64,000 nucleotides of DNA from Actinomycetota bacterium (GTDB lineage: Bacteria > Actinomycetota > Acidimicrobiia > Spongiisociales > UBA4744): the NCBI GenBank assembly GCA_013152275.1, contig JAADGS010000040.1:1-64000 (forward strand), in the 5' to 3' direction. Below, piece by piece: positions 1 through 64,000 of the stretch (its first letter is position 1; every line of letters starts with the position of its first letter). The notes beneath the pieces are model-generated. The model was not told the DNA's origin. It saw only the letters and a program-made list of their open reading frames with translations, and did no database searches. The translations under genes and the position numbers were made by a program.

Positions 1-373
1 CGCCGTTCTCTTCGGTTCCCTCTTCCGTGCCGCTCGGCGCGACCGAACCGTCGTCTTCGTCCGACTGCCGATACAGGCTCCCGCCGAGTGCCTCCCATGT
101 GCCCGTCCACGCGATCAGGGCATCGGGATCCGGCAGATCACCAGGAGCAGCCGGCGGACAGCTCGAACCGGCCGGACCGGCCGGCGTCCACTTGAGGCAG
201 TAGCGATGGCATCCTGGACTCGGAGCTTTTGCGTACGCGGGTCTGATGCCGACGGCCTGGATCACCGGGGTCGCCCACGCGAGGGCTGCTCCCACCGCCA
301 AGCCGCGCTTGAGCGCCTGACGGCGTGTGATGCCGGTCAAAGGCGCTTCGGCGTTGGTGTCGTCCGTGGCCAT
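1..373 (-). CDS. Tat-signal, Cys-containing secreted protein (3' end runs off the window; not in the ORF track)
   Basis: Manual translation from ATG at 373: MATDDTNAEAPLTGITRRQALKRGLAVGAALAWATPVIQAVGIRPAYAKAPSPGCHRYCLKWTP..., open to the window edge. GAAGGTG SD-like sequence upstream. Paralogue of 390..926. Confidence 0.8.
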   Translation of the reverse strand, partial: MATDDTNAEAPLTGITRRQALKRGLAVGAALAWATPVIQAVGIRPAYAKAPSPGCHRYCLKWTPAGPAGSSCPPAAPGDLPDPDALIAWTGTWEALGGSLYRQSDEDDGSVAPSGTEEGTEENG

Positions 374-389
374 GTTCTTCACCTTCACT

Positions 390-926
390 CTACGCCTGCT
401 CGCAACACTGGATAATCAACTCGATGTGGAGGATCAGGCTGTTGGCACATGCGGGGATGAAGACCGCATCACCGAACGTGGAACCGGAACCGTCGACCTT
501 CGTGGTGTGACCGTCCAAACACCTCGCCGCTGCACTCCATGGTGAAAACTCGTCCGGCGACGGATCCTGCCCGTAGAGACGGCAGTTGTCCGGAAGCTGC
601 TCCGTGAACCCCGTGGAATAATCGCCGGTAACCACGATGCCGTCGAGCGTCGCCTGCGGCGGCAGTGCGTCCGTCACCCCGTCAGGACAAGACAGCACAG
701 GCCACAGAGATAGCCTGAGCTGAAACCATCGTTCTGGAAACAGCGGAGTCCACGCGATGCAGTACACGTCACAGTTGATCCACGCCGGGCTCGTCGTCTG
801 CGCGTACGCGGGGCGCAAGCCGACGACCTGCACGATCGGGACCGCCCAGAGAGCACCGGCGACCGCCGCACCACGTTTCAGCGCCTCACGGCGCGTCAAA
901 CCGACCTGGTCCGGCGTCTCGTGCAA
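390..926 (-). CDS. Tat-signal, Cys-rich secreted protein
   Basis: TRREALKRG twin-arginine motif, hydrophobic region and AYA cleavage site; 8 Cys in the mature part; GAGGAGG SD before the TTG start. Confidence 0.8.
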   Translation of the reverse strand: MHETPDQVGLTRREALKRGAAVAGALWAVPIVQVVGLRPAYAQTTSPAWINCDVYCIAWTPLFPERWFQLRLSLWPVLSCPDGVTDALPPQATLDGIVVTGDYSTGFTEQLPDNCRLYGQDPSPDEFSPWSAAARCLDGHTTKVDGSGSTFGDAVFIPACANSLILHIELIIQCCEQA

Positions 927-1019
927 CCTGTGCCTCCTCGCTCACACGTCGGTCCGGCGAAGCTCATAGCTTCACCGTCCAACCCGCCCCCAGCGTATCG
1001 GAGCGACCACACAGCGTCG

Positions 1020-1037
1020 ATACGACACGTGTCGTAT
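1020..1037. promoter_or_regulatory. Perfect 18-bp palindrome, candidate operator
   Basis: ATACGACACGTGTCGTAT is self-complementary and lies in a divergent intergenic region. Confidence 0.45.
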
Positions 1038-1058
1038 ATGCAGCGCCACTGACTTCCG

Positions 1059-1166
1059 TTCTCGTCAATGCCGGCGTCGAATGGCGACGCTCCCATTGAC
1101 GAGAAAACCCAGTGTGGATTCCTGTCAATGCCGGCGTCGAATAGCGACGCTCCCATTGACGAGAAA
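1059..1166. repeat. Two tandem copies (60-bp period) of a palindromic REP-like element
   Basis: GTCAATGCCGGCGTCGAAT(G/A)GCGACGCTCCCATTGACGAGAAA occurs twice. Copy 1 has a 12-bp terminal inverted repeat, TTCTCGTCAATG/CATTGACGAGAA. Confidence 0.85.
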
Positions 1167-1189
1167 GCACAGGTACTAGCCTGCCCCGG

Positions 1190-1648
1190 ATGGCTCCGGA
1201 TCGATTCACCCACAGCGTCTCTGTCGACACCACACCCGAGTCGGCCTGGCAGGTACTCCAGCAACCCGAGACCTGGGGCAAGATCGCGGGCGTCGAGCGC
1301 GTCTATGACGCGCGACACTCCCCCGACGGTGTCCTGCGCTCCTACCGGTTCACCGTCAGAGCCGCCGGAAAGGCCTACGAGGGCACCGCCACGACCCACG
1401 ACGCCGACGCACCGACCCTGATGGCGGTGACGATCGACACCTCAGAGGTCATCGGCACGATCACCGTCGAACTGACGCCAACCAACCCCGGCGGCATCGA
1501 CATGACCGCATCACTCAAGATGCAGGCCAGGGGCATACTCTCGGTCCTGATCTTCCCCCTCATCGCAGCGGCCGTCGGTTCCGGGTTCGCCGCCCAGATA
1601 GACGAAATCGGCACACGCATGGAGGCCGACGGCCAGGCGCCGACCTAG
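1190..1648 (+). CDS. SRPBCC/CoxG-like family protein
   Basis: FTHSVSVDTTPESAWQVLQQPETWGKIAGV N-terminus is typical of the SRPBCC fold. Confidence 0.75.
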   Translation: MAPDRFTHSVSVDTTPESAWQVLQQPETWGKIAGVERVYDARHSPDGVLRSYRFTVRAAGKAYEGTATTHDADAPTLMAVTIDTSEVIGTITVELTPTNPGGIDMTASLKMQARGILSVLIFPLIAAAVGSGFAAQIDEIGTRMEADGQAPT

Positions 1649-1654
1649 ACCGAT

Positions 1655-2839
1655 TCACGGTGCCGTGGCCCGTACCACGGCCTCTTCGGCGCTCGTGAGC
1701 GCGCTCGCAGGGTCGAGCCCGGAGAAGATTGCGTCGAGCGCCGCGTCGAGGGGATCCCACACGGTCGCCATCTCCGCGACCCCGGGGAGCAGGTCGCCCC
1801 CGTCGACGCTCTCGACGAACCCCCCGATGTGTCCGTCGAGACTCGATCGGGCGGGTAGGTACGCCGGAACGCGATTGTCGGCGAGGGCCGCTCCTGTCAG
1901 CACCTCAGACCTGGCCAAGACCTCTCGAACGAACGACTCTGCAAGATCAGGCGGAGCGTCGGCGCTCACGAAGAACGCCTGGACTCCGACGAACGGGCGC
2001 AGCGACCTCCCTTCCAGCGTCGGTAAAGGGCGCACGGCGAAGTCGACACCGGCGTCGACGAAGGGGCGAATCTGCCACGGTCCGGTGATGAGGAACGGAA
2101 TCTCACCGGCGGCGAAGCCGTCGACGACCTCGCCGTACGGCCCGGTAAAGACGGTCCCCTCCGCGACCAGGCGGCCGAGCGCCTTCGCACCTTCCACGGC
2201 TTTGCCAAGTCCGACATCGTTCACCGACCATCCCCCGCCGGGGCTCGGGCCGAACACGTATCCGCCCGAACTCGAAAGAAACCCGTACTGGTGATAGAGG
2301 CCCTCGGGGATGCCGACACACCTCTCGAACGACGCACAGAGGCTCCGAAGCGATGCGAACGTGTCAGGGACGACGTCCCCACCGGCGACGTCCAGATTCA
2401 CATACAGTGAGACCGCCTCGAGCCCGTACGGGATCCCGTACGTCTCACCACCCGACGTCACCGACCGGATCGCGACGGGATCGAGATCGGGACCGACGAC
2501 TCCCAGGTCGACCGGCACGACCACGCCCTGTGCGAGCAACGACGGCAGCCTATCGTGCGACGCCACGAAGACATCAGGTCCGCCTCCCGCCACCACCGCG
2601 GTCGCGATGTCATCGAACGGGTGTGCGACCACATCGACCGCCACGCCGGCACGCTTCGCGAAATCTGCGACGAACGGCGCGAGAACCGCCGCTCGCAGGT
2701 CGTCCACCCACACCTCGAGGCGGTCGGATTCAACCGTTGTCGTGACCGATGGAGAGGTGACCGTCGGACGCGGCCCCCCGGTCGTCGAGGGCACCACTTC
2801 GCCGGTGCACGCCGCCACCAGCAGTCCGAACACAACCAA
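1655..2839 (-). CDS. Sugar (maltose/maltodextrin-type) ABC transporter substrate-binding lipoprotein
   Basis: Lipobox VAAC; GPDVFVASHD, YGIPY, ITGPW and PFVGVQ motifs as in the MalE family. Start uncertain. Confidence 0.8.
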   Translation of the reverse strand: MVVFGLLVAACTGEVVPSTTGGPRPTVTSPSVTTTVESDRLEVWVDDLRAAVLAPFVADFAKRAGVAVDVVAHPFDDIATAVVAGGGPDVFVASHDRLPSLLAQGVVVPVDLGVVGPDLDPVAIRSVTSGGETYGIPYGLEAVSLYVNLDVAGGDVVPDTFASLRSLCASFERCVGIPEGLYHQYGFLSSSGGYVFGPSPGGGWSVNDVGLGKAVEGAKALGRLVAEGTVFTGPYGEVVDGFAAGEIPFLITGPWQIRPFVDAGVDFAVRPLPTLEGRSLRPFVGVQAFFVSADAPPDLAESFVREVLARSEVLTGAALADNRVPAYLPARSSLDGHIGGFVESVDGGDLLPGVAEMATVWDPLDAALDAIFSGLDPASALTSAEEAVVRATAP

Positions 2840-2881
2840 GGCAGCGAGAATGTGCTCGAAGTTGGACCGTCTGCGGACTAC

Positions 2882-3189
2882 TCAGCCCTCCTCGGCACGC
2901 AGTCGCTCTGCGACCTCGAGTGCCCGGCCGCGGTCATCGGTGAGTTCGGCCCGGTCGGTGAGGAGTGTCACGTGGTTGTCGACGATCTGCAAGAAGCCCC
3001 CGTGCATTCCCACGGTCACCTTCTCGTCTCCCGCCTCGACGACGACGACTCCGGTGGCAAGCGCCGCCATCAGTGGCTCGTGATCGGTGAGCACACCGAT
3101 CTCGCCATCGACGGTCTTGGCGACGAGAAAATCGGCGTCACCAGACCAGACGACGGCCTCGGGGGCAACGATGTCGACGCGGAAACTCA

Positions 3190-3190
<1 letters not shown>
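2882..3190 (-). CDS. atpC: ATP synthase F1 epsilon subunit
   Basis: GEIGVLTDHEPL and GGFLQI motifs; operon position. Confidence 0.95.
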
Positions 3191-4635
<1,445 letters not shown>

Positions 4636-4640
4636 CTACA

Positions 4641-5519
4641 TCATCCGTTGCGTAACGCTTCCGCGCCGCCAACGATCTCTGAGATCTCTGTTGTGATCTC
4701 AGCCTGGCGGGCCTGGTTGGCTCTCCGGCTGAGGACTTTGATCAGGTCTTCCGCGTTCTCCGTTGCCGCTTTCATCGCCCGCTGCCTCGATGCGTGCTCC
4801 GATGCAGACGAGTCCAGCAGCACGCCGAAGGCCGTCGCCTCCACGTACCGTGGTAGCAGCCGATCGAGAATCTCCGACGGCGACGGCTCATAGCTGTAGG
4901 TCACCGTGCCGAGCGGCTCCTCGTCGCCTTCCGGCGGGACGATCGGCAGCAGCTCGATGCCGCTCGCTTCTTGCACGAGAGCGGACACGTACCGGGTATA
5001 GAACACCTCCACGGCGTCGACCGCCCTGCTTGCATACTCCTCCATGATCACATTTGCGAGGGTCCGGGCATCCGCATATCCAGGGGCGTCGGTCACTCCC
5101 AGGAAAGCTCGTTCCACGTGATATCCGCGGAAACGGAAGTACGTCTGCGCCTTCTTGCCGACGACATACACACGGATCTGCACGCCTTGGAAACGCAGTT
5201 CGATGATGCGACGCTCGGCCATCCTGATCACCGTCGAGTTGTACGCACCGGCGAGACCACGATCCGACGACACCACGACAATCCCTGCGGTGTCGACCTT
5301 ACGCCTCTCGAGGAGCATGTGGGTCGCACCTCCGGCGGCACGTCCCACGTTTCTGATCACATCGGTGAGCTGCTCCACGTACGGTTTGGAGGCATGGACA
5401 CGCTGCTGGGCCTTGACGATGCGCGACGCGGCGATGAGCTCCATCGCTCGCGTGATCTTCTTCGTCGACTGCACGGATCGAATCCGCCGCCGTGTCTGCC
5501 GAAGCTCGGCGCTGGCCAA
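4641..5519 (-). CDS. atpG: ATP synthase F1 gamma subunit
   Basis: KITRAMELIAAS, SDRGLAG, RQAEITTEISEIVGGA. Confidence 0.98.
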   Translation of the reverse strand: MASAELRQTRRRIRSVQSTKKITRAMELIAASRIVKAQQRVHASKPYVEQLTDVIRNVGRAAGGATHMLLERRKVDTAGIVVVSSDRGLAGAYNSTVIRMAERRIIELRFQGVQIRVYVVGKKAQTYFRFRGYHVERAFLGVTDAPGYADARTLANVIMEEYASRAVDAVEVFYTRYVSALVQEASGIELLPIVPPEGDEEPLGTVTYSYEPSPSEILDRLLPRYVEATAFGVLLDSSASEHASRQRAMKAATENAEDLIKVLSRRANQARQAEITTEISEIVGGAEALRNG

Positions 5520-5522
5520 CCG

Positions 5523-7043
5523 CTACTCCCTTCCTGCCTCGAAGAGCTCTTTGAACTCGCCGATCGCCTTGCTCATGTCCTCCGCATCCGGCATCGTGCC
5601 GGTTGATTCGATCCGCTCCAACAGAGCCGCGTAGCGACTCCGGACGAATCCGCGCAGCTCCGCCTCGAACCGACCGATGTCCGGCACCGGAATATCATCC
5701 ATGAACCCGCTCGTCACCGCATGGATCACGAGCACCTGTTCTTCTACCGGGACCGGTGTGAACTGCGGCTGCTTCAGCACTTCGACCACGCGGCGACCTC
5801 GCGCCAACTGGGCTGCGCTGGCCGCATCGAGTTCGGAGCCGAATTCGGCGAAGGCCTCCAGCTCGCGAAACTGTGCCAGATTGATTCGCAGCGGACCCGC
5901 GACCTTCTTCATGGCCTTGATCTGCGCGCTGCCTCCGACCCGCGACACCGAGATGCCGGCGTTGATCGCCGGACGCACACCCGAATAGAACAGATCGGTC
6001 TCCAGAAAGATCTGCCCGTCGGTGATCGAGATCACATTCGTGGGGATGTACGCCGAAACGTCTCCCGCCTTCGTCTCGACGATGGGCAGCCCTGTCAGCG
6101 ATCCCCCGCCGAGATCGTCCGAGAGCTTGGCACAGCGCTCGAGAAGTCGGCTGTGCAGGTAGAAAACGTCGCCCGGATATGCCTCACGGCCTGGAGGACG
6201 CCGCAGCAGCAGCGAGATCTCCCGATAGGCAACCGCCTGTTTGGAGAGGTCGTCGAAGACGATCAGGGCGTGCTGGCCCTTGTACATCCAATACTGAGCG
6301 ATCGCCGAGCCGGCGTACGGTGCGTACATCTGCAGCGCTGCGGGCGCCGACGCCGCCGCGTTGACCACCACCGTATAGTCCATCGCACCGTGCTTGTGGA
6401 ACGCATCGACCACCTCTGCGACGGTCGAAGCCTTCTGGCCGATGGCAACATAGACGCACTTCACGTCCTTGCCCTTTTGGTTGATGATCGTGTCGACCGC
6501 GATTGCCGTCTTCCCGGTCTGACGGTCGCCGATGATCAGCTCCCGCTGCCCGCGACCGATCGGGATCATCGCGTCGATCGCCTTGATCCCCGTCTGGAGA
6601 GGTTCGTTGACAGGCTGGCGCTGTACGACCGAAGGAGCCTGCACTTCGAGGAGACGGCTCTCCGTCGTATTGACCGGGCCTTTCCCGTCGAGAGGATTGC
6701 CGAGCGAGTCCACGACCCGTCCGAGCATGGCATCACCGACACCGATCGAGAGCACACGGCCGGTGGAACGGACCGGCGAGCCTTCCTCGATGTGGGAGAA
6801 CTCGCCCATCAGCACGACACCGATCGAGTCCACGTCCAAGTTCAGGGCGACACCGAGCAGGCCACCTGGGAATTCCAGCAACTCGGAAGCCATCGCGTTG
6901 GGAAGGCCTTTCACGGCCGCCACACCATCGGCGACCATCGTCACGTAACCGACCGTCTCGGCTTCGAGTTCTGGTGCCCAGCCTTCGAGATGCTTCCGCA
7001 GGGAAGCGGCGATGTCTTGCGGGTCAAGCGTCAGTTCAGCCAT
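5523..7043 (-). CDS. atpA: ATP synthase F1 alpha subunit
   Basis: [20 protein letters not shown]. Confidence 0.99.
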
Positions 7044-7058
7044 CGTTGCTCCTTCGCA

Positions 7059-7592
7059 TCAGCGGCTCTGTAGGGTCTGGCGAAGACTCTCGAGACGGTG
7101 ACGGATCGATCCGTCGATCACCGTGTCGCCGATCGTGGCGACGATGCCACCCAAGACCGATGGGTCGACCACGAGCTTCACTTCAACGTTCTTTCCGGTT
7201 GCCTTGCCGAGAGCTTCCTCGAGTTTCGTAAGCGTTTGCGCGTCCAGCGGCACCGCCGCACGGACCTCGGCGATCGCCTTGTTGCGCTCCGCCGCGGCAC
7301 GCGTCACAAAGGTGTCGGCAATTGCAGGGAGATCGCGTGCCCGTCCCAAGCCGGCCACGAACCGCACAAACGCCGTCGTCAGGTTCGATGCCTTGCCTTC
7401 CAGCAGGTCGGCGAGAACTGCTTCTTTGCGCTCGGCCGGCAACCGCGGATCTGCCAGTACGTCGGCGAGTTCCGCGGAGCCTTCGATCGCCCGAGCGACC
7501 GTGAACATCTCATCCTCGACGGTCGCGAGCTGCCCTTCGGCGCTCGCAATGGCGAGGATGGCGTCCGCGTATCCCGCGATGCGCTCATCCAT
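7059..7592 (-). CDS. atpH: ATP synthase F1 delta subunit
   Basis: VDPSVLGGIVATIGDTVIDGS C-terminal motif. Confidence 0.96.
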   Translation of the reverse strand: MDERIAGYADAILAIASAEGQLATVEDEMFTVARAIEGSAELADVLADPRLPAERKEAVLADLLEGKASNLTTAFVRFVAGLGRARDLPAIADTFVTRAAAERNKAIAEVRAAVPLDAQTLTKLEEALGKATGKNVEVKLVVDPSVLGGIVATIGDTVIDGSIRHRLESLRQTLQSR

Positions 7593-7595
7593 CGC

Positions 7596-9151
<1,556 letters not shown>

Positions 9152-9155
<4 letters not shown>

Positions 9156-9520
9156 CTGACAGCCTCCTTCCGGGCCTGCATCACGAGCAGCCCAATGTAC
9201 GTAACTCCGAGACCCAAGAAGAGTCCGGTGCGATCTACTCCGAGAAACCTGAGCGCAACCCACACGAGTGCGGTCAACAGCACGAGCCGGACCACGAAAC
9301 CTCCAAGCGCCACCGCTCCGAGAGCGTTTGGAGAACGACGCCCCGCCCACGAGAGCGCCCTGCCGGAAAGTATGAAGATGGTCGCGACGATGGCGGCGCC
9401 TGCGAGCGCTGCGAGTCCGGCGGAAATGCCACCGATCGCCAGAGCGACGGCCGCAACGAGGGGGCCGAGCCACAGCGTCCTCCGGGCCATCTCGGAGCCC
9501 ATCCTGGCTTCAACGTCCAC
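9152..9520 (-). CDS. atpI: ATP synthase protein I-like membrane protein
   Basis: About four TM segments, immediately upstream of atpB. Start approximate. Confidence 0.75.
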
Positions 9521-9731
9521 GACGTTCCATTTCCTTCGCGTACAACAACATCCAGTAGAAACCCAACGCAAATCCGGCGGCGGTTCCGAGAGCGACGAGC
9601 CACGGCCACGTGCCCAACCAACGATCGGCCAGCCAGCCGAGCGCGCCTCCCGAAACTACCGACGCGAAGAACCTGCTCGAGATATCGGCTGCCTCGGCGA
9701 TCCCTCTGCCCGCGCTGTAGTTCGGCGGCAT
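9510..9731 (-). CDS. AtpZ/AtpI family small membrane protein
   Basis: GWLADRWLGTWPW motif; first gene of the atp operon. Confidence 0.8.
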   Translation of the reverse strand: MPPNYSAGRGIAEAADISSRFFASVVSGGALGWLADRWLGTWPWLVALGTAAGFALGFYWMLLYAKEMERRGR

Positions 9732-9866
9732 CGTTATCGATCCCGGGTCGGTTTGCAAATCAGCCGGATGCTCGACATCCGGTCATCGGCTCTCGGCCGC
9801 CAGTCGACCGAAGAGCGGACTGAACGACAATGCTCGACTGCAGGCTGATGGCTGATGACACCTACT

Positions 9867-11138
9867 CTAAACGTGACCGGGAAACGACGCCTCATAGGGA
9901 GGGAATCGTGAGGCCAGTACTTCGGCTGCATCCTTCACTTCCTTGAGTGCGACGTCGTCGCGGCGTTCGCGAAGAGCCCTGGCGATCAGATCTGCGACGT
10001 GCTCGACCTCGGTCTCCTTCATCCCTTGGGTCGTCACCGACGGGGTCCCGATGCGGATCCCGCTGGTGATGAACGGTGAGCGTGGATCGAACGGGATCGC
10101 GTTACGGTTCAGGGTGATCCCAAGGTCATCGAGTAGGGTCGCAGCTTCTTTGCCGGTGAGTTCGTCGTCGACGCTGCGCACGTCAACCAAGAACATGTGG
10201 TTCTCGGTCGTGCCGCTCACGATGCGGAGACCGAGCGAAGTCAGGCGCTGGGCCATGGCTTGGGCATTGCGCACGACCTGGTGGGCATATTCCCGATAGG
10301 CCGGTGTGGATGCCTCCCGGAAGCAGACCGCCTTGGCGGCGATCTGGTTGAACAGTGCCCCGCCCTGCACCGTGGGGAACACCGCCTTGTCGATCACCTT
10401 GGCAAACTCTTCCTTGGACAGGATGAGGCCGCCCCTGGGGCCCCGCAGAGCCTTGTGGGTCGTCGCGGTGACAATATCCGCGTGCGGAACCGGATTGGGA
10501 TATGCGCCGCCTGCAACGAGACCGATGAAGTGGGCGGCGTCGACGACGAAGACGGCCCCCACCTCGTCGGCGATGTCTCGGAACGCCTCGTAGTCCAGAC
10601 GCTTGGAGTAGGCCGAATAGCCTGCGAGCACCATCTTGGGTCGATGTTCGAGCGCGAGACGCCGAACCTCGTCCATGTCGATGATCTCGGTCTCCGGATC
10701 CACTCCGTATGCGACGAAGTTGTAGAGGCGGCCCGAGAAACTCACCGGCGAGCCATGGGTCAGATGCCCGCCCTGGTCGAGGCGCATCCCGAGAACCGTA
10801 TCGCCCGGTTGGATGGTTGCGAAATAGGTCGCCATGTTTGCCTGCGAGCCGGAGTGCGGTTGGACGTTGGCATGTTCCGCCTCGAAGAGGTTCATCGCTC
10901 GCTGCCTCGCCAGATCCTCGACCTCGTCGACAACCTGACAGCCCTCGTAATAACGCCGGCGCGGATACCCCTCTGCGTACTTGTTGGTAAACACCGATCC
11001 CGACGCCTGCATGACGGCACGCGAGGCAAAGTTCTCCGAAGCAATGAGATGGATGTGCGAATCCTGGCGGATGACATCGGCCTTGATGAGCGCGGCGACC
11101 TCCGGATCGGACACCTCGATTGGACGTAGATCAGTCAT
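9867..11138 (-). CDS. glyA: Serine hydroxymethyltransferase
   Basis: [18 protein letters not shown](PLP)ALRGPRGG. Confidence 0.98.
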
Positions 11139-11181
11139 GGGAACCTCGGTTTTGGGTGCACCCAGGCTAGCGCCTTGGCCA

Positions 11182-11730
11182 TCAACCGATCGGACCGGCT
11201 CGCAAGAGTACCGGTGGGTCGACGGTGCAGTCGACGACGGTCGACGGGGTTCCTCCAGGACTGCTGCCACCCAGATAGACCGCCACTTCGTTGCCGAAGA
11301 TGGCTTTCGCCTCCTGATCGTCGTGGGCGGCGGCTTCACCACTGCGGTTGGCGCTCGTGACCGCGAGAGGCCCGGCAACCTCGAGCAGCCAGAGGGCGGC
11401 GGGATGATCAGGCACCCGCACACCGATCGTGCCATCGTGCACGACCGGGAGGTCACGTCGCGCCCGAAGGACGAGGGTCAGCGGACCCGGCCAGTGCTCC
11501 GTTCCCAACCGGGTCGCCGCAGCAGAGAACTCCACGAGGTCTGCCGCCTGCCGCAGAGAAGTGACGAGTACGGGGAACGGACGGCCGGCGGTTCGGCCCT
11601 TGAGCAATGCGAGACGTTCGAGCGCCGCGCCGTTCGCGGGATCGGCGGCAACTCCGTACACCGTATCCGTGGGAACACCCACGATCTCTCCGTCCCGAAT
11701 GGCCGCCACGGCATCCTCGATCATCCCCAC
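11182..11730 (-). CDS. tsaC: L-threonylcarbamoyladenylate synthase (Sua5/YrdC)
   Basis: PTDTVYG, LKGR, WPGPLT, TSANRSG. Confidence 0.93.
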
Positions 11731-12514
11731 GGAACACCTCCGGATTCACGTTCCAGTTCGTCTACGAAGCCGACCGGTATCTCCTTGCCGCTCAACTCGA
11801 GGATCCGACGGGCGAACCGATCGGCGTCCCCCGTCGTCACATACTCGGTGCGAGCGCCCGAGCGGATGGCCCCGTCAAGCATGCGCACCGCCTGGCGGGC
11901 CACCGCGGGCGCGGGATCGATAACGGCGACGTTTCTGCCGACGATCGCCTCGATCGCCGGGGTCAGCAGCGAATAGTGGGTGCACCCGAGAACGAGCGTG
12001 TCGATACCTGCGGCGAGCAGCGGGGTGAGGTACGTCTCGAGCATGGCGTGCACCGTTCCGGACTCGCCTCTCTCGACCGCCGTTGCGAGGCCCGGACAGG
12101 CCTGGTCGACGATGCGGACTCCTGCGGCGTGGCGATCCACCACGGAGGCGTACAACTCGCCCTGGAAGGTCGCGTTGGTGGCCAAGATACCGATGATCCC
12201 TCGTGCCGTCTGCTCCGCCGCAGGTTTGACGGCCGGTTCCATGCCCACGAAGGGGATGCCCGGAAACAGGTGCCGCAGTGTGTGCAAGGCAGCGGCCGAA
12301 GCACTGTTGCAGGCCACGACGATCAGTCCGGCGCCCTTCGCCAGGAGCATTCGGGTCACCGTTTCGGCGCGGTCGCGCACCTCGTCGAGGCTCCGCTCGC
12401 CGTACGGTGCCCACGCTCCGCCAGGTAGATGATCGGATGTCCCGGGATGAGGTGTTCGAGATGCCGCAACACCGACAGTCCGCCGACGCCCGAGTCGAAG
12501 ATTCCGATCGTCAT
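11721..12514 (-). pseudogene. murI: Glutamate racemase, frameshifted near 12417 (possibly assembly error)
   Basis: IGIFDSGVGGLSV is in one frame; WAPYGERS...ACNSAS...LGCTHY is in another. Confidence 0.85.
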
Positions 12515-12560
12515 GTCGTCCACGGGCACCATTTCACCACACCGGCGGTCAATCCACCCC

Positions 12561-12607
12561 TTCTCGTGACGCTTCACGGGAACTATCCGGCTCAAGCGTC
12601 ACGAGAA
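12561..12607. repeat. 47-bp palindromic REP-like element
   Basis: 14-bp arms TTCTCGTGACGCTT...AAGCGTCACGAGAA; near-identical inverted copy at 58545..58591. Confidence 0.85.
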
Positions 12608-12624
12608 CGGGTAAGTTTCTGCTC

Positions 12625-13028
12625 ATGAACCCAAAGACGATCAACGAGTTCCTTCAACAATCGATGCCATCGGCAGGCGACATGGACATCACCTGCACCG
12701 AAGTCGACGCCAACGGTGCAGTTGTGCACTGGGAGTACGGGCCGCGTTGGCTGCGTCCCGGCAACTACATCTCAGGACCACTGCTCATGACGATGGCGGA
12801 CACTGCCCTGTACTGCGCCGTGTTCGGGAATCTGGATCGAATCGAGCCGATGGCGGTCACGTCCGAGCTGTCCACGCACTTCCTTCGGCCCGCCGTCGAC
12901 AGCGGCGTGACGGCCACGGCCACGTTGATCGAAGTGACCGGTCGGCGCGCCTACGGGGAGGTGCGAATGGTCCTCGACACCAACTCCTCGTCGCCCACGC
13001 GACGGGAACCTACATCCTGCCTCGGTAG
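12625..13028 (+). CDS. PaaI-family (hotdog) thioesterase, with an apparent frameshift near 12980
   Basis: ISGPLLMTMAD and HFLRP motifs. The typical C-terminal strand LVAHATGTYILP is in a different frame, ending at TAG 13028. Confidence 0.8.
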
Positions 13029-13051
13029 CCGTCGGTTCCCGCCCCCCGACT

Positions 13052-13100
13052 GAACCCTGGGCTCGTAGGGGTCGTGGCGACCCCCCTGAGCCCTGGGTTC
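13052..13100. repeat. 49-bp palindromic element between convergent genes
   Basis: GAACCCTGGGCTC...GAGCCCTGGGTTC; inverted copy with 2 mismatches at 52518..52566. Confidence 0.85.
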
Positions 13101-13923
13101 AACGTTGGGTGGGGCCTTTGCGGCCAACGAGGATCCTCGGCCGCCCGGTGAGATCGTCACGAACCTCGCAGAACAGCCGGCCACCGAACATCTCCAACGC
13201 CCGCTCGCCCTGGGTCTCCCCGATCTCGCAAAAGAGCCAACCGCCCTCGGCGAGCCACCCGTGCACCTCGGCGGCGATGCGTTCCAGGATCTCGTCGCCA
13301 TCCGGGCCCGCGACCAGCGCGGCGCGCGGCTCATGCGAGCGGATCTCGTCGGGAAGCGTCCGGTACTCGGCCTCCGACACGTACGGCGGGTTCGCCACGA
13401 GAAGATCGATCTGACCCTTCATGGCAATCGGGAGCGCCGAGAACAGATCCCCCTGACAGAAATCGACGGTAACGCCATTCATCGCAGCATTCTCGGCAGC
13501 GAGGGCAAGCGCCTCCTCCGACAAATCGGTGGCCGTGACACGAGCCTCCGGAAAGGCCTTCCGGAGCGCGACGGCGAGCGCCCCCGAGCCGGTACACAGA
13601 TCGACGATCCGCGTGTCCGGCCCCGCACCGGCGATGGCGTGGGCGGCCTGCTCCCAGAGATACTCGGTTTCCGGACGGGGAATCAGAGCACGACCGTCCA
13701 CACGCAGCTCCACGGGGCCGAACGGAATGATTCCTTCGAGGTATTGGAGCGGCTCACCTGCTCTGCGTCGAGCGACCAGGCCGGCAAATCGTGCCGTCTC
13801 CTCTGCCGTGGGCGCAACGCCGGTGTAGAGACCAGATCGCGATCGGCCCGTGACGGCCATCAACAGACGCTCCGCCTCGTGGAGCGCAAGACCGGAGTCA
13901 CGCAGGAGCGAGTCATCAGTCAT
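13099..13923 (-). CDS. prmC: Release factor glutamine methyltransferase
   Basis: ALIPRPETE, DLCTGSG, NPPY. Confidence 0.96.
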   Translation of the reverse strand: MTDDSLLRDSGLALHEAERLLMAVTGRSRSGLYTGVAPTAEETARFAGLVARRRAGEPLQYLEGIIPFGPVELRVDGRALIPRPETEYLWEQAAHAIAGAGPDTRIVDLCTGSGALAVALRKAFPEARVTATDLSEEALALAAENAAMNGVTVDFCQGDLFSALPIAMKGQIDLLVANPPYVSEAEYRTLPDEIRSHEPRAALVAGPDGDEILERIAAEVHGWLAEGGWLFCEIGETQGERALEMFGGRLFCEVRDDLTGRPRILVGRKGPTQR

Positions 13924-14037
13924 CGGTCGGGCTCGCTCCACTCGCTGTGCCTGGTGTTCTGTGCTCGGTATTCGATACCGCGATCCCAAGGCGCTGCCGG
14001 ACCGCGGGGCGACTGCGGGGCAACCGAAACCGGAGAC

Positions 14038-15110
14038 TCATTCGCCTTCGGTCAGACGACGGGCCTGCTCATCCGCGGTCAACGCCTCGATGAATTCGTC
14101 CAGGTCGCCTTCGAGCACCTGAGGGAGGCGCTTGACGGTCAGCTTGATGCGGTGATCCGTGACCCGGTTGTCCTTGTAGTTGTACGTGCGGATCTTCTCG
14201 GACCGGTACCGACCTGCGCCCGCCGCTCCCCCGCGATCTCGGACTGTTGCTCCTCGAGTTGCCGTTGATAGAGACGGGCCCGCAAGATGCGGAACGCCTT
14301 GTCCTTGTTCTGGAGCTGGGACTTCTCGTCCTGGCAACTCACGACCAGGCCGGTCGGCAGATGGGTCAGCCGGACCGCGGAGTCCGTCGTGTTCACCGAC
14401 TGGCCCCCGGGGCCGCTCGATCGGTACACGTCGACTCGTACGTCGGCGGGATCGATCTGGATCTCGACCTCTTCGGCTTCGGGCAGCACCGCGACGGTGG
14501 CCGTGGAGGTATGTACCCGCCCCTGTGACTCGGTCTGCGGCACCCGCTGCACCCGATGGACACCGGCCTCGTACTTGAGTTTGGAATACGCGCCTTTGCC
14601 TTTCACGGAGAAGATCACCTCCTTGAAGCCACCGGCCTCCGAGGGCGAGGTCTCCAGGACCTCGGTCGTGAACCCTTGTGCCTCCGCATACGCCTGGTAC
14701 ATGTGCTGGAGATCGCCCGCCCAGATCGCGGCCTCGTCGCCGCCGGCCGCCGACCGAACCTCCACGATCACGTCCTTGTCGTCATTGGGATCGGTCGGGA
14801 CAAGAGCGAGATGGAGGTCTCGCTCCAGCCGTTCCATGTCGCGACGCCGTTCGGCAGCGAGATCTCGAAACTCCTGTGCGGTCGCAGGATCAGATTCCTG
14901 CTGCGCCAAATCCTCGGCTTCTTCCGCGTCGGTGGCGGCCGCCTTGTAGGCGCCGTACTGTTCGACGATGCGACGAAGCTCGGCGTGACGCCTGGCCAGG
15001 CCTGTGTACCGGTTTCGATCAGAGGTCGCACCCGGCTCGGCGAGATCTTCCTCGACTCGAGCGAAGGCTTTCTCGATCCCTTCCAACCGCTCAATGAGTC
15101 GGCGATCCAT
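14038..15110 (-). CDS. prfA: Peptide chain release factor 1, frameshifted near 14204 (probably assembly error)
   Basis: HRVQRVPQT (PxT) and GGQ motifs. The C-terminal RSEKIRTYN...RVTDHRI is in another frame. Confidence 0.92.
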
Positions 15111-15111
15111 C

Positions 15112-16050
15112 TCAGTTCGCCAGGGCACGAAGCGCCGCAGGGCAGACGGGCCCTCGCGCCTTGACTTCCTCGACTTCTTCGGGTTCGAGCGCAGCGAGGA
15201 GAGCGGCGACTGCAACCTCCACCTGGTCGTCGGCGGGATGGTCGGTTGTGAGTTTCTGGAGCCACAGCCCCGGAGCGGCGAGGATGCGGCCGAGACGATC
15301 GCCACCATGAAGGCCGGAGAACTTGAGGATCTCGTAGGCAAAGCCGGCAATCACCGGGATCAACACGATCCTGGAGGCGATGAGCTGGATCCAGCCCGGC
15401 CGGCCAAGGAGCGTGAACACGACCAAAGAGATGAACACCACGATCAGCAGGAAGTTCGTACCACAACGCGGATGCTCGGGCGGGTGCTTCTGGATATGGT
15501 CGACCGTGAGCGCTTCTCCCGCCTCGTAGGCGTGGATCGTCTGGTGCTCTGCACCGTGGTATTCGAAGACCCGGCGGATCTCCTTCGATCGCCCGATACC
15601 CCAGACATAGCCGACGAAGAGCAGTCCTCGCACAATTCCATCGATGAGGTTGAACGAGAACGACGATCCGCCGATGAACGGTGTGAGGAGCTTCGCGACA
15701 CCGAGTGGAGCGAGAACGAAGATCAACAGGACGGCGGCGACCGAGAATGCGATCGTCCCCACGAGCTGCAGTTTCGTGAACTCTTCCTCATCCTCGGGAA
15801 CGGCCTTCTGTGCGGACCATGACAACGCCTTGAATCCGAGCACAAGCGATTCATACAAGACCATGACTCCGCGCACGAAGGGGATTCGAGCGGCGCGCGA
15901 ACGCGACGACAGCCTCGGAAGGTCGTGTTTCACCGTCTCGATCTCACCGGACGGGACTCGAACCGCGATCGCCCACGAACTCGGGGCTCGCATCATGACC
16001 CCTTCGATAACTGCCTGACCGCCAACGGTCGCGCCGGGCGTGCGGCTCAC
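15112..16050 (-). CDS. DUF1385 membrane protein
   Basis: GGQAVIEGVMM, YHGAEH, HPRCGTNF; usual position between rpmE and prfA. Confidence 0.9.
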   Translation of the reverse strand: MSRTPGATVGGQAVIEGVMMRAPSSWAIAVRVPSGEIETVKHDLPRLSSRSRAARIPFVRGVMVLYESLVLGFKALSWSAQKAVPEDEEEFTKLQLVGTIAFSVAAVLLIFVLAPLGVAKLLTPFIGGSSFSFNLIDGIVRGLLFVGYVWGIGRSKEIRRVFEYHGAEHQTIHAYEAGEALTVDHIQKHPPEHPRCGTNFLLIVVFISLVVFTLLGRPGWIQLIASRIVLIPVIAGFAYEILKFSGLHGGDRLGRILAAPGLWLQKLTTDHPADDQVEVAVAALLAALEPEEVEEVKARGPVCPAALRALAN

Positions 16051-16071
16051 TTGTTCACCTCCGGGATGGAC

Positions 16072-16308
16072 CTACTGGTCTGAAGTTTCCTCGTCGGTGT
16101 GCGTGAAGCTCTTGCGGCCGTAACGCTTCTGGAAACGCTCGACCCTGCCGCCCGTGTCGACGAGCTTCTGGCGTCCTGTGAAGAACGGATGGCACTCGTT
16201 GCAGAGGTCGACATGCAGCTCCGGCTTCGTGGAACGGGTCTTGAACGTGTTCCCACATGAACACGTCACCGTCGCCTCCACGTACTTGGGGTGGATACCT
16301 GCCTTCAC
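16072..16308 (-). CDS. rpmE: 50S ribosomal protein L31 (Zn-binding type)
   Basis: [25 protein letters not shown]. Confidence 0.97.
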
Positions 16309-16319
16309 AACGTCTCCTC

Positions 16320-17858
16320 TTAGGTAGACCTGGCCACCTCGGCCAGGAAATCTGTGTTGGACCTCGTAGTCTTCAAACGGTCGATCAACAATTCGAGTGC
16401 CGCTCCGGGCTCGAGTGCCAGAAGCACTCGGCGCAGCTTCCACACCTGCAGAAGCTCCTGCCTGTCGAACAACAACTCCTCTTTGCGTGTTCCCGATTGT
16501 GAAATGTCAACGGCAGGATAGATCCTGCGATCGGCGAGGCCGCGATCGAGCCGAAGCTCCATGTTGCCGGTGCCTTTGAACTCCTCGAAGATCACCTCGT
16601 CCATGCGAGAACCCGTTTCGACGAGTGCGGTGGCCATGATCGTCAGGCTGCCACCCTCTTCGATGTTTCGGGCGGCTCCAAAGAACCGCTTCGGTGGGTA
16701 CAGAGCCGTCGAGTCCACGCCACCGGAGAGGATCCGCCCGCTCGCCGGCGTGGCGAGGTTGTGGGCCCGGGCCAGACGAGTGATCGAGTCGAGGAGGATG
16801 ACGACGTCGGTCCCCATCTCCACGAGTCGCTTCGCCCGCTCCAACGCAAGGTCGGAGACCTGGGTATGTTCCTCGGCCGGACGGTCGAAAGTCGAATACA
16901 CGACCTCGCCCTTGACGGAACGCTGCATGTCCGTGACCTCTTCGGGACGCTCGTCGACGAGCACGACCATCACGTAGCACTCGGGGTTGTTGACCTCGAT
17001 CGAGTGCGCGATCTCCTTCAACACGGTGGTCTTGCCGGCCTTCGACGGGGACACGATCATCCCTCGTTGTCCTTTGCCGATTGGAGCGATCAGGTCGATG
17101 ATCCTCGCCAGGCTGTGGTTCGGCATGCCTTCCACTTCGAGTCGAAGCCTGATATCCGGGAACAGGGGTGTGAGCTTGGAGAACTTCGGTCGTTGCCGGG
17201 CCTCCTCGGCCGTCATCCCGTTCACGCTGAGGATCCGCGTCAACGCGGGGAACTTCTCCTGTGACCTGGGCGGCCGGATCGGTCCGCTCACCTGGTCCCC
17301 CTTGCGCAGCCCGAACTTGCGGATCTGGCTGGCGGAAACGTAGACGTCCAGCTCGCCGGGAAGGTAGCCCGTGACTCTGAGGAACCCGTATCCCTCAGGA
17401 AGAATGTCGAGGATGCCCTCACGCTGTTCGAGTTCCCCTTCAGGGATCTGGGACTGGCCACCACCGGAGGAACGGCGACGCCGCCTCCGGTTGCGCTGAG
17501 TATCGCCCTGGTGATGCTCGTCACCTTGGCGCTGCTCGCGCTGAGAGCCACCGTCGTCGGAACGAGCCGACTCGTCGCCGGAGGTCGAGTCCTGGCCACG
17601 ATCGGCCTCGTCACCGGTTGCCGCACCATCGCTTGCAGCCGTTGGCTCACCGTCGCCGGCCGGCTCGGGTGTTTCGACAGGCGTAGCCACGGGAAGGTCG
17701 ATGGGAGCCGGCTCGCTGCTCACCGCAACACCGTCGGCATTCAGGATCCTGTCGATGAGTTTTGCCTTCTGCAGACCATCGGTCTCGATATCCACCGCGG
17801 CCGCGATGGTTCGGAGGTCCTTCACGGATTTCTCCTGGAGTTCCGATCTGGTGGTCAT
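16320..17858 (-). CDS. rho: Transcription termination factor Rho, with N-terminal insertion
   Basis: [30 protein letters not shown]; acidic and Arg-rich insert. Confidence 0.98.
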
Positions 17859-18001
17859 GTCATCCTTTCAGTCGGGAAGCCGTCATAAGAGGCTCGGCGA
17901 CATGCTCTCTCGATGCCTCTTGCCTCTCACGGCACGAAGGAACATCATCGGAGGCTTGGGAACCCGACGCGATCAACGATCGATGCGCCGGGGGTGTGCA
18001 C

Positions 18002-19343
18002 TCATTGTACGGTGGATTCGCCGATCTTCCAAGTACGAAAGTGCTCGATGAACTCTTCCACGGCCACCGAGCTTGCAGGAAGGACCGTGAAGTGCTCCTC
18101 GCGGTCGGCAAGGTCGGCGATCCTGGACGGAGTATCGGGCGTTTTCCCGATCGCCACTTCGACGACCTCCGGGAACTTTGCCGGATGGGCCGTACCCACC
18201 ACGATCACCGGAACGTCACGCTCCTCGGCGTCCGAGGCGGCGACCGCAACGGCAGTGTGGGGATCGATCTGCCTGCCCCACCTACGAAAGACCGTACCGA
18301 TGACATCCACGATCTGGTCATCGGTGAACCAATGCCCTCTGAAGGACGTCCGACCGAGCCCGGGGATTCCCGCGCCGGCCATCGCCATGGCGACGCGATC
18401 GCCGTCACGGCCGAGGAGTTCGTAGACCAGGCGCTCGAGGTTCGACGGAATCTGAATGTCCATTGCGGGAGCAACCGTCGGAATCACGTCGCTCGGGACA
18501 ATGGATCCGTCCTCGACAAAGCGCACGACACTGCGGTTCACGTTCGTCCCGACGATCAATCTGCGAATGGGGACCCCCATCCGCTTCGCGACCCAGGCGG
18601 AGTAGACATTGCCGAAGTTGCCCGTCGGCACGGCCACGTCGACCTCGTCGGCTCCGACGGCGTTTACCGCCCACACATAGTATGGGATCTGGCCCATCAC
18701 CCGCGCCCAGTTGATCGAGTTCACCGACGAGACGGGACCATCCATCCTGATGAGCAGTTCTTTGACGATGCGCTGGCAATCGTCGAAGGTCCCTTCGATC
18801 GCGACGTTGTGCACGTTCGCGGCGGCAACCGTCGTCATCTGACGTCGCTGCACGTCGGAGACTCTTCCATGGGGATGGAGGATGACGACGTCGAGCGCGG
18901 GACGACCTGCCACGGCCGCGATCGCAGCCGCCTGACGTCGCACCAAGCACCACGTAGTGCTCACCACGTGTTTCGAGTGCGTGATCGAGCAGCCGTCCGA
19001 GCCACTGGAGCGCGTAGTCCTTGAACGCAAACGTGGGTCCCCAGAACAGCTCGAGCAGGTACCGTGCGTCCCCGAGTTCGGTGATCGGTACGAGGCGATC
19101 GAACCCTTCATACGCGGCGCCGGCGAGCGCCGACAGCTCGCCCGGGTCCCCTGCGCCGAACATCCCGCCGACCGCGGCCACAAGGTCCGGGTAGGACAAC
19201 CGGCCGAGATCGCGAAGATCCCCAGAGTCGAGCTCCGGCCACGTTTCCGGGACGAAAAGACCGCCATCGCCTGCAAGCCCGCTGAGCAGCACGTCTTCGA
19301 AGGACGCCCCGGCGACCCCACCGCGGGTCGACACATATCTCAT
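18002..19343 (-). CDS. thrC: Threonine synthase, frameshifted near 18930
   Basis: MRYVSTRG, FKD (PLP Lys) and GATSG, then a frame switch to AAIAAV...NSINWAR...PTGNFGN...HPAKF. Confidence 0.9.
18004..18032 (-). promoter_or_regulatory. Putative sigma70-type promoter of rho
   Basis: TTGGAA-17 nt-TACAAT on the minus strand at the end of thrC, about 140 nt upstream of the rho ATG. Confidence 0.5.
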
Positions 19344-20623
19344 GGTTCGTCGCTCTGCACCCGTATCGACGCGGCCACCTCCCGCACTTCGTCGAGGTCC
19401 TCCAGCGACGCGACCGCGGCACGCAGGTCCGTCTCGAGCGCATCGTGGGTAATCAGCAGCAGGGTTGCCTCGTCACCACGCCCCTCCTGCCAGACCGACT
19501 TGATGCTGACCTCCGCCTCCCCGAACGCACCGGCGATCTTGGCAAGTACGCCGGGAGCATCGAGGACGTGCAGGCGGATGTACCACTTGGTCATCGCCTC
19601 CTCGAAAGGGCGGACGCGTCCAGGGCCGAAACGGACCCGAGGTGTGGCTCGCGGCCCTGCGAGAAGTTCGCGAGCGGCGTCGATGATGTCACCGAGCACG
19701 GCCGTCGCCGTCGGGCCGCCTCCCGCACCGGGACCGGAGAACAGCAACTTGCCCACCTTCGGACCTTCCACGAACACGGCATTGGCCACACCCCTGACCG
19801 ACGCCAGCGGATGAGATCTGGAAACGAGGGTCGGATGGACCCGAACCGTGATGCCGTCTTCGTCCTTGTCTGCGATGGCGAGGAGTTTCAGAACGTAACC
19901 GAGATCGGCCGCGAAGCCGACGTCCGCTATCTGGACGTTCTCGATTCCCTCCCGGTACACCTGATCGGTGCTCACGACGGTCCCGAACGCAAGGCTGGCG
20001 AGGATGGCGGCCTTCGCCACCGCATCGGCACCAGAGATGTCTGCGGTCGGATCGGCCTCGGCGAAACCTCGTTCCTGCGCCTCTCGTAGGGCATCTTCGA
20101 ACCGGGCACCGTCTTCGGTCATGCGCGTCAGCAGGTAGTTCGTCGTTCCGTTGACGATTCCCATCACACGCGTCAACGATTCACCGGCGAGCGTCTCGGT
20201 GAGCGGGCGGATGATCGGGATGCCTCCACCGACGGACGCTTCGAAGAGCAACGACACACCGGTGCGGGCCGCTTCTTCCAACAGTTCCACGCCCCTCGCA
20301 GCGACGAGTTCCTTGTTGGCGGTGACGACGGGCTTGCCGGCGCGGAGTGCAGAGAGAACGAGCTCGCCGGCCGGCTCCAGACCGCCCATCACCTCGACGA
20401 CGAGCTGCACGTCCGGATCGTCGATCACCACTCGGGGATTCGTCGTGATGAGATCATCGGGGATCGGGAATACCCGAGTCTTCTCTGGCGACCGGATCGC
20501 CACCCTGCGGACCTGGAGCTCGAGTCCCGTGCGTGCGGTCAACGCGTCACGATCCTCGATGAGGCGCTGCAGCAGCGCACCTCCCACGATTCCGCCTCCA
20601 AGAATGCCGATGCCTACGGCCAT
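19340..20623 (-). CDS. hom: Homoserine dehydrogenase
   Basis: GGGIVG, VTANK, EASVGGGIP, NGTTNY, C-terminal ACT domain. Confidence 0.96.
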   Translation of the reverse strand: MAVGIGILGGGIVGGALLQRLIEDRDALTARTGLELQVRRVAIRSPEKTRVFPIPDDLITTNPRVVIDDPDVQLVVEVMGGLEPAGELVLSALRAGKPVVTANKELVAARGVELLEEAARTGVSLLFEASVGGGIPIIRPLTETLAGESLTRVMGIVNGTTNYLLTRMTEDGARFEDALREAQERGFAEADPTADISGADAVAKAAILASLAFGTVVSTDQVYREGIENVQIADVGFAADLGYVLKLLAIADKDEDGITVRVHPTLVSRSHPLASVRGVANAVFVEGPKVGKLLFSGPGAGGGPTATAVLGDIIDAARELLAGPRATPRVRFGPGRVRPFEEAMTKWYIRLHVLDAPGVLAKIAGAFGEAEVSIKSVWQEGRGDEATLLLITHDALETDLRAAVASLEDLDEVREVAASIRVQSDEP

Positions 20624-20709
20624 TGCAGCTCCATGATCGGCGATGGTAGCCACCGAGGCTCTTTTCCATCGGAGCAAATGGCCTGACACTCCGGTACGCT
20701 CTCGGCACA

Positions 20710-21981
20710 ATGCCCGGTCCACTCCCCGATTTCCTGCTTCCCGACAACGCCGACGTCGTCGAAGGGCGTCTTCAGATTGCCGGGTGTGACACGCTCGATC
20801 TGGCTCGAGAGTTCGAAACGCCTCTGTTCGTCTACGACGAGGATCACATCCGAAACCGTTGTCGCGAAGCCGTCGCAGCGTTCGGTGACGGTGTCACGTA
20901 CGCAACGAAGGCGTTCCTGTGCACTGCGATGGCCCGGTTGGCCCACGAAGAGGGAATGTGCCTCGATGTCGCGACCGGAGGGGAACTGGCCGTCGTCCTC
21001 GCTGCCGGCGTACCCGCGACGCGCGCGGTCATGCACGGCAACAACAAGTCGCCCGAAGAGCTCGAAATGGCCATGAGTATGGGTGTTGGGCGCCTGGTCA
21101 TCGACAACTTCGACGAGATGGACCGCATCGATGCGCTCCACCGTCGAGGACTCCCCGTTCCCGACGTGTTGATCCGGGTCACACCGGGCGTGGAAGCACA
21201 CACACACGAGTTCGTGCAAACCGGCCGGGACGACACGAAGTTCGGATTCACCGCTTCCACCGGCGCGGCCGACGCTGCAATCCGCCGAGCCGATGCATCC
21301 GAGAGCATGCGCCTCGTCGGCCTTCACGCACACATCGGCAGCCAGGTGTTCTCCCTCGAAGCATTCGCCCAGGCTGCACGCGTGGTCGCACGGCTCGCCG
21401 CCCCGTACCGGCTCCCCGAGCTCTCCCTGGGTGGCGGACTCGGGGTGCCGTACGTCGATGGCGAGAACGCACCCACGATCACCGAATGGGCGCAGACCAT
21501 CGAGGCCGTGCTGCACTCCGAAGGCGTCGACGCTCGTCTGTCGGCCGAGCCGGGCCGATCGATCGTGGCCACGGCCGCGATCACGCTCTACACGGTTGGA
21601 ACGGTGAAAGAGATCCCCGGTATCCGCACGTATGTCGCTGTCGACGGTGGGATGAGCGACAACCCGCGTCCCGTCCTCTACGGCAGCGGCTATGAGACCT
21701 TCCTGCCTCGCGCCGTCGACAGCGCTCGCACCCGAGCGATCAGGGTCGTCGGCAAACACTGTGAATCGGGCGACGTGCTGGTGGCCGAAGGGTGGGTTCC
21801 CGAGGATCTGCACGTCGATGACCTTCTCGCCACTCCGGTCACCGGAGCGTACGGGCACTCGATGGGCTCCAACTACAACAAGGTCCGCCGGCCGGCCGTC
21901 GTCTTCTGCCGAGATGGCGATGCCCGCCTCGTCGTACGGCGGGAGACCTATGCAGATCTGCTGCGACTCGACACGGGATGA
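20710..21981 (+). CDS. lysA: Diaminopimelate decarboxylase
   Basis: YATKA, HIGSQ, EPGR, HCESGD. Confidence 0.97.
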   Translation: MPGPLPDFLLPDNADVVEGRLQIAGCDTLDLAREFETPLFVYDEDHIRNRCREAVAAFGDGVTYATKAFLCTAMARLAHEEGMCLDVATGGELAVVLAAGVPATRAVMHGNNKSPEELEMAMSMGVGRLVIDNFDEMDRIDALHRRGLPVPDVLIRVTPGVEAHTHEFVQTGRDDTKFGFTASTGAADAAIRRADASESMRLVGLHAHIGSQVFSLEAFAQAARVVARLAAPYRLPELSLGGGLGVPYVDGENAPTITEWAQTIEAVLHSEGVDARLSAEPGRSIVATAAITLYTVGTVKEIPGIRTYVAVDGGMSDNPRPVLYGSGYETFLPRAVDSARTRAIRVVGKHCESGDVLVAEGWVPEDLHVDDLLATPVTGAYGHSMGSNYNKVRRPAVVFCRDGDARLVVRRETYADLLRLDTG

Positions 21982-22026
21982 GCGTCCGGCGTACTCGCGC
22001 AGGCCGGGCGGTAACATGGCGTTTCC

Positions 22027-22101
<75 letters not shown>

Positions 22102-22111
22102 CACACCGCGT

Positions 22112-22158
22112 TTCTCGTCGATGCCGGCCGCACACATTCACGCCGGCATCGATGAGAA
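22112..22158. repeat. 47-bp hairpin (REP-like; may act as a terminator between convergent units)
   Basis: TTCTCGTCGATGCCGGC...GCCGGCATCGATGAGAA. Confidence 0.7.
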
Positions 22159-22175
22159 TGGGGATGCGGGAGGGC

Positions 22176-22376
22176 TCAACGAGCGAAGTAGTGCAGACCG
22201 AGCCACATCCAGCCGGCCATGACACCGATGCGGCCCGTGCGGCTGTGCATGATCCTGGTGAGCACCACCCCCAACGACGGGATATCGGATCCCTCACGAA
22301 GGCTCATCAACTGCACCGCCACACCTGCGAGCGCGATCAACGCATAGATCGCGACAGTGACGTCATGACTACTCAT
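22176..22376 (-). CDS. Small membrane protein, DUF6186-like
   Basis: 66 aa, two TM segments, ends WMWLGLHYFAR; ATGA-coupled to the upstream gene. Confidence 0.7.
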   Translation of the reverse strand: MSSHDVTVAIYALIALAGVAVQLMSLREGSDIPSLGVVLTRIMHSRTGRIGVMAGWMWLGLHYFAR

Positions 22377-23086
22377 CGTCTCACCAGGTACCAGCCGAGC
22401 ACCAACCACAGGAACAAAGAAACGGAGCGTCCGACGTGCCCCGAGAGAATCGGGTCCATGAGAACACTCAACGTCGGATGCGCATAGGAACCGACATCGA
22501 GAGACGGCTGGAGGAGCAGGTTGGTGAGCTCCCACAGTCCCAGAGCGACGAACACGGTTGCCCACGCCCTGGCGCCTTGACGACTGATCGGCGCCGGCTC
22601 GGGCCCGGACACGGGTGGTTCCCGCCACACGGTCACCAGACCCAGAAGCCCGGGTACGACGACCGCGACCGTTGCCGGCCACGAGTACCGCACGAAACCT
22701 CCGACGATCGCCGCGTAGAGAACGACAACGGCCACTCCGGTGAGGGTGCGCTCCGAGCCGTGGGCGGGTTCGGCCGGAGCGTTCTGCGCTCCCGAGCCCC
22801 TGCCATCCCGCCCGTCGACATCGTCGGCCTGAATGCCGGGACCATGGCTCTCCGCCCCTTCGGCGGCGGTCCGAACAAGCACCAGGCCGACACCGATGAG
22901 CAGAACGGCATGAAGGGGGTTGCCGGAGAGTCCATCGAACATTCCCGCGAGGATCAGGATGACGATCACAGGACTCTGTACTGCGGCGCCCAGGGTCGTC
23001 CGCAACACATGCCACCGAGGCGCAGGAACGGCATCTCGAAGCGATCCCTCCCGGTCCTCGTCCGGCGCTTCCTCGCCTGCCTTCAT
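22373..23086 (-). CDS. Hypothetical integral membrane protein
   Basis: Multiple TM segments; WEL...HPTLS...DP motif. Confidence 0.7.
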   Translation of the reverse strand: MKAGEEAPDEDREGSLRDAVPAPRWHVLRTTLGAAVQSPVIVILILAGMFDGLSGNPLHAVLLIGVGLVLVRTAAEGAESHGPGIQADDVDGRDGRGSGAQNAPAEPAHGSERTLTGVAVVVLYAAIVGGFVRYSWPATVAVVVPGLLGLVTVWREPPVSGPEPAPISRQGARAWATVFVALGLWELTNLLLQPSLDVGSYAHPTLSVLMDPILSGHVGRSVSLFLWLVLGWYLVRR

Positions 23087-23209
23087 CGACTCATTGTTGC
23101 ATCCGGCGGCGATGGCTGCGCAGCCCGGCCGGACGACGAGTCGACGGCCTACGAACCGAACGCCGATCCCGGTCGGCGAGGGCGGCTCATCCTCTCGACG
23201 AACGCCCGG

Positions 23210-24526
23210 TCACTCCCCTGACAGCACCGCGCCGAGCCGTACGGCGTCGGCCGCGAGCCCGGACAGGCCGATCCCCCGATATCCCCATCCGGCGACGTGG
23301 AGCCCCGGCAGACCCGACAACGCCGTATCCAGCTTGTCGAGCCATGCGACATGTCCCACGTCGTACTGCGGGATGCCCGGTTCCTGACGGATCACCCTGG
23401 TCCACGACGGCTTCATCTCGACACCGCACACCCGACCGGTCTCCTCGATGAACAGCGCAACGAGATCTTCGTCGGAGCGCTCCATCACGGCCGGGTCGGC
23501 GGCACCCCCGTAGATGCCTTTGGCGAGCGTGTGCAATGAGGGCGCCCGGCCCGGGGCGTACCGGGACTCGAACAGGATTCCCAGCGCGTGCACGTTGGCG
23601 TCCGGGCCGATGAGCACACCGAAACCCGACGGAACCGGCACATCTGCGGTCCGACCCGCGATCCAGACGACGACGACCGGTGCCGTCGTTCCCTCGGCAA
23701 CGATGCCGGAAACCTCTGATGGAAGGAGACGTGCCGCGGCATGCGGGGGCACCGCAACGATGACCGTGTCTGCTCGCTCTTCGCCGGGACCGTGAACGGT
23801 CCAGCCTCCATCGTCCCGTTCGATCGAGGTGACCGGCCACTCGGATCGATACGCTCCACCGAGGTGTGCCGCAAGCGTCCTTGCCACACCGGCCATCCCC
23901 TCGGCTGCGACGTGCACGCTCGCCCTCGGACGCCCTTTCGGACGCTGCCTCATCCGGGCAATGCCGCCCCTGATCATGCTGCCGGCTTCATCCTCGAGCG
24001 CAACCATCTTCGGGAACGCGCCACGCATCGAAAGCCGGCTCGGATCTCCGGCGAAGACGCCATGGGCCATCAGCGTCGAGGCGAGGGCGCCAAGTTCGGG
24101 ACCGAACCTCCGCTCGAAGAAACCGTGCATCGATTCGTCGCCGTCCGGCGGCGGGGTCTTGACCCACGGCTCACGAACGGCGCGCAGCTTGGCCTTCCAC
24201 GAAACCAACGGTGCGAGCAGAAGAGCCGGGGATTCGGGGATCTCTATGAGTCTCCCCCGCGTGTAGACGTACCGATTCTTCGCGGCTTCTGCCGCAGGGA
24301 CCATCTCGACTCCGGCGGTCTCGAGGATCGGAGAAAGCTCGGGGTTGGGAAGCAGCACCGAGCTTGCCGCCGGTTCCAGGACAAACCCATCCTCGATGAC
24401 GGTGCGAGCAACGCCGCCCGGCTCGGAAGTGGCTTCCAGCACGGTAACGTCCATGCCCCGACGGCGCAGCTCCACGGCGGTGAACAGCCCTCCCAGGCCG
24501 CCACCGACGACAATGACGTTCTTCAC
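23210..24526 (-). CDS. hemG: Protoporphyrinogen oxidase (HemY/PgoX type)
   Basis: VGGGLGG FAD motif, GFGVL, IPQYDVGH. Confidence 0.92.
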   Translation of the reverse strand: MKNVIVVGGGLGGLFTAVELRRRGMDVTVLEATSEPGGVARTVIEDGFVLEPAASSVLLPNPELSPILETAGVEMVPAAEAAKNRYVYTRGRLIEIPESPALLLAPLVSWKAKLRAVREPWVKTPPPDGDESMHGFFERRFGPELGALASTLMAHGVFAGDPSRLSMRGAFPKMVALEDEAGSMIRGGIARMRQRPKGRPRASVHVAAEGMAGVARTLAAHLGGAYRSEWPVTSIERDDGGWTVHGPGEERADTVIVAVPPHAAARLLPSEVSGIVAEGTTAPVVVVWIAGRTADVPVPSGFGVLIGPDANVHALGILFESRYAPGRAPSLHTLAKGIYGGAADPAVMERSDEDLVALFIEETGRVCGVEMKPSWTRVIRQEPGIPQYDVGHVAWLDKLDTALSGLPGLHVAGWGYRGIGLSGLAADAVRLGAVLSGE

Positions 24527-25482
24527 AGCGAATCCTCCAGAATGCTTGCAAGCATCGGCCCCACCTCGGGCCGATCATTCATGACATCTGCACGGATGTA
24601 CCGGCGAATCCCGGCCTCCTCCGCGATGTTCCGGAACAGCATGTCGGTCTCATAGAGCGTCTCGATGTGGTCGGACACGAACGAGATCGGCACGACGACG
24701 ACGGTCGTGACCCCTTCGGCTCCCAGATCGCGAAGAACCTGGTCGGTACCCGGTCCGATCCAACGAACCGGACGGGTGCGCGACTGGTAACCGATCCTGG
24801 GATCGACCCGGTAGGCGAGACGTTGCACCACGCCGGCCACGGTCGCCGACGTCTCCTCCGGATACGGGTCGCCTCGATCGGCAACACGTTGCGGAAGGCC
24901 GTGTGCCGAGAAGAGCACGACAACACCGTCTCGCTCGCTCTCGGGAAGTCGCTCGATGGCCTCCGACACCAGTGCGGCCTGCACATCGAGATACACAGGG
25001 TGGTCGTACCAGGTTCGTATGACCTCCAAGGGAAGGTCGATATCCAGCTCCGTCATCACTCGGCGAAGTTCGGACTCGGACGAGCCGGTCGTGGCCGTCG
25101 AGTACTGGGGATAGAGGGGCAGGAGGACGAGGCGATCGACACCGGATCGAACGAGTTCCCGGACGGCGTCGTAGGTGTCGGGGCGCGTGTACCGCATGGC
25201 GACGGCCACGTCGATATCCCGGTCCCCGATGGCAGCTTCGAGAGATTTCGCCTGATGACGGGTGATCTCGAGAATGGGCGACCCGCCGCCGATGAGCCGG
25301 TAGTTCCTCCGGGCGAACGGCCCTCGGATCTTGGCCACCAGCCATCCGAACACCTTGCTCGTGGCGGGCCCGCCGGGAATCGGCACGAGGTCGGGGTCTT
25401 CGAAGATCGCACGAATGAACGGCTCCACCGAAGCCTGATCCCGCGGCCCCCCCATCTGGGCGAGCACGACACCGACCATCAC
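24523..25482 (-). CDS. hemH: Ferrochelatase
   Basis: QMGGP, LYPQYS, SAHGLP, SDHIETLYE. Confidence 0.96.
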   Translation of the reverse strand: MMVGVVLAQMGGPRDQASVEPFIRAIFEDPDLVPIPGGPATSKVFGWLVAKIRGPFARRNYRLIGGGSPILEITRHQAKSLEAAIGDRDIDVAVAMRYTRPDTYDAVRELVRSGVDRLVLLPLYPQYSTATTGSSESELRRVMTELDIDLPLEVIRTWYDHPVYLDVQAALVSEAIERLPESERDGVVVLFSAHGLPQRVADRGDPYPEETSATVAGVVQRLAYRVDPRIGYQSRTRPVRWIGPGTDQVLRDLGAEGVTTVVVVPISFVSDHIETLYETDMLFRNIAEEAGIRRYIRADVMNDRPEVGPMLASILEDSL

Positions 25483-26864
25483 ACGGTCCTCGAGAACACG
25501 GGACGCTCGGAACTCCCGTGCAAGTATGCGTCGAACGTCATCGCCACGTTGCGAATGAACACGGATCCGAGTTCGGTGGCCTGTACGCCGGCCGCCGAAA
25601 GGGTCACCATCCCCTGGTCGACGAGCCCATCCGGAGCCGTGAGGGCGGCGAGTTCGGATGCGAAGTAGGTTTCGAAGACGATGTCGAATCGCCTCTCGAC
25701 GTCATCGGCCCGAATGACATAGTTGCACATCAGCTCGGTGATCACATGGCGACGGATTCGATCGTCCTCGTTCAGGACGGTACCTCGCTCGATCGGGAGC
25801 ACACCGTTGTCGATTGCCTCGTAGTAGGAGGCGAGTCGCTTGTGATTCTGCGCGTACGCTCCGGCGACGTCGGAGATCCCCGAGGAGCCGAGCGCCACCA
25901 TCTCGGTACCACGTTTGGTCGTGTAGCCCATGAAGTTGCGAGACAGTGTCCCCTCGCGCTGCGCCACGGCCAGCTCGTCGTCGGGCAACGCGAAATGATC
26001 CATACCGATGGCCTGATAGCCACCACCGACCAGGCGATCCGAGACGAGGGAGAGCAGTGCGAACTTGAGGTCCCTGTCGGGAAGTAATGCGGGGTCGATC
26101 CGTTTCTGGTTCGGTCTCACCCACGGGACATAGGCAAACGAGTACACGGCGAGCCGATCGGGTCGCAGCTCGAGGATCCCCTCCAGCGTCTTGGAATAGG
26201 TCGCCTCCGTCTGACCGGGCAGACCGTAGATGAGGTCTACGTTGATGGACTCATACCCGAGCTCTCGCGCCGACAGGTGGAGGCTTTGCGTCTGCTCCCA
26301 CGTCTGGTGACGCCCGATCATGTCCTGCACCCGCGGGTCGAGGTCCTGGACACCAAGCGAGATCCGATTGAAGCCGAGGCCGCGCAGGACTTCCAGATGC
26401 GCTCTCGACGTCACCCTCGGGTCGACCTCCAGAGCGACCTCCGCCGCCGGATCCAACTCGAACCGATCGAGGAGCCCCCGGTGCAGCCGCTCGAGATCCT
26501 CGGGCGTGTAGTAGGTGGGCGTGCCACCGCCCCACTGGTACTGAACCAATCTGCGCCGTTCACCGAGCCGTTCAGCGACGACGCTTGCCTCATCGAGCAC
26601 CCTGCCAAGGTAGGCATCGGCCACGGACTTCCTCCGGGCGACGACGACATGGCACCCGCAAAACGAACAGCGGGCCTCGCAGAACGGCAGATGCACGTAC
26701 AGCGACAGCGGCCCGGTGGCGTCGCGAGCGGCGGCCTCGAGATGCGATCCGTACTCGGCAGGACCGAAGTCGGTGGAGAACTCCACGGCGGTCGGATAGG
26801 ACGTGTATCGAGGGCCGGGCTTGTCGTAGCGTGCCAGGAGTTCCGGGGTCAGTGAAACACTCAT
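25479..26864 (-). CDS. hemN: Oxygen-independent coproporphyrinogen III oxidase (radical SAM)
   Basis: GPRYTSYPTA, CEARCSFCGC, GGGTPT, GMDHF, RNFMGY, C-terminal FSRTV. Confidence 0.95.
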   Translation of the reverse strand: MSVSLTPELLARYDKPGPRYTSYPTAVEFSTDFGPAEYGSHLEAAARDATGPLSLYVHLPFCEARCSFCGCHVVVARRKSVADAYLGRVLDEASVVAERLGERRRLVQYQWGGGTPTYYTPEDLERLHRGLLDRFELDPAAEVALEVDPRVTSRAHLEVLRGLGFNRISLGVQDLDPRVQDMIGRHQTWEQTQSLHLSARELGYESINVDLIYGLPGQTEATYSKTLEGILELRPDRLAVYSFAYVPWVRPNQKRIDPALLPDRDLKFALLSLVSDRLVGGGYQAIGMDHFALPDDELAVAQREGTLSRNFMGYTTKRGTEMVALGSSGISDVAGAYAQNHKRLASYYEAIDNGVLPIERGTVLNEDDRIRRHVITELMCNYVIRADDVERRFDIVFETYFASELAALTAPDGLVDQGMVTLSAAGVQATELGSVFIRNVAMTFDAYLHGSSERPVFSRTV

Positions 26865-27853
26865 GCCACTCCCCGAACTGCTTCGATCATCGCCTCGACG
26901 TTCCCGACGGGGGTCGTACGGTGAATCCCGTGTCCCAGGTTGAACACGTGACCAGGTCGCCCGCCAACGGCGTCCAGGATCTCGGTGACCGCGGATCGGA
27001 CGGTGGCGGGGTCGGTGAGCAGGACGGCCGGATCGAGGTTCCCCTGTATCGCGGCGGTGGAGCCGATATGGTTCCACGCTTCGTCGATCGGAACTCGCCA
27101 GTCGACCCCGTAGCCCGTGGCGCCGACTCCGGAGAACAGATCCAGATTGTGCGCCGCGTGGGGTGCGAAGTAGATCGTCGGCACTCCCAGGTCGGCGAGC
27201 GCCAGCCTCGCCGCCGGAACGGCGAAGCGGGCGAAGCGGCTCCGCGACAGGACCCCGGCCCACGAGTCGAACATCTGGACCACGTGCGCACCTGCCGAAA
27301 CCTGCATACGAAGGTACGCATTCATCGCCCTGCCGAGACCGGCCAGGGCACGCTCGGATACTTCCGGTCTCTGCTCGAGGGCCGAACGCATGCCGAGGAA
27401 GTCCCTGCTGCCCTGACCTTCGATCAGATAGGCGAGCAGCGTCACCGGACCTCCCGCGAACCCGATGATCGCCGTGGTGTCGTCGAGACCTGCACGGGCC
27501 CGCGAGATCGCCTCACCGACGAAGTCGACGGCGCCGATGTCGAGCTCCCCGAGTTCAGCGACTTCCTCGATACCGTGCGGTCGGAGTTTCGGCCCGGGAT
27601 CGAATGTTGCATCGACACCCATTCCCTCGAGGGGAGTCATGATGTCGGAGAACACGATGGCCGCGTCCAGGGAGAACCTGCGCACCGGCTGCATGGTGAT
27701 CTCGGCGGCGATGTCCGGATCGTGCACGGCTTGCTGGAAGCCGAATCGGCTTCGCAGCTCCCGGTATTCGGGGAGGTAGCGACCGGCCTGGCGCATGAAC
27801 CAGACAGGAGGCCGGTCGAGTGGCTCGCGAGCCAACGCGTCGAGCAGTCTCAC
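26861..27853 (-). CDS. hemE: Uroporphyrinogen decarboxylase
   Basis: PVWFMRQAGRYLPEY, FNLGHG. Confidence 0.97.
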   Translation of the reverse strand: MRLLDALAREPLDRPPVWFMRQAGRYLPEYRELRSRFGFQQAVHDPDIAAEITMQPVRRFSLDAAIVFSDIMTPLEGMGVDATFDPGPKLRPHGIEEVAELGELDIGAVDFVGEAISRARAGLDDTTAIIGFAGGPVTLLAYLIEGQGSRDFLGMRSALEQRPEVSERALAGLGRAMNAYLRMQVSAGAHVVQMFDSWAGVLSRSRFARFAVPAARLALADLGVPTIYFAPHAAHNLDLFSGVGATGYGVDWRVPIDEAWNHIGSTAAIQGNLDPAVLLTDPATVRSAVTEILDAVGGRPGHVFNLGHGIHRTTPVGNVEAMIEAVRGVA

Positions 27854-29121
27854 GCACCCGCCTCCTCGATGGCTTCCTCGAAGACCGTGAGCGCTTCGTC
27901 GAGCGGACCGTCCAGATGTGCCTCCATCAGGAACCACGCCTCGAACGCCGACGGTGGGATGAGAACGCCGCGACGCAGCGCAGCATGAAAGAAGCGGTTG
28001 AAGAGATCGGTGTCGATGCCCACCACGTCATCCCACGTCTCGACGTGCTCCACACCGAGGAACACGCCGATCATGCCGCCGACATGGTGCACGGTTGCAC
28101 TCATACCCGCTCTCCTTGCAGCCGCCTCGACACGGTTCGCAACGCGTGATCCCGCCTCGTCGAAATGCTCGTACAACTCGGGATGGTCGCGAAGGTAGCG
28201 CAGGGTGACAAGACCGGCGGCGGTGGCAAGCGGGTTCCCGGCAAGGGTCCCCGCCTGATAGACGGGGCCGTCGGGAGCGATCATCCGCATCAGGTCCGCG
28301 CGCCCTCCATAGGCCGCAGCCGGAGCGCCGCCCGCCATCACCTTGCCCAGGGTCGTCAGGTCCGGCATGACCCCGTACAGGCCCTGGGCAGACGTGGGTC
28401 CGACACGAAACCCGGTCATGACCTCATCGAAGATCAGGAGGGCACCGTGGCGATCGCACAGGGAGCGAAGACCTTCGAGGAACCCGGGAACAGGCGGGAT
28501 GCACCCCATGTTGCCGGCAACCGGCTCGACGATCACCGTCGCCACGGTGTCGTCCAACAACGCCTCCACAGACGCCAGGTCGTTGTAACGGGCGACCCTG
28601 GTGTCACCGGCGGTGCCCGGAGGAACACCGGGGCTGCTGGGAGTACCGAAGGTTGCCAGGCCGCTGCCGGCCTTGACCAGGAACGGATCGGCGTGGCCGT
28701 GATACCCACCTTCGAACTTCACGATGACGGAACGTCCCGTTGCCGCCCTCGCCAGGCGAACCGCCGAGGCGGTCGCCTCGGTTCCGCTGTTGACCATCCG
28801 GACGATTTCGACCGACGGCACCATGTCGACGATCAGCTCGGCGAGTTCGACCTCGCCAGGAGTGGGAACTCCGAACGACGTACCGGCGGCCGCGGCATCC
28901 TGGACGGCGCGAACGACGTCGGCTCGGGCATGGCCGAGGATCAATGCTCCCCACGACGCGATGAAGTCGATCAGTTGCTCACCATCGGTCGTGCGGATGC
29001 GAGCACCATCTCCTTCGAGGATGAACGGAGGGGTTCCACCGACGGCACCGAATGCCCGCACCGGTGAGTTGACGCCGCCCGGCATGACTGCCCTGGCCCG
29101 ATCCCACAGCGTGCCCATCAT
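27850..29121 (-). CDS. hemL: Glutamate-1-semialdehyde 2,1-aminomutase
   Basis: PGGVNSPVRAF, SGTEA, FDEVMTGFR, YQAGTL. Confidence 0.97.
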   Translation of the reverse strand: MMGTLWDRARAVMPGGVNSPVRAFGAVGGTPPFILEGDGARIRTTDGEQLIDFIASWGALILGHARADVVRAVQDAAAAGTSFGVPTPGEVELAELIVDMVPSVEIVRMVNSGTEATASAVRLARAATGRSVIVKFEGGYHGHADPFLVKAGSGLATFGTPSSPGVPPGTAGDTRVARYNDLASVEALLDDTVATVIVEPVAGNMGCIPPVPGFLEGLRSLCDRHGALLIFDEVMTGFRVGPTSAQGLYGVMPDLTTLGKVMAGGAPAAAYGGRADLMRMIAPDGPVYQAGTLAGNPLATAAGLVTLRYLRDHPELYEHFDEAGSRVANRVEAAARRAGMSATVHHVGGMIGVFLGVEHVETWDDVVGIDTDLFNRFFHAALRRGVLIPPSAFEAWFLMEAHLDGPLDEALTVFEEAIEEAGA

Positions 29122-30095
29122 TGCTCCTGGAGCATCCGTGCGGCATCGAGCGCGAAGTAGGTGAGGATGACATCTGCGCCCGCCCTGGCAATCCCGACGA
29201 GCGATTCGAGCATCACCCTGTCCCGGTCGAGCCATCCGTTGGCTCCTGCCGCCTCGATCATGGAGAACTCACCGGACACCTGATACGCGGCCATCGGAAG
29301 GTCGATTCGGTCTCGCAGGTCGCGGATGATGTCCTGGTACGGCCCGGCAGGCTTGACCATCACCATGTCGGCTCCTTCTTCCACGTCCAGAGCAGCCTCT
29401 CGACGTGCCTCTCTCGCGTTGCGCGGATCCATCTGGTAGGAGCGCCGGTCTCCGAATGCCGGGGTTGAATGTGCCGCATCCCTGAACGGACCGTAGAAGG
29501 CGGACGCATACTTGACCGCGTACGAGCAGATGGCGATGTCGGAGTGTCCTGCCTGGTCGAGTGCCGAACGGATCGCCCCGACCCTGCCGTCCATCATGTC
29601 GGAGGGCGCGATGACATCCGCACCGGCGTCCGCGTAGGCGAGCGCTGCTTTCGAGAGCAGGGGAAGGGCGGCATCGTTGTCGACCTCTTCGCCGCGCAAC
29701 GGCCCACAGTGGCCGTGGCTGGTGTACTCGCAAAGGCACACGTCGGCCCACGTGACCAGGTCGGGAACGGCCGAGCTCACCGCTTCGATAGCTTGCGGAA
29801 CGGGTCCTCGAGGATCCCATGCAGATGAACCGAGATCGTCCTTGGTGTCGGGGATACCGAAGAACATCATGCCTCCCACACCGGCATCTGCAGCCTCATG
29901 TGCGAGGTCCACGATCTTGTCGACCGAACGCTGTGCGTGGCCGGGCATCGAGCGGATAGGCCGCTCGATCCCGCTTCCGGGCACGACGAACACGGGAAGC
30001 ACGAATCGGGCAGGATCGAGCCTCGTCTCTGCCACCGTTTCTCGAAGCTTCGAAGTGCGTCGAAGGCGTCGAGGACGGACAATCGGGAAACTCAT
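29118..30095 (-). CDS. hemB: Porphobilinogen synthase
   Basis: DVCLCEYTSHGHCG, SDMMDGR, MVKPA. Confidence 0.97.
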   Translation of the reverse strand: MSFPIVRPRRLRRTSKLRETVAETRLDPARFVLPVFVVPGSGIERPIRSMPGHAQRSVDKIVDLAHEAADAGVGGMMFFGIPDTKDDLGSSAWDPRGPVPQAIEAVSSAVPDLVTWADVCLCEYTSHGHCGPLRGEEVDNDAALPLLSKAALAYADAGADVIAPSDMMDGRVGAIRSALDQAGHSDIAICSYAVKYASAFYGPFRDAAHSTPAFGDRRSYQMDPRNAREARREAALDVEEGADMVMVKPAGPYQDIIRDLRDRIDLPMAAYQVSGEFSMIEAAGANGWLDRDRVMLESLVGIARAGADVILTYFALDAARMLQEQ

Positions 30096-30769
30096 ATGTG
30101 TACCTCCAAACGGGCCGAGAGGGCCTGCGCCAACAGATCGAACCGTGGGACCTCCGGCATGACGTCGACCGTACCGCCCAGACTCTCGACCTGCCCGGCC
30201 GTACGCGAACCGATGGCGCCCACGACCGGCCCCGCCAGCGAACGAGCCAGCACCCATCCTCGCACCGCCGATGGGGAACCGAAGGCGACGGCGTCGACCG
30301 AATCGCCCTGCGGCGGGATCGGAACGGTGCGATACACCGGTGCTGCGTCGAGGTTCCCAACCTTCGACGCCAAGAGGCGGAGCGTCTCGGGGTCCGTTCC
30401 CTGCGCGTGCGGGAAGACGACCCACCGGCCGGGAGCGTCGATCTCTGCCGCGAGAGCCAGGCCGGTCGAACTGCCCACGAGCGACACCCGACCGCCTCGT
30501 TCCGTGACGGCCGCCGCGGTTGCAGAACCGACCGCCGCGACCGGAGCTGCCGGAGCGTGCTCACCCCAGAGGAGGTTCAAGGCCGTCACCGAGGTGAGCA
30601 CGACGAGATCGGCGCGCTCGGCCTTCCGTCGCATCTCGTCGATCACACGCGCCGGAACCGCCTCGATACGAACACAGGGCAGCCGGACCGGTCGCAGCCC
30701 TGCGGCGGTGAAGATGGCCTCGACCCTCGGTGAGCGTTCGGCGGCGGTGGTGATGCCGATCCTGTTCAC
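30092..30769 (-). CDS. hemD: Uroporphyrinogen-III synthase
   Basis: LTS, AVGSATA, VYRT, FGSPSAV, AIGSRT; position after hemC. Confidence 0.85.
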   Translation of the reverse strand: MNRIGITTAAERSPRVEAIFTAAGLRPVRLPCVRIEAVPARVIDEMRRKAERADLVVLTSVTALNLLWGEHAPAAPVAAVGSATAAAVTERGGRVSLVGSSTGLALAAEIDAPGRWVVFPHAQGTDPETLRLLASKVGNLDAAPVYRTVPIPPQGDSVDAVAFGSPSAVRGWVLARSLAGPVVGAIGSRTAGQVESLGGTVDVMPEVPRFDLLAQALSARLEVHI

Positions 30770-31626
30770 AGGCGAAGTTCCTTCCGTGCCGCGGCGACGA
30801 CTGCGGCGGGATCCTCGCCGTGAACGGTGACGCGGCGCGGTCCGAGCTCGTCGTCGACGAACGCCACCAAGGAGAGCCCATGTTTGCTGCGCGATGCGAG
30901 CGCGCCGAGAGCCGACCGACACCCCGCCCCGGTGGCCGAGAGCAGAAGGCGCTCTGTCTCGACCAGCAGTCTCAACCTCGGATCGTCGATGGCCGCCACG
31001 ACATCGCGAGCCGGCCCATCGGCGAGGGTCTCGATGGCAAGGACACCTTGGCCGGGAGCCGGCGTCATCTCGTCGACGATGAACCGTTGAGCGATCTCGT
31101 CGATCAGTCCGAGCCGCTCCAGACCGGCCTCGGCGAGTATCACTGCCGCGACCTCGCCATCGTGGACTCGCCGGACCCGGGTTGGGACGTTGCCGCGCGG
31201 TTCCACCGTTCGCAGGTCGGGTCGAAGAGCGAGGAGCTGTGCTATTCGCCGAGGACTGCCCGTCCCGACGATCGCCCCCTCTTCGAGACGATCGAGCGAA
31301 GCGCCGACGAGCACGTCGTACGGACTGCGGCGCTCGGGATAGGCTGCAACGACGAGTCCGTCCGGCCGGTCTGTGGGCAGGTCTTTGAGCGAGTGCACCG
31401 CGAGATCTGCCCGACCGTCGAGAACCGCCGCCTGGACCGACCGCACGAACGCCCCCATCTCGGTCAGCGCCGTCACCGGAGAGACCCGGTCACGATCTCC
31501 TGCCGACTCGACGATGACCAGACGTGTCTCGATTCCGCGTGCCACCGCCCGCAACATCGATGCGACGGCATACGCCTGCGCCACCGCGAGGTCGGACGCT
31601 CTCGTCGCGATTCGGATCTCACGCAT
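30766..31626 (-). CDS. hemC: Hydroxymethylbilane synthase
   Basis: IATRASDLA, AVHSLKDLP, PAPGQG, GAGC. Confidence 0.95.
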   Translation of the reverse strand: MREIRIATRASDLAVAQAYAVASMLRAVARGIETRLVIVESAGDRDRVSPVTALTEMGAFVRSVQAAVLDGRADLAVHSLKDLPTDRPDGLVVAAYPERRSPYDVLVGASLDRLEEGAIVGTGSPRRIAQLLALRPDLRTVEPRGNVPTRVRRVHDGEVAAVILAEAGLERLGLIDEIAQRFIVDEMTPAPGQGVLAIETLADGPARDVVAAIDDPRLRLLVETERLLLSATGAGCRSALGALASRSKHGLSLVAFVDDELGPRRVTVHGEDPAAVVAAARKELRL

Positions 31627-32812
31627 CCTTGGCACCGAAGATCTCCGCGAGGAGTTCGGCCGCCTCTGCTCCTCGCGTACCCGCACCGAGATAGGACAGT
31701 GGACGGTGCAAGACACGGTGCGCAACCGTTTCGGCAAGCTGCTTGACCAAGGCGTCGGACAACCCCTCCGCCGCCTGGATCTTTGGAGCGAACCGTTCGA
31801 CCTCTTCGGCCACCGTGGCATCCGCCTCGGCGAGAATGGCTGCGATCACCGGGCCTGCAACATGCCGATTCTCGAGACGCGCCCAGTTCTGGCGAGCGGC
31901 ATCCGCCACCAGCGCTTCGAGGTCGGCCGACACCTGCTCCGTTCGCGCCCGTTCCGCGAGGGCATCGAGATTCACATATGTGAGCTTCTGCATGTCCTCT
32001 GCAGGAGAAAAGTCGGGAGGCATCGCGAGGTCGATCAGCAGCAGGGCGTCGGTTCTCTGCTCGAGTGCCCGTGCCAGGACCTCCTGCCCGAAGAGCTCCC
32101 GTTTCGCCGCAGTTGCGGAGATGACCACCGGCATCGTGGCCAACGCTTCCGGAGCATGTTCGATATGGAGAACGTGGTCCGACTCGAACCGGACTTCGTT
32201 CGGCCTGCGCGCATACACCGTCACGAGGGGAGCCTCGGCGGCCCTGCCCCGAAGCGCCTCCGTTGCAGCCCGGGCCATCGCCCCTGCACCAAACACCGCG
32301 ACTTCCCCCTTACCGTCTACGAGCTTGGCTGCGATGAGCGCAAGGGACCCCGCCGCGGTGTCGGGAAGGACTCTGCGAGCGCTGCGACCGGCTCCGACCG
32401 CGCTCTCGAGCAGCTTGCCCAGACTCCCACCGATCACACCGGCGGTGCGGCCCAGGTCGATCGCGTGACGGAACTGGGCAAGAACCTCCGGCTCACCGAC
32501 AACCGGCGAGTCGAGCCCGGCTGCCACCCGATACAGATGCAGCAGTACGTCATGATCGTTGCGACGGACGCCCGAGGTGGGAAGGGTCAGGTCCGAATAG
32601 AGGATCTCGGCGACCCTGTCCAGGGCGGCATCACACCCGACACTGACGATCTCGACACGCAAACACGTCGATAGGACGAACGCGTCGATCCCGGCCTCGC
32701 TGACCCGTCGATAGGCGGCGGTGAGGGCGTCATCTGCGAGTGCGAGCTTGGCGCGATCCACCGATGAGGTGTGAGGATGCGCAAATGTCAGCGAGCTGAT
32801 CCGAAAGGCCAT
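31619..32812 (-). CDS. hemA: Glutamyl-tRNA reductase (divergent)
   Basis: LSTCLRVE (usually TCNR), GLDSPVVGE, GAGAM, IDLAMP; first gene of the hem operon. Confidence 0.88.
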   Translation of the reverse strand: MAFRISSLTFAHPHTSSVDRAKLALADDALTAAYRRVSEAGIDAFVLSTCLRVEIVSVGCDAALDRVAEILYSDLTLPTSGVRRNDHDVLLHLYRVAAGLDSPVVGEPEVLAQFRHAIDLGRTAGVIGGSLGKLLESAVGAGRSARRVLPDTAAGSLALIAAKLVDGKGEVAVFGAGAMARAATEALRGRAAEAPLVTVYARRPNEVRFESDHVLHIEHAPEALATMPVVISATAAKRELFGQEVLARALEQRTDALLLIDLAMPPDFSPAEDMQKLTYVNLDALAERARTEQVSADLEALVADAARQNWARLENRHVAGPVIAAILAEADATVAEEVERFAPKIQAAEGLSDALVKQLAETVAHRVLHRPLSYLGAGTRGAEAAELLAEIFGAKDA

Positions 32813-32952
32813 CTACTCCAAACCCGGGCGTTCCGCAGGAAGCTACAGGGAGATCACGTCGACAGCGAGTCGATTCGAATCCGACACGGTGACGGATGCA
32901 CGCTCATCTGCAGCCCGATCCTCGATGCGTCATCTCCACTCGAGGGAACGGC

Positions 32953-33414
32953 TCACTCCGAACCGAGTTCCTTTCGCACGAGTCTGCCGACCAGCGCCCC
33001 ATCGAGTTCGTCGCGGTGCGACTTCATCAGATGACCGATCACCCGTCCGGCAGACTTCGGATCGTCGACACCGAGTTCGGCGATCGCCGCGCGCACGAGG
33101 GCAACCGTTTCGATCTCCGACAGCGTCTTCGGAAGCCAGCGGGAGAGGTATTCGACTTCGAAGCCGAGCTTCTCGGCCATCGCCGATCCTCGTTCCCCCA
33201 GGCCGGCGTACTCGTCGCGAGCCTTGCTCATCTTCTTCACGTACGACGCGATCACCTGCGCATACAGTGCGTCGTCCGCCTCTCCCTCGAAGCCGGGGGC
33301 AGTGATCCTGCGAGCAACCTCCGTCTCGATCTGCCGGACGACATCACGTCTCCACACGTCACGCGCCAGCATCGCCTCTCTCAGCTCCGACGCAAGTTCC
33401 GCCTTGATGCTCAT
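32953..33414 (-). CDS. GatB/YqeY domain protein
   Basis: Helical protein with EVEYLSRWLPKTLS and GRVIG...DGALV pattern. Confidence 0.85.
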   Translation of the reverse strand: MSIKAELASELREAMLARDVWRRDVVRQIETEVARRITAPGFEGEADDALYAQVIASYVKKMSKARDEYAGLGERGSAMAEKLGFEVEYLSRWLPKTLSEIETVALVRAAIAELGVDDPKSAGRVIGHLMKSHRDELDGALVGRLVRKELGSE

Positions 33415-34115
33415 GTGTGTCTCCTCAGTGTTCGTCGAATCCTGCCAGGATCGTCACTGACGATCGTCGACACTCCGGCTTCGGCAAGCGCGATGGCACG
33501 ATCTTCCTCATTCACCGTCCATGCCACGATGTCGAGTCCCTGCTCGAGCACCGATTCGATCACCGACTCTCCTTCGAGCAACGACCAGTGCGGTGCGACC
33601 ACCTGGTGCCCGGATGCAGCTGCCCGACCTACCGCCGCCTCCAGAGAACCGTCCGGCTCGACCAAGAGTCCGGTTCGGAGACCCGGATACGCCGACCGGA
33701 TCGCATCCATCGTGGGCCAGTGAAACGACGTGACCACATCCTGCGGACGGGCGAGACCGGCAACAGACAGCGGGAATGTGAAGTCCGGGTCGAAATCGGG
33801 GTCTTTCGGGTCGTTCTTGATCTCGATATCCAGGGGGAAGTCGCCGATCAGGTCCAACAGATGCTCGAATCGGGCCGGACGATGTCCCCCTCCGACATCG
33901 ACGGTCTCGAGTATCCCCCACGGAGTCTCGATGATGACATGTCCGTCGAGTACGGCATCGTGCGAGAGCACGATCACTCCGTCCGAGGTCCGTCGCGTAT
34001 CCAGTTCCACGAGATCGCAGACGTCTCGAGCCGCGAGGATCCCCGCCAGCGTGTTGTCGGGATACTCGACCCGAAGACCGCGATGCCCACCGACCAAAAT
34101 TCTAGATAAATCCAT
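33411..34115 (-). CDS. Glycerophosphodiester phosphodiesterase
   Basis: HRG, NT, ELD, HD, IEIK, WTVN, SDDP. Confidence 0.92.
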   Translation of the reverse strand: MDLSRILVGGHRGLRVEYPDNTLAGILAARDVCDLVELDTRRTSDGVIVLSHDAVLDGHVIIETPWGILETVDVGGGHRPARFEHLLDLIGDFPLDIEIKNDPKDPDFDPDFTFPLSVAGLARPQDVVTSFHWPTMDAIRSAYPGLRTGLLVEPDGSLEAAVGRAAASGHQVVAPHWSLLEGESVIESVLEQGLDIVAWTVNEEDRAIALAEAGVSTIVSDDPGRIRRTLRRHT

Positions 34116-34158
34116 GTCATTATCCCTTGCCGAAGCCCAAGACCAGAGTTAGGGTTCT

Positions 34159-34174
34159 TGTGAATTACATCACA
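34159..34174. promoter_or_regulatory. CRP/GlxR binding site
   Basis: Perfect TGTGA-N6-TCACA (TGTGAATTACATCACA) between divergent GDPD and whiB genes. Confidence 0.75.
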
Positions 34175-34197
34175 ATCCTTGTTCAAGGAGTTTCGAC

Positions 34198-34467
34198 TTG
34201 CTCACCGTAACCACCGAATGGCGTCAGCTCGCCGCCTGCCGGGACTCTGAGCCGGCGCTGTTCTTTCCCGTCGGTTCCACCGGAACGGCTATCGATGCCA
34301 TCGCCGAAGCAAAGACCATCTGCACCCTGTGCTCCGTGAAGGAGGACTGCCTGCAGTACGCGCTCCGATCCAATCAGGAATCCGGAGTCTGGGGCGGATA
34401 CGCCGAAGACGAACGGCGCCGCCTCCGCAAGCGCTGGCTTGCAGAACGCAGGCGCCGGGCCAGCTGA
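34198..34467 (+). CDS. whiB1: WhiB-family Fe-S transcriptional regulator (WhiB1/WblE-like)
   Basis: Four Cys, LFFPVG, GVWGG, EDERR; AAGGAG SD. Confidence 0.9.
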   Translation: MLTVTTEWRQLAACRDSEPALFFPVGSTGTAIDAIAEAKTICTLCSVKEDCLQYALRSNQESGVWGGYAEDERRRLRKRWLAERRRRAS

Positions 34468-34510
34468 CCCGACCATCCACGACACGGGCCGGCGGAAGCG
34501 CCGGCCTTTG

Positions 34511-34732
34511 TCATGTTCCGAATCCGACATTGACCCTGTGCTCTGGTTCCAACTCGACGAAACTGATCTTCGAGACCGGGATCCCCACCCGCTTGCCATC
34601 GATGGCATCCACCCAGATGAGCGCATCGCTGTTGAAGTGGGCTGCCTCCAACATCGCGACAAACGCATCGGCGTCATCGATATCCAGCTCGACTTCACGA
34701 GACGTGTCGGCGATTCCTATTCGAACGCGCAT
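34511..34732 (-). CDS. DUF3107 family protein
   Basis: MRVRIGIADTSREVEL...ISFVEL...VGFG. Confidence 0.85.
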   Translation of the reverse strand: MRVRIGIADTSREVELDIDDADAFVAMLEAAHFNSDALIWVDAIDGKRVGIPVSKISFVELEPEHRVNVGFGT

Positions 34733-37700
34733 TGTCGGTGTCCTCCTTGAGCGGCGCGGCCATCGTACCGGAAGCAACCTGGATCGGGATCGGATCTCCT
34801 CGAGCGATCAACATTCCTCTCCCCGCTATCGTGGATGGTGTCAGATGGACACGCCAGAGATCCTCATCCCGGTGGTCCGGCCGTAGAGCAAGTCCCTGCG
34901 CGTCGGCGACGATGCGACGCAGCCAGTGTCCATACTCCAGATGATCCGCCTTCGCCGCAGCAACCAGGTGCACTCCTGCCGGCACCTGGAGCGGATCCAG
35001 CTCGATTCGATCCGCATCATCGATGAGACACACCCTCGGAACGGCACCAGGATCGGCCAGAAAGGCGAGAAGGTCGTCCGTTCGCTCACCCCCAGCCTCG
35101 TCGAGGTCACCCACGATCGTCACAGGGAGCTTCCCCCGAGCCGATGCGGCGACTGCTCTCAGGGCCGTTGTCTTTCCGGCGCCTCTTCCCCCGGTGACGA
35201 CGGCATGACGACTCCGCTCCAGTCGAAACCCCGCAGGTTGAAGCACCGCTTTCCCTCCTCTTCCGATGGGGATGAACCAAATGCCATTCTCGACATGTGC
35301 GGCGCTCTCGAACTCGGAGAGGGGGACGCTGTCAGGAAGCGCGTCGATCGCCACCGGCCGAACGACGGGAGCGGCACCGGTCGAGAAGGCAGGTTCCGCG
35401 ATGCGCACGAGCCTGCCCGAAGCGACTCGCAGCGCAGCGCCCGCCGACGGTGGGTTGACTCGGTCCAGCCCCAGCGCGGCGTACTCGTACGGGTCCACGA
35501 GTTTGAAGGCGAAACGCTCGGGAAACGCTGCCAGCAGACTCCCCGATATCGCTCCGACGTGCCGAACCGATATCCCCGTGAAGACCCCGACGGCCGGCCC
35601 GTCGCCCACGATGCGGGCAAACGCATCCCCAGAGGGTGCCCCTTCGGCAAGCAACAGGATCGGTGGTCCGCCGAGACGGCTCCTGCGGCGATGCTCCACC
35701 TCCTCGATCAGGTGACAAAACAGACGATCGGTCCGCTCACTCTCGGCGGAAGAGACGATGTTTCCCACCTGAGGCATGCGCTCGAGACGTCGCAGATGTC
35801 CGTCCTCGACGCCCACGGCATGAACGTGCGCTTCCGGATAACGCAGGCACACGGCGGTGGCGAGCGCCGCGAGCGCCTTCGTGGACCCGCTCTCGGGTGT
35901 TCCGACGAAGAACACGTTGGTCGATTCCCACCACAGGACTTGTCGGGAACGGACGTCGTCGACGAGTCCGAATGGTGCCGCCCAGGGAGTGTCCGGCCTT
36001 GGCGTCTCCCCCAGTTCGTGCACCACAACCCTCTCGGGGAGCCCGGGAGACCACACACCTGGAGGCGTGGGTTCTTCTTCCTCGATCGCGGCCGCCCGGA
36101 TCACGCGGACGAGTTTCTCCAGATCGCTCTCCTCGGCGACCATGCGTTGCCACCGTATCGGTTCCCCCATTCGAAACGGCGCCGTTCTCACCTTTGCGTC
36201 ACCGGCGTACGTCGTGGCGAGTGCAGACTGGAATTGGACGAGTTCTCCCGGTCCGAGCCTGAGTAGTCCTCGTCCTGGAGTATGGCGACTGATTCGGGCT
36301 GCGTCGGTTGCGCCGACGACATCCTCCGAATCGGCTGGATCGTGTACGCGCAGTGCGATGCGCAGAGCCGTGTTGGCGCGGATTCGGTTGCTGATGATCC
36401 CGGCAGGGCGCTGCGTGGCGAGCAGGAGGTGCATCCCGAGACTGCGTCCGCGCCGTGCGATGTCGATCAGCCCGTCGAGCGCCTCCGGCGCCTGCTCCGC
36501 GAGCGCGGCGAACTCGTCGATGATCACCAGCAGGTGTGGGATCGGTGGATCGCCCCGGTAGGTGCCGAGGTCCTCGGCCCCGAACGCTCGAAGTCTCTCC
36601 TCTCTGTCTCGCAGTTCGGCTTCGAGTGCTTCCAGAGCGCGATGGGCACTCGTTTCGTCCAGGTCGGTGAGTGCACCGACGACATGAGGCAGACNNNNNN
36701 NNNNNNNNNNNNNNNNNNNNNNNNNNNNNNNNNNNNNNNNNNNNNNNNNNNNNNNNNNNNNNNNNGCGGCGAAAGAGAGCACGAGCGTGCGCAGCAGCTC
36801 GCTCTTTCCCGAACCGGTGGTCCCCGCGAGCAGTCCATGGGGGCCGTCGGCGACGAGATCGACCTCGAGGAGCCCTTCGGGGCCCAAGCCGATCGGCGCA
36901 CGCAGTCCTCTGTCCTCGTGCCATCGTCGAACGATGGACTTCGGGGTCGGGAACTCGAGCAGCTCCTGGAGTCTCACAGGTCCAATACTCGACCCTCCAC
37001 CGGGATCTTCAGGGTCTCGCACCCGTGCAAGCGCCCTTGCCACGACGAGGGCATCGGCTTCGGGCTGCAAGATGGCGGCAACCTGTCGCCGCAGACCGTC
37101 CCCGACTCGCAGGAGCGAGCCTCCGCCATCTGCTCCCACGTCGATCACGAAGTCGCAACCACCCGGAAGTTCGAGCACGGTCTGTGCGATCACGATGTTC
37201 ACGGCATCGGAGACCGCTCGGTCACCTCCATCCAAGACATGAACCTCGAGGCCACCGGTCCGTCCGGCATGTGGGAGCCATTTCAGCCAGTCCCAACACG
37301 GCTCACTCGGCCCTCGCACCGACAGGTCCGCCGGCCCGTGCTGCACGACCGCCTGCACGAGCATCCATCGCACGACACCCATCGCGGATCCCCGATCGCC
37401 GGCCACGCCCACCGTCAGGCCGGGCGCCAGCACGACTCCCACAGGATCTCCGCCGGGTGCCAAACCAATCGATACGAGGCCGAAGTCTGCATGGTCGGGC
37501 CTCCGCTCCCACAGGGCGGACGTCATCTCCACCGCGCGCTCGACGACCTCGTCGGGAGCCGGCATCTGGAGGCGACGGTGAGCACGCCGGCTTCGCTCCC
37601 ATCGAAGCCGGTCCGCCCTGTAGCGACCCATCTCCTTTGCGTGACGCTGCCTCGTCTCGTGGCGCTCGCGACGTACCGTCAGCCGCCCTTCGATCCACGT

Positions 37701-38138
37701 GCCGATGACCATGACCGGCCCGAAGAGCGAGAACAGCGCAAGGGCCGGACCGAACACCATCCCGAGTACGGCCCCCGCCAGTGTGGAGACCACCACCGTG
37801 GCCCATGCGAACCGAACCCGCCGCTCCGGCATGGATGTCTGCTCGGGAGGTCGGGGTGGCGACGGAGCTCGAGATACGCCCACTCTCGGAGGCCGGTTGA
37901 AGGAAGTCACCCCTGAACGGAACCTGCAGGCAGGGCGTTGCGCGTCGCCTCTGCCGGTTGCACGAAGTACGGCTCCATTGGGGATCTCGGAGATGGTAAG
38001 TTCGTCTGCTGCCCGCCAGCCGTCGATCCACAACTCGTCCGGAGCGCCGGGCAGTACGCCTCGCAGGTCCGCGACGGTTGCATCCTGTGCCGCGTCGAGC
38101 ACGAGATCCGTGTCGTTCCATGTAACGCAGATGTTCAC
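34695..38138 (-). CDS. FtsK/SpoIIIE multi-ATPase protein, EccC/EssC-like (type VII secretion); spans an N gap
   Basis: FNRPPR, two TM helices, LWERR...DF, GTTGSGKSELL, IIDEF, GRSLGMHLLLATQRP, third P-loop GGRGAGKTT; adjacent to WXG100 genes. Confidence 0.88.
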   Translation of the reverse strand: MNICVTWNDTDLVLDAAQDATVADLRGVLPGAPDELWIDGWRAADELTISEIPNGAVLRATGRGDAQRPACRFRSGVTSFNRPPRVGVSRAPSPPRPPEQTSMPERRVRFAWATVVVSTLAGAVLGMVFGPALALFSLFGPVMVIGTWIEGRLTVRRERHETRQRHAKEMGRYRADRLRWERSRRAHRRLQMPAPDEVVERAVEMTSALWERRPDHADFGLVSIGLAPGGDPVGVVLAPGLTVGVAGDRGSAMGVVRWMLVQAVVQHGPADLSVRGPSEPCWDWLKWLPHAGRTGGLEVHVLDGGDRAVSDAVNIVIAQTVLELPGGCDFVIDVGADGGGSLLRVGDGLRRQVAAILQPEADALVVARALARVRDPEDPGGGSSIGPVRLQELLEFPTPKSIVRRWHEDRGLRAPIGLGPEGLLEVDLVADGPHGLLAGTTGSGKSELLRTLVLSFAXXXXXXXXXXXXXXXXXXXXXXXXXLPHVVGALTDLDETSAHRALEALEAELRDREERLRAFGAEDLGTYRGDPPIPHLLVIIDEFAALAEQAPEALDGLIDIARRGRSLGMHLLLATQRPAGIISNRIRANTALRIALRVHDPADSEDVVGATDAARISRHTPGRGLLRLGPGELVQFQSALATTYAGDAKVRTAPFRMGEPIRWQRMVAEESDLEKLVRVIRAAAIEEEEPTPPGVWSPGLPERVVVHELGETPRPDTPWAAPFGLVDDVRSRQVLWWESTNVFFVGTPESGSTKALAALATAVCLRYPEAHVHAVGVEDGHLRRLERMPQVGNIVSSAESERTDRLFCHLIEEVEHRRRSRLGGPPILLLAEGAPSGDAFARIVGDGPAVGVFTGISVRHVGAISGSLLAAFPERFAFKLVDPYEYAALGLDRVNPPSAGAALRVASGRLVRIAEPAFSTGAAPVVRPVAIDALPDSVPLSEFESAAHVENGIWFIPIGRGGKAVLQPAGFRLERSRHAVVTGGRGAGKTTALRAVAASARGKLPVTIVGDLDEAGGERTDDLLAFLADPGAVPRVCLIDDADRIELDPLQVPAGVHLVAAAKADHLEYGHWLRRIVADAQGLALRPDHRDEDLWRVHLTPSTIAGRGMLIARGDPIPIQVASGTMAAPLKEDTDNARSNRNRRHVS
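36695..36765. other. Assembly gap (71 N)
   Basis: Run of N characters inside the FtsK gene. Confidence 1.
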
Positions 38139-38353
38139 GGGGTCGGGATGAGAACCATGGCGGCGCGGAGATCGTGACGCACGCCTGCCAGGACCGTGCG
38201 CCGCCGGCGCAGTTCCGACCGGAAGCGCTCTGCCGCCGGACCCGACCACCAGATCCCGGCTGCCTGCCCCATCGCCGCGATCTCGTCTTCCAGCGCGGCA
38301 ACACGGACCGCCAGACCGGCAAGCCGGCGGCTGAGCAAGGCTTGGTCGAGCAT
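38135..38353 (-). CDS. Short WXG100-like protein
   Basis: 72-aa helical hairpin with central WSGPAAERF; GTGA-coupled to the FtsK gene. Confidence 0.7.
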   Translation of the reverse strand: MLDQALLSRRLAGLAVRVAALEDEIAAMGQAAGIWWSGPAAERFRSELRRRRTVLAGVRHDLRAAMVLIPTP

Positions 38354-38357
38354 CAGG

Positions 38358-38621
38358 CTACGAAGTGGCGGACTCGATGGCCTGACGGCGCCTCGTGACG
38401 GCAGCGGCGCTCTCGGCCATCGCCTCGCGAAGCCGGTGCAGCGCAGGGACGAACTCACCGGCCCACCGATCTCTGAACCGGCGCGCAGCGGGTCCCGTCC
38501 ATGCAGTCGACTGAAGTGAGGCCGTGATCCGAGCCTCGAGCGCTTCGACTGCCGCGGCCTCTTGTTGGAACCTTCCGGCAAGGTCTTCGAGTTGGGCCAG
38601 ATCGCCCCCGTATACAGCCAT
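38358..38621 (-). CDS. WXG100 family type VII secretion target
   Basis: 87 aa, helix-WTG-helix; AAGGAG SD. Confidence 0.9.
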   Translation of the reverse strand: MAVYGGDLAQLEDLAGRFQQEAAAVEALEARITASLQSTAWTGPAARRFRDRWAGEFVPALHRLREAMAESAAAVTRRRQAIESATS

Positions 38622-38683
38622 GGTGCTCCTTTCCTACCGGAAACCTACGATGCTGTGTAACGATTGTCTAGAGGGTATGAGCA

Positions 38684-38713
38684 TTGACAACCGAACTCGT
38701 CATGATGTACCGT
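38684..38713 (+). promoter_or_regulatory. Putative promoter giving a leaderless LysM-gene mRNA
   Basis: TTGACA-18 nt-TACCGT, ending 6 nt before the GTG at 38720. Confidence 0.6.
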
Positions 38714-38719
38714 TGCCCC

Positions 38720-39415
38720 GTGAAGCGACTCGTCAAACTCATCGCCCTCGTCGCGACCGAGGTCACGGCAATCGCCACGCTCGTGTTGGTCGGACGGGCA
38801 CCCTTCATGAAGATCGATCTCCAAGCCGCCGACCCGATCGATTCGCTCATGGCCCTGCTCAGAGTGATCACGCTCGGAGCCGTCCTCTGGCTCACCGCTA
38901 CGACGCTCGCCTACCTCGCTGCCGGCGCCCGGAGGGCTCGACTCCCCCGCTGGTTCACGATTCCCTTCGTCCGGAGGATCATCGACCGGGCGATCGCCAT
39001 CGCAATCGTCTCCGGTGCGGTCGCCCAGCCGGCTCTCGCGACGGCTCCACCGGTGATCGTCACGATCGATCCCTCCGGCATGGTGCTGCCTCCCGGGGTG
39101 CGCATCGCGTCCGCCGGCCTCGAACGATCTCCCAACTCGGCCCCTGACCCACCGGACACGACGCCGCCGGTCGCAATGGCCGGATCCGTACCTGCTGCTT
39201 CGCCGTCGACGGCAACGGCATCGGTCACGGTCCAGGCGGGCGACAACTTGTGGAAGATCGCGCGGCGACATCTCCAGTCGCTCGGCGAAGATCCGGCCAA
39301 CCGGCGGCTCGCGGCCTACTGGGCGAACGTGGTCGATGTGAATCGAAGCGTGCTTCGCTCCGGGAATCCCGACCTCATCTACCCGGGAGAGACGGTGCTG
39401 CTGCCTCCGGCCTGA
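38720..39415 (+). CDS. Membrane-anchored LysM peptidoglycan-binding protein
   Basis: N-terminal TM segments, Pro/Ala linker, VQAGDNLWKIA...NPDLIYPG. Confidence 0.88.
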   Translation: MKRLVKLIALVATEVTAIATLVLVGRAPFMKIDLQAADPIDSLMALLRVITLGAVLWLTATTLAYLAAGARRARLPRWFTIPFVRRIIDRAIAIAIVSGAVAQPALATAPPVIVTIDPSGMVLPPGVRIASAGLERSPNSAPDPPDTTPPVAMAGSVPAASPSTATASVTVQAGDNLWKIARRHLQSLGEDPANRRLAAYWANVVDVNRSVLRSGNPDLIYPGETVLLPPA

Positions 39416-39823
39416 TCATCCTTCGATCCAGGACAACCGGATCCTCCGTTCGGGATTGTCGCCGTTCGGATCGACCAGCACGAGCGACTGCCACGTCCCG
39501 AGTGTCATCCTGCCTCCAACCACCGGAATGGTGAGGCTTGGACTGACGAATGCCGGAAGGACGTGATCGGCTCCATGGCCGGGGCTGCCATGCCGGTGTC
39601 TCCACCTGGAATCGTCTCGCGGCAGGAGGGTATCGATCGTCTCGATGAGATCGGCATCGCTTCCGGCGCCCGTCTCGATCAGCGCGAGGCCGGCCGTCGC
39701 ATGCTCTGCGAACACGGACAGCAGGCCGTCCCCACGCCCGGAGACGAACGCAGCCGCCTCGGAAGTGATGTCGAATACCCCCCTTCGGTGTCCTGTGGTG
39801 ACATGCACGATCGTGGTATCCAT
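39416..39823 (-). CDS. yjbQ: YjbQ/UPF0047 family protein
   Basis: HATAG, HGADH, LGTWQ. Confidence 0.9.
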   Translation of the reverse strand: MDTTIVHVTTGHRRGVFDITSEAAAFVSGRGDGLLSVFAEHATAGLALIETGAGSDADLIETIDTLLPRDDSRWRHRHGSPGHGADHVLPAFVSPSLTIPVVGGRMTLGTWQSLVLVDPNGDNPERRIRLSWIEG

Positions 39824-39884
39824 GACCAAACACTATCCCGAGAAGCAGCCACCACAAAGCACGGGGTACCGTGATTGCGGCAAG

Positions 39885-40856
39885 CTAGAGATTCTCACCG
39901 AGGAAGATCTCCGACACACTCGACTCGACGAAGATCGCCTGGAGTGCCTCGGCGAACAGAGAGGCAACCGACAGCACCTTCAGTTTCGAAAGCCCGAGGG
40001 CTTGCTCCGGCACCGGAAGCGTGTTGGCGATCACGACCTCTTTGATCGACGACTTCTCGATACGTTCGATGGCCGGCGGGGACAGCACACCGTGAGTTGC
40101 GACAACCCGAACCGACAGAGCGCCCTTCTTCATGAGCAGTCGGGCCGCACTCGTCACCGTTCCGGCCGTATCGACCATGTCGTCGACGATGATCGTGTGC
40201 CTGCCCCGCACTTTCCCGATCATCGCGAGTGCTTCGGAGACGTTACGCTCGGTGGCCTCCCGACGTTTGTGCACGAAGCCGACGTACGCGTTCAAGTGCC
40301 GCGCGTAGCGCTCGGCCCTCTTGACGCCCCCGGCATCCGGCGACACGACCGTCGTGGGGCCTTCGAGCCGCTCTCGGAGGTACTCGATGAAGATCGGCAG
40401 CGCCGTGAGATGATCGAATGGTCTCGAGGTGAACCCCTGAATCTGTCCACTGTGCAGGTCGATCGAGACGAGGCGATCCGCTCCGGCCGCGAAGTACATG
40501 TCGACCATCAACCGAGCGGAGATCGGCTCTCGCGGGAGACCCTTCTTGTCCTGCCGTGAGTACCCGAAGAACGGCATCACCGCGGTGATGCGTTTGGCCG
40601 ACGCGCGGCGGAGCGCGTCGATGATCAGCAACTGCTCCATGATATGGAAGTTCACCGGGCGCGAGTGACTCTGGAGCACGAAGCAGTCGGCTCCCCGAAC
40701 GCTCTCCGTCGGCCGCACGTAGATCTCACCATTGGCGAATACGGACCGCTCCAACCCGCCCTGATGCACATCCATGAGCTCGGCGATCTCGTCGGCGAGC
40801 GTCGGGTTGGCGCTCCCCGAAAAGAGCATGAGTCGTTTTCGGCTTGCGATCTCCAC
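39885..40856 (-). CDS. prs: Ribose-phosphate diphosphokinase
   Basis: FANGE, YSRQDKK, SPDAGG, DDMVDTAGT. Confidence 0.98.
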   Translation of the reverse strand: MEIASRKRLMLFSGSANPTLADEIAELMDVHQGGLERSVFANGEIYVRPTESVRGADCFVLQSHSRPVNFHIMEQLLIIDALRRASAKRITAVMPFFGYSRQDKKGLPREPISARLMVDMYFAAGADRLVSIDLHSGQIQGFTSRPFDHLTALPIFIEYLRERLEGPTTVVSPDAGGVKRAERYARHLNAYVGFVHKRREATERNVSEALAMIGKVRGRHTIIVDDMVDTAGTVTSAARLLMKKGALSVRVVATHGVLSPPAIERIEKSSIKEVVIANTLPVPEQALGLSKLKVLSVASLFAEALQAIFVESSVSEIFLGENL

Positions 40857-42230
40857 TCAGGAACCCTTCTTCTTTCGGCGAGCAGCGTAGTCAGGGATCT
40901 CCTTCTGCAACGAGCGCTCGATGGCCAGCGCTCCTGCAGGAACATCCTTCGTGATGGTCGACCCCGCCCCGGTTACGGCGTCTTCACCGATCGTCACCGG
41001 AGCAACGAGCATCGTGTCGGACCCGATGAAGGCCCGATCACCAATTACCGTTGCATGCTTGGCGATCCCGTCGTAGTTGCAGGTGATGGTTCCTGCGCCG
41101 ATGTTGGCGTCCTTGCCGATCTCGGTATCTCCGACATAGCTCAGGTGTGGCACTTTGGAGCCTTCGCCGACCGTCGTCTTCTTCATCTCCACGAATGTCC
41201 CGACCTTGCTGCCCTTGCGGAGAACCGTCCCCGGCCGCAGCGAAGCGTACGGACCGACCTCCACGCCTTCACCGACCTCTGCTCCTCGCAGCACCGAATA
41301 CCAGACGTGGGCATGTGGACCGATCGATGAGTTCTCTGCGGTGACGTTTGGCCCCACACGAGCTCCTCCGGCCACGGTCGTCGCCCCGCGCAGGTGGGTG
41401 TCAGGCAGCAGAATGGCTCCCGGCTCGAGCTGCACATCGGCCTCGAGATAGACCCTGTCGGGATCTTGCATCCATACGCCTCGTCGCATCCAATGCTCGT
41501 TGATGCGTCGGCGCATCAGCCCGGCAGCTTGCGCAAGCTGGATGTGGCTGTTCACTCCCGCGATCTCCACGGGGTTCGTCTTGAGAGCATGCAGCGGGTG
41601 GCCTTCTTCGGCAAGGATCTCAATGACATCGGTGAGGTAGTACTCGCCCTGAACATTGTTCGGTTCCACCCTGGGCAAGGCGTCGGCCAGGAGTAACCCG
41701 TTGAACACGTACACCCCACCGTTGATCTCGTTGATCCGTCGCTGCGAGGGACTTGCGTCTCCGTGTTCGACGATGCCGACGACTCGGTCCCAACCGTCTC
41801 GAAGGATCCGCCCGTAGCCGGCAGGGGCTTCGATATCCGCGGTGAGGACCGACACCGCAGATCCGGTGCGCCGGTGCGTCCGGATCAGCTCGGCGAGCGT
41901 CTCGGGGACGAGCAGCGGAGTGTCCCCGGGAGCCACGAGTATCGAATCCGCGTCGCTCGCGACGATGGCGCTCAACGCGATTCCGGTCGCGTGTCCGGTG
42001 CCGAGTTGCTCTTCCTGGACCACGACATCGACATCGTCGGAAATGGCGTCACGGACCATGTCGCCGCCTTGGCCGACCACAACCACGATCTGCTCGGGTT
42101 CGATGGGCCTGATGGCGTCGAGCACCCAGGCGATCATCGGCCTCCCCGCCACCGTGTTCAGAACCTTGGGAAGGTCCGATTTCATACGCGTGCCGGCTCC
42201 GGCGGCGAGCACGACTGCTTTCACGGCCAT
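40857..42230 (-). CDS. glmU: Bifunctional UDP-GlcNAc pyrophosphorylase / glucosamine-1-P acetyltransferase
   Basis: LAAGAGTRMKS, QLGTGHA, EYYLTD, hexapeptide repeats, NYDG. Confidence 0.98.
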   Translation of the reverse strand: MAVKAVVLAAGAGTRMKSDLPKVLNTVAGRPMIAWVLDAIRPIEPEQIVVVVGQGGDMVRDAISDDVDVVVQEEQLGTGHATGIALSAIVASDADSILVAPGDTPLLVPETLAELIRTHRRTGSAVSVLTADIEAPAGYGRILRDGWDRVVGIVEHGDASPSQRRINEINGGVYVFNGLLLADALPRVEPNNVQGEYYLTDVIEILAEEGHPLHALKTNPVEIAGVNSHIQLAQAAGLMRRRINEHWMRRGVWMQDPDRVYLEADVQLEPGAILLPDTHLRGATTVAGGARVGPNVTAENSSIGPHAHVWYSVLRGAEVGEGVEVGPYASLRPGTVLRKGSKVGTFVEMKKTTVGEGSKVPHLSYVGDTEIGKDANIGAGTITCNYDGIAKHATVIGDRAFIGSDTMLVAPVTIGEDAVTGAGSTITKDVPAGALAIERSLQKEIPDYAARRKKKGS

Positions 42231-42253
42231 ATGGCCCCTCCTTCGATGGTGTG

Positions 42254-42324
42254 CTGGGGGGAAGGGACTCGAACCCCTACTGACGGGACCAAAACCCGCT
42301 GTGCTGCCATTACACCACCCCCCA
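42254..42324 (-). tRNA. tRNA-Gln (TTG)
   Basis: TGGGGGGTGGTGTAATGGCAGCAC...GCGGG-TT-TTG-GT-CCCGT...GGTTCGAGTCC; no encoded CCA; usual position upstream of glmU. Confidence 0.95.
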
Positions 42325-42396
42325 AATTCTCATCACCCTCTCGGGCCCGAGGGAGTCTACAGCCTCCGATCCAGCTGCAACCCATGGACCTCCAAC

Positions 42397-43251
42397 TCAC
42401 TCGACGCGCCGTGCACCGGTTGCCAGAGGGACTGCGGATACTCCGGCGCGGATACCCGACGGTGTCTCGGCGAGGGCGGACACGGCTTCCTGTTCATCGG
42501 AGAAGAACGCGAACAGGCTCGGCCCGCTGCCGGTGAGCAGAACGGGGCGATCCCAGCGGCCTTCCAGGTCGACCATCCAATCTTCGAGGTCGCGCGCCAC
42601 CGAGAGAGCCGCAGGTTCGAGGTCGTTGCTCAGCGGTGCGAACTGTCGCAAGGACGGTGGCACGGTCTTGCCGGTGATTACGCGGGGCTTCGGATCGCCC
42701 AGCCGGTCCCATGCCCGGTACACCGCGGCGGTCTCCAACTCGAAGGGTGGTGTCACGATGGCCACCGCGTAGTCGCCGGCGGGAGTCAGCGCCGTCAGGC
42801 GTTCTCCACGGCCTTCCATCATGGCGAGCCCGCCCTGGAGGCAGAACGGAACGTCGGCACCGACCGACGCAGCAACTCGAGACACGAGTTCGTTGGGAAT
42901 GTCGAGCACCGTCGCGGCAAGCAGCAGCGCCGCCGCGGCGTCGGCGCTGCCGCCCGCCAGGCCCGCCGCGACCGCAATCCGCTTCTGCAAACGGATCCGG
43001 AGTGCGGTTCGGACGCCGGTCAGAGCACGCAGAGCTTCGATCGCCCGCCACACGAGGTTCTCGCCCCCGTCGGGAACCTCAAATCCGCTGATTTCCAACT
43101 CGTCATCGGAGGAGAGCTCCATTTCGACGGTGTCGAACCAGCTCACCGCCTGGACGAGCGAGCGAAGCGTGTGATAGCCGCCGGCATCGAGTCCCAGCAC
43201 GCGGAGTGTGAGGTTCAGCTTCGCCGGTGCCTCTGCACGCTCACTCATCAT
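42397..43251 (-). CDS. ispE: 4-diphosphocytidyl-2-C-methyl-D-erythritol kinase
   Basis: APAKLNL, AAGLAGGSADAAA, GADVPF, TGSGP. Confidence 0.96.
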   Translation of the reverse strand: MMSERAEAPAKLNLTLRVLGLDAGGYHTLRSLVQAVSWFDTVEMELSSDDELEISGFEVPDGGENLVWRAIEALRALTGVRTALRIRLQKRIAVAAGLAGGSADAAAALLLAATVLDIPNELVSRVAASVGADVPFCLQGGLAMMEGRGERLTALTPAGDYAVAIVTPPFELETAAVYRAWDRLGDPKPRVITGKTVPPSLRQFAPLSNDLEPAALSVARDLEDWMVDLEGRWDRPVLLTGSGPSLFAFFSDEQEAVSALAETPSGIRAGVSAVPLATGARRVE

Positions 43252-44038
43252 GAGCGTCCGCGAGGTCCAAGAATCGTTCCGGAGCAAGGTCTTCGGGACG
43301 CGCCGTGGGAGGGATTCCTGCCCGTTCGAGCACCGCGACGTCGAGCGTTGCGCGCAGCATCTTGCGACGATGCCGAAACGCCACCGCTGCGACCTCGATG
43401 GCGCGCTCGACCCGTTGTCGATCGACGCCCGATCGTCTCGTCATGACGACGACCGCCGACGAGACGCTCGGCGCCGGAATGAACACCTGAGGGGGTACGA
43501 CAAAAGCTCGATGGACTTCGCTGGTGAGACGCGCAACGACCGACGGCAGCCCGTATTGCCTGGTTCCGGGAGGCGCGACGAGGCGATCGGCGACCTCACG
43601 CTGCACCATGACCGTGAATCGTGTGATCTGAGGTGCCGTTCGCAACAGTTTGAGCACAAGGGGCGTGCCGACGTTGTATGGGAGGTTCGCGACCAGCTTC
43701 CACGGTCCCGCATCGAGCGCATCGGGAAGGGCGTGCATCGCATCCTCGAAGCGTAGCTCGACGTCGGATCGCTCTCCGACGACCTCAGCGAGGACCGGTG
43801 CGAGGCCCCGGTCGATCTCGTACGCAAGCACGCTCGCTCCCGTCTCGGCGATCGCGACGGTGAGCGCCCCGGTTCCGGCACCCACCTCGACGACCTGATC
43901 GCCGGCGCTCACACCGGCCACGCGCACCATCTTGTCGATGATGTTTCCGTCTGCCAGGAAGTGCTGTCCGAGTCGCTTGCGCGGAGTGAGCCCATGTCGA
44001 CGGAGGAGACTGTCGATGGAAGTCGGACTCTGGCTCAT
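43241..44038 (-). CDS. rsmA: 16S rRNA dimethyltransferase KsgA
   Basis: LGQHFL, EVGAGTG, NLPYN, MVQREVA. Confidence 0.96.
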   Translation of the reverse strand: MSQSPTSIDSLLRRHGLTPRKRLGQHFLADGNIIDKMVRVAGVSAGDQVVEVGAGTGALTVAIAETGASVLAYEIDRGLAPVLAEVVGERSDVELRFEDAMHALPDALDAGPWKLVANLPYNVGTPLVLKLLRTAPQITRFTVMVQREVADRLVAPPGTRQYGLPSVVARLTSEVHRAFVVPPQVFIPAPSVSSAVVVMTRRSGVDRQRVERAIEVAAVAFRHRRKMLRATLDVAVLERAGIPPTARPEDLAPERFLDLADAHDE

Positions 44039-44781
44039 GGACGATAGATTCGCGCCGCATTCGACGAAGTGACCGCCGCGACCCGCACGGGGTCCATTCC
44101 CCACACTCGTGCGAGCGCTTCTCCCACCAGCACGACTCTGGCAGGTTCATTGGGTTGCTTCCTGAACGGTGGAGGAGACAGATAGGGGGTGTCGGTTTCG
44201 ACGGTTGCCCGCTCGGGGGGCACGAGAGCGGCTCCGCGCCGGACGGTGTCCCCCGTCTCGAACGCGACCGGGCCCGCGAACGAGAAACGAACTCCGATCT
44301 CGAGGAACCGTTTCGTCCAGCGGGGCCCACCCGTCCAGCAGTGAAGGACGACACGGCCGGCGGTCTCGGTCTCCTCGACGATTCTGTGAACATCGGCAAA
44401 CGCGTCCCGACAGTGCACGACCGCGGGGAGATCCAACTCGGCGGCAAGGAGCAGTTGCTCCCTGAACACCTCACGTTGTGTCTTGCGGGGGGCCACATCG
44501 CGGTAGTAGTCGAGCCCGATCTCGCCGATCGCCACCGACCCGGTCGCCAGCCGAGCGATCTCGTCGCGCTCGTCGGCCCACTTGGCCGCTTCGTGCGGGT
44601 GCAGACCCGCCGTGGTGAACACCCGGCCGGGAACTTTGAGCGCGAGGGCCATGGCGGCTTTCGTCGTCGCGACGTCGATTCCCGGGACAACGACCCAGTC
44701 CACGTCGTCGGCTCGTGTCAGCAGCGCGACGGGGTCCTCGTCGACCAGCTGAAGATGGCAGTGCGCGTCAACCCAGGTCAT
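44035..44781 (-). CDS. tatD: TatD family hydrolase
   Basis: DAHCH, GLHPH, GEIGLD, HCR, ETDTPY. Confidence 0.95.
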   Translation of the reverse strand: MTWVDAHCHLQLVDEDPVALLTRADDVDWVVVPGIDVATTKAAMALALKVPGRVFTTAGLHPHEAAKWADERDEIARLATGSVAIGEIGLDYYRDVAPRKTQREVFREQLLLAAELDLPAVVHCRDAFADVHRIVEETETAGRVVLHCWTGGPRWTKRFLEIGVRFSFAGPVAFETGDTVRRGAALVPPERATVETDTPYLSPPPFRKQPNEPARVVLVGEALARVWGMDPVRVAAVTSSNAARIYRP

Positions 44782-44931
44782 CGAGTCGAGCGTAGCGGCG
44801 CCACACGGTCGTCGAAGTGCATGCCACGCATGCCCCGGTGGACTCCGCCCAAGGGGCTGCGATCTTCCGGTAAGATGTGGGCCACACCGACCAGGACCGG
44901 TGGAGTACATCCCAACCTATTGGAGGCTGTT

Positions 44932-45162
44932 ATGGACACCGGCATCGCACGCAAGATCGATGTCCTCGGGCGGGTCGTGATCCCTGCCGAAACTCGGCGC
45001 CTGTTCAATATCAACGGTGGTGACCAGTTGATCATCGGAGTCGAGGGAGACTCGATCCTGATCCGCAAGCTCGAAGCAACCTGCACGTTCTGCAACTCGA
45101 CGAAAGACGTCTCGACCTTCAAAGACAAGGGCATCTGTGCCGTCTGCCGGAAGGCTCTCTGA
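44932..45162 (+). CDS. AbrB/SpoVT family regulator with C-terminal CxxC...CxxC
   Basis: TGIARKIDVLGRVVIP...CTFC...CAVC; GGAGG SD. Confidence 0.92.
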   Translation: MDTGIARKIDVLGRVVIPAETRRLFNINGGDQLIIGVEGDSILIRKLEATCTFCNSTKDVSTFKDKGICAVCRKAL

Positions 45163-45174
45163 CATCTGAGCCGC

Positions 45175-45993
45175 TCAGCCCTTCTCTTTCAGCGCAGCTT
45201 CGTAGAGGCGGCCTCGGGGAACCCGTAGCCGTCGTGCTACCTCGCGGACGGCACCTGCAAGAGGCTCGCCCTCCGCCATGAGAGCCCGAACCTCCTCGAG
45301 CGCCTCGTCGAAGTCCGGTTCCCGAACAGGAGCGCCACCGAGTACGACCGTGAACTCACCGCGCTGAGTATCCCGGAACCGATCGGCCGCCTCCCCGAGC
45401 GTTCCCCACCACAGCTCTTCATAGAGTTTCGTGAGCTCTCGAGCGACAAAGACCGGCCGCTCGCCACCCGCCGCCGCGGCAAGATCTTCGAGATCGTTCC
45501 CGACGCGTCTCGGAGAGGCGAAGAACACCGTCGTACGTGTCTCCTGGGCAAGCTGATCGATGCGACGCGACCGATCGCCGCCCTTGCGCGGCAAGAACCC
45601 TTCGAAGACGAACCGTTCGGACGGCAGGCCCGACACCGCCAACGCCGCCGTGACGGCACTCGGGCCGGGCACGACCGTCACATCTGCCTGGACGGCCCGA
45701 GCTGCACGCACCGCCGCCAGCCCGGGATCGGAGATCGCGGGCATCCCCGCGTCCGTGACCAGGGCAACCGTCTCTCCTCGGGCAAGTCGCTCGGACAGTT
45801 CAGCAACCCTGAGCTGCTCGTTCCCGGCAAAGAACGATCGGAGCGGCTTGTCGATTCCCAAGTGATCGAGGAGCGTTCTGGACCGACGCGTATCCTCGGC
45901 GAATACGACATCGGCGCTCCGCAGGGCTTCGACGAGTCGCCGGCTCGTGTCGCCGAGGTTACCGATCGGGGTACCGCAGAGAACCAGAGGCAT
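45175..45993 (-). CDS. rsmI: 16S rRNA C1402 2'-O-methyltransferase
   Basis: TPIGNLGD, AEDTR, DAGMPAISDPG, RELTKLYEE. Confidence 0.97.
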   Translation of the reverse strand: MPLVLCGTPIGNLGDTSRRLVEALRSADVVFAEDTRRSRTLLDHLGIDKPLRSFFAGNEQLRVAELSERLARGETVALVTDAGMPAISDPGLAAVRAARAVQADVTVVPGPSAVTAALAVSGLPSERFVFEGFLPRKGGDRSRRIDQLAQETRTTVFFASPRRVGNDLEDLAAAAGGERPVFVARELTKLYEELWWGTLGEAADRFRDTQRGEFTVVLGGAPVREPDFDEALEEVRALMAEGEPLAGAVREVARRLRVPRGRLYEAALKEKG

Positions 45994-47327
45994 CAGAAGT
46001 CCGGGAAATACGAGCGGAGTTCCGCGCCGATAGCCGGGTCGTCGGCAGCGATGAACAGAACTCGATCCGCGACCCGGGATACGAAGGCGTAGGTGTCACC
46101 CGTCAGCGCAATGCCGCTGCCATCGTTGCGAGTTCTCGACACCGCCATGTCCGCGGTGACATAGTCGCCCAACGCCTCCCGCATCTCGATGGCGTCGGTT
46201 TCGCTGTCGCCCGCGTAGAGAAGGGCGAACGCGACGTTCTCACCGTTCCAGAGGAGGCGATACTGGTCGCCTCCCCAACCGGCCGCGGCGGCATCGGCGA
46301 CGTCTTCCCCAAGTTCCTGACGGAACATGACTTCGAAGATGAGCTCCCCCCAGACGGACTCCTCGACTGTCTCGTATCCGTCGAGCGGAGTGTCCGGTAG
46401 CGACACCGCGACTGCAGGCTCTCGTGCGGCGTACTTGTCCGGATGGATCACCTGCTCGGTCGTGGTCGGCGGGTCGACGTACGCTTCGTTGATGCGGTCG
46501 AATCCGGTGCTCGCACTCCACAGACCGTTGAGAAGGGTGAAACCCGCGTTGTAGGGAAAGACGAGCAGGTCCTGGATGAACCGCGGTGCCGCGTCGAAGA
46601 CACTCGTGTCCTGATTGAGAGAGCCGGCGATCACCTCCTGCTGCTCGCCGGTGGCAAGCGCAGCGACATAGTGCAGCTCGGTGAGCGTTGCGTCTCCTTC
46701 CGTCACGGCTTGCAGCGCCGAGAGCCGGTCGAAGCGCTGAGCCTCGTCCAAGGCATCGGCCTCGTCGGAGAATCCGAAATGCTGGTCGGTAAGCGCATGG
46801 GTGAGCTCGTGCACGAGTGTGGCCTTCTGGGCAGGGCTCAACTCGTCCTCATTGCTGGGAACGACGAGCTCCTTCGTCTCTCCGTCGTAGAAACCGAGCA
46901 CCTGCTCACCGTAGAGATCCTGGTAGAGAGCAAGCAGGTCCGTGCCTTCCGGAATGAGACCGAGGAGCTCTTCGAGCGCCGTGTCCCTGGCGATCTCATC
47001 CGGGTCGATATCCTCGTCGATCAGCTGGCGAACCCTGTTCGCGAGCTCGTCATCGTCGACCAGGGTAACGGTCGGTTCGGCGAGGAAATCGAGTTCACGG
47101 ATCTGTTCGGTCCGCGCGATCAACTCGTTGATCTGAGTCAGGATTGCCTGTTCGTGAAGCGTCTGCGGGTCCAGCGTCGTCGTGGTCGACGGAGGAGCCG
47201 TCGTCGCAGGAGCCGTCGTCGCAAGAGATGTCGAGGAGGAGGACGTCGTAACCGCCTCACCCGGCGGCGTAGACACACACGACGCTACAGCAACCGAGAC
47301 GACCAGGAGAGTGAAGAATCGACGCAT
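45993..47327 (-). CDS. Lipoprotein with HExxH zinc-peptidase-like motif
   Basis: Lipobox VASC, S/T-rich linker, HELTH plus EGDA, PTTTEQVIHP, AAAGWGGD. Confidence 0.75.
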   Translation of the reverse strand: MRRFFTLLVVSVAVASCVSTPPGEAVTTSSSSTSLATTAPATTAPPSTTTTLDPQTLHEQAILTQINELIARTEQIRELDFLAEPTVTLVDDDELANRVRQLIDEDIDPDEIARDTALEELLGLIPEGTDLLALYQDLYGEQVLGFYDGETKELVVPSNEDELSPAQKATLVHELTHALTDQHFGFSDEADALDEAQRFDRLSALQAVTEGDATLTELHYVAALATGEQQEVIAGSLNQDTSVFDAAPRFIQDLLVFPYNAGFTLLNGLWSASTGFDRINEAYVDPPTTTEQVIHPDKYAAREPAVAVSLPDTPLDGYETVEESVWGELIFEVMFRQELGEDVADAAAAGWGGDQYRLLWNGENVAFALLYAGDSETDAIEMREALGDYVTADMAVSRTRNDGSGIALTGDTYAFVSRVADRVLFIAADDPAIGAELRSYFPDF

Positions 47328-47505
47328 GGCAGAACCCTACCCTCGGCAAGGGTTCGTGCGCCCGAACGATGCGGAGGGAGCGCCCTTCACGAGAGGCATC
47401 GGCCGGTTCGCTCCGCTACGAAGAGCCGCGAATCACGTTCTGCCATGAGCAAGCGCCAGAACGCCTCCTCCAAGACGACTCTCTCGTATCTCGGCTCTCT
47501 CAGAC

Positions 47506-48639
47506 TCAGACCTGGAACGTCCGCCAATCCAGATCGAAGAGTTCCTTGTCGCTCATTCCCCCGACGCTCGGCGGCTCGAGCGAGATGTCGGGTCCTCCGG
47601 GAGCAAAGAACTCCCCGCCCACCTGGGCCCCTTCGGTGCCGGAGAACGCCATGAAGCACCGGCCGACGCCATCATATGGTTGCGGTGGCTCCGTTCCATC
47701 GATGCGCGAGGCGATCACGCCCGCGGCAGTGCGTCCCTGACGGGCGGCAAACGCCCCCGCCTTGGGGAGCACCTTCTCGCCGATGGGAACGATGTTGACG
47801 TCACCAACGGCAAACACACCCGGTACCGACGTCTCGAGGGTTCCTCGATCGACCTGGACCCACGGGGAATCGGCGAGGAGGCCGGAACTGGCAACGACGG
47901 CCGGTGGGCGGTGGACGGGAATCGTGACAGCCACATCGGTGATGATCTCGCTTCCGTCGGAAAACAGCATCGAACGCGGTCCGACCCGGGTGACCGTCAC
48001 TCCGGCGTGCAACCGGATATCGCGATGCTCCAGCGCCGCGGCAACCTGCCGACCTGCCCGCGGACCGGCGACGGCGAGAGGGGTGGAACCGGGAACGGCG
48101 ACATGCAACTCCGTGCCGGCCCGCAGACCCCGCTCGCGTAGCCACCAGTCGATCATCATCGACATTTCGAACGGGGCAGGTGGACACTTGATCGGAAGCC
48201 CGGACACTCCTATGACGACGGTCCCACCGCGGAACTCGGCAAGTCGATCCCTGAGACGCTCGGCCCGAGCCAGGTCGTAGAAGCCGTGCGCCTCCTTCGC
48301 CCCCGGCACCGCATCCCAATCGTATGTCGCTCCGAGAGCGATGACGAGGTAGTCGAAGTCGAAACCGCCGACAGATGTCGACACGACCCGTTCCCGCACG
48401 TCGATATGGTCGATCTCCGCTTCCACGAATCTGGCGCCATACCGAACGAGGTCGGAGAGATGCCGGGCAATCTCGTACCGGTCACGCTTCCCTACGACGA
48501 TGAACGGGTTGTCGGCGGCGAGGTAGCTCGTTTCGTGCCGATCGATGACCGTGACACTGTGCTCGTCGCGAATCTGCGACAGAGCGACCGCTGCGGCAGC
48601 ACCTCCGAACCCGCCACCGAGAATCACGACCTTTTTCAC
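47506..48639 (-). CDS. Sulfide:quinone oxidoreductase-like flavoprotein (type III-like)
   Basis: GGGFGG, KCPPAP, FAVGD, LPKAG, second Cys in YDGVGRCF. Confidence 0.8.
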   Translation of the reverse strand: MKKVVILGGGFGGAAAAVALSQIRDEHSVTVIDRHETSYLAADNPFIVVGKRDRYEIARHLSDLVRYGARFVEAEIDHIDVRERVVSTSVGGFDFDYLVIALGATYDWDAVPGAKEAHGFYDLARAERLRDRLAEFRGGTVVIGVSGLPIKCPPAPFEMSMMIDWWLRERGLRAGTELHVAVPGSTPLAVAGPRAGRQVAAALEHRDIRLHAGVTVTRVGPRSMLFSDGSEIITDVAVTIPVHRPPAVVASSGLLADSPWVQVDRGTLETSVPGVFAVGDVNIVPIGEKVLPKAGAFAARQGRTAAGVIASRIDGTEPPQPYDGVGRCFMAFSGTEGAQVGGEFFAPGGPDISLEPPSVGGMSDKELFDLDWRTFQV

Positions 48640-48759
48640 GGCGCCTCCTCACCTTCACCCTACGCGAATGCGTGAGTCGCGTACGGCGCTCGCGCCGCGT
48701 CACGAGAATGGAATCTCGGTCTCTGCCGCGGCCGAGCCGGTTCTCGACCAGGATGGCCG

Positions 48760-50973
48760 TCACTCCTCCGGGTGATCGCCCAACAGGCGTCCTCGAAACT
48801 CGCCGGCGCAACGAACGAAGATGACCGTCGGCAAACCCTCGACGAGTTCTTCCAGCCGATGCGCATATTCGACCTCTTCACCGGGTCGGTTCGCACGGAG
48901 TCCCATCAACACGACATCTGCTCGTGCCGAACGCTCTCGGATCAGGCTCTGGACAGTCTGACCGCTGCGCCGCACGATGACCTCGGTCTCGGCAGGGATG
49001 CGGGCGGCGTGGATGACCCGATCGAGCATGCGGGCATTCCGTTCGGCCATCATGTCGCTCGAAGTAATGCTCATGATGCGAATCCGGGCGTCGCGCCACT
49101 CCGGATTCAGCGAGATCAGGTGAGCGAACAGTGCAAGCATGTCCCCGTTGTTCTGCAGACCGCCCCACCACACATGGATTTCACGACCGCTCGCTCGCCG
49201 CTGATGCGGGACTGTCCGGCAGATGATCGCGGACTTGCCGATACGCGCGAGGCGTTCGATGATCTGCAGCGCGGAGACCCGCCGCTCGAGCTTGTCGCTG
49301 AATCCGAACATGACGGTGTTGGATTCGATACCGGCGATCCCGTTGGCCTGCGCGACGGCAACGGCGCCGTCCACGAAGTCGCCCACGACATCGACTTCGG
49401 CGAACGCGACGACTCCGAGCTCATCCAGATCCGCGTCGAGTTGCGCTCTTCGTTCGGCGGCAAACTCGCCATACCGTTCCAGCGATCCGACACCGAGCTC
49501 GCACACGGTCAGGATTCCGCGATCCTGCACGAGCCACGCAGCGAACCGCGCGAGGTCCGGACGGCGCCGCACGTCACCGGAGAACAGCAGGATGTTGGGC
49601 CGCCAGTTCCGCGGATCGTTGGGCAGCCTTCGGAGCTGGATCACCGTCGAGCGAACGAGCGACATCATGGCACCGCGCCGCAGATCCCCCCACGGGGCCA
49701 CGAGTGCCCTCCTGCGCATCAGGAGATAGACGCCAACCTCGATAACGACCGCGACCACCAGAGCCACCGGGCTGATCAGGAACATGACCCAGAAACACGC
49801 CCCGGCACCCGCAAGCGAAATCGTCCAGTGGACGCGCATGGTCGGGCGGTACGACGGATCGGCAGTCAGATTCTCCACGCCCGCCACCAGGTTCACCATT
49901 CCGTAGGTGGTGAGAAAGAACATGGTCAGCACCGGGGCGACCGCATTGATGCCACCGAGAAGGACCGCTCCGAGCGCGACGAGCAGGGAAATGAGCAGAG
50001 GAACTCCCGGACCCCGCACCCTCCCGATCGGAGAACCCAGCCATCGTGGGAGGACTCGATCGGCCACCATCGCTTCGAGGGTTCGAGGCGCGGACAAGAC
50101 GCTGCCCACCGCGGAGGAGAAGATCGCTCCCCACAGGCCCGGGAAGATCAGCACACCGGCAGCGCCGGCGATGGTGAACCAGATCAGATTGTTGGCGACG
50201 AGGTCGGCAGGATCGGCTGCGAGCGCCAAGCCGACGGCGACACCGATGTAGACCACGAATCCTACGAGCACGGCCGCGATCGTTCCTCGCGGGATGGACC
50301 GGTCGGGATGCTTCAGATCACCCGACAGGCTGATACCGACCAGGATTCCGGTGACCGCAGGAAAGAATACGGCGAAGACGGCCCAGAAGCCGGGTGGCTC
50401 CTCGAATGCAGTCGTGAGACGAATCGTCTCTGGGCTGCTGTTCGCGATACCGACACCGAGAACCACGAGTGACACCCCGATGGCGACCATGATCGGGATC
50501 TGCAGCCGAAGCGCCAGGCCGGCCCCTCTGGCGGCGAGAAGGGCAACCACGAGCACCGTTGCGGCGGCAACCACCTTCTGCGGCACTGCGGGCCAGACGA
50601 TCCCGAGGCTCTCGGCCAGCCCGAAAGCGTAGAGCGTCACCGAGAATGCCTGTGCGAAGAACAACGGGATGCCGATCGCCGCCCCGATCTCCACCCCCAG
50701 GCTTCGCGAGATGATGTAGTAGGCACCTCCGGCGCCCACGCGCATGTTGGTGCTGACGGCGGAGACGGACAGGGCGGTGGCCAGCGTCACGAGATTGGCG
50801 ATGACGATGATGACGAGCGCACCCGTCAGCCCGACACTGCCGACGACCCAACCGGTCCGCAGGTACAAGATAACGCCGAGGATCGTCAGGACGGACGGTG
50901 TGAAGACACCGATGAACGTGCCCAACTTCTCATCTCTGGATCGGCCCTTCAGCGCCGTCAACATCCGCTGCAT
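48760..50973 (-). CDS. Cation-chloride cotransporter (CCC/SLC12) family protein
   Basis: LGTFIGVF...ILGVILYLR, GGAYYIISRSLG, FFPAVTG, NWRPNIL, HVWW in the cytoplasmic C-terminal domain. Confidence 0.88.
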   Translation of the reverse strand: MQRMLTALKGRSRDEKLGTFIGVFTPSVLTILGVILYLRTGWVVGSVGLTGALVIIVIANLVTLATALSVSAVSTNMRVGAGGAYYIISRSLGVEIGAAIGIPLFFAQAFSVTLYAFGLAESLGIVWPAVPQKVVAAATVLVVALLAARGAGLALRLQIPIMVAIGVSLVVLGVGIANSSPETIRLTTAFEEPPGFWAVFAVFFPAVTGILVGISLSGDLKHPDRSIPRGTIAAVLVGFVVYIGVAVGLALAADPADLVANNLIWFTIAGAAGVLIFPGLWGAIFSSAVGSVLSAPRTLEAMVADRVLPRWLGSPIGRVRGPGVPLLISLLVALGAVLLGGINAVAPVLTMFFLTTYGMVNLVAGVENLTADPSYRPTMRVHWTISLAGAGACFWVMFLISPVALVVAVVIEVGVYLLMRRRALVAPWGDLRRGAMMSLVRSTVIQLRRLPNDPRNWRPNILLFSGDVRRRPDLARFAAWLVQDRGILTVCELGVGSLERYGEFAAERRAQLDADLDELGVVAFAEVDVVGDFVDGAVAVAQANGIAGIESNTVMFGFSDKLERRVSALQIIERLARIGKSAIICRTVPHQRRASGREIHVWWGGLQNNGDMLALFAHLISLNPEWRDARIRIMSITSSDMMAERNARMLDRVIHAARIPAETEVIVRRSGQTVQSLIRERSARADVVLMGLRANRPGEEVEYAHRLEELVEGLPTVIFVRCAGEFRGRLLGDHPEE

Positions 50974-51140
50974 TGGTCTCCCAGGGACCGGTCAAGCAAG
51001 GCTAGTGGCAAGTCGAGTGTCGGTGTCGAAGCGAACATGGCGCGTGTGAGGATCCGGGGACGAGGGCCTCCGGAGACAGGAGAATCGTGAACGACCAGAC
51101 GGTGGAACCTTCTCGACGCCTTCTTCCTTCTCGACCGACG

Positions 51141-52481
51141 TCAGAGCTGCCCCGCATCTGCGTCGATGCCGTCGAGATAGGAAGGATCGTCATAGCGTCG
51201 GCGCCTGAAGGCGTCCGCGAACTCCGGCAGATCCTGGCCGGTGATGTGCAGCGACAGCAGCTCGGCCGCAGCCTGTGACGCCATGATGCCGAACCCGGAC
51301 AGTGCCCCTATGACGAACGCGCCGGGTGTTCGCAGCGGCCCGATGATCGGGTAATTCTCGGGCGTCTTGACGTAGTACCCCCCGTCGACCCAGGTCTTGG
51401 GCACTCGTTCACGGTACGCCTCGAGACCGGGGATCATTCTCGACAGACCCCGCAGCACGACCTCGGCGTGCATCGGATCGACGGGGACGGGGAATCTGGG
51501 CGTCATGATGCGTCGCCGAACCTCCCACAACCCCAGCACCCACGGCGATTCGTCTCCGCCTTCCGGACGGAGGTGGCAGCCCGAGGGAAGGAGATCGAGC
51601 AGATCCGACATGCCGTCTCGCAACCCGGAGATCTCTTCCGGATCCCAGTCGATGGACTGCGGGTCGTCCCAGATCAGCAACGGAGCGTCCCTCGGCACCA
51701 CACCGAGATGATCCTTGAACGCCACCTTGAGGTGCAACTCGGCGTGAATGGGAAGCTCCTCCCCGAGCAGACCTGCCACATCGCCCACCATCGGGCCTGC
51801 AGCGTCGACGAAGAATCGCGTTTCGATGCGGCTCCCATCGTCGAGATCGACGGCCCCGACTCCGGCCGGACCGGTCTCCACACCGATGACCTCGCGAGGC
51901 AGGAACCTCACTCCCGCCGACTTTGCCTCCGCGAACAGCCACGCCCCGAGCTGCTGCGCGTCGAGCCACCCTGCACGACGCACATGCAGCGCCCCCACGG
52001 CGTCTTCGGTCAGGTAGGGAAAGAGCCGCCGAAGCAGGTCGGGGTCCGCGATCAGGTCCGCACCCGAGGTCATCCTGTCCCAACGCCGCGCCACTGCACA
52101 CGGCGTCCGATCCTTCAACGGTTTGTGGACGCGCAAGCTTCCCCCGCCTGCCTTTGCCGTTGCGATGGCATCGGATTCGAGGGCCTCGAGACGGGTGTCG
52201 TCCCCGGTGACGTAGATGTAGCCGCGCCGGTCGAGATTGAAGATGTCGCCCGAGGTGGTGGCGAACTCTTCGAGGAGATCGATCGAGCGGTTCATGAGAT
52301 GAATCATCGGTGCTTGTGGCCACCAGTTCCGATAGCACTCGGTCGACTTGTCGCTCGTCAGGGTCAACGGCGGGCGCGGGTCACACAGAATCACGTCCCG
52401 TAGGCCGTGACGCATCGACAGGTGGTACGCGACACTCACGCCCGCGATACCCGCACCGGCGATCACAACCTCCGCCTTCAC
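51141..52481 (-). CDS. FAD-dependent oxidoreductase (DAO / sarcosine oxidase beta-like)
   Basis: GAGIAG, DAAGP, GYYVKTPENYPIIGP, SGFGIM. Confidence 0.85.
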   Translation of the reverse strand: MKAEVVIAGAGIAGVSVAYHLSMRHGLRDVILCDPRPPLTLTSDKSTECYRNWWPQAPMIHLMNRSIDLLEEFATTSGDIFNLDRRGYIYVTGDDTRLEALESDAIATAKAGGGSLRVHKPLKDRTPCAVARRWDRMTSGADLIADPDLLRRLFPYLTEDAVGALHVRRAGWLDAQQLGAWLFAEAKSAGVRFLPREVIGVETGPAGVGAVDLDDGSRIETRFFVDAAGPMVGDVAGLLGEELPIHAELHLKVAFKDHLGVVPRDAPLLIWDDPQSIDWDPEEISGLRDGMSDLLDLLPSGCHLRPEGGDESPWVLGLWEVRRRIMTPRFPVPVDPMHAEVVLRGLSRMIPGLEAYRERVPKTWVDGGYYVKTPENYPIIGPLRTPGAFVIGALSGFGIMASQAAAELLSLHITGQDLPEFADAFRRRRYDDPSYLDGIDADAGQL

Positions 52482-52517
52482 GCTCCTGCTTCCTCCCCAC
52501 GGGAGCCACATACCCAC

Positions 52518-52566
52518 GAACCCAGGGCTCAGGGGGGTCACTACGACCCCTACGAGCCCAGGGTTC
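52518..52566. repeat. 49-bp palindromic element, inverted copy of 13052..13100
   Basis: GAACCCAGGGCTCAGGGGGGTCACTACGACCCCTACGAGCCCAGGGTTC. Confidence 0.85.
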
Positions 52567-52598
52567 AAGGACACCGGCGCCGATCCTAGGCTTGGGGG

Positions 52599-53138
52599 GT
52601 GTCACACCTCCGTTATCGTGTCCTCCTCCTCCTTCTCCTCATCACACTTGGAGCATGCGCTCCGCCGGTAACCCATGACCTCTCCGGTTCGCTGGCGGTG
52701 TTCGATTACTCCTATCACAACGATCTCATCGTCGAGGAGGCCCAGCGTCTGGCGAGAGGTGACTACTTCGGACTTCCCGAGGCGGAACGCGATGCCGTCT
52801 GGATCGAAGCTGTCGGCCTTGTACGAGGAACGCCGTGCACAGACGGAGTCGAGACGTTCCCCGGGATTCATGCGGGAGCTCCGGTACGGATCATGGATGC
52901 CGACGGCAGCATGCTCGCCGACAGCGCCCTCTCGGGTGGATTCGTGGACCTTCTCCCCTATCCGGACGTGCAGGCGAAGGTGATCGCCGTCTGCCGCTTC
53001 GAGTTCGAAGTGCCAGAACTCGCGGATACGACCGGCTACGCGATTCTCGTAGGAGACCAGGAGCCGAAAACCTTCACCAAGCCGGGCCTCGAAGCAGCCG
53101 GATGGACGGTATCGCTCGAATTCGGGGTGAACCGTTGA
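52599..53138 (+). CDS. Hypothetical lipoprotein
   Basis: Leu-rich signal with LGAC lipobox; TAGGCT -10 box ending 6 nt before the GTG. Confidence 0.65.
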   Translation: MSHLRYRVLLLLLLITLGACAPPVTHDLSGSLAVFDYSYHNDLIVEEAQRLARGDYFGLPEAERDAVWIEAVGLVRGTPCTDGVETFPGIHAGAPVRIMDADGSMLADSALSGGFVDLLPYPDVQAKVIAVCRFEFEVPELADTTGYAILVGDQEPKTFTKPGLEAAGWTVSLEFGVNR

Positions 53139-53262
53139 GCTTCTGCACCACCGCCGGGATGTGAACGATGCTTCGTCCGACGAGATCTAGTCTTGGGCCG
53201 ACACGACATCACATCGTCACGGTTCACGCGACACGCCCCATCCTCGGGCGGGAGGTTGATTA

Positions 53263-54393
53263 ATGATCATCGGAGTCCCCAAGGAATCTCTACATCACGA
53301 GCATCGGGTTGGCCTGACTCCGGACGCCGCAGCCCACCTGCACAGGCTCGGACACACGGTTCTGGTCCAACACGACGCAGGACTGGGTGCCCGATTCTCC
53401 AACCACGAGTATGAGCAGGCCGGCGCGCAGATCGTCTACAGCGCGGAGGAGGCCTACCGACGTGCCGATCTCGTCACCAGGATCGGCACGATGTCTTCGG
53501 TCGAGCTGGATCTCCTCAAGCCCGGATCCGCAATCTGCAGTTTTCACCACATGGCGGTCGCCTCGAAAGCACTGGTCGACGGGTTGGTCGAGCGAGAGAT
53601 CACCGCCGTCTCCTACGAACTCATCGAGGACGCAGCAGGCAACCGCCCGATCCTCGCACCGTTCAGCGAGATGGCGGGAATGCTCGCTGTGCATCTCGCC
53701 GGCTACTACCTCCAGAACGACTCCGGGGGAAGGGGAATCCTGTTGGGCAACGTGCCGGGGATCTCCCCACCGACCGTCGTCATCCTCGGTGCGGGAATCG
53801 CCGGCCGGACGGCGGCATGTCACGCGAGAGCGACCGGGGCCCGCGTCGTCGTGATCGACACCGACATGGCGAAACTGAGATCGGTGAGTTCCCGATGTGG
53901 CGGTCAGGTTGCGACTGCGAACGCCAGTCTCGAGCCGCTGGAGAACTACACGGCTTCGGCAGACGTGCTCATCGGCGCGGTGCTCATTCCCGGTTCGCGA
54001 GCTCCGATTCTGGTCACCGAGGACATGGTCGAAGGGATGCGTCGAGGAAGTGTGATCGTCGACCTCTCGATCGACCAGGGAGGTTGCGTGGAAACCAGCC
54101 GGCCGACGGGTCTCGACCAGCCGACCTACATCGTCCACGATGTCGTGCACTACTGCGTGCCGAACATGACGGCGAACGTCGCCCGCACGGCCTCCAAAGC
54201 GCTCACGAGAGCCGTCCTGCCCCAACTGGTGTCGCTGGCCGAACGAGGGACCGGAGGTGCTGCGGCGGCGGATCCCCATCTCGCCGCGGGAGTGGTGATG
54301 TATGAAGGAAACCTCGTGCACCGCCAGGTCGCCGCCGCCCACGGCCTGCCCTTCGTCGAGCTGAGATCGCTCCTGACGGGAGCCGGCGCATGA
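53263..54393 (+). CDS. ald: Alanine dehydrogenase family protein (divergent active site)
   Basis: IGVPKE...EHRV, SEMAG, GAGIAG, IDQGGCVETS, YCVPNM; GGAGG SD. Confidence 0.85.
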   Translation: MIIGVPKESLHHEHRVGLTPDAAAHLHRLGHTVLVQHDAGLGARFSNHEYEQAGAQIVYSAEEAYRRADLVTRIGTMSSVELDLLKPGSAICSFHHMAVASKALVDGLVEREITAVSYELIEDAAGNRPILAPFSEMAGMLAVHLAGYYLQNDSGGRGILLGNVPGISPPTVVILGAGIAGRTAACHARATGARVVVIDTDMAKLRSVSSRCGGQVATANASLEPLENYTASADVLIGAVLIPGSRAPILVTEDMVEGMRRGSVIVDLSIDQGGCVETSRPTGLDQPTYIVHDVVHYCVPNMTANVARTASKALTRAVLPQLVSLAERGTGGAAAADPHLAAGVVMYEGNLVHRQVAAAHGLPFVELRSLLTGAGA

Positions 54394-55688
54394 ACTGGTT
54401 CGACGACTACAGATCGAAGCTGCAGACTCCGCACCAGGCAGTCTTCCAGATCCAGAGCGGCGACCGTGTCTACTACGGAGGGAACGCGGCGATCCCGTGG
54501 GCACTGGTCAGGGCGCTCGCAGAACGAGGCGAAGAACTCTCCGACGTCCAACTCAATCACGTTCTCCTCGTTGGCGACGATCCCCTCTCCGATCCGGCGA
54601 TGGCCGATCATTTCCGTCACAACTCGCTCTTTGTGGGACCGGCGGATCGGGCTGCGGTGAACGAAGGACGCGCAGACTACGTTCCCATCTTCCTGCACCA
54701 GATTCCGCGCCTGTTCAAAGAGAACATCATTCCCCTGGATGTCGCAATGTTGATGGTGTCCCCGCCGGACGAGCACGGCTTCATGAGCCTCGGCGTCGAG
54801 ACGCTCGCCTCCCAGGCCGCCTACCAGTCGGCCAAGAAGGTGATCGTCCAGGTGAACACGAAGATGCCGCGCATTCTCGGCGACTCGTTCCTCCACGTGA
54901 GCAGGGTCGACACGATCGTCGAGCACACCGAGGCGTTGCCCAACCTGATACCGAAACCGGCCACAGAGGTCGAACGCAAGATCGCGGCGCACGTACTCGA
55001 GCTCATTCCGCCGCGTTCGACGGTGCAGATGGGCATTGGCGGCATCCCAGACTCGGTGTACGAGTCGATGGAAGGCGATCTACAGCTTGGGATCCACACC
55101 GAGATGCTGTCGGACGGAGCCATGCGCGCCATCGAACGCGGCGTCGTCACCGGGGCATACAAGTCGCTCCATCCCGGGAAGGTCGTGATCACGTTCGCGA
55201 TGGGAAGCGACGATCTCTACGAGTTCCTCGACAACAATCCGCTCATCGAGGCACACCCCGTCGACCACACGAACGATCCGTTTGTCGTTTCCCAGAACGA
55301 CAACATGGTCGCGATCAACTCTGCGATCGAGCTGGATCTGACCGGACAAGTCTGTTCCGACTCGATCGGCCCATACATCTACTCGGGGTTCGGCGGGCAG
55401 GTCGACTTCATTCGCGGTGCGGCGAAGTCCAAAGGCGGCCGACCCATCATCGCGCTTCCCGCAACCGCCAAGGGCGGAACGCTCTCTCGCATCGTCCCGT
55501 TCCTGAAGCAGGGCGCCGGTGTGGTCACCAGCCGTGCCGATGTTCACTACGTCGTCACCGAATACGGCGTCGCCAACCTGTTCGGCATGAATCTCCGGGA
55601 ACGGGCAGAGGCGCTGATCGAGATCGCCGCCCCTCAGTTTCACGAGGAGCTGGAGGCCGCTGCGAAGGAACGCAAGCTGCTGCCGTGA
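54390..55688 (+). CDS. Acetyl-CoA hydrolase / 4-hydroxybutyrate CoA-transferase family protein
   Basis: QMGIGGIP, IHTEM, SGFGGQVDF, VTEYG. Confidence 0.92.
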   Translation: MNWFDDYRSKLQTPHQAVFQIQSGDRVYYGGNAAIPWALVRALAERGEELSDVQLNHVLLVGDDPLSDPAMADHFRHNSLFVGPADRAAVNEGRADYVPIFLHQIPRLFKENIIPLDVAMLMVSPPDEHGFMSLGVETLASQAAYQSAKKVIVQVNTKMPRILGDSFLHVSRVDTIVEHTEALPNLIPKPATEVERKIAAHVLELIPPRSTVQMGIGGIPDSVYESMEGDLQLGIHTEMLSDGAMRAIERGVVTGAYKSLHPGKVVITFAMGSDDLYEFLDNNPLIEAHPVDHTNDPFVVSQNDNMVAINSAIELDLTGQVCSDSIGPYIYSGFGGQVDFIRGAAKSKGGRPIIALPATAKGGTLSRIVPFLKQGAGVVTSRADVHYVVTEYGVANLFGMNLRERAEALIEIAAPQFHEELEAAAKERKLLP

Positions 55689-55799
55689 GACTCTCTGCCG
55701 GTACCCGGGGATGGCGAACGGATTCATCTCGAGCAGGTGCCGACATCGACCAGAGCGTGGTCCACCCCAGGAGAGGACCGAGCGAGTAGCGTCCTGTCC

Positions 55800-56525
55800 A
55801 TGGCCACCGTGCAGCTCTTCGTCACGTGCCTCGTCGATGCGTTCGCGCCGCAGGTTGGAGAAGCCGTCGTGGACCTTCTCGAGCGACTTGGACTGACCGT
55901 CGAGTTTCCCTTCGGACAGACGTGCTGTGGTCAGCCTGCGTTCAATGCCGGTTTCCGTGACGAAGCCCGGCGTATGGCCGTGCACACACTCGAGGTGCTC
56001 GACGCCACCGAAGGCATGATCGTGCTGCCATCGGGGTCGTGTGCGGACATGGTCATCCGCCACATCCCCGATCTCGTCGCCGACGACCCCGACCTCTCCG
56101 AGGCGGCTCAGAGGGTCGCGGCCAGGACGCGTGAGTTCACCTCGTTCCTGGTCGACGACCTCGACGTGACCGATGTGGAGGCCACCGGCGCCGGCTCCTG
56201 CACGCTACACCACTCCTGCCATGGCCTGCGGAACCTCGGCGTGAAGTCACAGCCTGAACGGCTCCTCGACAACGTCCAGGGAATGGATCGGGTGGAACTC
56301 GCGGACGCGACCGAGTGCTGTGGCTTCGGAGGCCTGTTCGCTCTCGAGATGCCCGACGTATCTATCGCGATGCTCGACAGGAAGCTCGACAACATCGAGG
56401 CAAGCGGTGCCGACACGATCGTCGGAGGCGACATCTCGTGTCTCCTGCACATTGCAGGAGGTCTGCACCGGCGAGGGAGCTCCATCGAGGTTCGCCACAT
56501 CGCCGAGATCCTCGCCAAACGATGA
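55800..56525 (+). CDS. lutA: Lactate utilization protein A (CCG domains)
   Basis: FVTCLVD, QTCCGQP, SGSC, HHSCH, CCGFGG. Confidence 0.92.
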   Translation: MATVQLFVTCLVDAFAPQVGEAVVDLLERLGLTVEFPFGQTCCGQPAFNAGFRDEARRMAVHTLEVLDATEGMIVLPSGSCADMVIRHIPDLVADDPDLSEAAQRVAARTREFTSFLVDDLDVTDVEATGAGSCTLHHSCHGLRNLGVKSQPERLLDNVQGMDRVELADATECCGFGGLFALEMPDVSIAMLDRKLDNIEASGADTIVGGDISCLLHIAGGLHRRGSSIEVRHIAEILAKR

Positions 56526-57910
56526 CCTCCTTCCTCGAACGAGCGCGCTCGGACATCGGCACTCCCCCGATTGCCGCGCTGCAGATCGGCGCGCGACGAT
56601 TCTCCGACCATCGCGCGCACGCCGTCGAGGCATTCCCGCCGATGGACGACATGCGAGATCGCGCTCGAGCAATCCGCCTCCACACGCTCGCGAATCTGGA
56701 TCGGTATCTGGCCCAGTTCGCAGATGCTCTCGAAGGGGTGGGAGGGCACGTGTTCTTCGCCGCGGATGCCCACGAAGCCAACGAGTACGTCGTACAACTT
56801 GCGCACGCCCGAAACGTGGAGCGGATCGTCAAGTCCAAATCCATGCTCACCGAGGAGCTGCACCTCAACGACGCCCTCGAAGCCGAGGGGATGGAGGTCG
56901 TCGAAACCGATCTCGGAGAGTTGATCGTGCAGCTCGCGAACGACCGCCCATCACACATCATCGCCCCGGTCCTCCACAAGACCCGCTTCGAGATCGGCAC
57001 GCTGTTCGAAGAGAAGCTTGGCGTCCCGTACACAGATGATCCGATCCAACTGAACACGATTGCCCGCCGCCATCTCCGTCCCCTGTTCCTCACCGCGGAC
57101 ATGGGGATCAGCGGCGTGAACATCGCTGTCGCGCAGACCGGTTCCATCTGCATCGTCACGAACGAAGGCAACGGTCGCCTCACCACCACGGCGCCCAGAA
57201 TCCACGTTGCGATGTTGGGTGCGGAACGCCTCGTCCCATCGATCGGGGACATGTCCGTCATCCTGGAGGTACTCGCCCGCAGCGCGACAGGCCAGAAGCT
57301 GAGCGTCTACACGAACGTCCTCACCGGCCCTCGCCGCCCCGGTGAACCGGACGGCCCGGACGAACTCCATGTCGTGATCGTCGACAACGGGCGCTCGAAG
57401 GTCCTGGCGGGTCCAAGCTCCGAGATCCTGGCCTGCATCCGCTGCGGAGCGTGCCTCAACGTCTGTCCCGTGTACCGGACCGTCGGCGGGCACGCCTACG
57501 GCAGCACCTATCCGGGACCCGTCGGATCGGTGCTCACCCCGGCACTGTTCGACCTCGACGAATGGTCGGATCTGCCGTACGCGTCCACGCTCTGCGGAGC
57601 ATGCCTGGAAGTATGTCCCGTTCGTATCGACATTCCCCGACTCCTGCTCGATCAGCGCAACCTGTCCGTGCAGACGCGAACCGGACCCATGTGGATGCGA
57701 CGCCCGCTGCGTGCCTACGCAGGTGCAGCGACGCACCCGGGCCGCTTTCGCGCGCTGCTGCGTGCCGGTGCCGTCATCGGTCGTCTGTTCCGCACCGGAT
57801 GGATCCGCCGGCTTCCCTGGCGAGGAGCCGCATGGACCCGGGGCAGGGATCTGCAGGCACCAGTCAAGTCGTTTCATCGACGCTGGAAGGAGCGCAACCG
57901 TGGATCGTGA
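56522..57910 (+). CDS. lutB: Lactate utilization protein B (Fe-S)
   Basis: KSKSM, ETDLGE, NEGN, CIRCGACLNVCP, YPGPVG. Confidence 0.94.
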   Translation: MTSFLERARSDIGTPPIAALQIGARRFSDHRAHAVEAFPPMDDMRDRARAIRLHTLANLDRYLAQFADALEGVGGHVFFAADAHEANEYVVQLAHARNVERIVKSKSMLTEELHLNDALEAEGMEVVETDLGELIVQLANDRPSHIIAPVLHKTRFEIGTLFEEKLGVPYTDDPIQLNTIARRHLRPLFLTADMGISGVNIAVAQTGSICIVTNEGNGRLTTTAPRIHVAMLGAERLVPSIGDMSVILEVLARSATGQKLSVYTNVLTGPRRPGEPDGPDELHVVIVDNGRSKVLAGPSSEILACIRCGACLNVCPVYRTVGGHAYGSTYPGPVGSVLTPALFDLDEWSDLPYASTLCGACLEVCPVRIDIPRLLLDQRNLSVQTRTGPMWMRRPLRAYAGAATHPGRFRALLRAGAVIGRLFRTGWIRRLPWRGAAWTRGRDLQAPVKSFHRRWKERNRGS

Positions 57911-58553
57911 CGCGTTCTTGGCTCGGATCCGGTCGGCGTCGGCGTCCCTGTCGGCCTCTTCCGACCCGGGGATTCTCGTCCCCGAGCAGCCCCCCGGTGA
58001 TCTCGTAACCCGCTTCTGCCGTGAGCTCGAAGCCGTCGACGGGGTGCCCCACCGTGCTGTGGATACGGATGATGCCCTCCGCATCGTCCTCGAGCTGATG
58101 GAAGGACACCGTTGGTTCATGGCCCGTGGGCCACTGCCGGTGCCCGGCCTTGCCGGCCGCCTGATTCATGACGGCTATCGGATCATGAACAGCGATGTGC
58201 CACCTGACCCGGCGGCGCGTATCGAGCACCAGCTCGCCTACAAGACACTCGAGGTCGGGATCACCGCGGCGGACGCCGCTCTGGCCGAGTCGGGGTCGAT
58301 CGTCGTCACGTCGGGACGCGAATCACCGCGGATGGCGTCCCTGATCCCGGAGACCCACATCGCTCTGGTCCGCACCGATCAGATCTATCCGTCGCTCAGT
58401 CACTTCCTCGCCGAACGCTCCGAGGTGGCGACCCGGTCGAGCAACATGGTCGTGATCACCGGGCCGAGCCGCACCGGCGACATCGAGCAGACCCTGACGC
58501 TGGGTGTGCACGGTCCGCGCCAGGTCCACGTCGTCCTCATCCCGTTCTCGTGA
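57900..58553 (+). CDS. lutC: Lactate utilization protein C (LUD domain)
   Basis: AESGSI, ITGPSRTGDIEQTLTLGVHGP. Confidence 0.92.
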   Translation: MDRDAFLARIRSASASLSASSDPGILVPEQPPGDLVTRFCRELEAVDGVPHRAVDTDDALRIVLELMEGHRWFMARGPLPVPGLAGRLIHDGYRIMNSDVPPDPAARIEHQLAYKTLEVGITAADAALAESGSIVVTSGRESPRMASLIPETHIALVRTDQIYPSLSHFLAERSEVATRSSNMVVITGPSRTGDIEQTLTLGVHGPRQVHVVLIPFS

Positions 58554-58591
58554 CGGTTGAGCCGGTTAGTTCCCGCGAAGCGTCACGAGAA
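58545..58591. repeat. 47-bp palindromic REP-like element overlapping the lutC and DUF885 stop codons
   Basis: Inverted near-identical copy of 12561..12607. Confidence 0.85.
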
Positions 58592-60251
58592 CGGAGGCAG
58601 TCCAGTCTTTCACCAATCGATCCAGCGTCGTGAGTGGCATCATGCCCGAGTCCAGAACGGTGTCGTGGAATCCCTTGACGTCAAAGCTCTCACCAAGGGC
58701 CGCCTCTGCCTCGCTCCGCATCCGCTGGATCTCCAGACGTCCGATCATGTAGGCGAGCGCCTGACCCGGCAAGCCGATGTAGCGATCGACCTCGTTCTCG
58801 ATCGTGCCGATCGACATCGGGGAGTTCTCGGCGAAGAAGTCGATCGCCTGCCGGCGGCTCCACCCTTTCGCGTGCAGGCCGGTGTCGACGACCAGCCGAC
58901 CGGCGCGCATCGAGTCGGCCGAGAGCATGCCGATGCGCTCGAGGGGCCCCGAGTACAAGCCCATCTCGTCGGCAAGACGTTCGGTGTACAGGCCCCAGCC
59001 TTCGGCGTAGGCCGTGACGCCTGCGTGCTTTCGAAAGTCGGGGATTCCTTCGAGTTCCTGAGCGATCGCCAACTGAAGATGGTGGCCCGGGATCCCCTCG
59101 TGATACGCCATCGCCTCGATCTCATAACGGCCCCAGTGTGTCGGATCGGACGTGTTGACGAAGAACATGCCGGGTCGAGATCCGTCGGTGGCCGGCGGGA
59201 AATAGAACGCGGTCGGCCCGCTCGGTGTTTCGGCAACGATGCAGTCGGCCTTCGGAAGACGTCCGAACCAGTCCCCGATCGCGGCATTGGCCTTTGCGAG
59301 CGCACGCTCCGAAGCGGCGACGACTTCCGGGCCTGCCACAAAGTGCAGATCCGGATCCTCGCGTAGACGTGTGAAGATCTCGCTGAGATCGTCGGTGCCG
59401 AGAGCCTCCTTACCGAGCTTTCGATACTCGCCGGCCAACCGCTCGACCTGGTCGAGACCGATGTCATGGATCTCATCGGCCTTCAACCGCAGCGTCGTGT
59501 GCTGATGAATCGCCTTCGCGTAGAGTTCGTCGCCGCCAGGTACCCAGGACACGCCGCTTCGCTCCTGCGGCCTGGCGAACGGCAAGACCTCGTTCGCGAT
59601 CGTGTCTCGATACCGTTGCAGCGATGGCCGGATCGCGTCACGAACGACGGTGGCGAGACGCTCCTTCCACGCTTCGGTTGCCGACGTGTCGAAGGATTCC
59701 GGGACCCGTACATGCAGAAATGGATTCTCTTCCATCGGCAACGCGAGCAGCGCGTCGAGCTGCCCGACCGTCTTCTCGCTCGTCAGCGCAGGCGGTGTCC
59801 TGCCATCGACAAGCCCTTCGCGCAGGCGCTCGCCCATCTCATCGAACACTCGAGCGAATCCTCGGTACTTCTCGACCAACGCCTCGGCATGCTCGGACTC
59901 CTCGATGGGCAACTGGGGGATCAGCACGGGGATCATCGCCTGCAAACCCATGGCGTGGTTGACCGCGAACTCTGCCGCCCTCGTCTCGAGGGCATCGGCC
60001 CCGGTGGAGGCTTCGAAGATCAGCACATCCCTGGTGATTCGTTCGTCCTTGTCGAGACCTGCCTGATCGATCGCCTCGGCCCGTCCTGCGAAGTCCCGAA
60101 GCCGGGCGATCTGGGCGTCCTCGGCCTCTCTCGACACTTCCTCGACCTTCTCGTCGAACCGGTGATCTCCGAGCATCATGGCGTGCGTCGGGTTGGTCTC
60201 CATCGTGTAGTCCCAGTACTCGTCGCCGAGCCTGCGCAGTTCCTCGTTCAC
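58566..60251 (-). CDS. DUF885 domain protein
   Basis: HEGIPGHHLQ, EGWGLYTE, RLVVDTGLH, PGQALAY. Confidence 0.93.
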   Translation of the reverse strand: MNEELRRLGDEYWDYTMETNPTHAMMLGDHRFDEKVEEVSREAEDAQIARLRDFAGRAEAIDQAGLDKDERITRDVLIFEASTGADALETRAAEFAVNHAMGLQAMIPVLIPQLPIEESEHAEALVEKYRGFARVFDEMGERLREGLVDGRTPPALTSEKTVGQLDALLALPMEENPFLHVRVPESFDTSATEAWKERLATVVRDAIRPSLQRYRDTIANEVLPFARPQERSGVSWVPGGDELYAKAIHQHTTLRLKADEIHDIGLDQVERLAGEYRKLGKEALGTDDLSEIFTRLREDPDLHFVAGPEVVAASERALAKANAAIGDWFGRLPKADCIVAETPSGPTAFYFPPATDGSRPGMFFVNTSDPTHWGRYEIEAMAYHEGIPGHHLQLAIAQELEGIPDFRKHAGVTAYAEGWGLYTERLADEMGLYSGPLERIGMLSADSMRAGRLVVDTGLHAKGWSRRQAIDFFAENSPMSIGTIENEVDRYIGLPGQALAYMIGRLEIQRMRSEAEAALGESFDVKGFHDTVLDSGMMPLTTLDRLVKDWTASVLVTLRGN

Positions 60252-60346
60252 CGTCCAGCCTTTCGTCGCAGCAGATCACTCATCTTGACCCACCGTGGGT
60301 ACAACGTCGAATCTGGAGAAACGCCTGGCACCGCTCCCCCGTGCCG

Positions 60347-60370
60347 TGATACAATATGACTGACTGGTCA
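60347..60370 (+). promoter_or_regulatory. Extended -10 promoter with adjacent TetR-type operator
   Basis: TGaTACAAT (60347..60355) followed by the imperfect palindrome TGACTGACTGGTCA (60357..60370), upstream of tetR. Confidence 0.6.
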
Positions 60371-60386
60371 CCCACATTGGAGCGTC

Positions 60387-61001
60387 ATGGGTCGAATCAC
60401 CGCCGAGGCGAAGCTCGAGGTCCGCAACCGACTCCTCGCCACGGCTGCAGAGCACTTTGCCCGCGACGGCCTCGAGCGAACGAGTATCGACGCCATCGCG
60501 TCCGGAGCGGGCGTCGCCAAGGGAACCGTCTACAACTACTTCCGATCCAAGGACGAGCTTTTTGCCGAGGTCATCGCGGAGGGTGCACGACGCGCGGTAC
60601 AGCGATACGAAGCCAATCCGGCGGCGGGATCGACCAGGGACCGGCTCCGGGGACTGGCCGAAGCAGACGTGCAGGTCGTGCGGGAACAGGAGCCTTTCCA
60701 GCAGGTCGTGATCAGGGAAGCCCTGGCGTTTCGACCTGAAACCTATCCCCTCGTCATCAGGCATCTCGCCCCGTTTGTCGGCGCCGTGGCACATGTCCTC
60801 GACGAAGGTGTGTCCGCAGACGAGGTGCGCGCAGATCGGCCCACTGCCGAACTCGCCCTGGCTTTTGTCGGCATCCTCGGCATCCTGTATGTACAACACT
60901 GGGGCTCCGGCGGCACGTGGCCGAAACTCGACGAGATCCCCGACCTCGCGGTCCTGCTGTTCTTCGAGGGTGTCGGACGACGGCCAGGGAAGCAACGATG
61001 A
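60387..61001 (+). CDS. TetR/AcrR family transcriptional regulator
   Basis: TSIDAIASGAGVAKGTVYNYFRSKDELF helix-turn-helix. Confidence 0.95.
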   Translation: MGRITAEAKLEVRNRLLATAAEHFARDGLERTSIDAIASGAGVAKGTVYNYFRSKDELFAEVIAEGARRAVQRYEANPAAGSTRDRLRGLAEADVQVVREQEPFQQVVIREALAFRPETYPLVIRHLAPFVGAVAHVLDEGVSADEVRADRPTAELALAFVGILGILYVQHWGSGGTWPKLDEIPDLAVLLFFEGVGRRPGKQR

Positions 61002-61651
61002 GCACGTACGCGTTCATGCGCTGGCTCGAGTCGACACCGTCTCGCTACGACCGTGGCATGCACCTCTTGAGCAGGGGACGTATGTCCCGCGTCTACGACC
61101 GTGTTGCCGAACTGGCGGCAGGACCGGGGCTGCGCGTCCTCGATGTCGGCTGCGGAACCGGAGGGGTCACCCTGGCGTGCGCTGCACGAGGAGCAGAGGC
61201 CGTCGGCCTCGACCGGGATGCCGGCATGCTCGAGGTCGCCGCAGCGAAACCGGCGCCTGCCGACGGAAGCGTCGAATGGGTGGAGTTGGGGGCGGCCGAG
61301 ATCGAGGACCGATTCGATCCCGAAACGTTCGATAGCGTCGTGTCGTGTCTCGCCTTCAGCGAGATGTCCCCGCAAGAACGCGCCTACGTGCTCGGGATCG
61401 TCCATGACCGACTTCGTCCGGGAGGCCGGCTGGTGATCGCAGACGAGGTCGAACCGACAGGCGCCGGCGCCCGTCTGCTCTACCGATTGCTACGAATCCC
61501 CATGACCGTGGCGACCTGGTTGCTCACTCAGAAAACAACACATCCCGTGCACGGCCTCACCGACGCCGTGCGCCAAGCGGGTTTCGCGAACATCGACGAG
61601 GAACGTCCGTGGCCGGCCTTCGTCATCTTGAGTGCGAGGAGACCATCATGA
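60998..61651 (+). CDS. Class I SAM-dependent methyltransferase (corrinoid-protein-associated, CpaM-like)
   Basis: VLDVGCGTG motif I, FDSVVSC, LRPGGRL; N-terminus MSTYAFMRWLESTPSRYDRG; ATGA overlaps on both sides. Confidence 0.85.
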   Translation: MSTYAFMRWLESTPSRYDRGMHLLSRGRMSRVYDRVAELAAGPGLRVLDVGCGTGGVTLACAARGAEAVGLDRDAGMLEVAAAKPAPADGSVEWVELGAAEIEDRFDPETFDSVVSCLAFSEMSPQERAYVLGIVHDRLRPGGRLVIADEVEPTGAGARLLYRLLRIPMTVATWLLTQKTTHPVHGLTDAVRQAGFANIDEERPWPAFVILSARRPS

Positions 61652-62745
61652 AACTACTGGACTCCATATTCGACACGGCGTTCAGGTTCTTGCCACATCG
61701 CTCGAAGACGGGGCTCTTCCCGATCGGTGATCCCGACCGCTCCTCACCCGTCATCGTCACGGGCAACTACACCCTCACCGTGCGACGCGTGTCCAAGGCG
61801 CTGCAGGGTGAGGACGTCTGGCTGCTCGTCACCGACAGCAGAGGCATCAACGTGTGGTGCGCTGCAGGAGGAGGCCATCTCACCCATCATGACGTGATCG
61901 CCGCGGTTCGAACATCCCAAGTCGCAGACCGGGTCGACCATCAAGAGCTGATCCTGCCCCAGTTGAGCGCCACCGGGGTCGAGCGAAATCGTGTCGAGGA
62001 GGCGACCGGATGGCACGCGACGTGGGGACCGGTCCACGCGACGGACCTGCCTGCATTCCTGAGACGCGGCCGGCACGCCGTGAGGGAAGAGCGAGCCGTG
62101 CGCTTCCCGATGAGTGATCGCCTCCAGATGGCAGTGATGTGGACCGCCCCGATGGTGCCGATCCTGTGGTTGATCCTGTGGGCGATCAGCGGACCGCTAC
62201 CGGCGGTCGTCGGCGCGGTGGCCATCACGGCCATCGTGCTGGGACTCTTCGCAGGCATGCCGTGGCTGCCGCTGAGGACACACCGAGGGCTACTCGTCTA
62301 TGGCGGCCTGGCCTTGGCCGGGTTCGCGTTCGGTGCTGCCCTCTTCACGGCCGCCGGGGCCCTGACGACGAGAAACCTCATCGTGCTCGCCGCCGCGTGT
62401 GTGGTCGGGACCGGGATCGTGTCGGTGGATGTCGCCGGGTCGACACCGCTGCTGTCGAGTTCGGTCAACCCGAGCGATTTCAGGGTCGAGTTGCTGGTCG
62501 ACCGTTGCACCGGGGCTGCACAGTGCGTGCTCGTATGCCCGCGTGACGTGCTCGTCATGAACGGCCACGTCCACAAGGTCGAGATCGTCCGGCCCGCGAA
62601 CTGCATCCTGTGTGGCGCCTGCATCGTCCAGTGCCCCGAAGATGCCCTCCGCTTCCGGTTCGACGACGGGAGGGTCGTCGAGCCGGCGACGATACGCAGA
62701 ACACGCCTCAATCTGCTGGGCAAACGCACCATCGACGTGACCTAG
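61648..62745 (+). CDS. Fused HgcAB-like protein (corrinoid domain, TM domain, ferredoxin)
   Basis: IGDPDRSSPVIVTGNY, GINVWCAAGG cap helix, LILPQLSATGV, WGPV; about 4-5 TM segments; CxxAxxCxxxCP and CxxCxxCxxxCP. Confidence 0.9.
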   Translation: MKLLDSIFDTAFRFLPHRSKTGLFPIGDPDRSSPVIVTGNYTLTVRRVSKALQGEDVWLLVTDSRGINVWCAAGGGHLTHHDVIAAVRTSQVADRVDHQELILPQLSATGVERNRVEEATGWHATWGPVHATDLPAFLRRGRHAVREERAVRFPMSDRLQMAVMWTAPMVPILWLILWAISGPLPAVVGAVAITAIVLGLFAGMPWLPLRTHRGLLVYGGLALAGFAFGAALFTAAGALTTRNLIVLAAACVVGTGIVSVDVAGSTPLLSSSVNPSDFRVELLVDRCTGAAQCVLVCPRDVLVMNGHVHKVEIVRPANCILCGACIVQCPEDALRFRFDDGRVVEPATIRRTRLNLLGKRTIDVT

Positions 62746-62747
62746 TG

Positions 62748-63560
62748 TCACGCGAGCAGCAGCTTCTCCAGCCTCCGCGCCGCAACCACGATGCCAACCG
62801 CACCCATCACGACCAGGAACCCGATGTGGTAGAGCATGGTCCATTCGAAGATCCCGAGCGTAAGCGAACGAATCAGCACGACACCGTGATAGAGCGGCGA
62901 CAGTTGCGCCGCCCATCGCAGCCACTCGGGATACACGCTGAGCGGGTAGAACGTCGCCGAGAACAGAAACAGGGGAAGCGTGACGAGTTGCACGAGATCG
63001 AAGTCCTGCCAGGATCGCATGAACGACGTGGCCGCCATGCCTGCTGCAGCGAATCCGAAACCGAGCAGGAGCGCCGCAGGGACGGCGAGCAGCCCCCACA
63101 GCGACGGCATCAGGCCCATGATCCACATCACGACGAGGAACCCCGTCGCATACAGCGCTCCTCGAAACAGCGACCACGTGATCTCTCCGATGGCAATGTC
63201 GCCGGGCGCCATCGGAGTCGCCAGCACAGCGTCGTAGATCTTCGCGTACTTGAGCTTGAAGAAGATGTTGAACGTCGATTCGTAGACGGCACCGTTCATG
63301 GCCGCCGCACCGAGGAGCGCGGGCGCCACGAACGCCGCATAGGAGATCGGTTCCCCGGTGGGTCCCACGACATCACCGACGAGTTTGCCGAGTCCGATAC
63401 CGATGGAGAAGAGATAGAAGAGCGGTTCGAAGAATCCGGAGAAGATGACGATCCATGCGTGCCGGTACACGAGGAAGTTCCGTTCGAGAAGATGTCGTGC
63501 CCGCCGACTGCCCATCGCCGACGGCGGCACGATCCTGGCCATGAGGGTCCCGGTGGTCAT
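62748..63560 (-). CDS. ABC-2 type transporter permease (NodJ/DrrB-like)
   Basis: FEPLFYL, YAAFVAP, LFSATFYPL, PLYHGV. Confidence 0.9.
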   Translation of the reverse strand: MTTGTLMARIVPPSAMGSRRARHLLERNFLVYRHAWIVIFSGFFEPLFYLFSIGIGLGKLVGDVVGPTGEPISYAAFVAPALLGAAAMNGAVYESTFNIFFKLKYAKIYDAVLATPMAPGDIAIGEITWSLFRGALYATGFLVVMWIMGLMPSLWGLLAVPAALLLGFGFAAAGMAATSFMRSWQDFDLVQLVTLPLFLFSATFYPLSVYPEWLRWAAQLSPLYHGVVLIRSLTLGIFEWTMLYHIGFLVVMGAVGIVVAARRLEKLLLA

Positions 63561-64000
63561 TGCCCCAACTTCTTCGTGAACGTGTGGATCGCCACGAGCG
63601 TGCCTCCGACGATCCACGCGAGAAGGTATGCCACATGTACGAACGGCGAGAAGGTCGTGGCCAGACCGAGGGTCGTTGCGCGAGTCAGCTCGACGCCATG
63701 CCACAGCGGCACGGCGTAGGCGAGCGGCTGCATCCAGCCGGGAAGCTGTGTGATCGGAAAGAACGTCCCGGAGAACAGGAACATGGGGACGATCCCGAAC
63801 CGGAAGAGGTTGCTCAATCCGGTGTCGCGCTTCAACCATGCCGCGTAGCCGCTGACCGGTGCGGCGAATGCCAGCCCGGTCAGCACCGCGGGGAACACTG
63901 CCAGCAATCCCACACCGACGGCCACGGCTCCGAAAGCGGCCATGACGAGGACGAACACGGTCGACACGAAGATCATACGAATGCCGACCCAACCGAGATG
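63557..64000 (-). CDS. ABC-2 type transporter permease (5' end outside the window)
   Basis: PMFLFSGTFFPITQLP...PLWHGVEL. Confidence 0.88.
   Translation of the reverse strand, partial: HLGWVGIRMIFVSTVFVLVMAAFGAVAVGVGLLAVFPAVLTGLAFAAPVSGYAAWLKRDTGLSNLFRFGIVPMFLFSGTFFPITQLPGWMQPLAYAVPLWHGVELTRATTLGLATTFSPFVHVAYLLAWIVGGTLVAIHTFTKKLGQ

Follow-up and report, generated by a model that had tools for sequence, protein, structure and literature searches.

A TetR-linked operon pairs a SAM methyltransferase with an HgcAB-like corrinoid and iron-sulfur fusion protein in an Actinomycetota bacterium

The window analysed here, a 64,000-nucleotide stretch of contig JAADGS010000040.1 from an Actinomycetota bacterium, contains a three-gene operon on the + strand. 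The genes encode a TetR-family repressor (tetR, 60387-61001, 204 aa; PF00440 (TetR_N) and PF17932), a corrinoid protein-associated class I SAM methyltransferase (cpaM, 60998-61651, 217 aa; NF043040), and an HgcAB-like fusion protein (61648-62745, 365 aa; NF043039, Pfam CdhD and Fer4). As described in the first-pass annotation, the open reading frames are chained by ATGA stop/start overlaps at 60998 (tetR/cpaM) and 61648 (cpaM/HgcAB-like gene). All three genes are under purifying selection, with dN/dS values of 0.12-0.24 against two same-genus genomes. The operon is not supported as a new system: NCBIfam already has a named family for each gene and recognises their pairing. CpaM (NF043040) and the fusion protein (NF043039) form a named, uncharacterised pair, of which the operon is a typical copy. 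None of the literature matches listed names CpaM, NF043039, NF043040 or "corrinoid protein-associated", with subscription journals and bioRxiv supplements lying outside the coverage. In kin, the cassette is flanked by a convergent ABC-2 permease gene and a divergent DUF885 gene, both on the other strand; neither recurs at distant loci.

Upstream of tetR, we predict a promoter with an extended -10 box, TG-n-TACAAT (60347-60355, + strand). A TG-n-TAnAAT-type box occurs at the same position in all three closest relatives (similar boxes in loci L001, L002, and L004), but a -35-dependent sigma-70 scan found no full promoter (0 against 0.3 expected). The predicted TetR operator (60354-60377, no strand) overlaps the -10 box and the predicted start site. 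The palindrome noted earlier is present but longer than a simple TGAC..GTCA, namely a 24-bp imperfect palindrome, and related palindromes stand upstream of homologous tetR genes. A matrix trained with the own genus left out gave the operator 28.5 bits and the runner-up 15.6 bits over 3,071,197 genome positions. The operator is unique in the host genome, which rules out a wider TetR regulon. A close homologue of tetR was found in 6 of 25 related genomes, always adjoining the cassette; judged from such gene adjacency, the TetR is dedicated to it. The cassette TetR contains no Cys residue and its nearest solved structures are DarR/FadR-type lipid-metabolism regulators, making a bare metal ion less likely as the inducer. 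Across the family, a TetR gene lies within 900 nt upstream of cpaM at 19 of 67 loci, as against none of 51 control loci, and these TetRs are of at least three types. Judged by eye, loci L097-L099 have ArsR-like regulators, with an ars operon adjoining L099. Copper-pump neighbours were set aside as a clue, since 3 of 80 loci are too few.

The fusion protein passes NF043039 with 391.6 bits (cut-off 285), and its AlphaFold2 model has a pLDDT of 91.7. It was initially read as an HgcA-type corrinoid domain joined to a membrane domain and a two-cluster ferredoxin. All of these domains are indeed carried by one chain, but with just seven cluster cysteines and a predicted four helices. The corrinoid-binding domain (residues 16-140; 61693-62067, + strand; PF03599) matches the fold of the CFeSP large subunit 2h9a with a Z-score of 19.6 and an rmsd of 1.9 Å over 124 residues. 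Its cap motif GINVWCAAGGGH (61843-61878, + strand), with GINVWCAAGG at residues 66-75, includes Cys71 as the predicted cobalt ligand; the cap residues G66 and N68-A72, Cys71 among them, are invariant in 73 of 73 aligned relatives. The membrane domain (62110-62442, + strand), delineated by the model, hydropathy, and conservation, is predicted to comprise four long hydrophobic helices spanning residues 155-265, the first of which is 27 residues long. It closes with a conserved D/E-x-x-G-x-T/S-P motif, and a whole-chain search gave it no convincing fold match (Z under 8). The ferredoxin (62479-62661, + strand) contains seven cysteines, with CxxAxxCxxxCP as motif 1 and a canonical motif 2. Because the first cluster motif is short of one cysteine, the domain probably holds [3Fe-4S] and [4Fe-4S] clusters and would be of the 7Fe rather than the 8Fe type; known 7Fe ferredoxins are a precedent for reading CxxAxxCxxxCP as a [3Fe-4S] site. 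A conserved basic C-terminal extension, R..LNLLG.R (62668-62742, + strand), occupies the place of the HgcB cysteine tail. Among the loci, it is found in 47 of 48 three-Cys proteins versus 1 of 16 four-Cys proteins, mostly within one clade.

The best Foldseek match of the fusion protein is the HgcA model 9a0b, and Cys71 corresponds to the conserved cap-helix Cys, the methyl-transfer ligand of HgcA. However, the protein falls below the cut-offs for HgcA (NF040863, 182 against 275 bits) and HgcB (NF040864, 44.5 against 99 bits). The cap NVWCAAGG ends with GG and does not match the high-stringency HgcA motif N[VI]WC[AS][AGS]GK (PMC10087281), and four transmembrane helices are predicted instead of five. 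As for HgcB, the first motif lacks the second Cys and no Cys follows residue 329. The C(M/I)ECGA motif, Cys73, and the C-terminal cysteine tail are all absent, whereas HgcB requires Cys73 and the tail cysteines for Hg methylation; in two sets of 63 and 114 relatives, just 4 and 2, respectively, have a Cys downstream of the clusters. In a quick maximum-likelihood tree, the fusion family lies outside the 6-row HgcA clade (SH-aLRT 99) and is the sister clade of HgcA. The HMM and phylogenetic comparison with HgcA and fused HgcAB thus confirms a protein of NF043039 separate from the HgcA clade, and the acceptor of this system is probably not mercury. A Wood-Ljungdahl CFeSP (AcsC/CdhE) was ruled out: the match to NF003195 is partial (83 bits, cut-off 306, aligned over residues 16-140 only), and the host genome, rated 100% complete, contains no other PF03599 gene.

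CpaM passes NF043040 with 271 bits (cut-off 180), and its AlphaFold2 model (pLDDT 89) shows a Rossmann SAM fold. YcgJ, Coq5, and CmoA are tied as structural matches at a Z-score of about 22 (Coq5: Z 22.2, rmsd 2.6 Å, 199 residues), and PmtA and UbiE/Coq5 are among the structural neighbours. No single substrate class stood out in the structure searches, and an Atlas search with CpaM returned methyltransferase clusters only. CpaM shares its fold with the UbiE/Coq5 and ArsM class I methyltransferases but lies far under both family cut-offs (TIGR01934, 46 against 158 bits; NF008823, 25 against 263 bits). Since CpaM has no conserved Cys or His beyond motif I, it is not an ArsM-type enzyme on its own. 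We ruled out an arsenite methyltransferase for lack of the conserved catalytic cysteines and by the HMM score, and UbiE/MenG likewise by its score, quinone genes not being recurrent in the neighbourhoods. CpaM has a UbiE/Coq5-like lid and the conserved acidic residues E11, D18, E122, D149, and E150.

The coupling of CpaM to the corrinoid gene is near-obligate. Counting this operon, the two adjoin at 82 of 83 non-HgcA loci (66 as separate genes, 16 in one reading frame), a count biased to the subfamily of the operon's fusion protein, by similarity to which the loci were picked; at true HgcA loci CpaM was found in none of six. The linkage to a methyltransferase, whose absence from homologues would have counted against the first-pass proposal, is strongly conserved. 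Conversely, among the matches of a metagenome scan with the CpaM alignment, mostly generic methyltransferases that served as the control, a corrinoid neighbour was present at 2 of 2 CpaM-grade loci versus 0 of 78 generic ones. Read by eye, PF03599 was on 119 of 120 long CpaM homologues among the matches listed (240 found). The trees of the two proteins are congruent (Spearman 0.68), with 18 of 23 strong splits identical and none conflicting. Covariation between them (177 pairs, effective 115) was rejected as phylogenetic noise: the top pairs, at z 7.8 and 7.4, exceed fully shuffled controls (z up to 4.9) but not clade-preserving shuffles (up to 8.3). The module also varies: L098 has no cpaM within 6 kb, about 13 more distant relatives have a hydrophobic N-terminal domain in place of CpaM, and the ferredoxin is wholly absent in 14 relatives (13 single-chain, one split). 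The locus neighbourhoods contain no conserved third partner or transporter. CpaM occurs in 3 of 301 genomes of the class and, in another phylum, in 2 of 301; close relatives are spread across many phyla and both domains, and plasmid records gave no match at E 1e-15. Of the TetR-controlled SAM/corrinoid/Fe-S module originally proposed, the repressor control, the self-contained layout, the conserved linkage, and the distinction from HgcAB hold; its novelty does not, and the ferredoxin is probably 7Fe.

The host has genes for cobamides and B12 enzymes (CobS, an adenosyltransferase, and two mutase genes) and for low-potential reductants (2-oxoacid:ferredoxin oxidoreductases and a NiFe hydrogenase). 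A bd oxidase is encoded and no haem-copper oxidase was found in the host genome; 3 of 5 tested hosts have haem-copper oxidases. The host AtpD is 64-70% identical to that of four unrelated genomes, a range that does not confirm the Acidimicrobiia-like host of the first-pass annotation.

Beyond the observed gene anatomy, family membership, linkage, fusions, operator, and host cofactor genes, we infer each chemical step of a methyl relay, which we favour tentatively, at somewhat under an even chance. CpaM would load a SAM methyl group onto the Cys-ligated cobalamin, from which a probably toxic, inducing electrophile would be methylated at the membrane. A host ferredoxin or similar donor would feed electrons through the distal, likely [3Fe-4S], and proximal [4Fe-4S] clusters to reduce the cobalt to Co(I); CpaM would then present SAM to form methyl-Co(III), in which Cys71 would be the lower ligand. 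As in HgcA, the thiolate-ligated methyl-cobalt could hand its methyl group to a soft electrophile in radical or carbanion form. This electrophile, an organometal(loid), chalcogen, or lipophilic xenobiotic, would arrive from the membrane without a cysteine shuttle, and it or its product would release TetR from the operator. The linkage, the congruent trees, the invariant cap Cys, the host cofactor genes, and the regulators, which suggest an inducible cassette, are in favour of the relay, as is the copper induction of P. furiosus PF0728 and PF0729 described below. With no conserved third partner or transporter near the loci, no methyl donor other than SAM is apparent. Also in favour, SAM methylates HgcAB by way of thiolate-ligated Co(I) (PMC11588087). 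However, HgcAB alone binds SAM with a KD of 33 µM (PMC11588087), and its relative therefore need not have a loader. The CpaM fold, moreover, is that of ordinary small-molecule methyltransferases such as Coq5 and CmoA, which could imply a substrate of its own. Ferredoxin-less relatives are ill-suited to two-electron reduction at each turnover, the relatives lacking CpaM also speak against the relay, and the TetR features point away from a bare metal ion.

Alternatively, the system might detoxify in two steps, a possible but rather doubtful reading: the corrinoid/Fe-S protein would reduce a lipophilic compound, by halogen removal, S-S cleavage, or reduction of Se, Te or S species, and CpaM would methylate the released nucleophile. 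Cobalamin with two clusters is the cofactor set of reductive dehalogenases, and the CpaM lid and acidic residues fit this sequence of events, as do regulation by a TetR and the export-type genes next to L045, L046, L047, and L054. A preprint reports dehalogenation of CCl4 and trihalomethanes by HgcAB (bioRxiv 10.64898/2026.04.26.720869). An invariant methyl-transfer ligand, fusions without a ferredoxin, and neighbourhoods without substrate-specific genes speak against it. The structural proximity of CpaM to UbiE/Coq5 and PmtA, the DarR/FadR-like TetR, and the membrane domain could instead indicate methylation of a membrane lipid or quinone, for remodelling or biosynthetic tailoring rather than detoxification; the rare and patchy distribution and the absence of recurrent lipid or quinone genes make this improbable. 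We give little credence to the idea that CpaM and the ferredoxin serve only to reactivate oxidised cobalamin by reductive methylation, in the style of methionine synthase, and that in catalysis methyl cations pass between a different set of donors and acceptors. The ferredoxin-less variants and the hosts with haem-copper oxidases, where frequent oxidation of Co(I) would be expected, would suit it, but the neighbourhoods show neither a recurrent second methyltransferase nor a recurrent donor-binding partner.

An inducible mercury or methylmercury methylase, missed in uninduced cultured carriers, is similarly far from likely. The motif mismatches, the missing Cys73 and tail cysteines, and the separate clade oppose it, as do two cultured carriers of the fused gene that were negative for methylmercury formation. 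The cap Cys is retained, however, and copper shock raised P. furiosus PF0728, a SAM methyltransferase, and PF0729, which we infer to be the fused HgcAB, by log2 5.0 and 3.4 (about 32- and 11-fold; PMC7830388 Suppl. Table 3). Both stand behind copZ, from which read-through may explain the induction; PF0730 was not raised by copper (PMC7830388). The published negative mercury test may hence have run uninduced: the available text on this assay (PMC4646819) mentions no inducer, and its authors note that a negative result is no proof of inability. The copper data offer a cheap route to revisiting this assay under induction. More broadly, CpaM and the HgcAB-like protein might represent a second class of metal(loid) methylase, cobalamin-dependent and inducible, in which a dedicated subunit does the SAM loading, the 7Fe relay tolerates oxygen, and activity extends to microaerobic and aerobic hosts; we regard this as unlikely. 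Were it true, the verdict that fused HgcAB does not methylate would rest on uninduced cultures, and a source of methylated soft metals and metalloids, possibly mercury species, would have been overlooked; mercury-gene surveys routinely exclude fused HgcAB on the basis of two negative cultures. As the operon is an ordinary copy for its family, its value lies in testability rather than surprise: it is a compact test system for an HgcA sister family with a near-obligate methyltransferase partner, and its dedicated repressor and defined operator provide a direct reporter handle on the inducing compound.

Among known systems, the CFeSP large subunit (AcsC/CdhE) shares the corrinoid fold, and CFeSP with MeTr (4djd) is a precedent for loading of a corrinoid protein by a separate methyltransferase. 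The CFeSP subunit is soluble, lacks the cap Cys, and receives its methyl group from methyl-THF via a TIM-barrel enzyme. The NF043039/NF043040 system corresponds to what Podar 2015, Gilmour 2018, and Lin 2023 describe as "fused HgcAB", and the operon has its gene order. By eye, the P. furiosus protein (AAL80853; Lin 2023 Table S1) shares the GGH-type cap and the LN.MG.R C-terminal extension, and carriers L041 and L052 belong to Aminicenantes and Atribacterota, lineages named by Podar. The P. furiosus genes are copper-responsive, and their first cluster motif contains four cysteines; the operon instead carries a TetR and operator of its own, and its motif contains three. With HgcA-HgcB, the fusion protein shares the CFeSP-type corrinoid domain with a cap Cys, the membrane domain, the two-cluster ferredoxin, and probably the route of the methyl group from SAM via Co(I) to the acceptor. 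It differs in being a single chain with a GG instead of a GK cap and four instead of five helices, and in its near-obligate class I methyltransferase partner, whereas HgcAB takes SAM directly.

The three reading frames described in the first-pass annotation, encoding 204, 217 and 365 residues with ATGA overlaps at 60998 and 61648, were all confirmed as tetR (60387-61001), cpaM (60998-61651) and the corrinoid gene (61648-62745), all on the forward strand. With dN/dS values of 0.12–0.24 against two same-genus genomes, all three are under purifying selection. In NCBIfam, the methyltransferase matches "corrinoid protein-associated methyltransferase CpaM" (NF043040, 271 bits; cut-off 180) and the 365-residue protein "HgcAB-like fusion protein" (NF043039, 391.6 bits; cut-off 285), whereas the HgcA (182 versus 275 bits) and HgcB (44.5 versus 99 bits) models stay below their cut-offs. 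The profile search and phylogeny suggested at first pass place the system outside HgcA/HgcB, and by sequence the window pair is a member of the already catalogued CpaM + HgcAB-like pair. The AlphaFold2 model of the fusion protein (pLDDT 91.7) comprises a CFeSP-type corrinoid domain (Z 19.6 and r.m.s.d. 1.9 Å over 124 residues against 2h9a), four long hydrophobic helices and a ferredoxin. Foldseek ranks the HgcA model 9a0b as its closest match. The literature searched, which stopped short of subscription journals and bioRxiv supplements, yielded no paper naming CpaM, NF043040 or NF043039 and no test of the pair's chemistry.

The conserved methyltransferase linkage held up in a neighbourhood survey of 89 loci above 100 bits, nine from related genomes (window included) and the best 80 of 589 from GTDB. 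Six encode true HgcA with the AAGK cap, none with CpaM; CpaM lies upstream in 82 of the remaining 83, as a separate gene (66) or in the same reading frame (16), the exception being locus L098. Conversely, a corrinoid gene was found at 2/2 CpaM-grade metagenome loci versus 0/78 generic methyltransferase loci. Long CpaM homologues numbered 240; among the 120 matches listed, PF03599 is present in 119, the remaining one being a TetR-CpaM fusion. A quick maximum-likelihood tree (91 rows, ferredoxin part removed, two fragments below 240 residues excluded; thorough search unfinished) places the window protein in a 79-row clade separate from HgcA (SH-aLRT 99), with 78 rows CpaM-linked. Its neighbours belong to Myxococcota, Acidobacteriota, Actinomycetota and two archaea, a mixture that suggests horizontal spread. 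The partner trees agree (73 pairs, Spearman 0.68), with 18 of 23 strong splits identical and no conflicts. The module is rare: NF043039 exceeds its cut-off in 9/61 relatives, all of one family, and CpaM occurs in 3/301 class genomes and 2/301 genomes of another phylum.

The first cluster motif of the window ferredoxin reads CxxAxxCxxxCP, and no conserved substitute for the missing cysteine was seen in the locus proteins. A three-cysteine first motif invites comparison with 7Fe ferredoxins, and this analogy, together with the unreplaced cysteine, makes a [3Fe-4S] cluster likely. By the HgcB model in the available text of PMC7305189, this candidate would be the cluster distant from cobalt. A basic C-terminal extension is found in 47/48 three-Cys but 1/16 four-Cys proteins; motif and extension mark mainly one clade. 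Thirteen loci (L057-L059, L065, L068, L069, L073, L074, L077, L078, L081, L088, L097), twelve of a Chloroflexota clade and one from Poribacteria, encode single-chain CpaM-corrinoid-membrane proteins lacking the ferredoxin, with no neighbouring ferredoxin gene seen.

The extended -10 box upstream of tetR (60347-60355), reported at first pass, recurs in the three closest relatives but was missed by a consensus scan, which requires a -35 element. Alignment of the upstream sequences of 13 tetR homologues defined a predicted operator, a 24-bp palindrome at 60354-60377 overlapping this box. It scores 28.5 bits with a matrix built without its own genus, against at most 15.6 elsewhere in the genome, so TetR appears dedicated to this operon alone. 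Close homologues of this TetR, which contains no cysteine and whose nearest solved relatives are of the DarR/FadR types, occur in 6/25 related genomes, beside the cassette every time. Three genomes of the same family (G010, G012, G014; 77–88% complete) keep cpaM and the corrinoid gene (L005, L006, L008); the window query found no such tetR upstream or elsewhere in them, and the pair may be unregulated there. The protein P0243 joins the window TetR type and CpaM in 426 residues and could be either a genuine fusion or an artefact of read-through. More widely, a TetR of at least three types lies within 900 nt upstream of cpaM at 19/67 loci versus 0/51 control loci, and ArsR-like genes were named by eye at L097-L099. 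L098 (5549-7200), which lacks cpaM and has its ArsR-like gene immediately upstream, and L099 (2456-7203), adjoining by eye an acr3/arsC/arsR-like ars operon, form a small subclade whose C-terminal tails are rich in cysteine; they are the strongest candidates for methylating metalloids.

Beyond the pair, neither a third enzyme nor a transporter recurs among the neighbours. In the window, a divergent DUF885 gene (58566-60251, reverse strand) and convergent ABC-2 permease genes (62748-64000, reverse strand) were assigned by domain scan; only two bases separate the permease stop from the corrinoid gene end, and no terminator was found. By eye, an operon of apparent alanine dehydrogenase, acetyl-CoA hydrolase/CoA transferase and LutABC-type lactate utilisation genes occupies 53263-58553 (forward), and an apparently complete haem biosynthesis cluster 23213-32812 (reverse). 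At L045, L046, L047 and L054 the pair lies, by eye, inside or next to TetR-led operons with ABC-2 permeases or LolA-like genes, weakly hinting that lipophilic compounds may be exported. The host could plausibly supply cofactor and reductant: it encodes CobS, cobalamin adenosyltransferase, two methylmalonyl-CoA-mutase-type proteins, 2-oxoacid:ferredoxin oxidoreductases, a NiFe hydrogenase and a bd oxidase. Its genome gave no haem-copper oxidase; among five other carriers tested, three possess one. The window gene is the only PF03599 gene of the host; a CdhE/AcsC-type corrinoid domain, absent from the host, is present in some relatives (L010-L014; G019, G044, G013, G035, G011).

Among related proteins, P0417, P0428, P0441, P0455 and about nine similar representatives (450–500 residues) form an HgcAB-like subfamily in which a hydrophobic N-terminal domain of about 140 residues, with no Pfam match at 1e-6, replaces CpaM; their cap is mostly WCSS.AGH. 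P0484, P0459 and P0485 combine the true HgcA cap (NVWCAAGK) with a fused ferredoxin, P0484 keeping a cysteine-rich HgcB-type tail, and by sequence may be real mercury methylases; "fused HgcAB" thus denotes two different things.

The first-pass observation stands, its interpretation only in part. Tight coupling, repeated fusion and the want of another donor make it very probable that the pair jointly catalyses a reaction dependent on SAM and cobalamin. Within it, we tentatively favour a relay in which CpaM would load the SAM methyl group onto Co(I), from which it would pass to an electrophile, by analogy with HgcA: cap Cys71, invariant among aligned relatives, corresponds to the HgcA methyl-transfer ligand, and CpaM lacks ArsM-type cysteines. 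The lost cysteine shuttle, the membrane domain and the repeated recruitment of TetR/ArsR suggest that the acceptor would be the inducing toxic compound, arriving from the membrane. Against this relay, HgcAB needs no loader, the purified protein taking SAM directly (KD 33 μM; available text of PMC11588087), and 14 relatives lack the ferredoxin. Reduction of the compound followed by methylation is a somewhat doubtful alternative; halomethane dehalogenation by HgcAB is reported in the available part of a preprint (10.64898/2026.04.26.720869). Structure searches liken CpaM to ordinary small-molecule methyltransferases, which also counts against the relay; methylation of a lipid or quinone is unlikely, and a role in reactivation only is improbable.

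An inducible mercury methylase is equally hard to credit. The window cap ends in GG and fails the high-stringency HgcA rule (available text of PMC10087281). HgcB Cys73 and the tail cysteines, required for mercury methylation according to PMC7305189, are not present in the fusion protein; a cysteine beyond the clusters occurs in 4/63 locus proteins and 2/114 long fusions. Pyrococcus furiosus and Methanococcoides methylutens, with fused genes, gave no methylmercury (PMC4646819 and PMC5893877), and PMC10083202 places the fused genes as the sister clade of HgcA.

By accession numbering, the fused protein AAL80853 is presumably PF0729, and PF0728 is a candidate CpaM. As far as the available texts go, AAL80853 is the P. 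furiosus fused protein (PMC7438021) and by eye shares the cap type and C-terminal extension of the window clade (sequence from the PMC10083202 supplement). Copper shock raised the transcripts of PF0727 (CopZ), PF0728 and PF0729 by 6.7, 5.0 and 3.4 log2 units and left PF0730 unchanged (0.28), PF0728 being annotated "SAM-dependent methyltransferase" and PF0729 "Ferredoxin" (PMC7830388, available text). If both identities hold, P. furiosus, the single cultured model organism, keeps this gene pair in an operon responsive to metal stress, and its cells may not have been induced when they tested negative for mercury methylation; the rise could equally well reflect read-through from copZ. The genome-unique operator, the likely 7Fe relay variant and the copper-induction lead are new here. 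The window system resembles HgcAB in working outline, yet it is not HgcA/HgcB.
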